Shown here: in pieces, positions 1-64,000 of the stretch
Numbering within the stretch: position 1 is the first letter of the stretch
How the letters are laid out: every line of letters starts with the position of its first letter
Assembly (NCBI GenBank): GCA_963825525.1
Contig: CAWGTN010000002.1
Location: 544,001-608,000 of the forward strand
Length of the DNA stretch: 64,000 nucleotides
DNA from: an uncultured Chloroflexia bacterium
GTDB taxonomy: Bacteria > Chloroflexota > Limnocylindria > QHBO01
Direction: 5' to 3'
Translations under genes and position numbers: made by a program
The notes under the pieces: generated by a model
What the model saw: only the letters and a program-made list of their open reading frames with translations
Told to the model about the DNA's origin: nothing
Database searches by the model: none

Positions 1-2579
1 GTGAACGACTCGTTGGCCAGGAGCTCGCGGAGTCGGGCGATGCCGGCGTCGAGTTCGGCGACCTGCGATGCGCGCCGAGCCGATGACGCCGCGTCGGCGG
101 CGGCGTCCTGTCCGATCCACGCGACTCCCAGGCGCCCCGTGGCGACCAGCTCCGCACGTGCGCGGCCCTCGGCCGGCTCGATGGGACGCACCCGCGCCAA
201 TGCCTGGAGGTAATGCCTGGACGCGTCGAGGGCCGTGACCGACTCCGGGCTGGCCGGCTCGACGATCAGCGGGACCCACGCCGCGGCCGGCGTTCCGATC
301 TCGGTCCGCAGGTTGCGAACGCCGCGCACCAGGGAGGCGAGATCATCGAAGGTCGATTCCGCTTGCGGTGATCGGGTGCCCGCCGTCGGCCACTCGGCGG
401 TTGCGAGCAGCGGTGACGGGGCAGCGTCCGGTGCCGCCTCTCGCAGCGCCTCCCAGATCTTCTCGGTCACGAACGGCATGAGCGGATGGAGCAGGCGAAG
501 CAGGGTGGCGAGTCCGTCCGCCGCCGCAGCCCAGGTGGCCGCCCGATCGGCCGGCGATGCGTCGTCGCGACGCAGATCGACCTTCGCCATCTCCAGGAAC
601 CAGTCGCAGTAGTCGCCCCACGCGACGTCGTACACGGTCGCGGCATATCCACCCAGATCGAGCGCGTCGAGCTGGCGCGTTGCGCGCTCGACCGCATCGG
701 CCAACCGGGAGGTGATCCACTCCACCGCGATGCTGGGCGATGCCGCATCGCCGGCCGCCACGACCTCGGCCGGACGTGCCCCGAGGACGAACCGTGCGGC
801 GTTCCACAGCTTGTTGGTGAAATTGCGGCCCCCGTCGAGCTTTGCCTGGGTCAGGCGCATGTCGCTGCCCGGCGCCGAGCCGTTCATGAGCGCGAACCGA
901 AGCGCATCGGCGCCGATCTCGTCGACCATCGACAGCGGATCGATGGTGTTGCCCTTTGTCTTGCTCATCTTCAGGCCGCCCTCGGCACGAATCATCCCGT
1001 GGAGATAGACCGTGTGGAATGGCTCGCGATCGGTCAGGAAGAGGCCGAGCATCATCATCCGGGCGACCCAGAAGAACAGGATGTCGTAACCGGTCTCCAT
1101 CACGCTGGTCGGATAGAAGCGTGCCATGTCGGGAGTCTCATCGGGCCAGCCGAGCGTGCTGAACGGCCACAGGCCGGAGCTGAACCAGGTATCGAAGATG
1201 TCGGTCTCCTGGGTCAGGTCCGCTGCGGGACGAGCGCACTCGGCGCAGGCATCGGGGCCGGACTCGTCGTCGGTCACCGTCACGTGGCCGTCGGGGCAGA
1301 ACCACGCCGGGATGCGGTGGCCCCACCACAGCTGGCGCCCGACCGCCCAGTCGTGAATGTTCTCCATCCAGTGCGCGTAGACCTTCTCGAAGTGCGCGGG
1401 AAGGATCTTCGTGCGCCCCTCACGCACCGAGGCAAGGGCTCGCTCCGCCAGGGGCTGCACCTTGATGAACCACTGCACGCTCAGTCGCGGCTCGACGACC
1501 GTTCCGCAGCGATCGCAATGACCGACCACCATGTCATGCGGCTTGGTGTCGACGAGGTCGCCCATCTCGCGGAGGCGATCGAGGATGGCCTCGCGGGCCT
1601 CGTAGCGGTCCCGCCCGAAGAACTCTCCGCCCGCGGCGTTGATCCGGGCCTCCTCGTCGAGAACCGTGATTGCCTCGAGCCCGTGCCGCCGAGACATGGC
1701 GTAGTCGTCGGGGTCGTGCGCCGGGGTGATCTTCACCGCACCGGTTCCGAAGCCACGCTCGACATGGTCGTCGGCGACGATGGGCAGCCGCCGTCCGAGG
1801 AACGGCAGGATGGCGTGGCGGCCCACGAGTGCGGTGTACCGATCATCCTCCGGGTGGACCGCGACCGCCGTATCGCCGAGCAGGGTCTCGGGTCGCGTGG
1901 TGGCCACGCTGATCCAGGCATCGGGATCGGGCGTGCCGTCGGGTCGCTCGAGGTGGTAGCGGATCGTCCAGATCGTGCCCGTCTCGTCGTGATGCACGTT
2001 CTCGAGGTCACTGATCGTCGTCAGGCAGCGCGGACACCAGTTGACGAGCGCTTCTCCCCGGTAGACGAGACCCGCGTCCCACAGACGCTTGAATGCGGTC
2101 CGCACGGCTCGAGCGCTGCCGTCGTCCATGGTGAACCGTTCACGACTCCAGTCGGCGCTGGCACCAAGGCGCCGATGCTGTGCGCCGATGACGGCTCGCG
2201 TCTCGTCCATGAACTGCCACATGCGCTCCAGGTAGCGCTCACGGCCCAGCGAGGCGCGCGTCTCCCCCTCTTCGGCCAGGATTCGGTCGAGGACGAACTG
2301 GGCGGCGATGCTGGCGTGGTCGACGCCGGGCAGCCAGAGCGTGTCGTCCCCCCGCATCCGGTGATACCGGATCATCGTGTCTTCCACCGTCGTGACCAGT
2401 GCATGGCCGATGTGAAGCGCGCCGGTAACGTTGGGAGGCGGCTGGATGATGACGAACGGCTCACGGCCCGCCGGGTCGGCGGCCGGCGTGAAGACGTCGG
2501 CCTCCATCCAGGACTCGTACACGACCGGCTCGACAGCCGCCGCGTCGTAGCGCGGGGCCAGCTCGCGTGGGGTCGTCAT
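1..2579 (-). CDS. valS: Valine--tRNA ligase (3' end runs off the window)
   Basis: Manual translation of the minus strand from ATG 2579 (RBS AAGGAGG): MTTPRELAPRYD..., HIGH motif QPPPNVTGALHIGHA, KMSKS-type motif LKMSKTKG. It is missing from the ORF track because it has no stop inside the window. Confidence 0.97.
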   Translation of the reverse strand, partial: MTTPRELAPRYDAAAVEPVVYESWMEADVFTPAADPAGREPFVIIQPPPNVTGALHIGHALVTTVEDTMIRYHRMRGDDTLWLPGVDHASIAAQFVLDRILAEEGETRASLGRERYLERMWQFMDETRAVIGAQHRRLGASADWSRERFTMDDGSARAVRTAFKRLWDAGLVYRGEALVNWCPRCLTTISDLENVHHDETGTIWTIRYHLERPDGTPDPDAWISVATTRPETLLGDTAVAVHPEDDRYTALVGRHAILPFLGRRLPIVADDHVERGFGTGAVKITPAHDPDDYAMSRRHGLEAITVLDEEARINAAGGEFFGRDRYEAREAILDRLREMGDLVDTKPHDMVVGHCDRCGTVVEPRLSVQWFIKVQPLAERALASVREGRTKILPAHFEKVYAHWMENIHDWAVGRQLWWGHRIPAWFCPDGHVTVTDDESGPDACAECARPAADLTQETDIFDTWFSSGLWPFSTLGWPDETPDMARFYPTSVMETGYDILFFWVARMMMLGLFLTDREPFHTVYLHGMIRAEGGLKMSKTKGNTIDPLSMVDEIGADALRFALMNGSAPGSDMRLTQAKLDGGRNFTNKLWNAARFVLGARPAEVVAAGDAASPSIAVEWITSRLADAVERATRQLDALDLGGYAATVYDVAWGDYCDWFLEMAKVDLRRDDASPADRAATWAAAADGLATLLRLLHPLMPFVTEKIWEALREAAPDAAPSPLLATAEWPTAGTRSPQAESTFDDLASLVRGVRNLRTEIGTPAAAWVPLIVEPASPESVTALDASRHYLQALARVRPIEPAEGRARAELVATGRLGVAWIGQDAAADAASSARRASQVAELDAGIARLRELLANESF

Positions 2580-2600
2580 CGGTCTGCCTCCTTCGTCGGC

Positions 2601-2805
2601 AACAACAAGACCCGCTCGTCGAAGGACGAACGGGTCGTGGTACCACCTTCATTCGCGGCCAGGGGCCGCCTCGTCTACCGCGATATCGGGCGGACCCGGC
2701 CGGCTCACGTGCGACGTTCACCCTCTCGCTGCGCAGCGGGCTCGCAGCCGATGGCCCGCCTCTCTGAGCGTCCGATCGAGGGGTACTCCTCACGGTCAAT
2801 GCCGT
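2601..2805 (-). promoter_or_regulatory. T-box riboswitch (Val, GUC specifier) with intrinsic terminator
   Basis: Minus strand shows the AGUA, CAGAGAG and GCUG boxes of stem I, specifier GAAC-GUC (2715-2713), T-box AAGGUGGUACCACG (2649-2636), terminator hairpin GACCCG...CGGGUC (2636-2609) and a U-rich tail. An extended -10 TGcTAGACT lies at 2820-2812. Confidence 0.92.
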
Positions 2806-2863
2806 GGCACGAGTCTAGCACCCGCCCGCGTGGGCGGACTGCCGGGTGATGAGCCGTGCGTGG

Positions 2864-4135
2864 TCAGTGTGGTCGCGCGAGCGTCACTCCCAGGCCACCG
2901 TCCGGCTGCGCCTCGATCGTGGCGCCGTCGCCCTCGATCTTGGCAATCGCTGCGGCGACGTCAAACCCGGCAGGATGAAGGGCGCGGAAGACGAACTCGC
3001 CGGTCGGCCCCAGGCTCAGGCTCACGCCCTCGATCCCATCGGCGCCGGCCAATGCCTGACGGAAGCCGGTGATCGCACCGAAGCTGCCCAGGCCCTTGAC
3101 ACGGACCTCGGTCGCGGTCGGCTCTGCCGATGCGGTCGCGGGAGCTTCGGACGCCTCGAGTTCGGCGAGCCGCGCGGCAAGCGCCGCATCGGCCGCGCCA
3201 GTGGTTGCCTCCGCGGTCGCGTCGGCGGGAGCTTCGTCCACCTCGTCGCGCACGGGAGCAACGGCGGGTGCCTCGAGCTCAGAGGCCTCCTCGGTCGTGT
3301 CCAGCCGAGGCGGTGTCGGCATCTTCTTTGCGGCGGCCGCAAACGCCGCGGGGTCCGCGATGTCACTGAGTTGCGCGTGGTAGGCGTCGAGCTCGCGCTC
3401 GTATGCCGCGACCCGATCACGGAGTGCCTGCGCTTCGGCCTCGGCCCGGGTGGCCTCGGCGGCCAGCTGCTGGTCCAGCTCGGCGCGTCGCGCAACCTTG
3501 CGCTGCTCTGCCTCGGTCGCGATGCGCTCGGTCTCCGCCTTTGCCCATTCGCCGATGGCAGCAACGTCGCGCTCGGCGCGAGCCTTCTGCTCGTCTCGGC
3601 GGTGTTCGGCATCGGCCTCGAGGGTTCGCACCTGCTCCTCGGCCTTGGTGCGCAGGTCCGACAGTCCGGACTGCCGAGTCTCCTCGGCCACGCGACGCAT
3701 GGCGGCCACGAGGTCGCGCATGAAGCCCGCGGAGGTATCGGCAGGGCGGCCGGAGGCCTCGACGACGGCGACGGCAGGAGCAGGCGCCGGACTCGCCGAT
3801 TCGGCCTCGGCTGACGGGGCTGGGGTCGGCTCGGCGGCCGCGGCCTTCTCGGCTTCTGCGGACGTCGGCTCTGCCTCGGCGGCGGTTGGTGTTGGCGTGG
3901 AGGCCTCGGCGGGAGCTGGTGTCTCGTCGCTCGCGGCCGATGGCGGCGTTGCCTCAGGCGTGTCGGAGGGCGACGCGGCGGCGAGTGACGGGGCAGGCGA
4001 CGCCTCGGCGGCGGCCTTCGACGCATCCTCGGCCGGAGCCGGGGACTGCGCGCTCGCATCTTCCTCGGGCGCCGTCCCATCGGGTCCCGTGCCCCATGGG
4101 AGCCGGAACCCGGGTCGGCGTTGATTCGAGGTCAT
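2864..4135 (-). CDS. Hypothetical protein: Ala/Pro/Glu-rich N-terminus, central coiled coil, small C-terminal alpha/beta domain
   Basis: ORF 2864..4213; likely start MTSNQRR at 4135 after AAGGAG; E/A/R heptad-rich helical middle. Confidence 0.75.
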   Translation of the reverse strand: MTSNQRRPGFRLPWGTGPDGTAPEEDASAQSPAPAEDASKAAAEASPAPSLAAASPSDTPEATPPSAASDETPAPAEASTPTPTAAEAEPTSAEAEKAAAAEPTPAPSAEAESASPAPAPAVAVVEASGRPADTSAGFMRDLVAAMRRVAEETRQSGLSDLRTKAEEQVRTLEADAEHRRDEQKARAERDVAAIGEWAKAETERIATEAEQRKVARRAELDQQLAAEATRAEAEAQALRDRVAAYERELDAYHAQLSDIADPAAFAAAAKKMPTPPRLDTTEEASELEAPAVAPVRDEVDEAPADATAEATTGAADAALAARLAELEASEAPATASAEPTATEVRVKGLGSFGAITGFRQALAGADGIEGVSLSLGPTGEFVFRALHPAGFDVAAAIAKIEGDGATIEAQPDGGLGVTLARPH

Positions 4136-4288
4136 GTCCGCATACGCTCCTTCGTTCAATGGCTCGTCGCCTCGCAGGCGGTGGGAGCGGCAACATCCTA
4201 GCCCCAACACCACCCTTAATCAGACCAACCGGAAGTACCCCTCGGACACGGACCACCGTACCCCACCGGCGTTGCTACCATGCCCGCC

Positions 4289-5170
4289 ATGCTCGACTTC
4301 ATGGACGTGGCCGCGGCGGCGCTGGCCGTGCGGCTGATCCTCATCGCGGTTGCTGCGGTCGCGGCGTTCCTTCTGGTGCGGGCCGTGGTGCGAATCGGCG
4401 TGAGAGAGCTCGTCGAGCGACGCACCGAGGAAACCGGCGCCCCGCTCCTCGAAGCGCCGGAGCTCGAGAGGCGGATGCACACGATCGCCCGGCTGCTGGT
4501 CCGCGTCGCGGGTGCGACGATCGGCGTGGTCGCCGTGCTGATGTCCCTTCAGCTGTTCGGCATCGACATCGGCCCTGCCGTGGCCGGGCTCGGCGTGGTC
4601 GGCATCGCCGTCGGATTCGGGGCGCAGACCCTGATCCGCGATTGGCTGGCCGGGATCTTCATCGTCCTCGAGAACCAGTACAGCCAGGGAGATGTCGTGA
4701 GCATCGCCGGGGTCGAGGGCAAGGTGGAGGACTTCAGCCTGCGCCGGACCACGCTCCGCGATCTGAGCGGCACGGTCCACACCGTCCCGAACGGACAGAT
4801 CACGGTGGCATCCAACATGACCCGGCTGTTCGCCCGAGTGAACATGGACATCAGCGTGGCATATGACACCGACCTGGATCTTGCCAGCGAGCTGATCGAC
4901 CGCGTCGGCGACGACATGCTCGCCGATCCCGAGTGGGGCAACCGGATGCTCGAGGCGCCTCGCGTCGTTCGCGTCGACGCGCTGGCCGACTCGTCGGTCA
5001 CCCTCAAGGTCCTTGGCGAGGTCCGGGCGGCGGAGCAGTGGGCCGTCGGCGGCGAGCTGCGCAAACGGATTCTCGCCGCGTTCAACCGCGGCGGCATCGA
5101 GATTCCGTTCCCGCACCGGGTGGTCGTGAACCGGGGTGGCGCGGCCACGGCTGCCGGGGACGACGCCTGA
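4289..5170 (+). CDS. mscS: Small-conductance mechanosensitive channel (MscS family)
   Basis: TM helices, GIAVGFGAQTLIRD motif, GDVV..G.EGKVE and VPNG beta-domain motifs; -10 TACCAT 7 nt before ATG 4289. Confidence 0.92.
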   Translation: MLDFMDVAAAALAVRLILIAVAAVAAFLLVRAVVRIGVRELVERRTEETGAPLLEAPELERRMHTIARLLVRVAGATIGVVAVLMSLQLFGIDIGPAVAGLGVVGIAVGFGAQTLIRDWLAGIFIVLENQYSQGDVVSIAGVEGKVEDFSLRRTTLRDLSGTVHTVPNGQITVASNMTRLFARVNMDISVAYDTDLDLASELIDRVGDDMLADPEWGNRMLEAPRVVRVDALADSSVTLKVLGEVRAAEQWAVGGELRKRILAAFNRGGIEIPFPHRVVVNRGGAATAAGDDA

Positions 5171-5188
5171 CGGGCGCAGCGCCCCGGT

Positions 5189-5692
5189 TCAGCGGACGTG
5201 CGCCTCGCCGACGTACTCGAGGAACCCGATATCGCCAGGTGACGCACCGGCCGCCGACAGGAGAGTGGCGGCATCCGCAGCCTGCTGCGCCCCGTGACTG
5301 ACCAGGTGCTGGACGAAGATCCAGCGCGGTAGAGCGCGGCTGCTCAGGCCGGGTCGGGTCGACTCCACGAGGTCATCGTCGGTGAGCGAATTGACCCACG
5401 CCCCGAGCGCCTCCGATTCCTTCACCCACCGTTCGCGGAGGATCGCGACCGTCGGAAAGTCCTCGGGGCGGAGATCCTCAGCGTCGGCCCACTCGCTCTC
5501 GGGGCGCCCCTCGAGCGCCAGGCGCCAGCTCCACTCGACATCGAGCTCGTGGACGAGGGTGGCCCGCAGGCCACGGATGGTCAGGTGGTCATCGGCCTCC
5601 CAGGCATCTCGGGGCAGACGTGCGGCGGCATCCAGCAGTCGGCGGTTCGTCCACCACAGGTGCTCGATGAGCAGGCGGAGCGCGGGTCCCAT
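5189..5692 (-). CDS. DinB/YfiT-like family protein
   Basis: LRATLVHELDVEWSW and QHLVSHGAQQ four-helix DinB-type motifs; directly downstream of clpX. Confidence 0.8.
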   Translation of the reverse strand: MGPALRLLIEHLWWTNRRLLDAAARLPRDAWEADDHLTIRGLRATLVHELDVEWSWRLALEGRPESEWADAEDLRPEDFPTVAILRERWVKESEALGAWVNSLTDDDLVESTRPGLSSRALPRWIFVQHLVSHGAQQAADAATLLSAAGASPGDIGFLEYVGEAHVR

Positions 5693-5727
5693 CCCCGTGC
5701 CGGGGGCATCGGTGGATCCGGACGTGG

Positions 5728-7035
<1,308 letters not shown>

Positions 7036-7087
7036 CGCGGCCGATGGTAGCACGGGCCCGCCAATCGTCCGCCACTCCCCGATGGTC

Positions 7088-7594
7088 ATGGCGACGTACG
7101 ATCGACCCATGTCGATGCTCCGCTTCGGTCGCGCCGAGACCTCGATAGGGCCACGCCTGGTGGCGGAGACCGATGCGGGAGTCGCCGCGTCCGGAGGAGC
7201 CGATGAGCTCGAGGGGTTCCTCGCCGGGCTGCGGCGACGGTTCGCCGTTGCTCCCGAGGCAGCCGATCTCGACGCCGGATGGATCGAGGCCGCACTTACG
7301 GGAGGCCCGCTCCCCGCGGTGGACTTTCACGGCCTGAGCGACTTCGACCGCCGCGTCTACGAGGTCGTGCGTGGCATTCCGGCCGGCGAGACCGTCACCT
7401 ACGGCGAGGTGGCGGCCATGATCGGATCACCGGGCGGCGCACGCGCCGTTGGCGGGGCGATGTCCCGCTGCCCGCTCTTCCCGGCGATCCCCTGTCACCG
7501 GGTGGTCCGGGCCACCGATGGATGGTCCGGATGGGGTGGAGACGATCGGCTCAAGCGCGAGCTCCTGCGCCGAGAGTCCGCTCCTCGTCGTTGA
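7088..7594 (+). CDS. ogt: Methylated-DNA--protein-cysteine methyltransferase (MGMT/Ogt family)
   Basis: [20 protein letters not shown] and active-site PCHRV motifs; exact start uncertain (7082/7088/7109). Confidence 0.88.
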
Positions 7595-7599
7595 CGCGG

Positions 7600-8271
7600 C
7601 TACTTCTTGGCCTTCTCCGATGCCGGGGCCGCGGTCGCCGGCGCCTCCGGTACCTCGCCGCCGTCCTTCTGGGCCATGCTGATCAGCGACTCGGTGTTCC
7701 CGGCGAACACCTCGTCGATGAGGCCGTAGGCCTTCGCCTCTTCCGCGCTCATGAACTTGTCGCGCTCCGAGTCGCGCTTGACGGTGTCGAAGTCCTGCCC
7801 GGTGTGCTCGGCCAGGATGTGCATGAGCCGATCCGTGAGATGCATCATCTCGCGCATCTGGATCTCGACATCCGGGGTGTTGCCGCGGAACCCACCGGAG
7901 CCCTGGTGGATCATGACCCGCGCATTCGGCAGCGCGTATCGCTTGCCGGTGGCGCCGGCGGCCAGCAGGACGGCGCCCATCGACGCGGCCTGGCCGATGC
8001 AGATGGTGCTGACCGGTGCGCGCAGGTACTGCATCGTGTCGTAGATGGCCATGCCGCTGGTCACCACGCCGCCCGGTGAGTTGATGTAGAGCTGGATGTC
8101 CTTCTCCGGGTCTTCCGACTCGAGGAACAGCAGCTGCGCGATGATGAGGTTGGCGACGTTGTCCTCGATCGCATCACCCAGGAAGATGATGCGGTCCTTG
8201 AGGAGCCGCGAGTAGATGTCGAACGCGCGCTCGCCACGGGCGCTCGACTCGATGACCATCGGGACCAGCAT
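7600..8271 (-). CDS. clpP: ATP-dependent Clp protease proteolytic subunit
   Basis: [26 protein letters not shown] (Ser), MIHQ (His), ERD (Asp). Confidence 0.98.
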
Positions 8272-8274
8272 CGG

Positions 8275-9651
8275 TTATGCGGACTCCTCGGGCTGCTCGG
8301 GGGTTGTCTCTGATTCTTCGGCATCGGGCGCCGGATCTGGCTCGGTCGCCGACGTATCGGGTCCGATGGCGCGCTCGATCAGCGTGTCGACAAGTGTACG
8401 GTTGCGGAGCGTCATGCGCAGGTAGGACCGGCCACGGCGCGAGGTGAGGTATTCGCGGAGCTTCGGGTCGTTCTCGTAGCGCGCCAGCTGTTCGGCAATC
8501 TCGGCCTCGATCTGGTCATCGGTCGCGTCGATCCCCTCCTTCTCGGCAATGGCCGACAGGACAAGGAGCGTCTTCACCCGCCGCGACGCGGGCTCACGGA
8601 GCTCGGCGGCCAGCTCCTCGGGCGTCTGCTTCGAGAGCGCCAGGTACTGCTCCATCCCGACTCGCTGCTGGGCCAGCCGCGTCTGCAGCTCGTCGCGCAT
8701 GATCTCGATCTCGTTCGCGACCATGACCTCGGGCAGCTCGACATTGGCGTTGGTGCTCGCGAAGTCGATGATCCGATCGCCCAGCGCGTGGCGCGCCTCG
8801 GCCTCGGCGCGCTTCTTCATGGCGTCGCTGATCTCGGCGCGCAGCGCGTCGACCGTCTCGACGTCGCCGACGCTCTTCGCGAATTCGTCGTTGACCTCGG
8901 GCAGGATCTTCTCGCGCAGGTCGATCACCTCGACCTCGAAGTGCGCCTGCTTGCCCTGGAGCTCCTCCACTCGATAGTCGTCCGGGAAGCCGATGTCGAA
9001 GCCCTTCGAGTCGCCGATCTTCATCCCGACGAGGTTGTCCTCCCAGCCGGGGATCATCCGGTCGTCGCCGATGACGAGCGGCATCCGATCGGCCGATCCG
9101 CCCTCGAACGGTTCGCCGTCGATCGACCCGACGAACTTCACGCTGGTGAGATCGCCCTTCTGGGCGGCGCGCTCGTCCACCGGCCGCAGGGTTGCCTGCT
9201 GCTCGCGGAGCTCCTCGATGACCTGGCTCACCTGGTCATCGGTGACCTCGGGGATCTCGAGGCCGAATGGGTAGTCGGTGTAGGACCCGAGCTCCACGTC
9301 CGGTCGAACCGGCACCGTGGCGGTGAACGTCAGGGGCTGGCCCTCGACCACCGCCGCCGGGTCCAGGTCAACCTCGGGCTGGTCGATCGGCATCACGTTG
9401 GACTGGGTGAGCGCCGCGTCGTAGCTCTCGCTCACGAGGTGATCGATCGCCTCGGCCAGGACGCTGCCACGCCCGACGAAGCGGTCGATCACGTTGCGCG
9501 GGGCCTTGCCCGGGCGAAAACCGGGAACCTTGGTGCGCTCGGCCACGTGCCGGTAGGCGGTGGCGAAGTGATGGGCGACCTCCTCGGCCGGCACCTCGAT
9601 CTCGAGGACCATCTTCGAGCCAGGTTCGGGTCGCGTCGATACGGTGACCAA
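8275..9651 (-). CDS. tig: Trigger factor
   Basis: Ribosome-binding motif VPGFRPGKAP, FKBP domain (MIPGWE); TTG start at 9651 after AGGAG; synteny with clpP. Confidence 0.95.
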   Translation of the reverse strand: MVTVSTRPEPGSKMVLEIEVPAEEVAHHFATAYRHVAERTKVPGFRPGKAPRNVIDRFVGRGSVLAEAIDHLVSESYDAALTQSNVMPIDQPEVDLDPAAVVEGQPLTFTATVPVRPDVELGSYTDYPFGLEIPEVTDDQVSQVIEELREQQATLRPVDERAAQKGDLTSVKFVGSIDGEPFEGGSADRMPLVIGDDRMIPGWEDNLVGMKIGDSKGFDIGFPDDYRVEELQGKQAHFEVEVIDLREKILPEVNDEFAKSVGDVETVDALRAEISDAMKKRAEAEARHALGDRIIDFASTNANVELPEVMVANEIEIMRDELQTRLAQQRVGMEQYLALSKQTPEELAAELREPASRRVKTLLVLSAIAEKEGIDATDDQIEAEIAEQLARYENDPKLREYLTSRRGRSYLRMTLRNRTLVDTLIERAIGPDTSATEPDPAPDAEESETTPEQPEESA

Positions 9652-9669
9652 GTCAGCTCCTGTGCGGCG

Positions 9670-9753
9670 TGGTGGGCGAGGCGAGATTCGAACTCGCACG
9701 TCTTGCGACACCGGCTCCTAAGGCCGGCGCGTCTGCCGTTCCGCCACTCGCCC
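9670..9753 (-). tRNA. tRNA-Leu(TAG)
   Basis: GGGCGAGTGGCGGAACGGCAGACGCGCCGGCC-TTAGGA-GCCGG, long variable arm, GTTCGAATC, encoded CCA. Confidence 0.97.
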
Positions 9754-9872
9754 TCGAGATTGTGCTCACGAATCGCGAAGGCGCGAACCGTGGCGTTAGG
9801 GGTCGCGATGGATCGGCGGTCATTGTAGGCGGACCCACCGATGCCGGCACGTGGTGAAACCGGAGCGTCAGC

Positions 9873-10676
9873 TCAGGGCCTGAGCAGCTCGAACACCTGG
9901 GTCGGGCCGGAGAAACCCTTGAGCACTCGATCAGCGGCGTCGTCGAAGGAGAAGCCCTTGTCGACGCCCAACTCGCGGATGACGTCCGATGTGAGGATAT
10001 GCCCCGCGACGGCGACATCGCAGATGCGGCTTGCGAGGTTGACCGTCGATCCGAAGATGTCGTCGTTGTGGCGGACCGGCTGGCCACCCGCCATGCCGAT
10101 CCGGACGCGGAGGTCCTGAGCGGCGCCGGCGGCGTTCCTCGCATCGAACGCGTCCTGGATCGCCACCGCGCACTCGAGCGCCTTTGCGACGTCATCGAAC
10201 GAGGCCATGATGCCGTCGCCCGTGTGCTTCACCTCCCGGCCCCGTGACGCGACCAGTGCGCGCCGAATGATCAGGTCGTGCTCGGTGAGCAGGACCATGA
10301 ACGCCGCCTCGCCATGTTCCTCGAGCAGCGCGGTCGAGCCCTCCAGGTCGGTGAAGAGAATGGTCCGAAACGGGCTGGTGCCATCGGCGCTCTCGGCCGG
10401 GTCGTTGATCTTGCCGAGGAAGCGCAGGACGTTGTCCTCGGCGACGCTGATGATCTCGTTCGGGATCATGCCGTGCGCCTCCTTGTGGAGCGCCACGAGG
10501 TCGTCCGCGCTCGGTGCTTTGGCGAGGCAGAAGACTTCGGCGCGGTCGATGTCGAACCAGTACGCAAGCAGCTGCACGCCGTACTTCGCGGCCGGTATGA
10601 GGTCGAGTGCGTGGGCTTCCGCGACCTGCTCGGGGGTGACGCCGGGCAGGTCATGTCGGTCCATGAACATCGGCAT
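9873..10676 (-). CDS. DUF4242/SCO4226-like N-terminal domain fused to class III adenylate cyclase
   Basis: N-terminal MPMFMDRH...AH..D...YW...FCL..AP...H..AH; cyclase motifs FTDLEGST, KHTGDG, DIFGSTVNLASRIC. Confidence 0.88.
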   Translation of the reverse strand: MPMFMDRHDLPGVTPEQVAEAHALDLIPAAKYGVQLLAYWFDIDRAEVFCLAKAPSADDLVALHKEAHGMIPNEIISVAEDNVLRFLGKINDPAESADGTSPFRTILFTDLEGSTALLEEHGEAAFMVLLTEHDLIIRRALVASRGREVKHTGDGIMASFDDVAKALECAVAIQDAFDARNAAGAAQDLRVRIGMAGGQPVRHNDDIFGSTVNLASRICDVAVAGHILTSDVIRELGVDKGFSFDDAADRVLKGFSGPTQVFELLRP

Positions 10677-10740
10677 GTGTCGTCCTCAGATGCGGCTGCC
10701 CGTACCCAGCCTACTCCGGCCGTGCGAGATTCCGCACCTC

Positions 10741-11424
10741 CTACCCGGAGGTACGGCTCATGCCCGAATAGTCCTTGCGCCGGTCCGCGGCCGCCGCGGC
10801 CTCGCGCTCCGCCTTCGAGCGCGTCATGTCGTTCTTGATGTCATCCGGCTCCGGCTCCGCTGCACCGCCGGCTGTGCCGAGCGCGTCGAGCGTGGCATTG
10901 CCCCGCGGGGCATCGCCGGAGAGGAAGCGTTCGACGGCCTTGCGGGCGAGAGCGGCCGTCAGGATGGCAGCACCCGCCTCGAAGGCGTTCCAGGCGGCCC
11001 GCTTGGGACCCGGAGGGCCCTCGGCCGCCTGCTTCGCCAGCTGCTTCGCCACCTTCTTGTGCTTCTTCGGATCATGCCGCCAGCGCAGGAGCTCCGCGGA
11101 CAGCGTCTCGCGAGCCTCCGCCGCCCGCGGCCCGATGGAGCCGGCCATCGAGTCGACCCAGCCCTGCATCGGCTTCGGCAGCGCGTCGAACGCCTTCTCC
11201 GGCTCGGAACGGAAGACGCGGCGTCGCGCGAGCTTCGCCACCCGAATCGGTCCTCCGACCAGCAGGAAGACGGCCCCCGCACCCAGGCCCAGCACCAGCG
11301 CCGGGTTCTCCTTGAAGCGCTTCTTGACGTCCAGCGCATCCCGGAGCTGATCGGCGGTCCGCTCGAGCTCGGTGCGCTGGGCGCTGATGGCTAGCCGCGT
11401 CTCAGCAAGCGGTTCTTCGCCCAT
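10741..11424 (-). CDS. DUF3618-like protein
   Basis: N-terminal 'ISAQRTELERTADQL' helix followed by a TM segment; typical partner downstream of YqjE-like genes; start uncertain. Confidence 0.65.
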   Translation of the reverse strand: MGEEPLAETRLAISAQRTELERTADQLRDALDVKKRFKENPALVLGLGAGAVFLLVGGPIRVAKLARRRVFRSEPEKAFDALPKPMQGWVDSMAGSIGPRAAEARETLSAELLRWRHDPKKHKKVAKQLAKQAAEGPPGPKRAAWNAFEAGAAILTAALARKAVERFLSGDAPRGNATLDALGTAGGAAEPEPDDIKNDMTRSKAEREAAAAADRRKDYSGMSRTSG

Positions 11425-11795
11425 GCCACGTCCTCCTTCACGGCTGCAATCGTCTCTTCCGGGGTGTACTTCGTGCTGGTCACACGCTTGATGCCCCGCC
11501 AGGCCAGCAGGCCGGCACCCACGAGCAGCAGGACCAGCACGATGACGCCGACCCACCACAGGCCGACCGCGACCAGCACCGCCATGACGAAGGCGACCAG
11601 GGCGATCAGGAATACGAGCACCAGCATGAGGGCGATCGCGAGCAGGATGATGCCGCCCTTGAGATGGCCGAGGTTCTGCGCCATCTCCTGCTTGCCCCGC
11701 CGGACCTCCAGCTTCGCCAGGGCCACCCCGCCCGAGGCGAGGCGCTTCACCAGCGTGAATGCGTTCTCTCGTCGGGGCTTGGAGCCTGCTGCCAT
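11391..11795 (-). CDS. YqjE-like / 'phage holin family' membrane protein
   Basis: LAKLEV..., two TM helices, C-terminal PEETIAAVKEDVAW motif; RBS GGAGG. Confidence 0.8.
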   Translation of the reverse strand: MAAGSKPRRENAFTLVKRLASGGVALAKLEVRRGKQEMAQNLGHLKGGIILLAIALMLVLVFLIALVAFVMAVLVAVGLWWVGVIVLVLLLVGAGLLAWRGIKRVTSTKYTPEETIAAVKEDVAWAKNRLLRRG

Positions 11796-11939
11796 GAAAC
11801 CTCCGGTGGATCGGAACGGAAACGCACGCCGATCGGCGCGCGTGAGGCTGACATTCTACCAACGAGCCTCCGTGCCACCACCATCGCAGGTTGGGTGCCA
11901 ACGCACCTTCGAGCCTCGTCCGCTATTCTTCGCGGCCAC

Positions 11940-12623
11940 ATGTCCAAGCGACGAACGTCCGGAATCCAGCGCCGCGAACGCGCCAGCAGCGAAGCCCTGA
12001 ACCGTCGAATCGACGGCAGCAGCGGCGGGATGACGCTTCCCGATTGGCGGCTTCTCGCCATCGGCGGCGTGCTGCTCGTCGGGGTGGTGATCATCGCGCT
12101 CGTCCTCCTGACGGGAGGGTCATCGAACCAGATCGCGGGCGAAACCCTCCCGAACGATGGGCAGCAGCACGTGCCGAACGGGACGACCTGTCGCTCCCCT
12201 GCCGCTCCGTGCGGCGCTGACCCGTATTCGTCGGTTCCTGGCGCGTCCGGGCCCCATTGGGAGCCGTCGGGTGTCGCGAATTGGGGCGTCTACGCCACGC
12301 CGCAGAACGAGTCCCAGGTGATCCACAACCTGGAGCATGGCGGGATCGTCATCTGGTACGACCCGGCGCTCGTCGATGACGCCGATGTCTCCGAAGTGGC
12401 CGGCTACGTCGAGGGCCAGGTCCAGTCGGGCATCAGCGGCAGGTACAAGTTCATCCTCAGTCCCTGGGGAGGCAATGAGGAGCTTGGCGCGGCGGTGGCC
12501 GTGACCGCATGGCGCCACCTCCTCAAGCTCGATGCCGTCGACATGGACGCCATCCGCGCATTCGCCGATGCGAGCTACCTGCGCTACGCACCGGAGCCGA
12601 ACGGCGGTCCGGGACCGCCCTGA
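11940..12623 (+). CDS. DUF3105 domain membrane-anchored protein
   Basis: Basic N-terminus plus TM helix, Y.S.P.ASGPHW, HNLEHGGIVIWY and TAW motifs. Confidence 0.85.
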   Translation: MSKRRTSGIQRRERASSEALNRRIDGSSGGMTLPDWRLLAIGGVLLVGVVIIALVLLTGGSSNQIAGETLPNDGQQHVPNGTTCRSPAAPCGADPYSSVPGASGPHWEPSGVANWGVYATPQNESQVIHNLEHGGIVIWYDPALVDDADVSEVAGYVEGQVQSGISGRYKFILSPWGGNEELGAAVAVTAWRHLLKLDAVDMDAIRAFADASYLRYAPEPNGGPGPP

Positions 12624-12673
12624 CCGTCCCGCGCGGTTGACCCACCCGGTCGCCTGCGGCATCATTCGGTCGC

Positions 12674-12748
12674 GGGCGCCTAGCTCAACGGCAGAGCAAG
12701 TGACTCTTAATCACTAGGTTCAGGGTTCGAATCCCTGGGCGCTCACCA
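12674..12748 (+). tRNA. tRNA-Lys(CTT)
   Basis: GGGCGCCTAGCTCAACGGCAGAGCAAGTGA-CTCTTAA-TCACT...GGTTCGAATCC...GGCGCTCACCA. Confidence 0.97.
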
Positions 12749-12849
12749 ACCCGCTCACCAACCGGGCGATCCTTCTCGGGCTCGCCGATCCGTCCGACCG
12801 TCATCGGGGCCCCCAGGGGCGGCCGCATCGGTCCACACCGGAGGCGCTC

Positions 12850-14130
12850 GTGGCCCACGTCCCGATCCAGCGGCACCTGCTCGACAACGGACTTCGCGTC
12901 ATCCTGTCGCGCGATCCACGCGCCCCGCTGGTGGCCGTCAACCTCTGGTACGACGTCGGGAGCAAGCACGAGAAGTCCGGCAAGACCGGCTTCGCGCACC
13001 TGTTCGAGCACATGATGTTCCAGGGATCGGCCAACGTCGAAAAGGGCCAGCATTTCAGCATGATCCAGGCGGCCGGCGGGACCCTGAACGCCAGCACCTG
13101 GCTGGATCGAACGAACTACTTCGAGACGCTGCCGGGCCATGAGCTCGAGCTTGCGCTCTGGCTCGAATCGGATCGCATGGCAAGCCTGCTGCCCGCAATG
13201 ACCCAGGAGAAGCTCGACAACCAGCGCGACGTCGTGAAGAACGAGCGCCGATGGAGTGTCGACAACCAGCCATACGGCGACTGGGACGAGCGCATGCAGG
13301 CCCTGGTCTATCCCGATGGCCACCCGTACCACCACTCGACCATCGGCTCGATGGAGGACCTCTCGGCCGCCTCGCTCGAGGATGTCCAGGAGTTCTTCGC
13401 CACCTACTACGCGCCAAATAACGCGGTGCTGACCGTCGCCGGTGACTTCGCCGAGGACGAGGCGCTGGCCATGATCGAACGTCACTTCGGTCCGATCCCC
13501 CCGAATGCGTCGCTGCCGGCGGCGCCGGATATGTCGGTCGACCCGCTCATCGGCGGCCCGGTGCGCGACGTGGTGCACGATGACGTTCCGCTGAGCCGGA
13601 TCTACCTCGGTCACCGCATTCCGCCCTTCGGTACGGACGCCTTCGATGCCCTCGACGTCGCTGCCGACGTGCTGGGAGCCGGACGCGCCTCACGCCTGTA
13701 CGCCAGCCTGGTCCGCGAGCAGCGGTTGGCGCAGGACGCCAGCGTCTTTGCCTTCCCGGTGGTCGGCGGCGCCAGCATGTTCGCCATCTGGGTCACCGCC
13801 CGCCCCGGCGTCTCGACCGAGACGCTCGAGCAGGCCACGCTGGCAGAGATAGATCGGCTCGCCACCGACGGGCCCACCGAGGCCGACCTCGAGCGGGTGA
13901 ACAACCTCCACGCAGCCCACGTGGCCGGCGCCCTCGAGCGGATCAGCGAGCGCGCGGACAAGATCAGCATGTACACCTGCCTCTTCGACGATCCGGAACG
14001 CATCAACGACGAAGTGAGCCGATGGCAGGCCGTCGACTCGGACCGAATTCGCGAGGCACTGACCTCGTCGCTGCGGGCGGACAACCGGGTGACGTTGACG
14101 TACGTCCCGGCCAAGGCGGCCGCGGCATGA
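12850..14130 (+). CDS. M16B family zinc peptidase, catalytic subunit
   Basis: Inverted zinc motif HLFEH, NAST..DRTNY, VVKNERR, YYAPNNA. Confidence 0.93.
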   Translation: MAHVPIQRHLLDNGLRVILSRDPRAPLVAVNLWYDVGSKHEKSGKTGFAHLFEHMMFQGSANVEKGQHFSMIQAAGGTLNASTWLDRTNYFETLPGHELELALWLESDRMASLLPAMTQEKLDNQRDVVKNERRWSVDNQPYGDWDERMQALVYPDGHPYHHSTIGSMEDLSAASLEDVQEFFATYYAPNNAVLTVAGDFAEDEALAMIERHFGPIPPNASLPAAPDMSVDPLIGGPVRDVVHDDVPLSRIYLGHRIPPFGTDAFDALDVAADVLGAGRASRLYASLVREQRLAQDASVFAFPVVGGASMFAIWVTARPGVSTETLEQATLAEIDRLATDGPTEADLERVNNLHAAHVAGALERISERADKISMYTCLFDDPERINDEVSRWQAVDSDRIREALTSSLRADNRVTLTYVPAKAAAA

Positions 14131-15470
14131 CGATGCGTCCCGTCGCCGGGGCCCCGCGGGCCTATCGATTCCCCGACTTCGAGCACCACCGTCTCGACAA
14201 CGGCATGGGAGTCTGGCTCGTTCCGCTCCCCGATCGCGAGCTCGTCAGCATCCACCTCCTGACCGATGCCGGCGCCGCCACCGAGGACGAGGACCACGCC
14301 GGGATCGCCGGCCTGACCGCACAGCTCCTGGTGACCGGCACTCGCCGCCTCGACGCCTCCGCGTTCGCCGAGACCACCGAGCGCCTCGGAATCGAGGTCG
14401 GCAGCGAGTCGTCCTGGGACAGCGCGCGTGCCGGATTCACGGCGCTGGGCAGCAAGCTGGAGGACGGCCTCGCGCTGCTGGCCGAGATGCTGCGCACGCC
14501 GAGGCTCGACCCCGGCGAGTTCGAGCGCCTCCGGGGCGAGCGACTGAACGACATCCTCCAGTCACGGGCGGATCCGGGTCGACTGGCCGACGAGAGCTTC
14601 CTGCGGGAGGTCTTCGCGGCCGATGTGCCCTACGGGCGCCTGTCATCGGGGCGTCCCGAGACGATCGAGCGACTGCAGGTCGAGGACGCGCAGGCATTCC
14701 ACGCCGCCAACTACGCACCGAACGTCGCCGACATCGTCATTTCCGGCGCGATCACCCCCGACGCGGCCATGACCTCGGTGACGAGCCAGCTGGGCGACTG
14801 GGCGGGCACGGCGCCCGGCCACCGAAGCTTCCAGCCGACCCAGCGCGGTGGCCGGCGCGTCGTGGTCGTCGATCGCCCCGGATCGGTCCAGAGCGAGCTC
14901 CGCGTCGGGCACCTGGGCATCGATCGACACGAGCCTCGGTATTTCGCCACGCTTGTCATGGCCGCGTTGCTGGGGGGCGTCTTCGGCAGCCGACTCAACC
15001 TGCGACTTCGGGAGGAGCTCGGTTACACCTACGGGGCTCGATGCGCCTTCGACCCGCGTCGAGCCATCGGTCCGTTCACCGCCACCACCGCCGTCCAGAC
15101 CGAGGTCACCGTCGACGCCATCCGCGAGCTGCTCGGCCAGCTCGAGCGCATCCGAGAAGTGCCACCGTCGGACGAGGAGCTGGCCAGTGTCCGGGACTAT
15201 CTCGTCGGCGTCTTCCCGCTCAGGTTCGAGACCACCGGCGGCATCGCATCGGCGATCGAGCCGCTGGCCGTCTACGACCTGCCCAGCGACTGGTGGCAGA
15301 CGTATCGGGCCAACCTGGAGGCGGTCACGCCGGAGGATGTCCATCGCGCCGCTGTCGACTTCGTCCGCCCCGATGAGGCCCTCATCCTGGTGACCGGCGA
15401 TGCCGCCCGACTGCGCGAGGAGCTCGAGGGCGCCGACCTTGGCCCGGTGGAGGTCATTCCGGCCGGCTGA
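14127..15470 (+). CDS. M16B family peptidase, non-catalytic partner subunit
   Basis: Lacks HxxEH; has SRLNLRLREELGYTY (R/Y pair); ATGA overlap with the upstream gene. Confidence 0.9.
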   Translation: MTMRPVAGAPRAYRFPDFEHHRLDNGMGVWLVPLPDRELVSIHLLTDAGAATEDEDHAGIAGLTAQLLVTGTRRLDASAFAETTERLGIEVGSESSWDSARAGFTALGSKLEDGLALLAEMLRTPRLDPGEFERLRGERLNDILQSRADPGRLADESFLREVFAADVPYGRLSSGRPETIERLQVEDAQAFHAANYAPNVADIVISGAITPDAAMTSVTSQLGDWAGTAPGHRSFQPTQRGGRRVVVVDRPGSVQSELRVGHLGIDRHEPRYFATLVMAALLGGVFGSRLNLRLREELGYTYGARCAFDPRRAIGPFTATTAVQTEVTVDAIRELLGQLERIREVPPSDEELASVRDYLVGVFPLRFETTGGIASAIEPLAVYDLPSDWWQTYRANLEAVTPEDVHRAAVDFVRPDEALILVTGDAARLREELEGADLGPVEVIPAG

Positions 15471-16077
15471 CGCTCTCCCCGTGGCGACGCGCCAGCTCAT
15501 CGCGGACCTGTGAGCTGCCGATGCCACGCGCCGCCAGCAGCACCAGCGCGTGGTACACGAGGTCGGCCGCCTCGGCCACGACCTCGCCGTCAGTGCCGAC
15601 CAGCGCGGCAGCGGCCAGCTCGCCCGCCTCCTCGCTCACCTTTTCGGCTGGGCGTCGTGGACCACCGGCCAGCAGGCGTGCCGTGTATGACTCGCCGGCG
15701 TCAGCCGAGCGGCGCTCGGCGATCACTCGCTCCAGGGCGCGGAGGCCGAATGCTGGCGGGCCCTGGTCGAAGCACGATCGCGCCCCGGTATGACAGGCCG
15801 GTCCACTCGGATGGACGCGGTAGCTGATCGCGTCGGCGTCACAGTCGACGGTCATGCCGACCACCCGCATCACGTTGCCGCTCGTCGCGCCCTTGCGCCA
15901 CAGCTCCTGCCGCGACCGGGACCAGAAGTGCGCTTCGCCGGTCCGCTCCGTGGCCTCGACCGCCTCGGCGTTCGCCCAGCCCAGCATGAGGAGATCGCCC
16001 GTCCGCTCGTCGATGACCACCACGGGAAGGAGGGATCCACGCGACCAATCCGGCCGTCGATCACTCAGCCAAGCCAC
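15454..16077 (-). CDS. hisIE: Bifunctional phosphoribosyl-AMP cyclohydrolase / phosphoribosyl-ATP diphosphatase
   Basis: WSRSRQELWRKGATSGN, DCDAD, ACHTG..SCF; SYT..L, KV.EEA.E, EAADL.YH. Confidence 0.95.
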   Translation of the reverse strand: MAWLSDRRPDWSRGSLLPVVVIDERTGDLLMLGWANAEAVEATERTGEAHFWSRSRQELWRKGATSGNVMRVVGMTVDCDADAISYRVHPSGPACHTGARSCFDQGPPAFGLRALERVIAERRSADAGESYTARLLAGGPRRPAEKVSEEAGELAAAALVGTDGEVVAEAADLVYHALVLLAARGIGSSQVRDELARRHGESVSRPE

Positions 16078-16865
16078 GCGGCCACCTCGCGCGGTGTCAC
16101 GACCGGGGCGGGCAGGCGGATGCTGAAACCGCGGCCGGCCAGCTCGGCCTTGAGCGTCTCGACCCGCAGGATCCCGAAGTGCAGCGTCGACGCCAGCAGG
16201 GCGGCCGCGGCACCGACCTCGAAGACCGCGGCCACGTCGTCGGCGCTGCCGGCGCCACCCGACGCGATGACCGGGACGCGCACCGACTCGGCGATGGCGC
16301 GGTTCAGGTCGAGGTCATAGCCCGACCGCGTCCCGTCCCGGTCGATGCTCGTGACCAGCAGCTCCCCGGCACCTCGCTCGACCGCCTCGCGCGCCCACGC
16401 CACGGCGTCACGCCCGGAATCCTGGGTGGCGGCGACCCCACGCACCCGCCATGCCGCCCCCGCGCGGGCGGCATCCACCGCCACCACCACGGACTGTGAG
16501 CCGAGCCGATCGGCGAGGAGGGTCACCAGCTGCGGGTCGCGCAGCGCGGCGCTGTTCACCGTCACCTTGTCGGCACCCGCGTCCAGGAACGCTGCCGCGT
16601 CGTCGACGGTCCGGACGCCGCCGCCGACCGCCAGCGGCACGTCGAGGGCAGCCGCCGCCCGGCTGATGAGGTCGAGCAGAGCAGGCCGGGCGTCAAGCGT
16701 GGCGCCGATGTCCAGGATCGTGATCTCGTCGGCGCCCTCCTCGGCGTACCGAGCGGCCATCTCGACCGGGTCGCCGGCGTCCACGAGGTCCGCGAAGCGC
16801 GTGCCCTTGACCACGCGGCCAGCGGTCAGGTCGAGGCAGGCGATGATGCGGCGACGGAGCGTCAT
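16065..16865 (-). CDS. hisF: Imidazole glycerol phosphate synthase cyclase subunit
   Basis: RIIACLD...RVVKG, GADE, VGGGVR, TSIDRDGT..GYD, IASGGAG. Confidence 0.96.
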   Translation of the reverse strand: MTLRRRIIACLDLTAGRVVKGTRFADLVDAGDPVEMAARYAEEGADEITILDIGATLDARPALLDLISRAAAALDVPLAVGGGVRTVDDAAAFLDAGADKVTVNSAALRDPQLVTLLADRLGSQSVVVAVDAARAGAAWRVRGVAATQDSGRDAVAWAREAVERGAGELLVTSIDRDGTRSGYDLDLNRAIAESVRVPVIASGGAGSADDVAAVFEVGAAAALLASTLHFGILRVETLKAELAGRGFSIRLPAPVVTPREVAAWLG

Positions 16866-17590
16866 GACAGCGCCGCCACGGCCTCGGCCGGGTCGATCGC
16901 CCCGCTGAGGAGTGCCAGGCCGACCACCGCACCATCGCACCCGGCGCTGCGCACGGCACGCAGGTCGTCGAGCGAGCCGATGCCCCCGGCCGCCACCAGG
17001 GTCGCGTCGGGCACGGCCGCGCGGACACGTGCCAGCAGCTCCAGGTTCGGGCCGGCCAGCGTGCCGTCGCGACCGGTGTCGGTCACCACCAGCCGCGTCG
17101 CCCCATCCGTCACCAGCCGCCGAGCGAGCTCCATGGCATCCGTCTCCCCGGTGCGCAGCCAGCCGTCCAGTGCCGGGCGCCCCTCTCGGAGGTCCAGCGA
17201 GACCGCGATGCGGCCGGGATGGGCGAGCGTGCAGGCACGAAGGAACGCGGGATCCTCGATGGCCGCCGTGCCCAGCAGGGCCACGTCCGCTCGCTCCAGG
17301 GGGTCGGCGACGTCGGTTGGTCGCCGAAGGCCACCACCGGCCTCCACCAGCGTTTCCGGCGCCGCATCCCGCGCCGCTTCCACGATCCGACCAACCAGGT
17401 CCAGCTGCACCGGTCGGCCCGCTCGGGCGCCGGCCAGGTCAACGACATGGAGGCGTCGACACCCTGCGTCCACGAACCGTCGCGCCAGGTCGACCGGGTC
17501 GCTCCCCGCGTCGATCCGACGGTCGTAGTCGCCCTGGACGAGGCGCACCGCCCCGCCATCGAGCAGGTCGATCGCACAGATCAGCTCCAC
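16862..17590 (-). CDS. hisA: ProFAR isomerase HisA
   Basis: AIDL..G.AVRL.QGDY, LHVVDL.GA, GGGLR, TD..RDGTL.GPN. Confidence 0.93.
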   Translation of the reverse strand: MELICAIDLLDGGAVRLVQGDYDRRIDAGSDPVDLARRFVDAGCRRLHVVDLAGARAGRPVQLDLVGRIVEAARDAAPETLVEAGGGLRRPTDVADPLERADVALLGTAAIEDPAFLRACTLAHPGRIAVSLDLREGRPALDGWLRTGETDAMELARRLVTDGATRLVVTDTGRDGTLAGPNLELLARVRAAVPDATLVAAGGIGSLDDLRAVRSAGCDGAVVGLALLSGAIDPAEAVAALS

Positions 17591-18202
17591 GTTGCCGCCT
17601 CCACGCGAGCGTCGAGCAGACCGGAGGCGAAGGCTCCGAGAAGGGCACGCCCGGTGCGCCCGCTCTTCTCGGGATGGAACTGGGTCCCGGTCATGGCGCC
17701 CGCTCGGAGCAGCGATGGGAATCGGAAACCCTCGACATCGGTCCAGCCACGAACGGCGGACGCATCGGCATCGAGCCAGTAGCCGTGGACGAAGTAGGCG
17801 TCGAATGCGCCGTTGCCGGTCTGGACCTGGTTCCAGCCGATGTGCGGCACGAGGCGCGGCCCGCCGTCCTTCGGGTCCGGGAACGCTCGACAGCGCCCCC
17901 CGATGAGGGCGAGGCCGGGAGCGTTGCCCTCCTCGGAGCCCTCAAGCAGGAGCTGGGCGCCAAGGCACAGACCGAGCAGCGGCCGGCCCGCCGCTCCCCA
18001 GGCGCGGAGCGGCTCCCACAGGCCGCGCGCCATGAGGGCGTCGACCGCCGACGGGGCGGCGCCGACACCCGGCAGCACGACCCGCTCGGCATCGGCCAGG
18101 CCATCCGGTGCCGGCCACGAGTCGGGCATCGGCGCCGATGGACTCGAATGCGCGCAGGACCGATCGCGTATTTCCGGCCCCGAAGTCGACCACGGCGATC
18201 AC
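17581..18202 (-). pseudogene. hisH: Imidazole glycerol phosphate synthase glutaminase subunit, interrupted by a +1 frameshift near 18110 (probably a sequence error)
   Basis: GTG 18202 gives VIAVVDFGAGNTRSVLRAF...ARLV in one frame; LPGVGA, GLCLG (Cys), PHIGWN, YFVH and QFHPEKS are in the next frame. Confidence 0.9.
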
Positions 18203-18792
18203 CGCAGGGTCTCCTTGGTGCTCGGGAGCGCGGTGCCGAGCCGTTCGTCGGGCTCCCACGCCTGGCGCAGGGAGCGCGCGAGGGACTTCGTGCCCGCTTC
18301 GACCAGGTGGTGGACGCTGGCCGCCTTGCGAACCTCCAGGTGCACCGCCGCACGCGCCTCGCGCGCCAGCGTCTCGACGAAATGGGGCCACAGCTCGAGC
18401 CACGCGTTACCGCCGAGGGGTGGATTCGGTCGCGGCTCCACGTCGGTGTACGCCCGACCACCGAGATCCACGGCACACAGCGCAAGGGCCTCGTCCATTG
18501 GCAGCCGCACGTCGCCGTATCGACGGATCCCGGCACGATCACCGAGCGCCTCGTCGATCGCCCGGCCCAGGACGAGCGCCGTGTCCTCCACCGTGTGGTG
18601 CTCGTCAATGTGCACGTCGCCACTCGCGGAAACCTCGAGGTCGACGAGCGCGTGGCGTGCAAAGAGGGTCAGGAGGTGATCCAGGAATCCAATCGGAGTC
18701 TCGACCGCGGCCGACCCCGTGCCGTCCAGATCGATGCGGACCCGGATCCGGGTCTCGGTGGTGGATCGTTCGACGGAGCCGATGCGGCTCAT
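18199..18792 (-). CDS. hisB: Imidazoleglycerol-phosphate dehydratase (monofunctional)
   Basis: R.T.ET, FLDHLL, DEHHTVED, PMDEAL, HH..EA..K, PSTK; no N-terminal phosphatase domain. Confidence 0.95.
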   Translation of the reverse strand: MSRIGSVERSTTETRIRVRIDLDGTGSAAVETPIGFLDHLLTLFARHALVDLEVSASGDVHIDEHHTVEDTALVLGRAIDEALGDRAGIRRYGDVRLPMDEALALCAVDLGGRAYTDVEPRPNPPLGGNAWLELWPHFVETLAREARAAVHLEVRKAASVHHLVEAGTKSLARSLRQAWEPDERLGTALPSTKETLR

Positions 18793-21224
18793 GCCAGGAC
18801 CTCCATGAATGCCTTGCTCATCTGTGTCTCTTCGGCTTCGAGCCTCGCCGTCGCGCGCAGCCATCCCGCCATGGGTCCGCTCTCGTAGCGCCGCACCGCG
18901 ATGCCGCGGGCCAGGAGGTCGCTGTCCACGCGCTCGGGATCCCCGCCGGCCCGGAACGCGATCGAGTTGGTGACCGACGGCAGGACCTCGCAGCCGAGAT
19001 CAGCCAGGAGGACGGCCAGCCGGTCGCGGGCCGCAATGATCGCGTGGCGCCGCTCTCGGGCGGTTGCTTCATCACTCAGAGCCGCCAGCGCGGCGGCCTC
19101 GGAGGGTCCGGCAATCGAGAGCGGCAGGCGGACCGCGTCGAAGCGATCGGCCAGCACGTCGGCGACGACCAGGTAGCCCACCCGGACGCCGGCGAGGCCG
19201 TGCGACTTCGAGAGCGAACGGAGAACGAGGACGTTCGGCAGGGCGTCCTGCATGCCGATGGCCGATGTCGACCCCGGCGCGGCGCCGATGCTGTCCTCGC
19301 CGTACTCCAGGTAGACCTCGTCGACGCAGACGAGCGAGGGCAGTCCGTCGGCCAGCTCCCTGATCTCGTCGAGCGTGTACGCGTCGCCGGTCGGGTTGTT
19401 CGGGCTGCACAGCCACACCAGCCGGGCGGACTCCCGGATGGCGGCCTCCCGGATCTCGGCCACCGGCTGTCGCCGGGCCATGTCGCGACGTGGAAGGCCC
19501 ACGATCCGGGCGCCGGCCAGACGCGCCTCGACCGCGAACATCGCAAACGTCGGCGTCGGGATGATGACCGCATCCCCCGCCGCCAGGGCCTGGGTGGTGA
19601 CCAGGCGAATGAGCTCATCGGCGCCTGCACCCGGGACGACTCGCTTCGGCTCGACGCCGATCCGCGCACCCAGCGCCGACCGCAAGCGGCGGTAGGCGAG
19701 ATCGCCGTACTCGTTCGAGCGGGTTCCGTCGAAGCCACGAAGGCCGTCGACGACGGAGGGCAAGGCGCCGCCGCCCATGGTGTTCATGTCGGCCCGAACC
19801 ACCGAGCTGACCTCGATGCCGGCGCGTTCGGCCAGCTCCTCGTCCGACGGCTCCGCCGGGTACGCCTCCACCCTGCCCGGCAGGCGGAACAGGTCGATGA
19901 CATCGTCGCCGACCGCCGGCTCGAGCGCCGCGCGGGCCAGGCCAGCTCGGGCGCGCACGCTGGCGGCATGGGCGGGAAGGCCCTCGGCCGCGGCGATCGC
20001 GTCGACGATCGGAGAGATGGCGCGGACCCCTGCCGGCGTGAGCTGCTGGACCTCGATCCAGCGACCGAAGCCCTCGACTCCCACGCCGCTCCAGGCCCGA
20101 GCCGCGGCACCGGTGGGCAGGACATGATTCGTCCCGGTCGCGTAGTCGCCGGCCGCGATGGGCGACCAGGGACCGATGAAGATCGCCCCCGCGTTGCGGA
20201 CCTTGACCGCCAGGTCCTCCGCGCCGGCGCACTGCAGGCTGACGTGTTCCGCCGCCACGGCATTGATCACGTCGATGCCAGTGTCGAGATTCGCCACCAC
20301 CACGGCGGCACCGTGGGCGCGGATCGTTGCCAGGGCGCGTTCCCCGGTCGCGAGATTGGCGGCCTGCCTCGGCAGGGCCTCCGCGATCGCATCGAGCAGC
20401 GCGGCGACGTCGCTCACCACGATGGCCACCGAGTCGGGCCCGTGCTCCGCCTGGGCAAGCAGATCGAGGGCCACGAGGTCCGGGTCCGCGCTTCCGTCGG
20501 CAAGGACGATGCACTCCGATGGCCCCGCCGGCAGATCGATGGCGACGCGGTGGCTGACGGCGCGCTTCGCCGCCGTGACCCACGCGCTCCCCGCCCCGAA
20601 GATCTTGTCGACCGGGTCCACGGACTCGGTGCCGTACGCCAGCGCCGCGATGGCCTGGGCGCCGCCCGCCTTGAGGACGCGGCCGACGCCCGCCATCCGG
20701 GCGGCGACCAGGATGGACGACGAGACCGATCCATCGGTGGCGGGCGGCGTCGCGATCACGAGCTCCTCGACGCCCGCCAGGCGTGCCGGCACCGTGAGCA
20801 TGAGGACGCTGCTGGCATAGGCGGCGCGGCCGCCGGGAACGTATCCGCCCGCCCGCGTAATTGGCTGCCAGCGACGCCAGGCGGTCACGCCGGCACGGGT
20901 CCGAACGCGCCGCTCCTGGCGCAACGCGTTCCGCTGCTCGGCGTGGTACCGATGGATGGCGGCCATCGCTTCGGCCAGGGCCGACTCGAGGGCGGGATCG
21001 ACGCGGGCCGCATCCCACTCCTCGTCCGAGACCCACGGGGATTCGAGATCCGCGCCGTCGAATCTCGCGGTGAGCTGGCGCAATGCGTGGTCACCACCGT
21101 CACGGACCGCCGCGATGATCTCGGCCACGTCGGCGACCGGCTCGGCGGGCCGCAGCGTCGCTGCCCATTCGGAACGAGCCGGCTCATCGAGCGTCGACCA
21201 ATCGACGCGCGCCGGGAGGCTCAT
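18789..21224 (-). CDS. hisD: Fused histidinol dehydrogenase (HisD) - histidinol-phosphate aminotransferase (HisC)
   Basis: N-half: YVPGG.A.Y.SSVLM, GGAQAIAALAYG, AGPSE, AQAEH, GDY..GTNHVLPT. C-half: GADELI, PTF.M, CSPNNPTG, DEVY, RSLSK (PLP Lys), G.RVGY. Single 811-codon ORF from ATG 21224. Confidence 0.93.
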   Translation of the reverse strand: MSLPARVDWSTLDEPARSEWAATLRPAEPVADVAEIIAAVRDGGDHALRQLTARFDGADLESPWVSDEEWDAARVDPALESALAEAMAAIHRYHAEQRNALRQERRVRTRAGVTAWRRWQPITRAGGYVPGGRAAYASSVLMLTVPARLAGVEELVIATPPATDGSVSSSILVAARMAGVGRVLKAGGAQAIAALAYGTESVDPVDKIFGAGSAWVTAAKRAVSHRVAIDLPAGPSECIVLADGSADPDLVALDLLAQAEHGPDSVAIVVSDVAALLDAIAEALPRQAANLATGERALATIRAHGAAVVVANLDTGIDVINAVAAEHVSLQCAGAEDLAVKVRNAGAIFIGPWSPIAAGDYATGTNHVLPTGAAARAWSGVGVEGFGRWIEVQQLTPAGVRAISPIVDAIAAAEGLPAHAASVRARAGLARAALEPAVGDDVIDLFRLPGRVEAYPAEPSDEELAERAGIEVSSVVRADMNTMGGGALPSVVDGLRGFDGTRSNEYGDLAYRRLRSALGARIGVEPKRVVPGAGADELIRLVTTQALAAGDAVIIPTPTFAMFAVEARLAGARIVGLPRRDMARRQPVAEIREAAIRESARLVWLCSPNNPTGDAYTLDEIRELADGLPSLVCVDEVYLEYGEDSIGAAPGSTSAIGMQDALPNVLVLRSLSKSHGLAGVRVGYLVVADVLADRFDAVRLPLSIAGPSEAAALAALSDEATARERRHAIIAARDRLAVLLADLGCEVLPSVTNSIAFRAGGDPERVDSDLLARGIAVRRYESGPMAGWLRATARLEAEETQMSKAFMEVLA

Positions 21225-22093
21225 CGCACGACCCTCTCGATCGGGACCACCAGGATGTCGCGGGCGCCCGCCTCCTTGAGCGCCGGCACGATGCGCCACA
21301 GCTGGCTGCGCTCGACGACTGAGTGGACGGCGATGAAGGCCGGGTCGGCGAGCGGCATGACCGTCGGCCCGGAGAGCCCGGGGATCAGGGCGCGGATCCG
21401 ATCGAGCGAATCGGCCGGCGCATTCATCATCATGTATTCGCGGCCCCGCGCATCGAGCACGCTTCGCAGCATCGCCACGAGGTCCCGCACGCGATCGTCC
21501 GCCTCGGCCATCCCGTTGCGTCCCACGAGCACCGCCTCGGAGGCGAGCAGCGTCGCGACGGGTCGCAGCCCGTTCATCCGCAGCGTCCCGCCGGATGCCA
21601 CGAGGTCGACGACTGCATCGGCCACGCCAAGCTGTGGGGTGACCTCAACCGCCCCTCGCACTTCCACGACCTGCGCCTCGACGCCAACATCGGCCAGGTA
21701 GGCGGCGGTGACGCGCGGGAACGAGGTGGCGATGCGACAGCCGACCAGGTCCTTCGCCGACGTCACGTCGGCATCACGCGGAACGGCCAGGACGAGCGAG
21801 CAGGCGCCGAAGCCGAGCGGCAGCACCGTCGACAGCTCACCGCCGTGCTCCGCGACGAGATCGGCGCCCGTGAGGCCGAGCTCGACGAGACCGTCCGCCA
21901 CGTACTCGGCGACGTCCTCGGTGCGGACGAACAACAGCTCGAGGTCGACATTGCGCACCGCGGCACTCAGCCGGCGCTCTGACAACTCGAACTCCAATCC
22001 GGCGCTGCGCAGCAGCTCGATGGCAGGCTCCGACAACCGCCCCTTGTTCGGGACGGCCAGGCGCAGGCGATCCATCGGCGTCGGCGGCGTCAT
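21221..22093 (-). CDS. hisG: ATP phosphoribosyltransferase, long form
   Basis: RLAVPNKGRL, R.EDV..YV, GAVE..P.LG.AD..VDLV.SG.TL..NGL plus the C-terminal regulatory domain. Confidence 0.96.
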   Translation of the reverse strand: MTPPTPMDRLRLAVPNKGRLSEPAIELLRSAGLEFELSERRLSAAVRNVDLELLFVRTEDVAEYVADGLVELGLTGADLVAEHGGELSTVLPLGFGACSLVLAVPRDADVTSAKDLVGCRIATSFPRVTAAYLADVGVEAQVVEVRGAVEVTPQLGVADAVVDLVASGGTLRMNGLRPVATLLASEAVLVGRNGMAEADDRVRDLVAMLRSVLDARGREYMMMNAPADSLDRIRALIPGLSGPTVMPLADPAFIAVHSVVERSQLWRIVPALKEAGARDILVVPIERVVR

Positions 22094-22437
22094 CGGCGTC
22101 GCCTGGCGCGCGCACGTCGGTCCAGCATGAGCCGGTATCCATCGCGCCCGTAGCGCAGCCACTGGTTGACTCGGCTGATCGTGGCGCTCGAGGCGCCGGT
22201 GCGTTCGCTGATGTCGTGGTAGCTCACGCCTTCGTCCAGGAGACGGGCGACCTCCCAGCGCGCGGCGAACTCGCGGAGCTCGTTGACGGTGCACAGGTCG
22301 CGCAGGAAGCGCAACGCCTCGTCACCGTCGCGAAGCGTGGCCACCGCGGCGGCGAGCTCGCGAAGCGGCTCGCTGATCCAGCGATCCTCGGTTCCGGTGC
22401 CCGCCGTTGACTTGTCTGATGCTTGCTGATTGGTCAT
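22090..22437 (-). CDS. TrpR-like YerC/YecD family repressor (HisR-like)
   Basis: FL.DLCT..EL....RW.VA.LL..G.SY..I...TGASSATISRV motif; first gene of the his operon. Confidence 0.9.
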   Translation of the reverse strand: MTNQQASDKSTAGTGTEDRWISEPLRELAAAVATLRDGDEALRFLRDLCTVNELREFAARWEVARLLDEGVSYHDISERTGASSATISRVNQWLRYGRDGYRLMLDRRARARRRR

Positions 22438-22438
22438 C

Positions 22439-22475
22439 GCTTTACCACGCTAAAGCATTAGCCCACCAGCGTCAA
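22439..22475 (-). promoter_or_regulatory. his operon promoter with overlapping palindromic operator GCTTTA-N6-TAAAGC
   Basis: -35 TTGACG (22475-22470), 17 bp spacer, -10 TAGCGT (22452-22447); the perfect inverted repeat at 22439-22456 covers the -10. Confidence 0.8.
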
Positions 22476-23938
22476 GCATCCCTTCCGGCCGCGGCGCGCG
22501 GCCAGCGCAGCGCAAAGACGGCCGCCGGCTTGCGCTGCTCGAGCTGGACGCTGCCGCCCATCGCGGTCATCGTGGCCTGCACCAGGTAAAGGCCCAGGCC
22601 CAGTCCCCTGCCGGCGGTCACGCGATCGCGGAACAGGCGAGCGGCGATGTCGTCCGCGATGCCGGGACCCTCATCGCTGACCCGCAGCGTCACGATGTCC
22701 CCGTCACGCACCGTCACCTGGATCGGGCCGCCGGGGGTCGAGTATCGGTCGGCGTTGGTCAGCAGGTTGGTGATGGCCTGCTCGCTGAGATGTCGATCAC
22801 CGACCACGCGGATCCCCTCCGACATCGCGACCCGCACGTCACGGTCGGAGCCGCGGGCACGGTAGCGCTCGATTGCCGATCCCAGCGCCGGCGCGAGGTC
22901 GAACGGCTCTCTCTCTGCCTCGACGTGGCCCGCGTCGGCGCGGGAGTAGAGCTCGAGCCGTTCGAGGATCTGGATGGCCGCATCCACCGATTCGAGCGCG
23001 CGCGCCCCGTGAGCGCCCGACCGGCTGGGGAGGGCCGGATCTCGCTGCGCAAGCTCGATCCTGGCCTTGGCGACCGCCAATGGGTTGCGCAACTCGTGCG
23101 CCACGAAGCTCGCGAAGCGCGAGAGTCGCCGGCGCTCGTCCTCCTCCTTGCCGATGTCCCGCAGCAGCAGGACCGCTCCGCCACCGGGGATGGGCGTCCC
23201 CTCGATGTCGGCGATCACGTCCCGGCCGCTCATCGGCACCCGCAGCGTCATCCGTCGTCGGAAGGCCTCGTGCTGCGCGCGCACCTGCGGCCACTCCGAG
23301 GACTCGAGCGCGGTGCCGCGCTCATCACGCGGCTCGGTGGCACGCCCCCACTCCTCGAGCGATCGCTCGACGAAGCTCCGCCCGAAGAGGCGCATCGCGG
23401 CCCGATTCCCGTAGGTTCCGCGAGGCTCCTCGTCGTACACGATGAGCGGCTCCGGAATCGCTTCGGCCACCTCCTCAAGGCGGGCGCGCTCGCGCTCGGC
23501 ATGGTCCAGGGCAGTATCGAGTTCGTGGCGCGCCGCCTCGAGTCGCACACGTTCGGCGTCCGCGTCGCGGCGGGCCTCACGGCTGGCGGCCAGTGCATCC
23601 TCGGCCATGCGCCGGCTGGCTTCCCCCCGGTACACGAGGTACACGATGACCGGCGAGCCGACCATGAACGCTGCCATCCGCACGACATCGGTCCCCTCCC
23701 ATCCCCTGCCACCGAGCCCGTAGGCACCGACCAGGATGACGGCCGCGCCGGCAAGGTACGCCCACGTGGCAGACGAGGCCCCCAGAGCGAGGCCGACGAG
23801 TGTCACCGCCAGGACCAATGGGACGGTGACCGGAACCTGCTCGCCGGACGCGCTGGCGAGCCATCCGCCGCCGACCGCGGTCGCGGCGCCGATCAGGGCG
23901 CCGAGCAGGGCGAACCGGTCCAGCCTGAGCAGTCTCAT
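22472..23938 (-). CDS. Membrane sensor histidine kinase (TM helices, coiled coil, PAS-like, HisKA, HATPase)
   Basis: H-box AHELRNPL, N-box NLLTNA.RY, G1 DEGPGI, G2 G.GLGL; no response regulator adjacent. Confidence 0.9.
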   Translation of the reverse strand: MRLLRLDRFALLGALIGAATAVGGGWLASASGEQVPVTVPLVLAVTLVGLALGASSATWAYLAGAAVILVGAYGLGGRGWEGTDVVRMAAFMVGSPVIVYLVYRGEASRRMAEDALAASREARRDADAERVRLEAARHELDTALDHAERERARLEEVAEAIPEPLIVYDEEPRGTYGNRAAMRLFGRSFVERSLEEWGRATEPRDERGTALESSEWPQVRAQHEAFRRRMTLRVPMSGRDVIADIEGTPIPGGGAVLLLRDIGKEEDERRRLSRFASFVAHELRNPLAVAKARIELAQRDPALPSRSGAHGARALESVDAAIQILERLELYSRADAGHVEAEREPFDLAPALGSAIERYRARGSDRDVRVAMSEGIRVVGDRHLSEQAITNLLTNADRYSTPGGPIQVTVRDGDIVTLRVSDEGPGIADDIAARLFRDRVTAGRGLGLGLYLVQATMTAMGGSVQLEQRKPAAVFALRWPRAAAGRDA

Positions 23939-23991
23939 CCGAGCGTGATGCTCCCCGCGTTCATCGAGTGTCACCCTAGCATCCGACGCCG

Positions 23992-25131
23992 TCAGCGGCC
24001 GCGTCGGGCCGCCGCACGCCGGGCCCGGGCCAGCCGCTCGCGGGCCGCCGCGATCCGGCGCCACGGACCGTGGACCCTGCGCGGATCAATGGCCTCTGGG
24101 TGCTCCCCGCGAGCGATCTCGGCCAGCAATGCCGATGCCCGATCGAGCTGTCCCGCCTCGGTGAGGAGCTGGACAAGGCTGAACCATCGCCCCGGATCGG
24201 TGACCGGCGCCGCCATGACCCGCTCGACCAGCTCCGCGGCTCGTCCGCCGTGGCCGGCGCGACGGTGCGCAACGATCGCCGCGCGATAGTCCGTGAAGGA
24301 CGGGGCGATCTCGAGCGACTCGAGGAAGTTCAGCAGCAGCTCGGCGTTCTCGGCGCGTTGCTCGTTGGGTCCGCGCCGGACGTGGGCGTCGCGGTATTCC
24401 CCGAGCAGCACGCGCAGCTCTCGCTCAGCCCAGCGCCGTTGGGTCGACCCGATCGGCTCGCGCTCGGCGACCTCGCGCAGTGCATTGGCGCCCCGAAGCT
24501 CCTCACCTGCCGCCAGGTAGGCGTCCCGCAGGTTCGCGTCGACGATCTCGGCTATCGGGGGTGCGCTGGCAACGATTCTCTCGAGGGTGCCGAGCCAGTC
24601 CTCGACCCGACCTCGATCCGCATAGTGGCGCGCCGCGAACCGCAGCCAGTAACGCTCGGAGTGTTCGCGCCAGTCCTCGCCCTCGATGTGATGCTCGACG
24701 ATCCACCGCTCCTGGGCAGCCGGCCCCGCCATGAACACGTCGGTCGGAACGCGGAACCCGGCGGCGGAGCGCCACTGCGGCTGATGCCATTGGCTCGGCA
24801 CTCCGGGCTCGGAACGCAGGTGGCGGGTGGGGCGCACGGTCCGTGGCGCCTCGCCCGCATCGAGCGGCCACGCCAGCGTTTCCGCACTGCCGCCCTCGAG
24901 GGCGTGGTCGTAGTGAAGCCGGCGGAGCGGGTCGCGCAGCTCGGCCCAGGCCCGATTGAGGATCGAAGTCCGGCGCGTCGCGACGTCGGATGAGGGGGCG
25001 CGATCCGGATGGTGCCGAAGCACGGCCGCGCGGAATGCGGCGCGCAACTGCGCGGACGAGGCAGACGGGTCCGTCCCGAGGACCTCGTAGTAATCGCGCA
25101 TCTCGGTGCGGGGCAGTGACGCGGTGGACAT
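23992..25131 (-). CDS. J-domain protein with helical/TPR-like C-terminal region
   Basis: DYYEVLG...LRAAFR...HHPDR...LNRAW..L.DP.RR..YD J-domain; -10 TAGACT 7 nt before ATG 25131. Confidence 0.85.
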   Translation of the reverse strand: MSTASLPRTEMRDYYEVLGTDPSASSAQLRAAFRAAVLRHHPDRAPSSDVATRRTSILNRAWAELRDPLRRLHYDHALEGGSAETLAWPLDAGEAPRTVRPTRHLRSEPGVPSQWHQPQWRSAAGFRVPTDVFMAGPAAQERWIVEHHIEGEDWREHSERYWLRFAARHYADRGRVEDWLGTLERIVASAPPIAEIVDANLRDAYLAAGEELRGANALREVAEREPIGSTQRRWAERELRVLLGEYRDAHVRRGPNEQRAENAELLLNFLESLEIAPSFTDYRAAIVAHRRAGHGGRAAELVERVMAAPVTDPGRWFSLVQLLTEAGQLDRASALLAEIARGEHPEAIDPRRVHGPWRRIAAARERLARARRAAARRGR

Positions 25132-25186
25132 CCGATCGAGTCTAGGGGACGTCCGGCCCATGGCGCACTTCGCTATGCTGCGAGCC

Positions 25187-26179
25187 ATGCCTGCGAAGAC
25201 GGGCTCGGGGCACGCCCGGGCCGGTCACCTCCTCATCATCGGCGGCGCCGAGGACAAGCTGCGACAGCGCCAGATCCTGTCCCGCTTCGTCTCGCTGGCC
25301 GGCGGCAGCCAGGCGCGGATCGTCATAATCTCTACCGCCTCGTCGCTCGGCGACGAGGCGACGGAGCTGTACCTGTCTCTGTTCCGCCAGATGGGCATCG
25401 GCGACGTTCGCGGGATGCGACCCCTCGTACGGGAAGATGCGAACGACGAACGGCTGGTGGCACAGCTGGACGACGCGACGGCAATCTTCATGACCGGCGG
25501 AAACCAGCTGCGACTCTCGAGTGTCATCGGCGGCACCGCATTGGGCCGCGCCATGATCGAGCGCCATGCGCAGGGGGCCATGGTCGCCGGCACCAGCGCG
25601 GGAGCATCGGCCATCGCCAGCCACATGGTCGCCTTCGGCACCAGCGGTGCCACTCCGAAGCAGCGAATGACCCAGATGAGCGCCGGCCTGGGACTGCTGC
25701 CCGGCGTGTTGATCGACCAGCATTTCGAGCAGCGCAATCGATTCGGCCGCCTTCTCGCGCTCGTCGCGCAGTCCCCAGCCCTGCTGGGCATCGGAATCGA
25801 CGAGGACACGGCAGCGCTCGTAAGCCCGAAGGGCATCCTGGAAGTGCTCGGGAAGGGATCCGTGGCGATCATCGACCCGGCCCACATCCAGACCGATGCC
25901 TACGAGGTCAAGCGCCACCGGCCGATCATGGTGTCGGGTGTCATGCTCCACTCGCTTCCCTCCGGATATCGGTTCGACCTCCGGAAGCGCACGCTGATGG
26001 CGCCGCTGCGCCCTGTGAGCGCCACCGATCGCGAGCTTGCGAGCCTCCAGGCAGCCACCAACAACACGCGACGCCTCATCCGGCGGATCGCTGCCGAGGG
26101 GGCCGACGACCAGGCTCCCGAGCGCGCGCGACGCCGCGCCACCCGGGCGAGCCGGATGGACCAGGAGGCGAGCGAGTGA
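25187..26179 (+). CDS. cphB: Cyanophycinase (S51 peptidase)
   Basis: IIGGAEDK, FMTGGNQLRL, GTSAGA (Ser), DQHF.QR.R.GRL (His), GIDEDT (Glu); overlaps cphA. Confidence 0.95.
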   Translation: MPAKTGSGHARAGHLLIIGGAEDKLRQRQILSRFVSLAGGSQARIVIISTASSLGDEATELYLSLFRQMGIGDVRGMRPLVREDANDERLVAQLDDATAIFMTGGNQLRLSSVIGGTALGRAMIERHAQGAMVAGTSAGASAIASHMVAFGTSGATPKQRMTQMSAGLGLLPGVLIDQHFEQRNRFGRLLALVAQSPALLGIGIDEDTAALVSPKGILEVLGKGSVAIIDPAHIQTDAYEVKRHRPIMVSGVMLHSLPSGYRFDLRKRTLMAPLRPVSATDRELASLQAATNNTRRLIRRIAAEGADDQAPERARRRATRASRMDQEASE

Positions 26180-29001
26180 CGGCCCGTACTCGTCGGGCCT
26201 CCCGTGCGACCCAGCACCCCCGGGTGTCGGATGGTCCGCCCGGTGCCGAGCCTGCGCCCGAGCTGAAGATCGTCGAGACCCGTGTCTACCGCGGGCCGAA
26301 CTACTGGAATTACGAACCGGCCATCAAGCTGATCGTGGACCTCGGCATCCTCGAGCACTTCCCGTCGAACACGATCCCCGGCTTCGTCGAGGGGCTGCTG
26401 CAGATGCTGCCCGGCGTCGGGCAGCACACCTGCGGGACCGGCAAGCCCGGCGGCTTCGAGGAGCGCCTTCGCGATGGGACCTGGGTCGGGCACGTCGCCG
26501 AGCACATCGCGCTCCAGCTCCAGCGCGAGGCGGGCAACGAGGTCGGGCGTGGAAAGACGCGCGGCACCGGGGAGCCCGGCCGCTATCACGTCGTGTACTC
26601 GTATGGCGAAGAGTCGGTTGGGCGCCGGGCCGGAACGCTGGCGGTCCGCCTCGTCAATCACCTCGTCAAGGCGGAGCCCGACTTCGACTTCCTCGCCGAG
26701 CTGGAGGCCCTCATCCGGCTGTCGGAGCGCGCGGCGTTCGGGCCTTCCACCCAGTCGATCCTGGACGAGGCCGCCCTGCGCGACATTCCCTGGATTCGCC
26801 TCAGCGAGGGATCGCTCGTCCAGCTCGGCCACGGCATCCACCAGCGGCGCATCCGGGCCACGATGACGAGCGCCACGGGATCGCTGGGAGTCGACATCGC
26901 ATCCGACAAGAAGCTGACGAACCGGCTCCTGGCCGCCACCGGGGTCCCGGTGCCCCGATCCGAGGTCGTTCGCGACGAGGACGGCGCCGTCGCCGCCGCG
27001 AACCGCATCGGGATGCCCGTCGCCATCAAGCCGCTGGATGGAAACCACGGACGCGGCGTCATGCTCAAGATCGATGACGAGGAGAGCGTTCGCGCGGGGT
27101 TCCGGGCGGCCAATGCCCAGACCCGCCGGGGCGCGGTCATCGTCGAAACCTACCTGGTCGGCAACGACTACCGCTGCCTGGTGATCGGCGGCGTGCTGCG
27201 TGCCGTTGCGCAGCGCGTGCCGGCACACGTCGAGGGTGACGGCAAGCACTCGCTGACCGAACTCGTCGAGATCACGAACTCCGATCCGCGGCGCGGCATC
27301 GGCCACGAGAAGGTCCTGACCCGGATCACGCTCGATGACGAGGCCGTCAGCTACGCCCGCGAGCAGGGCTTCGAGCTGTCCGACCGGCCCCCGCGCGGCC
27401 ATCGGGTGTACCTGAAGCGAACGGGGAACATGAGCACCGGCGGCATCAGCATCGACCGGACCGAGGAGGCGCATCCCGACAATGTCGAGCTTGCCGAACT
27501 CGCGGCACGGGTGGTCGGCCTCGACATCGCGGGCATCGACTTGATCTGCCCCGACGTCAGCCTGCCGGTGCGCGAAACGGGCGGAGGGATCGTGGAGGTG
27601 AACGCGGCACCGGGGTTCCGCATGCACACCCATCCGACCGAAGGCGAGTCGCAATACGTCGCCAAGCCGGTGATCGACATGCTCTTCCCGCCCGGCGTCG
27701 ACGCGCGCATCCCGATCGTGGCCGTGACCGGATCGAACGGCAAGACGACGACCGCGCGGATGATCTCGCACATCATGAAGGGAATGGGCCACAAGGTCGG
27801 CCTGACCAGCACGGACGGCATCTATGTCGACGGCCGGATCGTCCGCCGGGCCGATGCCTCCGGCCCGAAGTCAGCCTCGATGGTCCTGCAGAACCCGACG
27901 GTCGACCTGGCGGTCTTCGAAGTCGCGCGCGGCGGCATCCTGCGTGAGGGCCTCGGCTACCAGCGCAATGACGTGGCCGTCGTCCTCAACGTCACCGGCG
28001 ACCATCTCGGGCTGGGTGGGATCAACAGCATCAAGCAGCTGGCCGGCGTCAAGCAGGTCGTGGTCGAGGCCGTGCCCCGCGATGGCGTCGCGGTGCTGAA
28101 CGCGGACGACCCGCTGGTGGCCGAGATGGCGCGCGCCTGCTCCGGTTCGGTCATCTACTTCAGCATGGATCCCGATCACGAGCGCCTGAAGTTCCAGGCG
28201 TCCCGCGGCCGACGATCGGTGACGCTCGAGCAGGGCCGAAATGGCGAGATGATCGTCATGCGACAGGGACGCAAGAGCATGTCACTGGTGTGGACCCACC
28301 TCATCCCGGCCACGTTCGAGGGCCGTGCCCGCATGAACGTCCAGAACGCCCTGGCCGCCACGGGGGCCGCGTGGGCCGCCGGGGCGCACCTGCATGACAT
28401 CAGGCAGGGTCTGCGGACCTTCACCACCAGCTACTTCATGGCGCCCGGCCGCCTCAACATGTTCGAGCTCGACGGCTATCGGGTGGTGGTCGACTACGCC
28501 CACAACCCACCGGCCGTCCGGGCCCTGGGCGAGTTCGTCAACATGCTCACGGTCCCGTCGGCGGGTGGAGCGCGGGCGCCCGTCACGGGGCGCCGGATCG
28601 GGGTCATCGCCACCGCCGGTGATCGACGGGACGAGGACATCGTGGAGCTGGGCGCGGCGGCCGCGGCCTACTTCGACGAGATCATCGTTCGCGAGGATGC
28701 CAACAATCGCGGCCGGCCGCGCGGACAGACTGCCGAGCTGATCGTCAAGGGTGTCGAGTCCGCGCAGAACGACGCGTCGCGTGTCGAATCGACGATCACG
28801 ATCCTCGACGAGCTGGAAGCGACCCGGCACGCGCTCGACCATGCCCACGAGGGTGACGTCGTTGTCGTCTGCGTCGACCACGCCAACGAGGTCTGGAAGG
28901 AGCTGCAGCGCCGACAGCATGGGTCGGCGAGCGAGTCCGATGGACTCCAGGCGGTGGTCGGAGTCGTCGACGCGGACGACGAGATCGAGCTGGAGCTCTA
29001 G
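26176..29001 (+). CDS. cphA: Cyanophycin synthetase CphA1 (N + ATP-grasp + Mur ligase domains)
   Basis: RGPNYW N-domain with Cx19HxxEH, GPST..I, KPLDGNHGRGV, N.STGG..ID.T, EVNAAPGFRMH, AVTGSNGKTT, EVARGG, PGR.N, DYAHN. Confidence 0.97.
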   Translation: MTARTRRASRATQHPRVSDGPPGAEPAPELKIVETRVYRGPNYWNYEPAIKLIVDLGILEHFPSNTIPGFVEGLLQMLPGVGQHTCGTGKPGGFEERLRDGTWVGHVAEHIALQLQREAGNEVGRGKTRGTGEPGRYHVVYSYGEESVGRRAGTLAVRLVNHLVKAEPDFDFLAELEALIRLSERAAFGPSTQSILDEAALRDIPWIRLSEGSLVQLGHGIHQRRIRATMTSATGSLGVDIASDKKLTNRLLAATGVPVPRSEVVRDEDGAVAAANRIGMPVAIKPLDGNHGRGVMLKIDDEESVRAGFRAANAQTRRGAVIVETYLVGNDYRCLVIGGVLRAVAQRVPAHVEGDGKHSLTELVEITNSDPRRGIGHEKVLTRITLDDEAVSYAREQGFELSDRPPRGHRVYLKRTGNMSTGGISIDRTEEAHPDNVELAELAARVVGLDIAGIDLICPDVSLPVRETGGGIVEVNAAPGFRMHTHPTEGESQYVAKPVIDMLFPPGVDARIPIVAVTGSNGKTTTARMISHIMKGMGHKVGLTSTDGIYVDGRIVRRADASGPKSASMVLQNPTVDLAVFEVARGGILREGLGYQRNDVAVVLNVTGDHLGLGGINSIKQLAGVKQVVVEAVPRDGVAVLNADDPLVAEMARACSGSVIYFSMDPDHERLKFQASRGRRSVTLEQGRNGEMIVMRQGRKSMSLVWTHLIPATFEGRARMNVQNALAATGAAWAAGAHLHDIRQGLRTFTTSYFMAPGRLNMFELDGYRVVVDYAHNPPAVRALGEFVNMLTVPSAGGARAPVTGRRIGVIATAGDRRDEDIVELGAAAAAYFDEIIVREDANNRGRPRGQTAELIVKGVESAQNDASRVESTITILDELEATRHALDHAHEGDVVVVCVDHANEVWKELQRRQHGSASESDGLQAVVGVVDADDEIELEL

Positions 29002-30614
29002 CCGCCGAGCCCGACCGCCCTGACCAGCGCCGCCACGCGAGCGGCTTCGACCGGTTGGAATCCGTGGGCCTCCAACCAGACGAAGATCTCGTTGCGCTCG
29101 ACATGGGCCATCACCGCACACACGTCTCCCGGCTCAGCCCGGCGCAACTGCGCCTGGACCGCCCTCATCTCGTTGGGATGGGTTCCGATCCGGCCGCGAT
29201 ATCCGCCCCGACGCGCGCCTCGCCGCAGCAGATCGTTCATCTCACTCAGGTCACGGCCCCGAAGGTAGTGCCGCTTCTCGGCGATGACGAGGTCGTCGGC
29301 GGTTCCACCCAGCGAGCCGAGTGCGGTGAGGATCTCGTCGGTCCGATCCCCCGCCGTCCCGAACGCCAGGCGCACCGCGTGCTGCCCCGCGATCCCGCGC
29401 GCGACCTGCAGCAGCCCCTCGAGCCCGGCCTCATTGTGGGCGAAGTCCACGATGACGAAGATCCCGTCCCGCTCGTAGAGGTTGAGCCTGCCCGGATTTG
29501 CGCTCGCATCCTGGGCGAACGTGCGGAGTCCACGGGCGATGCGCGGAGCCGGGATCCCCAGCGCGTCGCTGGCTGCCGCGGCGGCAAGTGCATTCGCGAT
29601 GTTGTAGCGCGACAGGCCGCCCACGGTCACGGGAAGCTCGTCCGCCCGCCCGAGCCGCCGAGCCCGGCGGCCACCGCCCCGAAGCACGATCTCGCCATCC
29701 ACCAGGGTGGCGACCCTCCCGCCGTGCGCCTCGGCACGCCGCAGTCGATCGGACTCCGGGTCGAGGCTGAACGCGTAGACACGGGCCCGCGTACGACGAC
29801 GCATCGCCCAGGCACGGTCGTCATCGGCATTGAGCACCGCCCACCCATCCCTCTTGGTGATGGCGGGGACCACCCCCTTGACCTCGGCAAGCTCGTCGAG
29901 CGTGTCGATGCCCTGCAGGCCCAGGTGGTCGGCGCTCACGTTGGTCACCACGCTCACGTCATTCGCTGCGTAGCCGATCCCGCGAAGAAGGATCCCGCCA
30001 CGTGCCGTCTCGAGCACGGCGAGGTCGAGGCCGGGCTCCGCCAGGACGCGGCCGGCGCCACCGAACCCGGTCCAGTCGCCGGCCTCGACGAGCTCACCGC
30101 GCACGTAGATGCCGTCCGAGTTCGTCATGCCGACCTTCTTGCCGGCGACCGTCGCGATGTGCGCGATGAGGCGCGTGGTCGTGCTCTTGCCGTTGGTGCC
30201 GGTGACGGCGACGATCGGGATGCGCGGTCGCGGCAGATGGCTGAGCGGTCCGTGCGCGGTGGCGCGCAGCGCGGTGAGCTCGCGTCGCTCGGTCGACCGG
30301 CCGAGGGCGAGCCGGCTGGCCGCGGCAGCAATGGCCTGCGAGATCGTACGGCGACGCCAGGAGAAGGCCACCGCGACCCGCAGGCCATCGACCGAGCGCC
30401 GAGCCGTGATGCGCGGCGAACGAAGGCCGAGCGCCGCGTGGAACCGCCGGATCGCGTCGGCCGCCACCTCGGCCGCAGCGTCGGCCTCCCCCACCGCCTG
30501 CCCGGCGAACTCGAGCTTCAGGGCGGGGCGACGGAAGAAGCGGTTCGGCCCATCGAGGACCCGCAGCTCGACCAGCTCGACGGGAGCGTCCGTTTGGTCG
30601 GACCGGGGCGGCAT
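28998..30614 (-). CDS. CphA-related Mur-ligase protein lacking the ATP-grasp domain
   Basis: N-terminus ELVELRVLDGPNRF resembles the CphA N-domain start and joins directly to IPIVAVTGTNGKSTT, ETARGGIL, DHLGL.GI, LNADD, NPGRLN, DFAHN and AGDR. Confidence 0.88.
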   Translation of the reverse strand: MPPRSDQTDAPVELVELRVLDGPNRFFRRPALKLEFAGQAVGEADAAAEVAADAIRRFHAALGLRSPRITARRSVDGLRVAVAFSWRRRTISQAIAAAASRLALGRSTERRELTALRATAHGPLSHLPRPRIPIVAVTGTNGKSTTTRLIAHIATVAGKKVGMTNSDGIYVRGELVEAGDWTGFGGAGRVLAEPGLDLAVLETARGGILLRGIGYAANDVSVVTNVSADHLGLQGIDTLDELAEVKGVVPAITKRDGWAVLNADDDRAWAMRRRTRARVYAFSLDPESDRLRRAEAHGGRVATLVDGEIVLRGGGRRARRLGRADELPVTVGGLSRYNIANALAAAAASDALGIPAPRIARGLRTFAQDASANPGRLNLYERDGIFVIVDFAHNEAGLEGLLQVARGIAGQHAVRLAFGTAGDRTDEILTALGSLGGTADDLVIAEKRHYLRGRDLSEMNDLLRRGARRGGYRGRIGTHPNEMRAVQAQLRRAEPGDVCAVMAHVERNEIFVWLEAHGFQPVEAARVAALVRAVGLGG

Positions 30615-30636
30615 GTGCGTGAGTATATTGATCGCC
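30615..30636. promoter_or_regulatory. Bidirectional promoter with two overlapping -10 hexamers
   Basis: 22-bp spacer between divergent ATGs; TATATT (+, 30624-30629) and TATACT (-, 30627-30622) each lie exactly 7 nt upstream of an ATG. Confidence 0.75.
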
Positions 30637-31803
30637 ATGCCCGATACGGACGCGCTGCGGCGCATCGTCGACGCGCGCCTCCCGCGCCTGCTGAGGGATC
30701 TCGAGCGGCTCGTCAACGTCGATTGCGGCTCGTACAGCCCCGATGGCGTCAACCAGGTCGCCGACTTCATGGCCGATGAGCTGACCAAGCTCGGGGCACA
30801 GGTCTCGCGCACGCCCCATCAGCCGGAACCCGGTCAACCGGCCTTCGGCGATCTCGTCATCGGGCGCATCGCCGGCAGCGGCCCGCGGCTGCTGCTCATC
30901 GGCCACATGGACACGGTCTTCGAGGCCGGGACGGCCTCCGCGCGTCCATATCGAATTGCCGGCGAGCGTGCGACCGGTCCGGGCGTCACCGACATGAAGG
31001 CGGGCCTGCTCGCCGGCCTGCATGCCATCGGCGCGCTACGCGAGGCTGGCGCGGACCCCGCCGTCACCTTCGTCGCCAACCCGGACGAGGAGGTCGGCTC
31101 GCCGTTCAGCACACCGTTCATCCGGGACCTCGCCGGAGAGCATGACGTCGCGTTCGTGCTCGAGTGCGCGCGCGCCAACGGCGACATCGTCAGCGCCCGC
31201 AAGGGAATCGCCGACTACACGATCGAGCTCGTCGGCCGGGCGGCACACGCCGGCATCGAGCCGGAGAAGGGCCGATCGGCGATTCTCGAGTCGGCGCACC
31301 AGGTCCTCGCACTCCACGCGCTCAATGGCCGCTGGCCGACCGTCACCCTCAACGCCGGCGTGATCCGAGGCGGCACCCGGCCCAACGTGGTCGCCGAGCA
31401 CTGCGAGATCCAGGTCGACCTCCGTGCCTCAACCGTCGCCGAATTCGACGAGGCTGCGGCTGAAGTCGAGCGCGTCGTCGGCGCACCGACCGTGAGCGGC
31501 GTGAGCACCTCGATGCGGCGGACGGCCATGCACCCGCCGATGGAGAAGTCGGCCGCGACCGGTCGCCTCGTCGAACTCGCGGTGCAGGTCGCGGGCGAGC
31601 TCGGCTTCGACCTCCACGATGCGGCGACCGGCGGCGCGTCGGACGCCAACACCTGCGCGGCGCTCGGCCTGCCCACGCTCGATGGACTGGGGCCGGTGGG
31701 TGGCGATGACCACTCCCGCGACGAGTGGCTGGACCTCGCCAGCGTCGCGCCGCGGACCACGCTGCTGGCCGCGCTCATCGGCCGAATCGCGGAAGCTCTC
31801 TGA
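30637..31803 (+). CDS. M20 family metallopeptidase, carboxypeptidase G2-like
   Basis: GHMDTVF, GPGV.DMKAG, DEE.GS, LEC, RKG, AAHAG, N.GVI.GG..PNVV, GG.SDAN, DGLG..G...HS..E. Confidence 0.92.
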   Translation: MPDTDALRRIVDARLPRLLRDLERLVNVDCGSYSPDGVNQVADFMADELTKLGAQVSRTPHQPEPGQPAFGDLVIGRIAGSGPRLLLIGHMDTVFEAGTASARPYRIAGERATGPGVTDMKAGLLAGLHAIGALREAGADPAVTFVANPDEEVGSPFSTPFIRDLAGEHDVAFVLECARANGDIVSARKGIADYTIELVGRAAHAGIEPEKGRSAILESAHQVLALHALNGRWPTVTLNAGVIRGGTRPNVVAEHCEIQVDLRASTVAEFDEAAAEVERVVGAPTVSGVSTSMRRTAMHPPMEKSAATGRLVELAVQVAGELGFDLHDAATGGASDANTCAALGLPTLDGLGPVGGDDHSRDEWLDLASVAPRTTLLAALIGRIAEAL

Positions 31804-31872
31804 GCTCCCGCCGCCGCCCGGGCGCGTCGCTCGGCCGGGGCACGCGGCGCTCCTCGGCTAGAATGGGTCGTC

Positions 31873-32334
31873 GTGACCGATGACTATCGCCACCGCACGA
31901 CGCTGCAGGTGCGCTTCCGCGACATCGATGCGTTCGGGCACGTCAACAACGCCGTCTTCTTCAGCTACATCGAGCTCGCGCGGATTCGCTACGTGCTCGA
32001 TGTCCTGGAATCGTCGGAGCCGTTCGACCGCCTGCCACTCATCCTTGCCCGGGTCGAGCTCGACTACCGATCGCCGATCATGTTCGGCGAGGAGGTCGTG
32101 GTCGACACCCGGGTGGAGCGCATCGGCCGCACGAGCATCCAGATGGCACACCGCATGACGACCGCAGCGACGGCACGGCTGGTCGGCGACGTGCAGAGCG
32201 TGCTGGTGACCTACGACTACGCGTCCGCATCGCCGATGCCGGTGCCGGATGACTGGCGACGACGTTTCGGCGACCATGAGGGCAGATCCTTCGAGTCCGA
32301 TGCGCCACGGCCCGACCGGGCCGCGGCCAGCTGA
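31873..32334 (+). CDS. Acyl-CoA thioesterase (4HBT/YbgC-like)
   Basis: VRFRDIDAFGHVNNAVFFSY.E.AR hot-dog motif. Confidence 0.92.
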   Translation: MTDDYRHRTTLQVRFRDIDAFGHVNNAVFFSYIELARIRYVLDVLESSEPFDRLPLILARVELDYRSPIMFGEEVVVDTRVERIGRTSIQMAHRMTTAATARLVGDVQSVLVTYDYASASPMPVPDDWRRRFGDHEGRSFESDAPRPDRAAAS

Positions 32335-32347
32335 GCACAGGAGACCC

Positions 32348-33766
32348 ATGGCAGAACAGCAACGCTTCGATCTCCTCATCCTGGGCGGGGGCATGAGCTA
32401 CGTCGGCGCCATTCGGGCGGCCCAGCTCGGCCTGAACGTCGGGATCATCGAGCGGGATCGCCTGGGTGGGACATGCCTCAACCGCGGCTGCATCCCATCG
32501 AAGGCTCTCCTGGAGACCGCCGACCTGCTTCACCGGGTCACGGAACAGGGAGCCGAGTTCGGCCTGTCCGGGCACGACGGCATCGGTCTCGACTACGGCG
32601 CGCTCGGGAAGCGACGGGACGCGGTGATCGACAAGCATGTCGGCGGCGTCGAGTTCCTCATGAAGAAGAACAAGGTGACCGTTCTGCGGGGCACGGGCGT
32701 GCTCACCGGCCCGACCAGCGTGCGTGTCACCGGTGGCGAGTCCGGCGACATCGAGGCCTCGGCGGACAATCTCATGCTGGCCACCGGCTCGGTCCCCCGA
32801 GCTCTCCCCGGGCTCGAGCCCGACGGCCACCGCATCATCACCAGCGACGAGGCCCTGACGCGAAATGACGTCCCCGGCCGGGTGGCCATCGTCGGCGCCG
32901 GAGCCATCGGCGTCGAGTGGGCGAGCATGTACCGCGACTTCGGTGCCGAGGTCACGCTCATCGAGTACGCCGATCGGGTCGTGCCGCTCGAGGACGCCGA
33001 GGTCGGCAAGGAGCTTGCGCGCGTCTTCAAGAAGCGTGGCATCGCCATCCACGTCGCCAGCAGCATCGACGCCGAGACGATCAAGAAGAGCGACACCGAG
33101 GTCAGCTTCCAGGTCGCCACGAAGGACGGCTCCAAGCGGACCGACCTGTCCGCAGACGTGATCCTGGTGGCCGTCGGCCGCCGCCCGGTCACCGAGGAGA
33201 TCGGCCTCGACGCGATCGAGGGTGTCGAGCTCGAGCGCGGCTACGTCATCGTCGACGAGTACATGCGCACCGGGGCCGAACATCTCTACGCCATCGGCGA
33301 CATCGTTCCCGGCTTCGCACTCGCCCACGTCGCCAGCCACGAGGCGGTGGTCGCCGTGGAGCACATGGCAGGCCACGACCCGGAGCCCGTGCGCATGCAC
33401 CTCATGCCGCGCGTCACGTTCTGCCGGCCGCAGATCGCCTCGGTCGGGATGAGCGAGGAGGAGGCGAAGGCCGCCGGCCACGAGATCAAGATCGGGGCGT
33501 TCCCGTTCCGTGCGCTCGGCAAGGCCACGATCGTCGGTGAGGTCGACGGCTTCGCGAAATTCGTCGCCGATGCCGAGACCGGGCTCCTGCTGGGCGCCCA
33601 CATCATCGGGCCCCACGCCGGCGATCTCCTGGCCGAGCCGACGCTGGCCCTGCTGGTCGAGGGAACGGCCGCGGAGATCGCGATGAGCGTCCATGCTCAC
33701 CCGACCCTCACCGAAGTGCTCGCCGAGGCCGCGCTGGCGGTCGATGGCGCGGCAATCCACGTCTAG
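32348..33766 (+). CDS. lpdA: Dihydrolipoyl dehydrogenase (E3)
   Basis: GGTCLNRGCIPSK redox disulfide, GAGAIG.E, HAHPTL.E. Confidence 0.96.
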   Translation: MAEQQRFDLLILGGGMSYVGAIRAAQLGLNVGIIERDRLGGTCLNRGCIPSKALLETADLLHRVTEQGAEFGLSGHDGIGLDYGALGKRRDAVIDKHVGGVEFLMKKNKVTVLRGTGVLTGPTSVRVTGGESGDIEASADNLMLATGSVPRALPGLEPDGHRIITSDEALTRNDVPGRVAIVGAGAIGVEWASMYRDFGAEVTLIEYADRVVPLEDAEVGKELARVFKKRGIAIHVASSIDAETIKKSDTEVSFQVATKDGSKRTDLSADVILVAVGRRPVTEEIGLDAIEGVELERGYVIVDEYMRTGAEHLYAIGDIVPGFALAHVASHEAVVAVEHMAGHDPEPVRMHLMPRVTFCRPQIASVGMSEEEAKAAGHEIKIGAFPFRALGKATIVGEVDGFAKFVADAETGLLLGAHIIGPHAGDLLAEPTLALLVEGTAAEIAMSVHAHPTLTEVLAEAALAVDGAAIHV

Positions 33767-33778
33767 GAGGGCAGCGGA

Positions 33779-34841
33779 ATGGCCACGACCGATACCCGGC
33801 CGCGACACATCGAGCTCGGCCTCAGCGATGACGACGTCATCGGCATGTACCGCGACATGCTTCTCGCGCGAGCCGTCGACGAGCGGATGTGGCTCATGCA
33901 GCGCGCGGGCAAGATCGCCTTCATCATCTCGGGCCAGGGGCACGAGGGAGCGCAGGTGGCGACGTCGTGGGTGATGCGCAAGGGGCAGGACTGGATGGCG
34001 CCGTTCTATCGGTCCATCGCCAGCGCCATGACGTTCGGGATGAGCGCCGAGGACATCATCACCGCTCACCTCGCCAAGGCCGATGACGTGAGCTCGGGCG
34101 GGCGGCAGATGCCCGGCCACTACGGCGGCGCCCGGTACAACATCGTCTCCCTCAGCTCGCCGGTCGGGACCCAGGTGCTCCACGCGGTGGGGATCGCGAT
34201 GGGCGCGTGGGTGAAGGGCGACGACGTCGTGACCATGACCCAGTTCGGCGAGGGAACCTCGAACCAGGGCGAGATTCACGAAGCGATGAACTTCGCGGGC
34301 GTCCACAAGCTGCCGGTGATCTTCGTGTGCGAGAACAACGGCTACGCGATCAGCGTCCCGCTCGATCAGCAGGTGGCCGGCAGCTCGGTGGCGGCTCGTG
34401 CGGCCGGCTACGACATGCCCGGCGTGGTGGTGGACGGAGGGGACGTTCTCGCCTGCTACGCCGCCGCACGCGACGCTCACGAGCGTGCCCGCACCGGCCA
34501 GGGCCCCACCCTGATCGAGGCGCGCGTGGTCCGGCTTGACGAGCCACTCGTCGGACGACGACCAGCGCCGCTATCGAGATGCCGACGAGGTGGCCGGGCT
34601 CAAGGAGCGCGATCCCATCCCGTTGTTCGCGGACGAGCTGCGAGCGAGCGGGGTACTCACCGACGAGCTGGAGGAGACCATTCGCGCCGAGATCAAGTCG
34701 GAGGTCAACGAGGCCAACAAGCGCGCCGAGGCACGCCCGGAGCCGACGCCGGACGACGCCCATGAGCGCGTCTACGCCGAGACGATTCCCGGTGGCGGCA
34801 CCGCTCAGCCGCTCGCTCCACTCGGCGACGGGGGGCACTGA
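33779..34841 (+). pseudogene. 2-oxoacid (probably branched-chain) dehydrogenase E1 alpha, +1 frameshift near 34535 (probably a sequence error)
   Basis: GQGHEG.Q, GRQMPGH, FGEG...(N) TPP motif, ENNGYAIS in frame 33779; the conserved R.TSHSSDDD..YR and DP continue in frame 34536..34841. Confidence 0.88.
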
Positions 34842-34842
34842 C

Positions 34843-35829
34843 ATGGCAGAGCTCAACATCCTCGAGGCGATCCGGCAGGCCATGGACGAGGAGATGGACC
34901 GCGACGAGCGGGTCATGGTCCTGGGCGAGGACGTCGGGAAGAAGGGCGGTGTGTTCGGTGCCACCGAGGGCCTGTATGCGAAGTACGGCGAGAAGCGCGT
35001 CCTCGACACACCACTCACCGAGGGAATGATCGCCGGTGCGGCCATGGGCGCCGCGGTCTACGGCCTTCGCCCCGTGGCCGAGATGCAGTTCGCGGACTTC
35101 GTGTACCCGGCCTTCAACCAGATCGTCTCCGAGATCAGCCGCATCCACTACCGATCGAACGGCACCTTCAGCGCCCCGATGGTGATTCGGATGCCGTACG
35201 GCGGCGGCGTTCACGGCGCGCTCTACCACTCGCAGTCGAACGAGGGCTATTTCACGCACACCGTCGGCCTCAAGGTCGTGGCGCCCGGGACGCCGGCCGA
35301 CGCCAAGGGCCTCTTGAAGTCCTCGATCCGCGACCCCGATCCGGTGATGTTCTTCGAGCACAAGAAGACGTATCGGCTGTTCAAGGGGGAGGTTCCGGAT
35401 GGCGACATCGTCGTGCCCATCGGCAAGGCAGACGTCGCCCGCAAGGGCAAGCACCTCTCGATCTTCTGTTACGGGTTCATGCGGACGTGTGCCCTCGAGG
35501 CAGCTGAGACCCTGGCCCGCGAGGATGGGGTCGAGGCGGAGATCGTCGACCTGAGAACGCTCAGGCCGCTCGACATGGAGACGGTGCTGGCATCGGTGGC
35601 CAAGACGGGCAAGGCCCTCGTCGTGCACGAGGCGAACCGGTTCGGTGGCTTCGGCGCCGAGATCGCGGCGGAGATCAGCGAGCGCGCATTCGAGCAGCTC
35701 GACGGCCCCGTTACCCGGCTGGCCGGGCCGGAGGTTCCGGGCGTTCCCTACCACCACGCACTGGAAGACTGGTACATGATCGGTCCGGCGCGGATCGTCG
35801 ATGCCGCGCGCAAGCTCGCAGCCTACTGA
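34843..35829 (+). CDS. 2-oxoacid dehydrogenase E1 beta subunit
   Basis: GEDVG..GGVF.AT.GL, DTPL.E, EMQFADF, HSQS.E, DPV.FFEHK, DLRTL.PLD. Confidence 0.95.
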   Translation: MAELNILEAIRQAMDEEMDRDERVMVLGEDVGKKGGVFGATEGLYAKYGEKRVLDTPLTEGMIAGAAMGAAVYGLRPVAEMQFADFVYPAFNQIVSEISRIHYRSNGTFSAPMVIRMPYGGGVHGALYHSQSNEGYFTHTVGLKVVAPGTPADAKGLLKSSIRDPDPVMFFEHKKTYRLFKGEVPDGDIVVPIGKADVARKGKHLSIFCYGFMRTCALEAAETLAREDGVEAEIVDLRTLRPLDMETVLASVAKTGKALVVHEANRFGGFGAEIAAEISERAFEQLDGPVTRLAGPEVPGVPYHHALEDWYMIGPARIVDAARKLAAY

Positions 35830-35895
35830 CCGATCGATCACAATCTGATCCACACCACGACGTAGCGAACCAGACCAGAGGAAGGCTTCCAACCG

Positions 35896-37383
35896 ATGGC
35901 AACCACGATCAAGATGCCGCAGCTGGGCGAATCGGTCACCGAGGGTACGATCGAGCGCTGGCTCGTCGCCGAGGGCGACACCGTCGAGCAGTACGACCCG
36001 CTGTTCGAGGTCGTCACGGACAAGGTCAACGCCGAGGTGCCGGCCGAAGTGGCGGGCAAGATCGCCAAGATCCTCGTCCCCGATGGTGAGACGGTGGCCG
36101 TGGGAACGCCCGTGGCCGAGATCGAGGAAGCCGGCGCCGAGGCGTCCGCCGATGCCGCAGCGGCACCACCCGCCGAGGCCGCGGCGACCGCGTCGCCCGA
36201 GCCATCGAGCACCGAGGCCGAGACATCGCAGCCCGAGCCGCCGGCAGCGACCGAGGAACAGCCGGCCCAGGAGGCCACCGCTCCAGCGGCCACAGAGCCG
36301 GAAGCTCCGGCCCCGGCGTCCGAAGCTGCCCCGGCGAGCACCGAGCCGGCGGCTGCGGACGAGGACGCCGCAGGAAGCAACGGCGACGGCAATGCACGGA
36401 TGACACCGGCAGTGCGACGGCTGGTTCGCGAGCACGAGATCGACGTGGCTCGCCTCACCGGGACCGGCGCCGGCGGACGCGTGACGCGAGACGATGTGCT
36501 CCAGTTCATCAACTCCGGTGGCGCATCATCGGCACCGGCAGAGCAGGCTCCGGTGGCCGAGCCCGATGCCGCCAAGGCTCCGACTCCGGCCTCGGCTCCG
36601 CCCAGCCCGGCGCCCGCCGCCGCGGCGCCCGCGGCACCTGCGGCACCCCCGACGCCGGTCCCAACGGCGTCCGGTGGCGACACCGAGGTGCCGCTGTCCC
36701 AGATGCGCAAGGCCATCGCGCGGAGGATGACCCAGGTCAAGCAGACGGTCCCCCACGCCTACACGGTGGTGGAGGTCGACATGACCAATGCCGTGAAGTG
36801 GCGCGACGTGAACAACGCCGCGTTCAAGGCGCGCGAGGGTGCCTCGCTCTCATTCGTGGCTGTCGTCATCAAGGCAGTGACCGAGACGCTGCGCAAGCAT
36901 CCGACCCTCAACAGTCAGTTCGCCGACGATCGGATCATCCTCAAGCAGGCAATGAACATCGGCATCGCGGTGGCGGTCGACAACGGGCTCATCGTGCCGG
37001 TCATCGCCAACGCGGATCAGCTCTCGATCAGCGGCGTCAACGCCAGGATTCGAGACATCGCAGGCCGCGCCAAGGATGGAAAGCTTCGGCTCGACGAGCT
37101 CCAGGGCGGAACGTTCACCGTGAACAACACCGGCTGGTTCGGCTCCGTGAGCTCGATGCCGATCATCAATGCGCCCGAGGTCGCGATCCTGTCGATGGAG
37201 GCCATCGTCAAGCGACCGCGCGTGATCGAGGTCGATGGCCAGGACGTCATCGCCATCCGGCACATGATGAACATGACGTGCAGCTTCGATCACCGTGTCC
37301 TGGACGGCGCGCAGGTCGGCTACTTCATGGCCGATGTGCGCGAGGCGCTCGAGCAATGGGATACGAACACGCCGCTCGGTTGA
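35896..37383 (+). CDS. Dihydrolipoamide acyltransferase (E2)
   Basis: Lipoyl domain EVVTDKV, E3-binding TPAVRRL...GTG.GGRVT..DV, catalytic DHRVLDG. Confidence 0.95.
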   Translation: MATTIKMPQLGESVTEGTIERWLVAEGDTVEQYDPLFEVVTDKVNAEVPAEVAGKIAKILVPDGETVAVGTPVAEIEEAGAEASADAAAAPPAEAAATASPEPSSTEAETSQPEPPAATEEQPAQEATAPAATEPEAPAPASEAAPASTEPAAADEDAAGSNGDGNARMTPAVRRLVREHEIDVARLTGTGAGGRVTRDDVLQFINSGGASSAPAEQAPVAEPDAAKAPTPASAPPSPAPAAAAPAAPAAPPTPVPTASGGDTEVPLSQMRKAIARRMTQVKQTVPHAYTVVEVDMTNAVKWRDVNNAAFKAREGASLSFVAVVIKAVTETLRKHPTLNSQFADDRIILKQAMNIGIAVAVDNGLIVPVIANADQLSISGVNARIRDIAGRAKDGKLRLDELQGGTFTVNNTGWFGSVSSMPIINAPEVAILSMEAIVKRPRVIEVDGQDVIAIRHMMNMTCSFDHRVLDGAQVGYFMADVREALEQWDTNTPLG

Positions 37384-37425
37384 CCCCGAATACCGGTCGG
37401 GCGCCTCATCCCGCGCGTCGAAGGA

Positions 37426-38565
37426 TCAGGCGGCGACCGGTCGCCGGGACTTCGTGATGCCCGGTATGGCGCCCAGGCGCCGCAGGCGACGGACGGCCGG
37501 CGTCCAGATCAGCGCCCCACCTGTCTGAAGCGCCACCCACAGCAGGATGAGCAGTCCCGGCGCGCCGAGGGTGGCGGCGGGCACCGCCCACACGATGGCG
37601 TTGCCGCTCAGGCCGATTCCGCCGAGATCGAGGGTCAGCTTCGCAGGATCGAACGCGATCTGGAGGCCGGTCACGACGGCCACACCACCCGTTCCGGGAA
37701 CGACGATCGGATCCGGCTGAGCGCTGCCGGTGGGAAGCGTCGGTCGCGACGCCCCGCCCCCCGAGCTGCCGCTCGGACCGCCGCTGCCCGGCCCGATCGG
37801 CCCCGAACCCGGTGCGACCGTGGTCGGGCGCGGGGTGGCCGAAGGTCGCGGGCTGCTGGTCCCGCCAACGGTCGGGCGAGGGGTGGATGTCGGAGCGGCC
37901 GTGCCCGAAGGCTGCGGGACGATGGATGGCAGCGGCGACCCGATGCTCGGAAGCGGGATCGTCGGCAACGGGATCCACGGGGTCGCGGTGGGAGCCGGCG
38001 TCGCGGTCGAGCCGGGCGTGGGGGCCGGTGTCACCGTTGGGGCCGGTGTCGGCGCGAGCAGGACGCGAACGGTCGGAGACGATCCGAGGAGCGGACCGGC
38101 GCCACTGCACCCCTGGAGCGGGTACGCGCTCGCCTGCCAGGTGGCCTGCCCTGCCGAGAGCGCCTCGGCCCGAACCGTGAACGACGTGCTCAGGGGCCGA
38201 AGCAGGCCGCCGATGCCGCCGGAGCTGCTGACGCGGACCTGGTTCCCGGCCGATCCGCTGCTCGACCATCCGCCGCCGGCAGTCACCGACAGCACGTCGA
38301 AGCTGACGGGAACATCGATGACGATGCACTTGATCGGCCCCAGCGGGTCCGTGGTCGCGTTCAGCGTGAAGTTGGTCACTGTGCCGGCCGTCACGGTCGT
38401 CGGGCTCACTGAGAGTGTCCAGTACAGCAGTGCCGCGCGAGCTGTCCCGGCCCCCGACACCGCGAGAGTCGCCAGAAGGGCGGCAACGACCCAGGCGCGC
38501 GCGCGGCGCGAAACCGGTGCGGGATCGCGCCGGCGGGGATCGCCTGTTCGGTGAGCGAGCGACAT
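37426..38565 (-). CDS. Predicted exported, membrane-anchored protein (signal peptide, beta-rich domain, Pro/Thr linker, C-terminal TM and basic tail)
   Basis: RRARAWVVAALLATLAVSGAGTARA signal-like segment; PTPAPT repeats; hydrophobic WAVPA...LIW then RRLRR. Confidence 0.72.
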   Translation of the reverse strand: MSLAHRTGDPRRRDPAPVSRRARAWVVAALLATLAVSGAGTARAALLYWTLSVSPTTVTAGTVTNFTLNATTDPLGPIKCIVIDVPVSFDVLSVTAGGGWSSSGSAGNQVRVSSSGGIGGLLRPLSTSFTVRAEALSAGQATWQASAYPLQGCSGAGPLLGSSPTVRVLLAPTPAPTVTPAPTPGSTATPAPTATPWIPLPTIPLPSIGSPLPSIVPQPSGTAAPTSTPRPTVGGTSSPRPSATPRPTTVAPGSGPIGPGSGGPSGSSGGGASRPTLPTGSAQPDPIVVPGTGGVAVVTGLQIAFDPAKLTLDLGGIGLSGNAIVWAVPAATLGAPGLLILLWVALQTGGALIWTPAVRRLRRLGAIPGITKSRRPVAA

Positions 38566-38759
38566 TGGCGGGACAGTAGCCCGGGAACGTGCTCATCCGC
38601 CATGGGAGTTCCGGCCACGACGTACTGGGGCGCGTGCGCGCACCACTGCATCCCGAACCCGAGTGTTCGGTCCGGTGCAGTACCCCCGGGTACGTTGGTC
38701 CGCCTCCCGTGCTCAACGCAGGGCAGGCACACCGGGGCGCCCTTCGGTAGACTTTGGCA

Positions 38760-39815
38760 ATGGCCCTTGATGACCCGCGCCCCGACTTCTCGACCCTCGG
38801 TGAGCTGACCGTCGTGTCCGCGCCGGCCGGCGGGCATGCGACGCCATCCGACGTGATGTATCCCGGCGGCCCCCAGGTCGATGGCGGCCTCCTGGCGCCC
38901 GGGGACCCCATCCCCGAGAACGCCGGACCCGGCGGTCGACGCCCCGCATGGCTCAAGGTCCGGCTCGGCATGGGCAGCACGTACGCCGACACGAATCGCA
39001 TCCTGCGCGCCGAGTCGTTGAACACGGTCTGCGAGGAAGCTCGATGCCCGAACCAGGGCGAATGCTGGGCCCTCGGGACCGCCACCTTCATGATCCTGGG
39101 CAGTGTCTGCACGCGGAACTGCGGCTTCTGCGCCATCGACACCGGTCGGCCGCCGATCACCGACCTCGACGAGCCCCGTCGCGTCGCCGAGGCGACGCAT
39201 CAGATGGGCCTGAAGCACGTCGTCATCACCATGGTCGCGCGCGACGATCTCGCCGATGGCGGGGCGCAGATGGTGGCCGACACGATCACCGAGATCCGCC
39301 GATCGAATCCCGGGACGAGCACCGAGGTGCTCATCAGCGATCTCAACGGCCGTCCCGACGACATCCGGACCGTGGTCGAGGCCCGACCCGACATCCTCAA
39401 TCACAACGTCGAGACCGTGCCGCGGCTCCAGAAGGCCGTCCGCCGGCGAGCGCGCTGGGACCGATCGGTCTCGGTCCTGACCCACGGTCGAACGGTCGCT
39501 GCCGAGATCGGCTTCGAAGGCATGGTCACCAAGACGGGGATCATGCTGGGGCTCGGCGAGACCTGGGACGAGATCGTCGAGGCGATGTCGCTTCTGCGCG
39601 ACGCCGATGTCGACGTCCTGACCATCGGCCAATACCTCCGCCCCAGCCAGAAGCACCTGCCGCTCGTGAAGTACTACACCCCGGCCGAGTTCATGTCGCT
39701 GCGACGGATCGGGCTCGAGCTGGGCTTCAAGCACGTGCAGTCGGGGCCACTCGTCCGGTCCAGCTACCACGCCGCCGAGCAGGTCCCCGGGCGCGAGACC
39801 GCCGCGGCGAGTTGA
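38760..39815 (+). CDS. lipA: Lipoyl synthase
   Basis: CEEARCPNQGEC, CTRNCGFC radical-SAM motif, HNVETV, GQYL.P, RSSYHA. Confidence 0.97.
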   Translation: MALDDPRPDFSTLGELTVVSAPAGGHATPSDVMYPGGPQVDGGLLAPGDPIPENAGPGGRRPAWLKVRLGMGSTYADTNRILRAESLNTVCEEARCPNQGECWALGTATFMILGSVCTRNCGFCAIDTGRPPITDLDEPRRVAEATHQMGLKHVVITMVARDDLADGGAQMVADTITEIRRSNPGTSTEVLISDLNGRPDDIRTVVEARPDILNHNVETVPRLQKAVRRRARWDRSVSVLTHGRTVAAEIGFEGMVTKTGIMLGLGETWDEIVEAMSLLRDADVDVLTIGQYLRPSQKHLPLVKYYTPAEFMSLRRIGLELGFKHVQSGPLVRSSYHAAEQVPGRETAAAS

Positions 39816-39833
39816 GCCGACCGGCCGGTCTCC

Positions 39834-39964
39834 GCCAGATTCAGATGACCTGCGCACCCACGTCACAATTCCCCCAGGCTCGTGCCACCCTGCCGTGCAA
39901 ACCCAGCAGGTGGCATGAATTCGCCCGAAACGCGGGCCGCGTGCGCGCCTGACATGAATCTGGC
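39834..39964. repeat. 131-bp intergenic inverted-repeat element, family B, copy 1
   Basis: Ends GCCAGATTCA...TGAATCTGGC; ungapped homologue at 46477-46607. Confidence 0.7.
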
Positions 39965-39973
39965 AAGGACCCC

Positions 39974-40792
39974 ATGAGCCCCGAGACCCCCTTCCGAGAC
40001 ATCAGCTCGCCTTCCGATCAGCGCCCGAGTCGTCCTGCGCGTCCCGATCGACAGGCCCCGCACCGGCCGGCAGCCGACGAATATCCACTGCTCGTCGCAC
40101 ACGGCGGAGTGCTCACCGTGGAGCATCTCGGCACCGTCGCGTATCGGCCGGCATGGGAGCTCCAGGACGAGCTTGCCGACCAGCGCCGCGGGAGGCGCAT
40201 CGGCGATCGGCTGCTCCTGCTCGAGCACTTCCCGGTGTATACCATCGGCCGAGGGGGTGACCCGTCGAACATGCTCGCCAGCGCCGAGCGGCTTCACGAG
40301 CTGAAGACGGAGCTGATCCGCATCGACCGCGGGGGTGACATCACGTATCACGGGCCGGGACAGCTGGTCGCCTACCCGATCGTCGAACTGAAGGACCCGC
40401 TCGACCTGCGACGCTACGTCCGGATTCTCGAGGCGTCCATCATCGCCACCGCGGCCGCCTTTGGCGTTCGGAGCGACAGGCTGGATGGCTACCCGGGCAT
40501 CTGGGTCGACGGTCAGCGCAAGCTCGCGGCCATCGGGGTACGGGTCAAACGGGGCGTAACGACCCACGGCCTGGCGCTGAACGTGAACACCGACCTGCGC
40601 TGGTTCGACGAGATGATCCCGTGCGGGATCCCCGGCAAGGGCGTCACGTCCCTGGCGCGCGAGCTCGGCGCACCGCAGCCGATGGACAGGGTCGCCGATG
40701 AGCTGGCCCGACAGCTCGCTGCCGGCTTCGGGCTGCGCCCGAGCGAGGGAGCGGACGGCGTCATCGGACCTGCGGGCGTCCGCGAGCAGTGA
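39974..40792 (+). CDS. lipB: Octanoyltransferase
   Basis: LLLLEH.PVYT.GR, DRGG.ITYHGPGQLVAY, K.AAIG, HG.ALNV, PCGI. Confidence 0.96.
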   Translation: MSPETPFRDISSPSDQRPSRPARPDRQAPHRPAADEYPLLVAHGGVLTVEHLGTVAYRPAWELQDELADQRRGRRIGDRLLLLEHFPVYTIGRGGDPSNMLASAERLHELKTELIRIDRGGDITYHGPGQLVAYPIVELKDPLDLRRYVRILEASIIATAAAFGVRSDRLDGYPGIWVDGQRKLAAIGVRVKRGVTTHGLALNVNTDLRWFDEMIPCGIPGKGVTSLARELGAPQPMDRVADELARQLAAGFGLRPSEGADGVIGPAGVREQ

Positions 40793-41490
40793 CCGACGGA
40801 CCGATCATCGAGCGGGCGGGCGTCCCGGCCCAGGATCCCGATCACGGGGTCCGGCTGGAGGTCGGCGTCTTCGGGCCATGGCAGACGAACGCCTACCTGG
40901 TGTGGGACGGACGCTCCGCGGACGCCCTCGTCATCGATCCGGGGATGGGCGCCGCGCAACCGCTCCTCGAACGCGTCGCGGCCATCGGCCTGAATCTGCA
41001 CCTCATCGCCAACTCGCACGGGCACATCGACCACATCTTCGACAATGCACCGCTGATCGACGGCAGCGGCGCGCCGCTCGCCATCCACCCCGACGACGCG
41101 TATCGGCTCGACGGACGCAACGAGTATGGCTTTGAGATCGGAGCAAGTCGCGCGAGTCGCAACTTGGTCGAGGGCGAGCAGATCCGCATCGGCGACCTTG
41201 TGTTCGACGTCCTCCACACCCCCGGCCACACCGAGGGGTCGGTCTGCCTGTACGAGGAGCGGCGCGGCCTCCTCCTGTCCGGAGACGTCCTCTTTGCCGG
41301 CTCGTACGGACGCACCGATCTCCCGGGCGGTGAAGATGCGGCCATGGTCACCTCGCTGCGGCGACTTGCCACCGACCTCCCGGGCCGCGCGCGAGTGCTT
41401 CCCGGCCATGGTCCTGAAACGACGATTGAGCGCGAGCTCCCCTGGATGCGACGCATCGCCGATGCTGGTCGCCTCCTGGCTCCTGGCTGA
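40789..41490 (+). CDS. MBL-fold metallohydrolase (glyoxalase II/YcbL-like)
   Basis: SHGHIDH, HTPGHT.G, SGD.LF.GS.GRTD, PGHG. Confidence 0.9.
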   Translation: MTDGPIIERAGVPAQDPDHGVRLEVGVFGPWQTNAYLVWDGRSADALVIDPGMGAAQPLLERVAAIGLNLHLIANSHGHIDHIFDNAPLIDGSGAPLAIHPDDAYRLDGRNEYGFEIGASRASRNLVEGEQIRIGDLVFDVLHTPGHTEGSVCLYEERRGLLLSGDVLFAGSYGRTDLPGGEDAAMVTSLRRLATDLPGRARVLPGHGPETTIERELPWMRRIADAGRLLAPG

Positions 41491-41508
41491 AACCGAAGGA
41501 GAACACCA

Positions 41509-42219
41509 ATGGCGAACCTGCGCATCACCCGCCTTGGGCACGGCGGCGTGCTCTACCGCTCGCCCGAGGACGCCTGGGTCTGGGTCGACCGCTGGACCGG
41601 GGCACCGAACTACGCCGATGCGTATCGCACCGCGGAGCAGGTCAACGTGGTCGCGCCGACGCACTGTCACTTCGATCACGTTGGGGATGACTGCGTCGAC
41701 CTCGTGGAGCTGGCCAGCGTCGACGGCGCGACGACCCTGGGCTCGCACGAGATGCAGATCTGGCTGGGCGCACGTGGGATCGAGTCGATCGGCATGAACA
41801 AGGGTGGAACCGTCGAGGCCGCCGGCATCCGGTTCACCATGGTCCACGCTGATCACACCGGCGGGGCGACGCTGGGCACCGGCTCGGACCAGGTCACCCG
41901 TGACCTCGGTTGCTGGGGCTGGGTCATCGAGTTCGAGGACGGCACCACCGTCTATCACTCGGGCGACACCGACCTCTTCGGCGACATGGCGCTCATTCGA
42001 CGCCGCCACAATCCGGACGTCGCCGTCCTGCCGATCGGTGGCCACTACACCATGGGCCCGCGCGATGCGGGCATGGCGCTCGAGCTCATCGGCGCCCCAA
42101 CCGTGATCCCCGTCCACTACGGCACGTTCCCCATCCTGGCCGGCACGCCGGAGGAGCTGCGCGAGCACACAGGAGCCGAGGTCGTGGCGCTCGAACCGGG
42201 AGAGACCTGGGGCGACTGA
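41509..42219 (+). CDS. Metal-dependent hydrolase (UPF0173, MBL fold)
   Basis: LGH, THCHFDH, MNKGGT, A.H, YHSGDT.LFGDM, LPIGG.YTMGP, PVHYGTFP. Confidence 0.9.
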   Translation: MANLRITRLGHGGVLYRSPEDAWVWVDRWTGAPNYADAYRTAEQVNVVAPTHCHFDHVGDDCVDLVELASVDGATTLGSHEMQIWLGARGIESIGMNKGGTVEAAGIRFTMVHADHTGGATLGTGSDQVTRDLGCWGWVIEFEDGTTVYHSGDTDLFGDMALIRRRHNPDVAVLPIGGHYTMGPRDAGMALELIGAPTVIPVHYGTFPILAGTPEELREHTGAEVVALEPGETWGD

Positions 42220-42222
42220 CGG

Positions 42223-42636
42223 TCAGATGGCGCGCATCCGGTTGTTGCGCGGGTTGTGCTCGACTTCTGCCAGGCCGAGTGCCTCGAGGAGCGGCGGCAT
42301 GTACATCCCGAACCGGCCGCGGTAGCCCTTTCGCAGGCCGTACCAGCCGCCGACCGGGTTCGAGGAGTCGCGCCCCCACGCCTCTACGCTGCCCTCGGGC
42401 GCGTCCTTCTTCTCGTCCGACGCGCCGAGCGGCACCCAGTCACCCTGCTCCTTGAGCCAGGCATGCAGGTCGTCGATGGCCCGCAGCTGATACGTCAGCT
42501 TCGTGGACCCGACCTGGCACACGATCTGGGGCGGATCGGCCGTCTCGTCGCGGTACATCTCATACGCGCTCGTTCCCGGCGGCGTCGTGAGCTGCCACGG
42601 GTCCTCCTTGGTGCCGCTTCCCTGCGTCGTGCTCAT
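42223..42636 (-). CDS. Conserved hypothetical protein (DUF6855-like)
   Basis: GTKEDPW.L.TPPG...; C-terminal NPVGGWYGLRKGYRGRFGMY.PPLLE; ATGA-coupled to the SRPBCC gene. The DUF label is from recall. Confidence 0.7.
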   Translation of the reverse strand: MSTTQGSGTKEDPWQLTTPPGTSAYEMYRDETADPPQIVCQVGSTKLTYQLRAIDDLHAWLKEQGDWVPLGASDEKKDAPEGSVEAWGRDSSNPVGGWYGLRKGYRGRFGMYMPPLLEALGLAEVEHNPRNNRMRAI

Positions 42637-43067
42637 CCCTGCGGTCCTCCTGCCTCTGCCTGGCGTTTGGTTCCCTCGACGAACTTCGCGAACGATGGGC
42701 CGAGGTCCGGCATCGATCGCCACATCATGCCCAGCAACGGCCCGGTGTACTCCTCGCGGACGGTGAAGTCCGTTCGACCATCCCCGGTCGGAGTGAGCGT
42801 GAAGGTCCGAACGCCACGGAAGAGCCCGAGGGGCATCCCGCCCGACCACTCCATGTGCGTGGCGGGCTTCCAGCCGCTCACCTTGACCGGGAACGTCCGG
42901 TCGGGGTTCGCCTCGGAGACGACCTTGATCGTCTCACCGGGCGCGATGGTGCCCTCGACTCGAACGACTCCGTTCTCCCAGCCCGCGTAGCCCGGAGCAT
43001 CGGTGATGATCGACCAGATGGTCTCGGGATCGGCGCCGATGCTGGCGCGTGCCTCGTAGAACTTCAT
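42633..43067 (-). CDS. SRPBCC family protein
   Basis: I.A.PE.IW..ITD...Y..W START-like motif. Confidence 0.85.
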   Translation of the reverse strand: MKFYEARASIGADPETIWSIITDAPGYAGWENGVVRVEGTIAPGETIKVVSEANPDRTFPVKVSGWKPATHMEWSGGMPLGLFRGVRTFTLTPTGDGRTDFTVREEYTGPLLGMMWRSMPDLGPSFAKFVEGTKRQAEAGGPQG

Positions 43068-43525
43068 TCGTGTCCCTCCGATGTGAACCGATTCGCCTCA
43101 TGCGTGAAATGCGGCAGCAGGCTCCCCCATCCGCCGCGATTGGCGTCCCGCCGTCCCTCGCCGTCCTCGCGGACGCGCTCCCAGCCGCGATGCTCGATCT
43201 CGACGCGGGTCATCGTCTCGCCAGCCTCCACGAACCGGATCTCGACCTCCGTGGCGTCCATCGGATCGGCCTTCAGGTGCCAGAGGTACGCGAGGCGGTG
43301 CGGCGGCTCCCAGGCCAGGATCCTTCCCCAGTCGTGCTCCTCGCCGGCTGACGTCCGCTCATAGATCCGGCCGCCAACCCGCCCCTCGAACAGCACCGCC
43401 AGCCCGGCCGCGCCGCTGACCGTGTGCGAGCCCGGCCACCACGTCGACGTCCGCTCGGTCCAGGTCGCAAAGGCATGCGCTGGGGGGCATCGGACCTCGA
43501 AGCTGAGGCGAATCGGCTCGATCAT
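43064..43525 (-). CDS. SRPBCC/AHSA1 family protein
   Basis: AF..WT....WWP, GGRIYE, WGRIL.WEPP.RL...W, TEVE.RF, EH.GW. Confidence 0.87.
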   Translation of the reverse strand: MIEPIRLSFEVRCPPAHAFATWTERTSTWWPGSHTVSGAAGLAVLFEGRVGGRIYERTSAGEEHDWGRILAWEPPHRLAYLWHLKADPMDATEVEIRFVEAGETMTRVEIEHRGWERVREDGEGRRDANRGGWGSLLPHFTHEANRFTSEGHE

Positions 43526-43845
43526 CGCCGCTCTCGCGTGTTCTCGGCGGTGATCCGAAACCGAGCGCTGGCCTCTCCCCATACGCGCTCGAGATAGGCA
43601 CGAGCGTCCGCGACGCCCATGTCGTCGAGCCGATACAGCCGCCGCGCCCCGTCCCGCTGCTCGGACACAAGCCCTGCCTCGCGCAACACGCGAAGATGCT
43701 GCGAGACGGCGGGGCGGCTCACCGGAAGATCGTCGGAGATCTCGCGCACCGAGCGCGGGCCGGGCTTGAGCAGCTCGACGATCGCGCGGCGCGTCGGATC
43801 GCCGAGGGCGGTGAACGGATCGCGGGGTGCCGAAGCAGCTTTCAC
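43522..43845 (-). CDS. ArsR/SmtB family transcriptional regulator
   Basis: F.ALGDPTRR.I..LL, SRPAVSQHL.VLREAGLV...G..R.Y; GTG start at 43845, 7 nt after -10 TACCGT. Confidence 0.92.
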   Translation of the reverse strand: MKAASAPRDPFTALGDPTRRAIVELLKPGPRSVREISDDLPVSRPAVSQHLRVLREAGLVSEQRDGARRLYRLDDMGVADARAYLERVWGEASARFRITAENTRERR

Positions 43846-43855
43846 GGCTCCAACG

Positions 43856-43888
43856 GTAAGCGATTGCTTACGGTAAGGCAACCCTTAC
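43856..43888. promoter_or_regulatory. Tandem palindromic operator, 2x GTAAG-N6-CTTAC (putative ArsR autoregulatory site)
   Basis: GTAAGcgattgCTTAC (43856-43871) and GTAAGgcaaccCTTAC (43873-43888), overlapping the -10 of the arsR gene. Confidence 0.78.
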
Positions 43889-43891
43889 GGC

Positions 43892-44776
43892 TCAGCCCAG
43901 GTAGGAGAGGTCCATCGGCCGCGGCGTGACACCGAAGGCGCGCTCGAACGCGTCGGGCTCGGTGTAGTTCGGCCGCTGCAGCGAGCTGATCTGGTCGTGG
44001 CTGACCGGGAAGATCGGCAGTACCTTGTCGGTCACCGCGGTGAGGGCGCTGATGAGCGGGATCGGCATGCCCAGCTTCAAGCGCCTCATGCCGGTGGTCC
44101 GGCTCACCGCGTCCACGATCTCGCGATACGTCACCCATTCCGGGCCACCGAGCTCGTACACCGACTTCGAGCGACCCGCGTCGGTCACGCTCTGCTCGAT
44201 GCCGACCGCCAGATCATCGACCGACAGCGGCTGAAACCGTGCGTCGCCCTTGCCCGGGATGACAACGACCCCGGGCGACCACCACTTCAGCGTCGTCTTC
44301 ACCAGGTTGAAGAACCCGTCACCCTTCCCGAAGAGGAGCGAGGGACGCAGGACGACCCAGTCGAGCGAGCTGTCACGAACCGCCTGCTCGCCGAGCCACT
44401 TCGAGTACAGGTAGCCGAGCTTCGGTTCGTCGGTGACGCCCATGGCCGATAGATGGACGAAGCGCTTGACGCCCGCGCGCTCCGCTGCCTCGACGGCCCG
44501 CCGAGTGCCGTCCACGTTGATCTTCCCGAAGCTCTTGCCGCGGCTCTCGCGCGCGATGGCGACCAGGTGCACGACCGCATCGGCACCCTGGATCGCCGCG
44601 TCGAGGTTCTGCGCGGTCACGTCGCCGGCCCGGGCATCGACGCCATCGGTCCACTCCGGCAACCGTCGCCCGTCGCGCGAGACCGCGATGACGCGGTGGC
44701 CCGCCTTCACCAGGTGCGGAACGAGATGGCTGCCGACGAACCCGGTCGCGCCGATCACGGCAATGGTGCTGCTCAT
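43892..44776 (-). CDS. NAD(P)-binding atypical SDR / NDUFA9-like epimerase-family protein
   Basis: GATGFVG Rossmann motif, Y..SK..GE, LRPS..FG, QP..VDD, YELGGP. Confidence 0.88.
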   Translation of the reverse strand: MSSTIAVIGATGFVGSHLVPHLVKAGHRVIAVSRDGRRLPEWTDGVDARAGDVTAQNLDAAIQGADAVVHLVAIARESRGKSFGKINVDGTRRAVEAAERAGVKRFVHLSAMGVTDEPKLGYLYSKWLGEQAVRDSSLDWVVLRPSLLFGKGDGFFNLVKTTLKWWSPGVVVIPGKGDARFQPLSVDDLAVGIEQSVTDAGRSKSVYELGGPEWVTYREIVDAVSRTTGMRRLKLGMPIPLISALTAVTDKVLPIFPVSHDQISSLQRPNYTEPDAFERAFGVTPRPMDLSYLG

Positions 44777-44855
44777 GGCTTCCAGTATCCTCTTGGTTCT
44801 TGCTACTGTCCAGTCGCACGTTTTCGGCTCTTCGGAGTCTGGTACGGTCGCAGCC

Positions 44856-46431
44856 ATGGCCTCCATCACGTCGCCGAATGGCATGGTTGCTACTCCCCAT
44901 CCCCTCGCCACGGCCGCTGGCGTCGAAGCCCTGCAGACGGGCGGCACGGCCATGGACGCAGCCGTGGCGGCCAATGCGATGCTGGCCGTGGTCTACGCCA
45001 ACGCCTGCGGTCTTGGCGGCGACGCGTTCGCGCTGATCTGGGACGCTGGCGAGGGCCAGCTTCACGGCTTCAACGGCAGCGGCCGCTCCCCCGCCGGCCT
45101 GAGCATCGGGGCGGTTCGCGATGCCGGCCACGGTGCCATGCCGGCCAGGGGTCCGTTGACCATCACCGTCCCGGGCGCGGTGGACGCCTGGGCACAGCTG
45201 CTCGAGCGCTTCGGGCGCCTCACCCTGGCCGATGCCGTTCTGCCCGCGGCCCGCACCGCCGACGGGGGCTATCCACTCACGCGGATCACGGCCCGATCGA
45301 TCGCGAGCGGGCTGCCGACCTTCGACGCGGAAGCGCGGGCGGTGTTCGAGCACGCCGGGAGTGCCGGTGACCGCTTCCGCCAGCCGCTGCTGGCTGCGTC
45401 GCTGCGCGCGATCGCCGATGGTGGCCGGGAGGCCTACTACGGTGGCCCTATCGGCGAGGAGATCGCGCGCTCCATCCACGATGCCGGCGGCGTGATGACG
45501 GCCGAGGACATCGCGGCGCACCACGGCGAATGGGTCGACCCGATCTCCACGACCTACCACGGCGTCGAGGTGGCCACGCTTCCGCCCAACTCGCAGGGCA
45601 TCGCGGCGCTGATGGCACTGAACATCCTGCAGACCCTCGATTGGCCAGACCGGTGCGCCGATGAGTGCCGATCGGCTTCACGCGCAGGTCGAGGCGCTCA
45701 AGGTGGCCTGGAGCGAGCGCGACCGATGCGTCGCCGACCCGGATCGCGGCCACGCCGATGTCGACCAGCTCCTGTCAGCCGAGCACACCGGGTGGCTCGC
45801 GTCGCGCCTGTCGCCCGATCGGGCTCAGCGCTTCGTGCCCACCAACCGCCCTGGCGGCGGTACGGTCTACCTGTGTGCCGCCGATGCCGACGGCATGATG
45901 GTCAGCCTGATCGAGTCGAACTACATGGGCTTCGGCTCGGGGATCATGGGCGGGTCGACGGGGATCATGCTCCACAACCGCGGTGCGTCCTTCACGCTGG
46001 ATGCCTCCCACCCGAACGCGCTGGCGCCGAGCTCGCGGCCGCTCCACACCCTGATGCCCGGCATGTTGCTGCGCAACGGCGTCGCCGAGGTCGCGCTGGG
46101 CTCGATGGGCGGCGACGCTCAGCCGCACATCATGGTCCAGCTTGTCACGGGGCTGGTGGACGACGGTTTGGATCCGCAGTCGGCCGTCGACCGGCCGCGT
46201 TTCGTGCTCGAGACCGAGGCGGCACAGCAACCGCTGGGACCAGTCCGCATCGAGGCCGATGGCGTGGACGAGCCAACCATTGCGCAGCTGGAGGCCCGCG
46301 GCCACGAGGTATCCACGGTCGAGGCCCGGACGCCGCTCACGGGCTGGTCGCAGGTCATCCGCCGCCGCCCGGACGGCTCCTACGAAGGCGGCGCGGACCC
46401 CCGGGCCGACTCGCTCGCCGCCGGCGTATGA
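44856..46431 (+). pseudogene. ggt: Gamma-glutamyltransferase family protein, +1 frameshift near 45645 (probably a sequence error)
   Basis: GG.A.DAAVA, GLGGD.F, NGSGR, TVPG.V..W, PPNSQG in the first frame; GTVYL (nucleophile Thr), S.Y.GFGSG, NRG, HTL.P, MGG..Q, ADPR in frame 45661..46431. Confidence 0.88.
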
Positions 46432-46476
46432 CCCCGGCGCATGGCGCAATGGACCCTGTCCGAGAGCCGCGCATCT

Positions 46477-46607
46477 GCCAAATTCATACGGGGTGCTCAC
46501 AACCTATCCCGATCCCCCCAGATCCAGCCAACCTGCAGGGCGAGAGCCGCAAACGGCAAAGACTCGCGGGTTTTCAGACGTTCGTGCGGCGGTGGTATGA
46601 ATTTGGC
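46477..46607. repeat. 131-bp intergenic inverted-repeat element, family B, copy 2
   Basis: Perfect 13-bp terminal IR GCCAAATTCATAC...GTATGAATTTGGC; same length as 39834-39964. Confidence 0.72.
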
Positions 46608-46699
46608 GAGAACGGTGCGAGCGCCGGCCAGCGCGCGACATCCGGCCGATGCGCGCCGATGAGTTTCGATGACAGGATCGGTCTAGAATGCAGAACTCC

Positions 46700-47635
46700 A
46701 TGACGACCTCCGAATCACTTGTCCATGCCCGCGGCCTGACCAAGCGCTACGCGAACGGCTTCACCGCCGTCGATGGCGTCGACTTCGACGTGCGCCCCGG
46801 CAAGGCGTTCGGCTTCCTCGGCCCGAACGGTGCCGGCAAGACGAGCACCATGCGGATGATCGCCTGCTCCTCGCCGGTGAGCGACGGGACGTTGAGCGTG
46901 ATCGGCATGGATCCGCGCACCCAGGCCCGCGAGATCAAGGCGCGGCTGGGCGTCGTGCCGCAGATCGACAACCTCGACACCGAGCTGACGGTCCGCGAGA
47001 ACCTCGAGATGTACGCGCGCTACTTCGACATTCCGCGCGCCGTTGCCGACAAGCGGACGAAGGAGCTCCTGGAGTTCGTCCAGCTCGACGAGCGAGCCAC
47101 GGACCAGGTCGAGCCACTGTCCGGCGGCATGAAGCGCCGCCTGACCATCGCACGTGCCCTCATCAACGAGCCGGACCTCGTGATCCTGGACGAGCCGACG
47201 ACGGGCCTCGACCCGCAGGCCCGCCACCTCCTCTGGGAGCGCCTCTACCAGCTCAAGCGCCGCGGGGCGACGCTCATCATCACCACGCACTACATGGACG
47301 AGGCGGAGCAGCTGTGCGATCACCTCGTCGTCATGGACAAGGCGAAGATCGTGGCCGAGGGATCGCCGCGTCAGCTCATCGACCAGCACTCCACCAAGGA
47401 GGTGCTCGAGCTGCGATTCACCGATGCCACGCGTGAGGGCCTCAACGGCCAGCTCGACGGCCTCGCCGACCGGATCGAGGAGCTGCCGGACCGGCACCTG
47501 CTCTACACCGAGAACGGCGAGCGGACGCTCGAGCTGGTGAACGAGCGTCAGATTCCCATCGAGAGCGCGCTCGTGCGCCGATCGAGCATGGAGGACGTCT
47601 TCCTGCGCCTGACCGGCCGCTCGCTGGTCGAATAG
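46700..47635 (+). CDS. ABC-2 type exporter ATP-binding subunit (NodI/DrrA-like)
   Basis: GPNGAGKT, LSGGMKRRL, ILDEPTTGLD, TTHYM.EAE. Confidence 0.93.
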   Translation: MTTSESLVHARGLTKRYANGFTAVDGVDFDVRPGKAFGFLGPNGAGKTSTMRMIACSSPVSDGTLSVIGMDPRTQAREIKARLGVVPQIDNLDTELTVRENLEMYARYFDIPRAVADKRTKELLEFVQLDERATDQVEPLSGGMKRRLTIARALINEPDLVILDEPTTGLDPQARHLLWERLYQLKRRGATLIITTHYMDEAEQLCDHLVVMDKAKIVAEGSPRQLIDQHSTKEVLELRFTDATREGLNGQLDGLADRIEELPDRHLLYTENGERTLELVNERQIPIESALVRRSSMEDVFLRLTGRSLVE

Positions 47636-47642
47636 GCACCCC

Positions 47643-48422
47643 ATGACCGTTCTCGTCGCGTCGGGCCGCGTCTGGCAGCGCAACTGGCTCGTCTACCGGC
47701 GTCTCTGGCATCGGAGCCTGGCCTTCGGATTCCTCCAGCCGGTGCTGTTCCTGACCGCCATGGGGCTCGGGATCGGCTCGCTGCTGGGGACCAATGACCT
47801 GGCGGCCTTCGGCGGCGTCCCATACATCCACTGGCTCGGGCCGGGCCTGCTGGCGGCCATGGCCATGCAGACCTCCACCTTCGAGTCCACCTACCCGATC
47901 ATGGGCAAGATCATGTGGGGCCGGAACTACGAGGCGATGCTTGCTACGCCCCTCGGTGTGCGGAGCATCGTCTTCGGTGAGCTGGCGTGGAGCGCCTTCC
48001 GCATCGGCACCCTGGCGGCCGTCTTCCTGGTCGTCCTGACCCTGTTCGGGATCGTCCGCACCCCGCTGGCGATCCTCGCCATTCCGGTCGCGACCCTGGT
48101 CGGGGTGGCCTTCAGCTCGTGTCTCATCGCCTTCACCGCAACCCAGAAGAACGACGTGGGCTTCAGCGCCATCTTCCGCTTCGTGATCAACCCGCTGTTC
48201 CTGCTCAGTGGCACGTTCTTCCCGTTGAGCAACCTGCCCGAGCCCGCCCAATGGATCGCCTGGCTCACACCGCTGTACCACGGTGTCCAGCTCATCCGCG
48301 GCTCGATCCTCGACCAGCTGGATCCCGTGACCGCCCCGCTACATATGGCGTATCTGCTGGCGATGTTCGCGATCGGCGCCTACCTCGCCGACCGCAACCT
48401 CACGAAGCGGATGGCGGGCTGA
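47643..48422 (+). CDS. ABC-2 type permease (NodJ-like)
   Basis: Six TM helices, Y..ML.TPL, SGTFFP, PLYH motifs. Confidence 0.9.
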   Translation: MTVLVASGRVWQRNWLVYRRLWHRSLAFGFLQPVLFLTAMGLGIGSLLGTNDLAAFGGVPYIHWLGPGLLAAMAMQTSTFESTYPIMGKIMWGRNYEAMLATPLGVRSIVFGELAWSAFRIGTLAAVFLVVLTLFGIVRTPLAILAIPVATLVGVAFSSCLIAFTATQKNDVGFSAIFRFVINPLFLLSGTFFPLSNLPEPAQWIAWLTPLYHGVQLIRGSILDQLDPVTAPLHMAYLLAMFAIGAYLADRNLTKRMAG

Positions 48423-49246
48423 TGACGGCGATCACGCAACCCGCACACGCCGGTTCGCTGGCCAATGCCTGGAGCCGGATCTGGCGTGCCCGCCGCCTGG
48501 TCGAGCGCAACATCATGGTCTACCGCCACCAGTGGATCATCATCTTCTCCGGCGTCTTCGAGCCGATCTTCTACCTCGTCGGCATCGGCCTGGGGCTTGG
48601 CGCGATCATTCGCGAGGTGCCGCTGGCGAACGGCGAGGTGGTCGCATACGCGGCCTTCGTTGCACCGGCGCTGGTGGCGACCGCCGCCATGAACGGGGCG
48701 GTGTTCGAGACGATCTTCAACGTCTTCTTCAAGCTCAACTACGCGAAGACGTACGACGGTGTGCTTGCCACGCCGATGGGAATCACGGAGATCGCGATCG
48801 GCGAGATGCTGTGGGCGCTCATGCGGGCCGCGCTCTACGCGGTGGCCATGTTCGTGATCATGCTGTTCATGGGCCTGATCCTGTCGCCACTGGGCATCCT
48901 CATGATCCCCGCCGCGCTGCTGGTGGCCGCGGCCTTCGCTGCCGCCGGCCTGGCGGGTACCTCGTTCCTTCGCACCGTGAACGACTTCGACGTGCCGATG
49001 GGGCTGATCGTGATGCCGATGTTCCTGTTCAGCGGCACGTTCTTCCCAATCGAGGCCGCGCTGCCGGGATGGCTGGTCACCATCATCCAGTTCACGCCGC
49101 TCTACCACGGCATCAACCTCATCCGCGGCCTCTCGACCGGGATCGTGGGTCTGGGGCAGGTCTGGGATCTCCTCTACCTCGTGGCGTTCTTCGCACTCGG
49201 CATGTGGATCGCGATCCACCAGATGGAGCGCAAGCTCATCAAGTAG
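48422..49246 (+). CDS. ABC-2 type permease (second subunit)
   Basis: Start MTAITQP at 48422; FEP.FYL, YD..LATP, FSGTFFP, PLYH. Confidence 0.9.
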   Translation: MTAITQPAHAGSLANAWSRIWRARRLVERNIMVYRHQWIIIFSGVFEPIFYLVGIGLGLGAIIREVPLANGEVVAYAAFVAPALVATAAMNGAVFETIFNVFFKLNYAKTYDGVLATPMGITEIAIGEMLWALMRAALYAVAMFVIMLFMGLILSPLGILMIPAALLVAAAFAAAGLAGTSFLRTVNDFDVPMGLIVMPMFLFSGTFFPIEAALPGWLVTIIQFTPLYHGINLIRGLSTGIVGLGQVWDLLYLVAFFALGMWIAIHQMERKLIK

Positions 49247-49294
49247 CGTGGGGTGCCGCGCGGACGGCGGCTCTACGCCTGCCGAACGCCTTCC

Positions 49295-49418
49295 CGCCAA
49301 CTGCACGCCTGGTTCGCATTAGCCGGCCGGTGAGGGACGCATCGGCTTCGGCCGAGCGTGAATCAGGCCCTGCTCCGCATCCGCGGCCCGCTAATGCGAA
49401 CCAGGACGGCGGTTGTCC
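49295..49418. repeat. ~125-bp inverted-repeat (REP/MITE-like) element, family A
   Basis: Arms CAACTGCACGCCTGGTTCGCATTAGC (49298-49323) and GCTAATGCGAACCAGGACGGCGGTTGTC (49390-49417); homologous to 63698-63822. Confidence 0.8.
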
Positions 49419-49494
49419 AAACGCAGCCGCCGATCCTGACAACCGCCCGGCTGACGCGCATATGACGAGATCGGCTGCGGCGAGGATGGGCCGG

Positions 49495-50796
49495 CTAGAC
49501 GAGGCGGCGACGGGGCTCGGCGGCGGCCGCATCGGCGCGGCGGTAGGACTCGGCCAGGATGGTGATGGGGTGGACCGTCGGGACGCCCGACGACTGCTCG
49601 ATCTGCCAGCGGCACGTCTCCGAGTCGCATGCCGCTCGCGAGGCCCCGGCAGCCTTCGCTGCACGCACCTTCTCGAACAGGGGCGCACCCACGTCATGGG
49701 CGATCTGCCAGCGCTCGGCCTTGAGCCCGTACGTCCCGGCCGCACCACAGCAGTCGTGATCGGAATCGGTGGCGCGCAGCCCGGGCACCAGGCCGAACAG
49801 CTCCATTGCCGGCAGCCCGATCCCGTGCGACTTGAGCTGGCAGGGCGGGTGGTACGGGAGCGGCTCGGCAATCGGCGCGAAGCCGGTGTCGAGCTCGCCG
49901 CGGTCGTGGAGATCGACGAGCAGCTCGCAGATGTCCCAGGTCGCATCGGCCACGGCAGTGGCATCTGCGTCGACCAGGTCGAGCATCTCGCGATACTCCG
50001 CCTTCAGCGCATGCGTGCACGACGTCGAGGTTCCGACGATCCGGTACCCCGCCCTCGCGTACTCCGCCAGTGACCCGAGGTTGCGTCGCGCCTTCTCGCG
50101 CGCCTGCGGGTAGAGCCCATTGGAGATGAACGGCAGGCCGCAGCACTCCTGGCGCGGCACGATCACCGTGAATCCGTTGCGCTCCAGGATCTCGACCGCG
50201 TCGCGGCCCAGGTCGGGCTCGAACCCGTTCACCGCGCAGCCGTGGAAGTAGACGACGGTGCGCGACGGGTCGTCTCCGGCGGCAAGGGTGGTGCGTCGCC
50301 GCTGCCGCTTCCACCACGATCCGAAGGTTCGACGCGCGAAGGGCGCCAGCGGCCCGCGCCGGTGAATCCCGAGCGTCTTCTCGCCGAACCAGCGCGCCAG
50401 ACGGTTCTTCAGGCCGATGTTCGCCAGCAGCGAGACCGGGACTCCCAGGCGGATCAGGAGATCGGTGTCGCTGATGAGCCGATTGCGGAGGCTGCTCCCC
50501 CGTTCCTCGACGATGGCCGCCCGCGCGCGGTTGTTCGTCTCGGCGATCAGGACGCCGGCCGGGCAGGCGCGGGTGCAGATCCCGCAGCCCGAGCACAGGT
50601 CCACGCTGTGGTCGGGGGCGTCCGACCCGACTCCCGGCCCTCGGAAGCGCTGCGCCTGCGGCCCGACATACTTCGGCCCCGGAAACTCGTCGGTGACGCG
50701 CGACACCGGGCAGGCCGTGTTGCAGACGTTGCACTTGATGCAGGCGTCGGTGCTGAACGGCGGGAACTCGCGGGTGGCGGCGTCATGGAACGTCAT
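49495..50796 (-). CDS. glpC: Anaerobic glycerol-3-phosphate dehydrogenase subunit C
   Basis: Two CxxCxxCxxxCP motifs, FPGPKY.GP, YFHGC, two CCG domains. Confidence 0.93.
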   Translation of the reverse strand: MTFHDAATREFPPFSTDACIKCNVCNTACPVSRVTDEFPGPKYVGPQAQRFRGPGVGSDAPDHSVDLCSGCGICTRACPAGVLIAETNNRARAAIVEERGSSLRNRLISDTDLLIRLGVPVSLLANIGLKNRLARWFGEKTLGIHRRGPLAPFARRTFGSWWKRQRRRTTLAAGDDPSRTVVYFHGCAVNGFEPDLGRDAVEILERNGFTVIVPRQECCGLPFISNGLYPQAREKARRNLGSLAEYARAGYRIVGTSTSCTHALKAEYREMLDLVDADATAVADATWDICELLVDLHDRGELDTGFAPIAEPLPYHPPCQLKSHGIGLPAMELFGLVPGLRATDSDHDCCGAAGTYGLKAERWQIAHDVGAPLFEKVRAAKAAGASRAACDSETCRWQIEQSSGVPTVHPITILAESYRRADAAAAEPRRRLV

Positions 50797-52061
50797 GCGG
50801 CTGCCCTCCGGTCCGCCAGCGAACGCGCGACCGCGTGCGCGCTGGCGATCGCCACCCCGTCGCCGCAGCGCTCATCGAGATAGCGCATGCCAGCGAGCGC
50901 GGAGCCGATGACCTGGACGTTCTCGAGGAGCGGGCCGCCCTCGGCATCCACCGGCCTCATCCGGTCGTCGACCGCGATGCCGAGCGACTCGATCGGGTGC
51001 GGCTGGAGAGGGTCATCGCTGAACCAGGCGTCGTCAGCGGGGGCGGTGACCGGAAGGCCGAAGACCCGCTCCTCGAGACGGCGACCCGGATGAGCCCGAA
51101 TCCCCTCGCCGGCGATCCCGCCCGTCGCGAGCACGAAGTGATCGGCGGCCAGGCGCAGGGTCCGCGAGGCCGCCTCGGTGTGGACCGCGGTGATCAACGA
51201 ACCGCGTCGCTCCACCTCCACCACGTCGAACCCGACCTGGATCCGTCCCCCAGCGGCCAGCAGGGCGGCCCGCAGCGCGTCGAACAGCCTCACGCCCGGG
51301 ATGGAGGGCGGCAGGCTCGGCATCTCGAACACGCGATGACCGAGCGCGCGCTCGGTGTCGCGGTGAACGGCCGCATGGTCCGTCACGCCGAGCACGGCGG
51401 GGAACCCGACGCGCCACGCACCGGCGGGCATCGCCCGCGCCATCACGCGCAATGCGTCGGCACGCCAGGTCGGATCGTCGAACCGGACGGCGAGATTCCG
51501 CGCGTTGAGGTTGTCCAGGGCACCGAGGCCAGGCAACTCAACCTCGATGGCCTCGATCCGGGATGGCCCGTGGTCCCAGTCCGAGGCGGCGAGGTTTCGC
51601 GCGGCGTACCCGGCCCATGCATCCCGATACCGGCCGATTCCCACCAGGAGCAGGCCCTCGTCCTCCCATGGTTCGGCTGCGGCGGCCTGTCCCGGCGGAA
51701 GGATGGCAGCGCGACGGAGCGCGCCGATCGGCGTCGGAATCGGCACGAGCGGGCTGTCGAGGTCACCGATCGGGGCGAGGCCCGCGTGGGCGAGCCGAGT
51801 GCGCTGCGCCTCGAGCGCCCCGGCCACGAGCGGCTCCAACCGCGCATACGGGTGCTCCCGCATGGCGGACAGTGCCCGAATGCCAGCTCGCGGCGTCGCC
51901 GCGCCTGCCACCGATGCCACGTCGGTTCCGCCATGGGTCCAGTGCGTGCTTGCCATGCCCTTGGCTGCCAGGAACACGGAGGCGCCGCGCTCCGCAAGCT
52001 CGGCCGCGCAGGCGAGCCCGGACAGGCCGGCACCGATGACCACGACGTCAGCGCTCGGCAT
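50793..52061 (-). CDS. glpB: Anaerobic glycerol-3-phosphate dehydrogenase subunit B
   Basis: IGAGLSG, FPAVLG, E.PSLPPS.PG.RL, LATGG, CG.GVA; lies between glpA and glpC. Confidence 0.9.
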   Translation of the reverse strand: MPSADVVVIGAGLSGLACAAELAERGASVFLAAKGMASTHWTHGGTDVASVAGAATPRAGIRALSAMREHPYARLEPLVAGALEAQRTRLAHAGLAPIGDLDSPLVPIPTPIGALRRAAILPPGQAAAAEPWEDEGLLLVGIGRYRDAWAGYAARNLAASDWDHGPSRIEAIEVELPGLGALDNLNARNLAVRFDDPTWRADALRVMARAMPAGAWRVGFPAVLGVTDHAAVHRDTERALGHRVFEMPSLPPSIPGVRLFDALRAALLAAGGRIQVGFDVVEVERRGSLITAVHTEAASRTLRLAADHFVLATGGIAGEGIRAHPGRRLEERVFGLPVTAPADDAWFSDDPLQPHPIESLGIAVDDRMRPVDAEGGPLLENVQVIGSALAGMRYLDERCGDGVAIASAHAVARSLADRRAAA

Positions 52062-53664
52062 CGTTGCCACGAATCACGTCGGGGAGGGCATCGCTGGCCA
52101 GGGTTCCGCGAAAGATGCCGGCCGCCAGGAAGACCTCGGTCATCTGGTCGCCCCAGGCAATCGGCCGAGTGCCGTGGAATCGCTCCGCCGCGAAGCTTCG
52201 GAGAGCAGAGTTCGCATCCGGAGCGGCAGGGTCCAGGCGTCCCGCTGCGCGACGCTCGTCGAGCATGGCCGCGGCCCGAGGCATGCAGAACGCCCCCTGG
52301 CACGGGCCCATTCCGAGCCGGGTCGTTCGCCGCAGGTCGTCGAGAGAGGAGTCGGCACGTGCGTCCAACGCCCGCGTCAGACGGGCGCGAGTCACGAGCT
52401 CGCATTCGCAGACGAGGTCCGCGTCGCCGCCACCGTCGGCTTCGACAGCCGCCAGCCGGTCGCCCAGCCAGTACGGGCTATGACCCGCCGGCTCCGGGAG
52501 CGGCTCATCCGCGGTCCGACAGGGAGCGTCGTTGCCGAGAGCGGTGGCCACGGCATCGACGGCGTCGCGGGCCATGAGCCGGTAGGTCGTCAGCTTGCCG
52601 CCCACGATGCTCCACAGGCCGGGTACTCCGTCCCGCTTGCCGTGGTCGATGACATGGTGGGCGCGGCTGATCTCGCGCGACTCGTCATGGGCGGGCGTGC
52701 CGCTGACCTCGTCGGCGTCGTAGAGCGGGCGCGATCCGGCATACGCGCGCAGGACACGGGCTCCGCTGATCCCGGGCACCAGGCGCTCGCCATCGGCCAG
52801 GAGCGCCGCGACCTCGGCGTCGGTGACGACGGCATCGTCCGGGTTCTCGCCGGTGATGTCGGTGGTGCCCAGGATGCAGACGGTATGGACCGGCACGATG
52901 ATGTCGCCGTCCCCGGGCGGCGCAAGGCGGTTGATGACGGCCGAGGTGAACCGGCGGTTGAAGATGAGCATCGAGCCCTTTCCCGGGCTCATGGTGAGGG
53001 CCGCGCCGGCCAGCGCAGCCACCTGGCCGGCCCAGGCACCGGACGCCGACACGACCGCACGACACGCAATCGTCTCCTGCTCGCCGGTCCGGGTGTCGCG
53101 CGTCGTGACGGCGGAGACCGCCCCCGACGAGTCGAGCTCGAAGCCGATGACGGCGCGGTATCGGTGCGCGTTTGCCCCATGCTCCCGCGCGCTGGCCAGG
53201 GTCGCATCGACCAGCTCCCACGGCTCGAGGGCCGCATCGGGCACCCGGTAGGCCGCGCGAACCTGCCGATTCAGGAGCGGCTCGTCGCGAAATAGCTGGT
53301 CGAGCGCGACCGGTTCCGCCTCGATCCCGGCCGCGGCGCAGGCCGCCGGAAACCGGTCGAGGTAGTCGTCAGGGTCGTCGGGCGTGGCCACGAAATAGCC
53401 ACCGGTCGGCTCGATGGTGCCGGGGGCGATACGGCGCAGCACCGCGTTCTCCTCGACGCAGTGGCGCGCGGAGACCGGGTCGCTCTCGACATACCGCGCA
53501 CCCGAATGCAGGAGTCCGTGGTAGCGGCCGCTCGTTCCCGACGCAAAGTCGCCGCGCTCCACGAGCGTCGCGCTCAGGCCGCGCATGGCCAGGTCGCGCA
53601 GCACCCCGGCACCGGTCGCACCGCCGCCGATGACGACGACATCGACCTCGGGACCGGCAGACAT
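52048..53664 (-). CDS. glpA: Anaerobic glycerol-3-phosphate dehydrogenase subunit A
   Basis: IGGGATG, GTSGR.HGLLHSGARY, GGKLTTYRLMA, C-terminal VCECE...TRLGMGPCQG.FC. Confidence 0.95.
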   Translation of the reverse strand: MSAGPEVDVVVIGGGATGAGVLRDLAMRGLSATLVERGDFASGTSGRYHGLLHSGARYVESDPVSARHCVEENAVLRRIAPGTIEPTGGYFVATPDDPDDYLDRFPAACAAAGIEAEPVALDQLFRDEPLLNRQVRAAYRVPDAALEPWELVDATLASAREHGANAHRYRAVIGFELDSSGAVSAVTTRDTRTGEQETIACRAVVSASGAWAGQVAALAGAALTMSPGKGSMLIFNRRFTSAVINRLAPPGDGDIIVPVHTVCILGTTDITGENPDDAVVTDAEVAALLADGERLVPGISGARVLRAYAGSRPLYDADEVSGTPAHDESREISRAHHVIDHGKRDGVPGLWSIVGGKLTTYRLMARDAVDAVATALGNDAPCRTADEPLPEPAGHSPYWLGDRLAAVEADGGGDADLVCECELVTRARLTRALDARADSSLDDLRRTTRLGMGPCQGAFCMPRAAAMLDERRAAGRLDPAAPDANSALRSFAAERFHGTRPIAWGDQMTEVFLAAGIFRGTLASDALPDVIRGNDAER

Positions 53665-54263
53665 TACGCGTCGCCGCGAAGGAGTGGCAGCGATCCTCGC
53701 AGGTAGTCCCAGCCGGAGACGACAGTCAGCACGGTGGCGGCGATCATGGTCCAGAAGCCCGCGGTGCGCATCGTGTCCTCGAGGCCGCCGATCGCGCGCG
53801 TCGGGCCGCCCGTCGCGGCGTCCCATGCCAGCAGCAGGAGTGCCATCCCCGCCAGCGTGACGAGGGTCTTGGCCTTGCCGAGCGGGCGGGCCGGGATGAC
53901 CATATCGGCGGCGGCGGCAGCCTGGCGGATCCCGGCGATGACCAGCTCGCGCACCAGGATGGTGGCCACGATCCAGGTCGGCAGCAGGTTGACCTCGACC
54001 ATGGCGACCAGCACGCCGGCCACGAGCACCTTGTCGGCGGTGAGGTCCATGAACACGCCGAGGGGCGACACCTCGCCCCGCGCGCGGGCGACCCAGCCGT
54101 CGAAGAAGTCGGTGAGGGCGGCGGCCGCAAACAGGAAGAAGGCGGCAAGCCCGAAGCCAGGCTCGGCCAGCAGGATCAGGGCGATGACGATCGGGGTGGC
54201 GGCAATCCGGGCCAGGCCGAGCAGGTTGGCGGGTGATCCGATGCGTGCCGGCGTGGGTCTCAT
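53664..54263 (-). CDS. pgsA: CDP-diacylglycerol--glycerol-3-phosphate 3-phosphatidyltransferase
   Basis: N.L...RI, TDFFDG.VAR......LG..MD..ADK CDP-alcohol motif, RE..I.G.R, GK.KT. Confidence 0.88.
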   Translation of the reverse strand: MRPTPARIGSPANLLGLARIAATPIVIALILLAEPGFGLAAFFLFAAAALTDFFDGWVARARGEVSPLGVFMDLTADKVLVAGVLVAMVEVNLLPTWIVATILVRELVIAGIRQAAAAADMVIPARPLGKAKTLVTLAGMALLLLAWDAATGGPTRAIGGLEDTMRTAGFWTMIAATVLTVVSGWDYLRGSLPLLRGDA

Positions 54264-54266
54264 CGT

Positions 54267-55934
54267 TCATGACGCCTCCATCATGGCGCGAACGTCACGT
54301 GCCGACGAGAGCGTCATGGCACGCTCCGCGCCTTCGCGAAGTTCCAGGAGCGATCGGCCGCCGACGGCTCGCTTGACCGCGTTGAACGATCCGGGTGCCA
54401 TCGACAGCTCGTCCACGCCGAGGCCGATGAGCAGCTGCGCTCCGACCGGGTCCCCCGCCAGCTCCCCGCAGACCGCGACCTCGCACGTCCCGGCACCGCG
54501 ACGGGCTCCGTCCACCACGTGGCGCACGGCGCGCAGCACGGCCGGGTGCAGGGCATCCTGGCGGCCGGAGAGGGCCGCGTTCGTGCGGTCCGCGGCGAGG
54601 AGATACTGGGTCAGGTCGTTGGTGCCGATGCTCATGAAGTCCACTCGTGCGGCGAGCTCGTCGGCAAGCAGCACCGCCGACGGGATCTCGACCATGATGC
54701 CCGTTCTCGGCGCCGGTGCGCCCGGGATATCGCGCCGGGCTGCCGCGATGAGCTCGAGGACCAGCTCCACGTCGCCGGCATCGGCCACCATCGGCGCCAT
54801 GATCGAGGCCGGCCGGCCGGTCGCTTCGGATGCCCGCAGGATGGCCCGCAGCTGATCGGCGAACAGCCCAGGGAAGCCTGCGGCCAGCCGAATGGCGCGC
54901 ACGCCGAGGAACGGGTTGGCCTCCGGCGGGATCGAGACGTAGGCGAGAGGCTTGTCGCCGCCGATGTCGGCCAGGCGGAAGGTGACCGGTGCGACCCCCG
55001 CGGCATCGAGCACCTGCCGATACGCCGCCGATTGCTCCGTCTCGCTCGGGGCATCCGCTCGCCCCGCGAATGCGAACTCGGTTCGAAACAGGCCGATGCC
55101 CTCCGCCCCCGCCGCGAACGCGGGCGCAGCCTCGCTCGGCGTGCCGATGTTGGCGGCCAGCAGCACCCGATGACCGTCCTGCGTCACCAAGGGCCGGCCA
55201 CGGAACTCCAGATCTGCGTCCCGTTGCGCCTGGCCGGCGCGAGATGCAGCCTCGAGGCGGGCTCGATCGTCCGGGCCGGGATCCAGGATGACCTGGCCCG
55301 TGTCGCCGTCGATCGCCAGCTCTCCGACCCCGGTGACGCGCTCCATGACCTCGGGCACGCCCACGACCGCCGGGATGCCGAGCGAGCGGGCCAGGATCGC
55401 AGCATGCGATGTGCGCGAGCCACCCTGGAGCACGATCCCGGCGAGGAATGATCGGTCGAGCTCCACCGTCACCGATGGTGCCAGGTCCTCGGCCACCACG
55501 ATCGAGCGTCGCTCGAGCCGTGGCGCCGACAGTCCGGCCACGTGCCGGGCGATGCGCTGGGCAACGTCGCGGACGTCGGCTGCCCGCGCCGCCAGGGTCT
55601 CGTCGTCCATAGCAGCGAACACGGCCGCGATCTCCTCCCCGCTCGCGAGAATCGCCGTCATGGCGTCCGTGCCGGCGGCAATCCGTGCCTCGGTGGCGTC
55701 GATCAGCTCCGGGTCCTGCGCCATCATCGCCTGCGCGTTCAGGATCTCGGCCTCCGTCTCGTGGCCGCCTTCACGCAGCGAGGAGGCCAGCCGCTCGAGC
55801 TCGGCCGCAGCGACCGATGCCGCCTCCGGTATCGGGAGCGTATGGTTGCCGCCCCCCGTCACCGGCCGATGGATCCACGGCGCGCCGATGGCCACGCCCG
55901 GAGCGGCGCCCGTCCCGCGCAGCTCCGACGTCAT
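54267..55934 (-). CDS. ptsI: PTS enzyme I (PEP-protein phosphotransferase)
   Basis: TSHAAILAR phospho-His, GIGLFRTEF, DIGGDK, EANPFLG.R.IR, SIGTNDLTQY, VCGE. Confidence 0.95.
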   Translation of the reverse strand: MTSELRGTGAAPGVAIGAPWIHRPVTGGGNHTLPIPEAASVAAAELERLASSLREGGHETEAEILNAQAMMAQDPELIDATEARIAAGTDAMTAILASGEEIAAVFAAMDDETLAARAADVRDVAQRIARHVAGLSAPRLERRSIVVAEDLAPSVTVELDRSFLAGIVLQGGSRTSHAAILARSLGIPAVVGVPEVMERVTGVGELAIDGDTGQVILDPGPDDRARLEAASRAGQAQRDADLEFRGRPLVTQDGHRVLLAANIGTPSEAAPAFAAGAEGIGLFRTEFAFAGRADAPSETEQSAAYRQVLDAAGVAPVTFRLADIGGDKPLAYVSIPPEANPFLGVRAIRLAAGFPGLFADQLRAILRASEATGRPASIMAPMVADAGDVELVLELIAAARRDIPGAPAPRTGIMVEIPSAVLLADELAARVDFMSIGTNDLTQYLLAADRTNAALSGRQDALHPAVLRAVRHVVDGARRGAGTCEVAVCGELAGDPVGAQLLIGLGVDELSMAPGSFNAVKRAVGGRSLLELREGAERAMTLSSARDVRAMMEAS

Positions 55935-56221
55935 TCCGGCTCCAGGTCCTCGCCCAGGCCAGCGGACACGAGCTCGACGAGAGCCTCGACCGTCGCCTCG
56001 GCATCGGCCCCATCGGCGGCAATCCTGATCCGATGCCCCGATGACACCCCGAGCCCCATCACACCGAGCACGCTCTTGGCGCTTGCCGATTTCTCGGGGT
56101 TGCGGGTGAGATTGGTGACGGTGATATCGGCACCGAACGCAGCGGCCGCCCGAACGAAGGTGGCTGCCGGTCGCGCGTGCAGACCTGACGGGTTGCGGAC
56201 AACGACCTCACGCTCGGCCAT
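55931..56221 (-). CDS. ptsH: Phosphocarrier protein HPr
   Basis: GLHARPA (His15) and AKSVLGVM (Ser46). Confidence 0.95.
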   Translation of the reverse strand: MAEREVVVRNPSGLHARPAATFVRAAAAFGADITVTNLTRNPEKSASAKSVLGVMGLGVSSGHRIRIAADGADAEATVEALVELVSAGLGEDLEPE

Positions 56222-56846
56222 CGGTGGTCACCTGCTCCTTCTGCCCGATCTTGCGTTCGGTTCCCGCCCGAAGTCGACCGATGTTGTCGGCATGGGCGGC
56301 GATCACGAGCAGCCCGGAGGCCAGCGCGTAGATGATCGCCGGCGCTGTGGCCAGACCCACGAGCGCAAGGGTGCCGGTGATCAGCGGTGCCAGCAGCCCG
56401 CCGGTGACGGATCCGAGCGAGACGTAGCGCGTCCGCCACATGATGCCGAAGACGATCGGGACCATGATCACGATGGTCAGCGGGCTCATGGCACCCAGTG
56501 CTCCCGCCGATGTGGCGACTCCCCGACCTCCGGTGAACCCGATGAAGACCGACCAGTTGTGGCCCACGATCGCCGTGAACCCCGCGGCGGCGGCGGCCCA
56601 GTCGACCAGCGGGTCGCCCGCGAAGATGAGACGCGCGATGAGCACCGCGGCGACGCCTTTCGTCACGTCGAGCACGAACACCAGGGCTGCCGCCGGTGCC
56701 CCCAGTGTCCGAAGCGCGTTCGTTGCGCCGGTTCGGTGTGACCCGTATTCGCGCAGGTCGATTCCGCGGGTCAGGCGGCCGATCAGCAGCCCGAACGGTA
56801 TGGCGCCCAGCACGTAGCCGATGAGCGCCGCCAGGACGATGCTCAC
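56208..56846 (-). CDS. plsY: Glycerol-3-phosphate acyltransferase PlsY
   Basis: Y.LG.IPFG, DLR..GS..TGATN..R, D..KG, GH.WS.F..F.GG.GVAT, H..NI.RL..G.E.K. Confidence 0.93.
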   Translation of the reverse strand: MSIVLAALIGYVLGAIPFGLLIGRLTRGIDLREYGSHRTGATNALRTLGAPAAALVFVLDVTKGVAAVLIARLIFAGDPLVDWAAAAAGFTAIVGHNWSVFIGFTGGRGVATSAGALGAMSPLTIVIMVPIVFGIMWRTRYVSLGSVTGGLLAPLITGTLALVGLATAPAIIYALASGLLVIAAHADNIGRLRAGTERKIGQKEQVTTDGRA

Positions 56847-57280
56847 GATCGACCGCCGAGCTTGTCCATGCCCCCGGCCTCGTCGGCGGCTGCGCGAACC
56901 CCGTCCAGGTCATCACCGGCCGACGCCTGGACCGCCGCGACGAAGGTCCCCTCGACCAACGGCCCGTTTGATATCGCCACGCGTGACGCGAGATCGGGAT
57001 CGAGGATGTCATCGAGGGCAGTCGCCGCGGACAGCACGGCGCCGCCGAGATCCGCCAGGATGAGGACGCCCGCCCCGGCGTCCGCGCGGGTCACGGCATC
57101 CGCGATGCGCACCGCGTCGGTCCCGACGCTGCCGTCCTCGAGTCCTCCTGCCGCCACGATTCGGGGGCCGTCTGACGACAGGTTCGCCAGCTGCGATACG
57201 AGGTGAACGGTCGCGTCCGCCACGTCCGACGAGTGCGAGACGACCACGATGCCAACCGCGGCCCGAACGTCATCGGTCAT
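56843..57280 (-). CDS. dhaM: PTS-dependent DHA kinase phosphotransferase subunit (EIIA-mannose type)
   Basis: VGIVVVSHS, AAGG..DG..GTD, DLG.A...A, PLVEG. Confidence 0.9.
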   Translation of the reverse strand: MTDDVRAAVGIVVVSHSSDVADATVHLVSQLANLSSDGPRIVAAGGLEDGSVGTDAVRIADAVTRADAGAGVLILADLGGAVLSAATALDDILDPDLASRVAISNGPLVEGTFVAAVQASAGDDLDGVRAAADEAGGMDKLGGRS

Positions 57281-57303
57281 GCCGGTGCCTCCGTGGAGTA
57301 ACG

Positions 57304-57338
57304 GGGCCCGGGACGATCAGGCGATCGATCCCGGGCCC
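57304..57338. terminator. Strong GC stem-loop between glpK and dhaM (attenuator or mRNA stabiliser)
   Basis: GGGCCCGGGA-CGATC-aggc-GATCG-a-TCCCGGGCCC; no clear U-tract. Confidence 0.45.
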
Positions 57339-57354
57339 GACATGGATCGCCGTT

Positions 57355-58860
<1,506 letters not shown>

Positions 58861-58904
58861 CTATGTCGCTGTTCCGTGTCGCCGTTCTGTGTCGCCGTCG
58901 GCCG

Positions 58905-59537
58905 TCAGGCGCTGACGGCGTCGCGGAGCGACTCGAACATCACGGTGGTCGAGGTCGCCCCCGGGTCCTGGTGATTCGCCGATCGCTCACCGAGATAGCT
59001 CGCCCGACCCTTGCGGGCGACGAGCGGGGTGATCCGGTCGCGACCGATCGCCGCGGCGCCGGCAGCCGCTGCAAGAGCCGCGCCGATCCCCTCGGCGGCA
59101 GAGGCGTCGTACGCGTCGACCGCCGGAGTCATGGCATCGACCATGGTCTTGTCGTCAAGATTTGCCTTCCCCCGCTGGACGACACCCTCGAGTCCGGCCC
59201 GCAGCGCCGCACCGAGCCCCGAGGCATCCGTCGCGGCCTGCTCACCGAACGCAGTGGCGAGGCGGAGGAAGAACGTGCCGTACAGCGGGCCGGAGGCGCC
59301 GCCGACCGTCGAGATGAGCGTCATCCCGACAGTCTTGGCGGTCGCCCCGAGGTCCGTCTCGCCGTCGAGCTCCCCGAGCTTGGCGCGGACCGCGGTGAAC
59401 CCGCGATCCATGTTGATCCCGTGATCGGCGTCGCCGATGGCCGAGTCCAGGTCCGTGAGCTCCCCGCGGAGCGCGTGGAGGCGATCGGCGAACAGCTCGA
59501 CGAAGCGCCGCAGTGCCTGGGAGTCGAACGTTGTCAT
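58905..59537 (-). CDS. dhaL: Dihydroxyacetone kinase ADP-binding subunit
   Basis: LT.LD.AIGDADHG.NM.RGF, GGASGPLYG, DKTM.D, GRASYLGERS....DPGA.S. Confidence 0.95.
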   Translation of the reverse strand: MTTFDSQALRRFVELFADRLHALRGELTDLDSAIGDADHGINMDRGFTAVRAKLGELDGETDLGATAKTVGMTLISTVGGASGPLYGTFFLRLATAFGEQAATDASGLGAALRAGLEGVVQRGKANLDDKTMVDAMTPAVDAYDASAAEGIGAALAAAAGAAAIGRDRITPLVARKGRASYLGERSANHQDPGATSTTVMFESLRDAVSA

Positions 59538-59548
59538 CGGCTCCGTGC

Positions 59549-60547
59549 TCAGGCTCCCCAGCGCAGCGCCGGGGTGTGGACCGGCGCATCCCACAGGCGC
59601 AGCATCTCGTCGTCGACCTTGAGCATGGTGATGCTCGCGCCCGCCATCTCGAGGCTGGTGATGTAGTTGCCGATGAGGTTGCGCTCGATGGTCACGCCGC
59701 GGTCGCGGCACATCGCCGCCACCTTGTTGTAGACCACGTACAGCTCGATGAGCGGCGTCCCACCCATCCCGTTCACGAAGGCGATCACCCGATCGCCCGA
59801 GTTGAACGGCAGGTCGTCGAGGATCGGGGTCAGGAGTGACTCGGTGATCTCGTCCGCACTCGCCAGCTTGCGGCGCTCGCGTCCCGGCTCGCCATGGATG
59901 CCGACACCGATCTCCATCTCGTCGTCGCCGATCTCGAAGGTCGGCTTGCCAGCCGCCGGGACGGTGCAGCTCGTGAGCGCCATGCCCATCGATCGCACGT
60001 TGTCCTGCACCTTCTGGCACAGGGCCGTCACGGCGGCGAGATCCTGTCCCTCCTCCGCGGCAGCGCCCACGATCTTCTCTGCCAGCACCGTTCCACCCAC
60101 CCCGCGGCGCCCCGCGGTGTAGAGCGAGTCCTGGACCGCGACGTCATCGGCGATGACGACGCTGGTGACCTCGATCCCCTCGGCCTGGGCCAACTCGGCC
60201 GCAAGCTCGAAGTTCATGACGTCGCCGGTGTAGTTCTTCACGATGTGGAGTACGCCGGCTCCACCATCGACGGCCTTCGTGGCCGCGAGCATCTGGTCCG
60301 GAACCGGGGAGGTGAAGACGGCCCCCGGGCAGGCCGCGTCGAGCATTCCGAGCCCAACGAATCCCCCGTGCATCGGCTCGTGCCCCGAGCCGCCGCCGGA
60401 GATGATGCCAACCTTGCCGGAGCGCGGAGCATCGGCCCGCACCACGACGTTCGGCTCGATCACTCGGAGCAGGTCCGGGTGGGCAGCCGTCATCCCGGCG
60501 AGCGCCTCGTCGACGACAGCCTCGGCGTCGTTGATCAGCTTCTTCAT
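59549..60547 (-). CDS. dhaK: Dihydroxyacetone kinase DHA-binding subunit
   Basis: [41 protein letters not shown]. Confidence 0.97.
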
Positions 60548-60639
60548 TCGATCGTCGCTCCTTCCGCGTGGGCGGCATGCGTCGTTGAGATGGAAACGCG
60601 GCGGGTGTCACCCGCCGCGTTCGAGTCCCTGGCCGAGCG

Positions 60640-61377
60640 TCAGCCGAGGAGGTAGTTCGTGAACACCGCCTGGTACACGACTGCCCCGAGGATGCCGCCG
60701 ACGATCGGCCCCACCACCGGGATCCAGCTGTACGACCAGTCCGAGCTTCCCTTGCCGGGAATCGGCAGGACCGCGTGGGCGATCCGAGGACCAAGGTCAC
60801 GAGCCGGGTTGATCGCATAGCCGGTCGGGCCGCCGAGTGAGAGGCCGATGGCCCACACCAGGAAGCCGATGAGCAGCGCTGCGAGACCCGGTGCCAGCTC
60901 GTTCTGAACGATGGCCAGCACGCCGAACACCAGCATGAACGTGCCGATGATCTCGCTCACCAGGTTCGAGACCGTGTTGCGGATCGCCGGACCGGTCGAG
61001 AAGACCGCGAGCTTCAGCCCGGGATCCTCCGTCTCCGCCCAGTGCGGCATGTAGTGGAGGAAGACGATCACGGCGCCGATGAACGCACCGACGAACTCGC
61101 CGGCCAGGTACCACGGCACGACGCCCCAGTCGGTCAGGCCGATCGACGCGAGGCCGATGGTCACCGCCGGATTCAGATGCGCCCCGGTGAGGTTGATGAT
61201 CGTGTAGACGGCGATCGCGACGGCCAGGGCCCAGCCGGTGGTGATGACGATCCAGCCCGCGTTCTGGGCCTTGGATCGAGTGAGGAGGACGCCGGCGACG
61301 ACACCGTCGCCAAGGATGATCAGGACCGCGGTGCCGAATACTTCGGCGAGCATGATCTGAAAGCCATCGGTCAGCAT
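60640..61377 (-). CDS. glpF: Glycerol uptake facilitator (aquaglyceroporin)
   Basis: HLNPAVT and TGYAINPARD.GPR NPA motifs. Confidence 0.96.
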   Translation of the reverse strand: MLTDGFQIMLAEVFGTAVLIILGDGVVAGVLLTRSKAQNAGWIVITTGWALAVAIAVYTIINLTGAHLNPAVTIGLASIGLTDWGVVPWYLAGEFVGAFIGAVIVFLHYMPHWAETEDPGLKLAVFSTGPAIRNTVSNLVSEIIGTFMLVFGVLAIVQNELAPGLAALLIGFLVWAIGLSLGGPTGYAINPARDLGPRIAHAVLPIPGKGSSDWSYSWIPVVGPIVGGILGAVVYQAVFTNYLLG

Positions 61378-61509
61378 GCAAGTTCCCTCTCGGTGCGGAA
61401 TGACGTGATCCGCCGGCCGGCGTTCATGCGCGGCCGGGTGGCGACGGCGTCAGCTCGGCGACACGCACCTCCTTCGGTGCCACGCGGGCGCACTCATCTC
61501 ATCCATCGG

Positions 61510-61836
61510 TCAGTGCGGATCCCGCTCCTGGCCGCGCGCAAAGTCGCCCTGGTGCTCGTCCGCGTGCTCGTGGCCGGCATCCTGTTCCTGGCCCTCGGCG
61601 AAGTCGCCGCGCCGCTCATCATGGATGCTCGAATGGCCGCCCTGCTGACCCTCGGCGAAGTCGCCGCGGTGGTCCTTGTCGAGGGTATCGGCTTCCTTCT
61701 CCTGGCCCTTCGCGTACCCGCCGTGCTCGTCGTGATCGTCGTGCTCGTGACCGGCGTGGTCATGACCGGCGTGGTCGTGCGAGTGGCCGTGGTCATCATG
61801 CGAATGACCGTGATCGTCGTGGGAATCATCGCCCAT
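61510..61836 (-). CDS. Small His/Asp-rich protein with repeated GDFAEGQ motif
   Basis: 108 aa; RBS GGAG; N-terminal (HDDHGHS)n tract; four G(D/G)(F/Y)A(E/K/R)GQ units. Confidence 0.7.
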   Translation of the reverse strand: MGDDSHDDHGHSHDDHGHSHDHAGHDHAGHEHDDHDEHGGYAKGQEKEADTLDKDHRGDFAEGQQGGHSSIHDERRGDFAEGQEQDAGHEHADEHQGDFARGQERDPH

Positions 61837-61882
61837 GCCCGGGTCTCCCAGCGAATGTGAGGGCCCTATTGTGGACCCGGGG

Positions 61883-62230
61883 TCAACCCGGTTGTGTCCG
61901 TTCTCCGCGCGCCGCCGATCGTCGTCTCAGCAGTCGGAATCCGACGGCCGCCGCGAACACGATGGCCGCCACCCCGAGGCCGACGTACAGCGCGAATGGC
62001 ATGTTCGGCCACTGGAAGCTGAAGACGACGAACCCGGCGGCCAGGGCAACCACGCCGGCGCGAATCCAGAAGCGGCGAGGGGAGGGGGCGCTCGGTGCAG
62101 AGCCCGCCCTGCGTGCTGCCCGCTTGGCGGCATTCCGCTCCGCACGGGCTCGGGCCGCGGGGGGCAGCGAGGCTCCGCGCTCCATGCTCTTCATCTGGCG
62201 CTCGTACTGGCGCCGTTCCTCGCGCGACAT
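61883..62230 (-). CDS. Hypothetical membrane protein (basic N-terminus, 2 TM helices)
   Basis: 115-aa ORF; -10 TAGACT 8 nt upstream of the ATG. Confidence 0.7.
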   Translation of the reverse strand: MSREERRQYERQMKSMERGASLPPAARARAERNAAKRAARRAGSAPSAPSPRRFWIRAGVVALAAGFVVFSFQWPNMPFALYVGLGVAAIVFAAAVGFRLLRRRSAARGERTQPG

Positions 62231-62251
62231 CGGTCAGCAGTCTAGCGACGC

Positions 62252-63625
62252 TCAGGCGCGCGGGTCGACCGACCGCGGCGCCGGGCGCCGGGTACCTGAC
62301 GGCCCCATGCCGGCCGCGCCGGGATAGTCGACCTTGAGCTGCACCGGGTCCGAGCCGAAGATCGCGTTGAGGAACCAGTCGAGGCCGACCCGCGCCTTGC
62401 CCCCGATGCCCGGCACCCGGCTCCAGTAGTAGCCGCGCCACATGAACCACGCCAGCCAGCCCCGGACGCGGATCCCGAACACCACCCCGACCCCGGTGCG
62501 ATGGCCGATGCTGGCCAGGGTGCCGATGGTGCGGTACCTGAACGGCTCGATATCCCGCTTCCGGCCGTCGATGTCGGCCACGATGTTCTTCGCCAGCCGC
62601 TTCGCCTCGCGCACCGCGTTCTGGGCGGTCGGCGCATGGAAGGCACCGTCCTCGCCGACCTTCGGCACCAGGGCGCAGTCGCCGATGGCCCACACGCCCT
62701 CGCGGCTCGTCTCCATGCTGGCCGAAACCAGCGCGCGTCCGGCCTTGTCGACCTCGATCCCCGACTCGCTCACGACCGGTGACGGCCGCACGCCGCCGGT
62801 CCAGATGACGGTCCTCGATGGGATGAACTCGCCGTCGCCGATGACGACCCCGTCGGCTCGCACCTCCTTGATCGCGGTGTCGGTGTGGATCTGGAAGCCG
62901 CGCTTCGCCAGCTTGTCGGCGGCGTACTCGCCCATGCCCTCTGGCATCTCGGCCAGCAGGCGCGCGCCGATCTCGACGATGTGGCCACGAGGCTCGTCGG
63001 CGCCGATCTTGGCGTAGTAGCGCCGTCGAACGCGGCGCACGAAGTCCTCGACCTCGCCAGCGGTCTCGACACCGGAGAAGCCACCGCCGCCGATGACGAA
63101 CGTGAGCTGAGCCTGCCGCTCTTCCCTGTCGTCTTCCAGCTCGGCTCGCTCGAGCATCTCGATGATCCGGTTGCGGAGCGCGAACGCATCGGCCAGCGTC
63201 TTCATGCCTGCCGTGAACTCGGGGATGCCGGGGATGCCGAACGTGGCGGTCTCGCCGCCAAGCGCGATCACGAGCGTGTCGTAGTTGAGCCGATGCGGGT
63301 CGCCATCTCCGCCCAGGACCGTGACCTGCTTTGCGTCGAGGTCGATCTTCTCAACGACCGCGGTGACGGCCCAGCTCGACGGTCGCTTGAGCTGCGCGCG
63401 CAGCGCGGTGACGGAGTGGCGCGCCTCGAGCATCCCGGAGCACACCTCGGGCAGCAACGGCGTGAACAGGGTGAAATTCTCGCGACTGACGAGCCAGATC
63501 TCGATGTCGTCGCGACGGCGGGCCAACTTCTCGAGGTGTCGTGCGGTCTCGACGCCGGCGAACCCGCCGCCCAGGACCAGGACGCGGTGCGGCCACGGTG
63601 GGTCGGAGCGGTAGATCGTGCGCAT
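62252..63625 (-). CDS. ndh: Type II NADH dehydrogenase / NAD(P)/FAD-dependent oxidoreductase
   Basis: LGGGFAG, F.PLL.EV, GGGFSGVE.AGE, IWT.GV, WAIGD, PTAQ.A..E, G.LA.IG, G..AW..WR..Y. Confidence 0.88.
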   Translation of the reverse strand: MRTIYRSDPPWPHRVLVLGGGFAGVETARHLEKLARRRDDIEIWLVSRENFTLFTPLLPEVCSGMLEARHSVTALRAQLKRPSSWAVTAVVEKIDLDAKQVTVLGGDGDPHRLNYDTLVIALGGETATFGIPGIPEFTAGMKTLADAFALRNRIIEMLERAELEDDREERQAQLTFVIGGGGFSGVETAGEVEDFVRRVRRRYYAKIGADEPRGHIVEIGARLLAEMPEGMGEYAADKLAKRGFQIHTDTAIKEVRADGVVIGDGEFIPSRTVIWTGGVRPSPVVSESGIEVDKAGRALVSASMETSREGVWAIGDCALVPKVGEDGAFHAPTAQNAVREAKRLAKNIVADIDGRKRDIEPFRYRTIGTLASIGHRTGVGVVFGIRVRGWLAWFMWRGYYWSRVPGIGGKARVGLDWFLNAIFGSDPVQLKVDYPGAAGMGPSGTRRPAPRSVDPRA

Positions 63626-63697
63626 GTCGCAATGATCATGGCACGCCCGTGGGACGGGCGGTTCTGGCGGGGCCGCGGCCCTGGGTCGGCGTGTTGT

Positions 63698-64000
63698 TGA
63701 CAACTGCGCGCCTGATTCGCGTTAGCCGGTTGCGTGAGGCACCGCCGGCCTCGCCCACGCTCGCGGGTGCGTGATTCCGCGTGGCCACAGCCCGCTAATG
63801 CGAACCACACGGGCGGTTGTCAGGGGAGGGTCGCGCTACGCGCCCGGATGCGTTCGCGTTGACAACTGCGCGCCTGGTTCGCGTTAGCCGGTTGCGTGGG
63901 TACCGCCGGCCTCGCCCACGCTCGCGGGTACGTGATCCACGCGGCCACGCCACGGGGAGGGGTCTCGGTGACCGAGGGGATCCCGTGCGCGTGACAACTG
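63698..64000. repeat. Tandem array of family A inverted-repeat elements (full copy 63698-63822, truncated copy from 63860, third copy starting 63992)
   Basis: TGACAACTGCGCGCCTG.TTCGCGTTAGCCGGTTGCGTG repeats at 63698 and 63860, and TGACAACTG at 63992; right arm GCTAATGCGAACC...GCGGTTGTCA at 63794-63822. Confidence 0.85.

Follow-up and report, generated by a model that had tools for sequence, protein, structure and literature searches.

The usual account assigns cyanophycin synthesis to one enzyme, CphA1, whose G domain extends the Asp backbone, and treats CphA2 as a recycling variant. CphA1 proteins (TIGR02068; structures 7LG5, 7LGQ, 7TXV and 7WAE) combine an N domain, an ATP-grasp G domain and a Mur-like M domain in which Mcore and Mlid are distinguished. 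The accessible part of one study describes Cx19HxxEH as the motif of a primer-generating peptidase in the N domain and gives its frequency among CphA1 proteins, at 70% non-redundancy, as 83% (PMC9262961). CphA2, according to the accessible part of its description, has an active G domain and a truncated, inactive M domain (10.1101/2023.04.15.537035). The dipeptide released by cyanophycinase is cleaved by enzymes of the IadA, IaaA and CphZ types; in the accessible part of a survey, CphZ was found via its place in a cyanophycin cluster, and 27% of genomes with cphA1 were without both iadA and iaaA (PMC9974463).

Here we analyzed a window of 64,000 nucleotides from an uncultured Limnocylindria bacterium (Chloroflexota), in which cphB and cphA1 are followed by a convergent gene for a CphA1 paralogue, here called X, and then by a gene for an M20 peptidase, here called M20, that is divergent from X (Table 1). 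X is a CphA1 without the ATP-grasp domain and with a reduced N domain. It has the N fold, Mcore, Mlid and M-domain motifs in common with CphA1 but lacks the G domain of ~330 residues, ~39 residues of the N domain and the zinc motif Cx19HxxEH, and whereas CphA1 polymerizes Asp, X is predicted to be unable to do so. Like CphA2, X is a reduced member of the CphA family that has given up one ligase activity; however, CphA2 has kept G, whereas X has an N remnant and a full M domain but no G, so that the first-pass annotation was right to call the two architectures opposite. With MurE and other peptidoglycan Mur ligases X shares the central ATPase, the C-terminal domain and, as predicted, acyl-phosphate ligase chemistry, but a CphA-type N domain stands in place of their UDP-MurNAc-binding N-terminal domain.

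A full-text literature search retrieved no description of a CphA paralogue that lacks the G domain and none of an M20 enzyme with cyanophycin dipeptides as substrate. The accessible parts of PMC10206079, PMC9974463, PMC9262961, PMC9427784, PMC11915815 and 10.1101/2023.04.15.537035 make no mention of an X-type protein, and the supplement of PMC10206079 has no entry for M20, Mur ligase, carboxypeptidase, Chloroflex or Kribbella. With slightly more belief than doubt, we read these genes as a cyanophycin module in which X acts as a trans-acting ligase beside CphA1 and M20, the fourth gene in Chloroflexota, acts as a hydrolase of isopeptide products.

Organization of the locus

Table 1. Features of the cyanophycin locus (positions are those of the window)
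Feature	Position	Strand	Evidence or remark
cphB, cyanophycinase	25160..26179	+	TIGR02069, 250.9 bits (cut-off 126.6); Pfam Peptidase_S51
cphA1, 941 aa, N + ATP-grasp G + Mur-like M	26176..29001	+	TIGR02068, 1144.3 bits (cut-off 850)
X, 538 aa, CphA1 paralogue	28998..30614	-	ATG at 30614
Divergent spacer, 22 bp	30615..30636	.	Conserved word TGAGTATATTG at 30620-30630
M20A metallopeptidase, carboxypeptidase G2-like, 388 aa	30637..31803	+	Pfam Peptidase_M20 92 bits, M20_dimer 77 bits

Re-reading of the translations and open reading frames bore out all coordinates and motifs given earlier for these genes. The start of cphB is uncertain, with ATG codons at 25160, 25175 and 25187 and a frame that is open from a GTG at 25106 (ORF 25106-26179). 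The GTG start of cphA1 shares 4 bp with the cphB stop, and the stops of X and cphA1 overlap by 4 bp (28998-29001).

The neighboring CphA1 contains the Pfam domains Cyanophycin_syn, RimK/ATP-grasp (six ATP-grasp families), Mur_ligase_M and Mur_ligase_C, and it carries the C-x19-HxxEH motif ('HTC...GHVAEH'). Its M domain is already complete, so there is no absent activity that X would have to supply, which speaks against a ligase role of X beside CphA1.

Domain architecture and family assignment of X

Pfam identified Mur_ligase_M (residues 137-348) and Mur_ligase_C (375-503) as the only families in X, with no ATP-grasp family at E <= 0.01 and no Mur_ligase N-terminal family. The Mur module carries the motifs GTNGKST (139-145), ETARGG (202-207), DHLG (229-232), NPGRLN (373-378) and DFAHN (390-394). 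An AlphaFold2 model of X (pLDDT 96.1) comprises a shrunken N domain (~1-125), Mcore (~130-370) and Mlid (~375-520), with the N domain leading straight into the P-loop strand and no G domain between. Domain models and structure prediction thus agree with the earlier description of X as an intact Mur module without ATP-grasp.

When the model was aligned to TeCphA1 (7wae_A) with VIA-align, a Z score of 42.9 and an rmsd of 2.3 Å were obtained over 493 residues; because residues 12-518 of X superpose on the 7wae_A chain from 1 to 877 (N + M), the N and M domains of X are arranged as in CphA1. The best Foldseek matches of X were all CphA1 (top match 7txv, E 1.9e-36), and the best non-CphA match by VIA-align was MurE 2wtz_D (Z 28.7). 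The M domains of X and the neighboring CphA1 are 40% identical.

The likeness of the N-terminus is weak by BLASTP (X 12-34 versus CphA 30-52, 48% identity, E 0.003), and Pfam PF18921 does not match X at E <= 0.01 and matches three of 65 members of the X family. Profile comparison with hhalign confirmed the proposal that X starts like the CphA N domain, with 99.3% probability and an E value of 1.2e-20 for X 6-111 against CphA1 24-168. The N domain of X is ~39 residues shorter than that of CphA1 and has lost Cx19HxxEH: the Cys-bearing segment is deleted, and the H, E and H of the motif are aligned to E49, A52 and D53.

The possibility that X might cluster with MurE or FolC was not borne out by profile scores or by the tree, both of which group X with CphA. 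On the cyanophycin-synthetase model TIGR02068, its best-scoring family, X reaches 382.8 bits (cut-off 850) over model positions 477-848 only. It remains below the cut-offs of MurE (best model 108.7 versus 373 bits), MurF (57 versus 288.6), MurC (55 versus 335), MurD (48 versus 212) and FolC (TIGR01499, 43.1 versus 162.65), and no CapB model is among the best 25 of the 29 NCBIfam families that match X.

In the tree, X proteins (71 rows) form their own clade with an SH-aLRT support of 99, and this clade is not sister to that of the adjacent CphA1. Together with the identity of only 40%, this rules out that X and cphA1 are adjacent owing to a recent tandem duplication. A broken cphA gene was ruled out as well, with an open frame, a confident model, motifs kept in many genomes and a length that is steady across the clade (517-594 aa).

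Conservation of the active site

We compared 71 X rows with 26 CphA1 M rows, taking columns as conserved at >= 85%. All 54 columns conserved in both groups are identical in X and CphA1, including the P-loop (K143), E202, D229-H230, R376, D390/H393/N394, D423-R424 and R452-G-R454. No column was conserved yet different between X and CphA1 M domains, and none with at least 90% conservation in CphA1 dropped below 50% in X. D229-H230 of X is equivalent to D585/H586 of SuCphA1, the mutation of which inactivates the M domain according to the accessible part of PMC9262961.

Several residues typical of the CphA1 Mlid are not kept in X. The motif before RGR reads E-D-x-(D/N)-L-R-G-R in CphA1 (D in 21 of 26 rows), and the same stretch in X is E-(K/T/L/M)-x-x-Y-L-R-G-R, with an inserted Tyr in 59 of 71 rows that is missing from 24 of the 26 CphA1 rows. 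The X stretch aligns with DEDP-R of the genome's own MurE-like gene, and the equivalent DNPR motif in MurE helps select the incoming amino acid. R211 of X is R in 65/71 and K in 5/71 rows, whereas the equivalent position of CphA1 is variable.

The pre-RGR stretch and R211 set X apart from CphA1 and would be in line with a decorating role, in which X adds a non-Arg or extra residue to cyanophycin or poly-Asp and a co-regulated M20 removes it. We consider such a writer/eraser pair somewhat unlikely. No column is conserved but different between the two groups, and the Mlid residues that differ may contact the polymer and not the incoming amine, as the accessible part of PMC9427784 suggests.

A different explanation is that X might be a non-catalytic or accessory subunit of a hetero-oligomer with CphA1, serving as scaffold, regulator or granule tether. 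X has kept its N and M domain surfaces, X and cphA1 are strictly paired, one to one, in 147 genomes from two phyla, and CphA1 and CphA2 form oligomers partly via their M domains, according to the accessible parts of PMC9262961 and 10.1101/2023.04.15.537035. However, every catalytic column is kept in X, and this retention over ~40% sequence divergence would favor retained catalysis. The accessible part of PMC9262961 also reports that mutation of W672 breaks the SuCphA1 tetramer; W672 aligns with R317 of X by hand count on the alignment, and corresponds to K700 in the neighboring CphA1 by position counting from G716. Being always convergent, X and cphA1 would not be co-transcribed. We consider a non-catalytic or accessory X very unlikely, and a catalytic X acting beside CphA1 remains our preferred reading.

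Co-occurrence of X and cphA1

The distribution of X was surveyed in 302 genomes, 151 from the class of this bacterium (Limnocylindria) and 151 from Propionibacteriales. Both X and cphA are present in 73 of the 151 Limnocylindria genomes, with X alone in one, which is a partial X match, and cphA alone in one; in Propionibacteriales, 74 genomes have both genes, 77 have neither and none has one alone. The association of X with cphA/cphB claimed in the first-pass annotation therefore holds very strongly in two phyla.

Gene order is equally constant. X and cphA lie on one contig in 69 of the 74 Limnocylindria genomes with X (convergent in 69/69) and form 72 same-contig pairs in Propionibacteriales (convergent in 72/72, 97-8899 bp apart), which makes 141 of 141 convergent. 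X is also convergent with cphA-cphB at loci in Kribbella, Terrabacter, Chloroflexia and Thermoanaerobaculia. Where both are on one contig, X is never within the cphBA operon and always convergent with it, so co-transcription cannot be claimed. The X-cphA pair persists while its flanking genes differ from family to family and from phylum to phylum.

It is also conceivable that X acts on a substrate other than cyanophycin (another peptide, the cell wall or a metabolite) and is simply a neighbor that was inherited or transferred along with cphA1, with M20 as an unrelated housekeeping peptidase. In Actinomycetota, unrelated genes (sigma factor, PCuAC) are found between X and cphA. A Sphaerobacteraceae MAG carries X and a complete cphA1 unlinked, on separate contigs, and no cphA was identified within 8 kb downstream of X. 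The M20 orthologue, moreover, persists without cyanophycin genes in eight genomes (see below). Nevertheless, none of the 302 genomes clearly has X but no cphA1, the pair stays together while its flanks change, and X still has the N domain specific to CphA1, packed on M, features that peptidoglycan Mur ligases lack. We regard an unrelated substrate as very unlikely.

The M20 peptidase and the missing dipeptidase

M20 shares catalytic and dimerization domains with carboxypeptidase G2 (CPG2, M20A), its closest solved relative (1cg2, E 6.8e-44), but its score on the 'glutamate carboxypeptidase' model NF004788 falls short of the curated cut-off (303.4 versus 349 bits). The HMDTV, GPG-x-x-D, DEE, E and H positions all align and are identical to those of CPG2; we take them to be the two-metal ligands (His, Asp, Glu, Glu/Asp, His) and the catalytic Glu. 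With IadA, IaaA and CphZ, M20 would share the proposed role alone, namely cleavage of the dipeptide released by cyanophycinase, as it belongs to an unrelated fold and family.

The earlier proposal that M20 partners X stands for Limnocylindria and one Chloroflexia MAG, and does not extend to Propionibacteriales. M20 and X are on one contig in 69 of the 74 Limnocylindria genomes with X, divergent in 69/69, and the Chloroflexia MAG has the same layout as here. Among the 74 Propionibacteriales genomes with X, one has an M20 orthologue, 1.5 Mb away. Eight genomes of one Limnocylindria family (f3) encode the M20 orthologue without X, cphA or a cyanophycinase over the cut-off, in unrelated neighborhoods (GT87, gamma-glutamyltranspeptidase and others). 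The link of M20 to X holds only in Chloroflexota, and in another family (f1) it is partly plain synteny, because synteny there extends over the entire stretch between DnaJ and E2.

For the decorating reading, the 22-bp divergent spacer with a conserved word that X and M20 share, their divergent adjacency in 69/74 genomes and the removal of C-terminal glutamate by the nearest solved relative of M20 are further points in favor. An obligatory eraser is nonetheless unlikely, because M20 is missing at Actinomycetota X loci and X is missing in the eight f3 genomes that have M20. We know of no modified cyanophycin from Chloroflexota or Actinomycetota.

As noted in the initial annotation, the window contains no isoaspartyl dipeptidase. 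Known types of beta-Asp-Arg dipeptidase were likewise not identified over cut-off in the whole 2.58-Mb genome (91.8% complete), making M20 a candidate for beta-Asp-Arg cleavage and thus a candidate hydrolase for the absent final step of the pathway. Across the 151 Limnocylindria genomes, neither IadA nor a CphZ-type domain was found (0/151 each), and IaaA was identified in two of the 74 genomes with X. The distributions of M20 and IaaA are nearly complementary; since they follow family boundaries, this complementarity represents few independent events.

Proposed function of X and M20

Based on sequence and the structural model, X is predicted to be a catalytically competent ATP-dependent ligase of the Mur type, descended from CphA1 through its N and M domains. 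It would retain the acyl-phosphate chemistry and the cleft between N and Mcore that in CphA1 holds the Asp-terminated end of cyanophycin. Lacking a G domain, X should be unable to lengthen the poly-Asp backbone, and the loss of the Zn motif should leave it unable to cut primers; we therefore propose that it acts in trans beside CphA1. As for its substrate and direction of use, we infer that X may join an amino acid, through an isopeptide bond, to a beta-carboxyl group on a cyanophycin chain, or a short piece of one, that ends in Asp. The N segment of ~39 residues and several charged Mlid residues that are missing or unconserved in X can be read, from published descriptions and by analogy with MurE, as polymer-binding in CphA1, and their loss would favor short substrates or an amine other than that of CphA1. 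M20 of Limnocylindria would most likely hydrolyze a small isopeptide, either the beta-Asp-Arg that CphB sets free or what X itself makes.

The presence of a third, reduced CphA member in nearly all sampled genomes with cphA1 (73/74 and 74/74) of two large soil lineages, with an intact ligase site, points to an unstudied step of building, finishing or remodeling. M20 offers a testable answer to the dipeptidase gap in cphA1 genomes. There is industrial interest in cyanophycin and in its dipeptides, so that an enzyme that modifies side chains in trans would be of use; the existence of cultured hosts of X, Kribbella and Terrabacter, makes direct testing possible.

A broader reading, which we regard as unlikely, is that soil Chloroflexota and Actinomycetota use X as a second, stand-alone isopeptide ligase, with M20 as a dedicated hydrolase in Limnocylindria. 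X would then make a chemically different cyanophycin, whose side chain is not Arg or whose end is capped, or else short beta-Asp-X peptides with a seeding or regulatory role in polymer synthesis; M20 would in addition represent a fourth class of hydrolase for cyanophycin dipeptides, unrelated to the other three, and no cyanobacterial or proteobacterial model would have such a ligase.

Spacer between X and M20

The word TGAGTATATTG in the divergent spacer is invariant in all six aligned genus-level loci, and the compact layout CAT-N-AGTATATT-N-ATG was identified in 12 of 30 scanned loci, all from one genus (g1). A scan of 28800-30900 for sigma-70 and terminator consensus sequences found 0 of each. 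Of the sequencing data sets listed for 25100-31810, 18 from 7 studies are DNA and none is RNA. TATATT is located on the + strand 7 nt ahead of the ATG of M20, and TATACT on the - strand 7 nt ahead of the ATG of X; from this arrangement we infer that the two boxes may be back-to-back -10 boxes of leaderless mRNAs.

Locus organization

The window has a G+C content of 67–73% and belongs to a host genome of 2.58 Mb in 4 contigs (91.8% complete); its proteins have their nearest named relatives in MAGs labelled Candidatus Limnocylindria or Chloroflexota. Upstream, the cyanophycin genes are preceded by a DnaJ-domain gene, a histidine kinase gene and hisG; downstream they are followed by a thioesterase gene, lpd, the E1 and E2 genes of a 2-oxoacid dehydrogenase, lipA and lipB. 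The downstream run is a set of 2-oxoacid dehydrogenase and lipoylation genes, whose synteny with the cyanophycin genes is kept across all of family f1 of the host's class and not in family f3. All motifs cited in the first-pass annotation were found in the translations.

Features of the cyanophycin locus and its surroundings (window coordinates)
Feature	Position	Strand	Remarks
apparent hisD-hisC fusion	18789-21299	-	one 836-aa open frame; Histidinol_dh 55-451, class I/II aminotransferase domain 523-825; adjoins hisG
hisG	21221-22294	-	
cphB	25106-26179	+	ORF; TIGR02069 250.9 bits, cut-off 126.6
cphA1	26176-29001	+	941 aa; TIGR02068 1144 bits, cut-off 850
cphA1 5' end	26176-26265	+	predicted start only; GTG overlaps cphB stop, ~30 codons ahead of first residue matched by CphA1 model
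X	28998-30614	-	538 aa; convergent with cphA1, stops overlapping by 4 bp
X–M20 spacer	30615-30636		22 bp
TGAGTATATTG	30620-30630		within spacer
M20 peptidase	30637-31803	+	divergent from X
thioesterase, lpd, E1 alpha, E1 beta, E2, lipA, lipB	31873-40792		3' of M20

Domain architecture and predicted structure of X

X was first described as a CphA paralogue that starts like the CphA N domain, lacks the ATP-grasp (G) domain and has an architecture opposite to that of CphA2, and all three points are upheld by domain searches and structure prediction. Pfam identified only Mur_ligase_M and Mur_ligase_C in X and no ATP-grasp family, six of which were matched in the neighbouring CphA1. The top NCBIfam model for X was cyanophycin synthetase (383 bits, cut-off of 850 not reached, model positions 477–848 only), whereas the best MurE model gave 109 bits and the FolC model 43 bits; X thus scores with CphA rather than with these other Mur-type ligases. 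In BLASTP, residues 131–536 of X share 40% identity with residues 511–930 of the neighbouring CphA1, and a small N-terminal match links residues 12–34 to 30–52 (E 0.003).

A comparison of 86 N-terminal regions of X-like proteins with 22 CphA1 N domains by hhalign gave a probability of 99.3% (E 1.2e-20), with a single gap of ~39 residues in X. The Cx19HxxEH motif, described in PMC9262961 as the zinc site of the endo-cyanophycinase activity by which the CphA1 N domain generates primers, is kept by the neighbouring CphA1; its Cys is absent from X because it falls in this gap, and the HxxEH positions are aligned with E49, A52 and D53.

The AlphaFold2 model of X, for which 65 aligned sequences were used, has very high confidence (pLDDT 96.1, pTM 0.94) and agrees with the absence of the G domain. 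Foldseek placed CphA1 structures on top (7txv, E 1.9e-36), and VIA-align superposed residues 12–518 of the model on residues 1–877 of a TeCphA1 chain (Z 42.9, rmsd 2.3 A, 493 aligned residues); the best non-CphA chain was MurE (Z 28.7), covering the M part only. Together with the domain and N-domain matches, this superposition indicates that X is, as modelled, a CphA1 from which the G domain has been cleanly omitted with the N/M packing preserved. The reduction is the reverse of that in CphA2, of which a preprint (10.1101/2023.04.15.537035) describes a truncated and inactive M domain.

Phylogenetic placement

When 1.84 billion cluster representatives were searched, many proteins of 517–594 aa outscored true CphA1. 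Among 65 of these, all contained Mur_ligase_M and Mur_ligase_C, five DUF4938 and three the Cyanophycin_syn N domain. A quick maximum-likelihood tree was built from 116 Mur modules (88 short proteins, 26 CphA1 and two outgroup Mur ligases of the same genome), keeping every fifteenth of 120 close relatives and excluding proteins without the P-loop pattern or outside the length windows. Seventy-one short proteins formed an X clade (SH-aLRT 99) with no CphA1 inside, including the window's X and the X genes of Kribbella, Terrabacter and Chloroflexia, Thermoanaerobaculia and Sphaerobacteraceae MAGs; the remaining 17, probably fragments, were scattered among CphA1. The CphA1 genes adjoining X (the window's, those of Kribbella and Terrabacter, and two from f3) formed their own clade (support 100), which is not sister to the X clade.

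Relatives of X are named only "Mur ligase family protein" by NCBI and "cyanophycin synthetase" by JGI, and full-text literature searches found no description of a CphA paralogue of this type. This analysis contributes X/cphA counts for two lineages, bounds on the association with M20, a genome-wide search in which no known dipeptidase was found, the lost N-domain zinc motif, the Mlid contrasts and the conserved divergent spacer.

Conservation of the M domain

When the Mur modules of the 71 X-clade proteins and 26 CphA1 were aligned, 54 columns were at least 85% conserved and identical in both groups, including the P-loop T138-K143, E202, R205-G-G, D229-H230, N262, R376, D390/H393/N394, G422-D-R, R452-G-R and E482. 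No column was conserved in both groups with differing residues, and none was at least 90% conserved in CphA1 and below 50% in X. D229-H230 corresponds to D585/H586 of SuCphA1, whose double mutation inactivated the M domain (PMC9262961). Set beside these retained residues, the reading of X as a non-catalytic subunit appears improbable.

Softer, less strict differences separate the two groups. D841 is present in 21 of 26 CphA1, and the equivalent position 447 of X is K, T, L or M; position 843 is D or N in 18 of 26 CphA1. R/K818 (22/26) is replaced by T, S or P in X, and D821 (20/26) and F833 (19/26), typical of CphA1, are not retained. Tyr450 is an insertion found in 59 of 71 X proteins and absent from 24 of 26 CphA1, and position 211 (R211) is R or K in 70 of 71 X proteins. 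The stretch of X ahead of RGR aligns with "DEDP-R" of the same genome's MurE-like gene; as MurE relies on its DNPR motif to help choose the amino acid to be added, a changed amine specificity relative to CphA1 is possible. The Mlid surface of CphA1 is densely charged and seems to guide the polymer (PMC9427784, section 10), so the same differences could mean weaker polymer binding in X.

According to PMC9262961, the CphA1 M domain phosphorylates the beta-carboxyl and then adds Arg. X retains the N/Mcore cleft for the Asp-terminated cyanophycin end and is predicted to retain the beta-carboxyl acyl-phosphate ligase chemistry, whereas backbone extension and primer cleavage have been lost. We lean towards X being an isopeptide ligase that acts in trans and whose substrates are cyanophycin chains ending in Asp, or short fragments.

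Association of X with cphA

X-type matches were found in 74 of 151 genomes of the host's class (host included), 49 in f1 and 25 in f3, and none in f2 (0/49), f4 (0/6) or f5 (0/1); cyanophycinase was above cut-off in 73 of the 151. A CphA M-domain match was present in 73 of the 74 X-bearing genomes. The two genes shared a contig in 69, always convergently, and were on separate contigs in four fragmented assemblies; as exceptions, G053 has a partial X only and G102 a CphA fragment only, at a contig end. The same coupling was recovered among 151 genomes of Propionibacteriales, the order of the Kribbella genome: 74 encoded exactly one X-type and one CphA-type match, 77 neither and none a single one. 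All 72 same-contig pairs were convergent, with 97–8899 bp (median ~3 kb) between matched stretches. This survey bears out the association with cphA noted for the window.

Among the named full-length loci, X was convergent with cphA(-cphB) in nine of 12, two more were cut by contig ends, and in the twelfth (Sphaerobacteraceae MAG) cphA1 is on a different contig. The whole DnaJ-to-E2 stretch is syntenic in f1, and the X-cphA pair persists in f3 and Actinomycetota despite differing flanks. X is strictly coupled to cphA1 in two phyla, to which single loci from a Thermoanaerobaculia MAG and a Sphaerobacteraceae MAG can be added; that this holds despite old divergence and changing flanks argues that the substrate of X derives from cyanophycin metabolism; action on an unrelated substrate would accordingly be given little credence. 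The counts include genomes flagged unpublished, whose omission alters no conclusion: G084, G093 and G120 among X, M20 and cphB positives, G067, G091, G106 and G112 among IaaA or sub-cut-off cphB rows, and G218, one of five Propionibacteriales M20 matches.

Several loci carry additional genes. In an f3 locus (L119, G149:C1:25000-44999), 7 kb (9920–16734) separate X from cphA and contain an ABC importer (SBP_bac_8, two permeases, ATPase with TOBE_2), an Amidohydro_3 enzyme and an arginase-family gene that adjoins cphA directly. Together these genes resemble a set for using arginine or polyamines that lies within the cyanophycin cluster. In the Kribbella and Terrabacter loci (L008, 7210–7986; L011, 7111–7872), an adh_short_C2 gene (enoyl-ACP-reductase-type short-chain dehydrogenase) is immediately 5' of X on the same strand. 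The Chloroflexia MAG (G154; C8, C23) has two separate X-cphA pairs, and in the Thermoanaerobaculia MAG (G153, locus L069; C283, C291) X adjoins a shortened cphA-like frame, with a full CphA1 on another contig.

M20 peptidase and the shared spacer

The M20 gene encodes an M20A enzyme (Pfam Peptidase_M20 and M20_dimer). Its nearest NCBIfam is "glutamate carboxypeptidase" (303 bits, under the cut-off of 349), and carboxypeptidase G2 is the nearest structure (E 6.8e-44), with the canonical ligand positions aligned and kept. TGAGTATATTG is invariant in six aligned genus loci, whose X proteins are 68–75% identical to the window's, and of 30 loci scanned, 12 have the compact spacer layout, every one of them in genus g1. 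TATATT lies 7 nt ahead of the M20 ATG on one strand and TATACT 7 nt ahead of the X ATG on the other, which suggests that two leaderless divergent transcripts arise from a shared site with overlapping -10 boxes; a sigma-70 consensus promoter scan of 28800–30900 returned no site.

The pairing of X with M20 in the first-pass annotation holds in the class and in one Chloroflexia MAG but not in Propionibacteriales. Among the 74 class genomes with X, an M20 orthologue (E <= 1e-50) shared the contig of X in 69, always divergent and with matched stretches at most 1866 bp apart; it was on another contig in two and not found at this threshold in three. One Chloroflexia MAG has the same layout as the window. 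In Propionibacteriales (E <= 1e-60), orthologues were found in five of 151 genomes, one of them X-bearing (of 74) with M20 1.5 Mb away. Eight f3 genomes encode an M20 orthologue (49–61% identity) without X, cphA or cyanophycinase above cut-off, and their M20 neighbourhoods contain no other gene of the window. M20 is thus an addition made to the module in particular lineages and does not accompany X universally. The earlier proposal, in which X adds a different residue and M20 is the eraser, is a live sub-hypothesis that we regard as rather doubtful; a non-catalytic X or an unrelated substrate is less likely than either this version or the isopeptide ligase. AzlC-AzlD genes (branched-chain amino-acid exporter type) lie just past M20 in L119 (4921–6625) and the Chloroflexia MAG (L037, 4542–5478), and L119 also has a RidA/L-PSP gene there.

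Known beta-Asp-Arg dipeptidases

The absence of an isoaspartyl dipeptidase from the window extends to the host genome, where searches found no IaaA (Asparaginase_2 family), no CphZ AstE/AspA-type domain, and a best IadA score of 22 bits against a cut-off of 331. IadA and the CphZ-type domain were likewise found in 0/151 class genomes. In Propionibacteriales, IaaA occurs in one of 74 cphBA-X genomes and IadA in 0/151; since these two enzymes are mostly missing and an M20 orthologue is present in only one of the 74, the step after cyanophycinase must be served by something else in the cphBA-X genomes.

IaaA was identified in 48 of 151 class genomes (f2 45/49, f1 0/50, f3 2/44), including only two of the 74 X-bearing ones; f2, which holds almost all IaaA, is without cyanophycin genes. 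The family-level distribution of M20 is nearly opposite (G000 and 45/50 in f1, 33/44 in f3, 1/49 in f2), but this split runs along family boundaries and so represents few independent events. The distribution fits a role of M20 as a general isoaspartyl or beta-Asp-Arg dipeptidase of M20-bearing Limnocylindria lineages, which would also explain the genomes with M20 alone.
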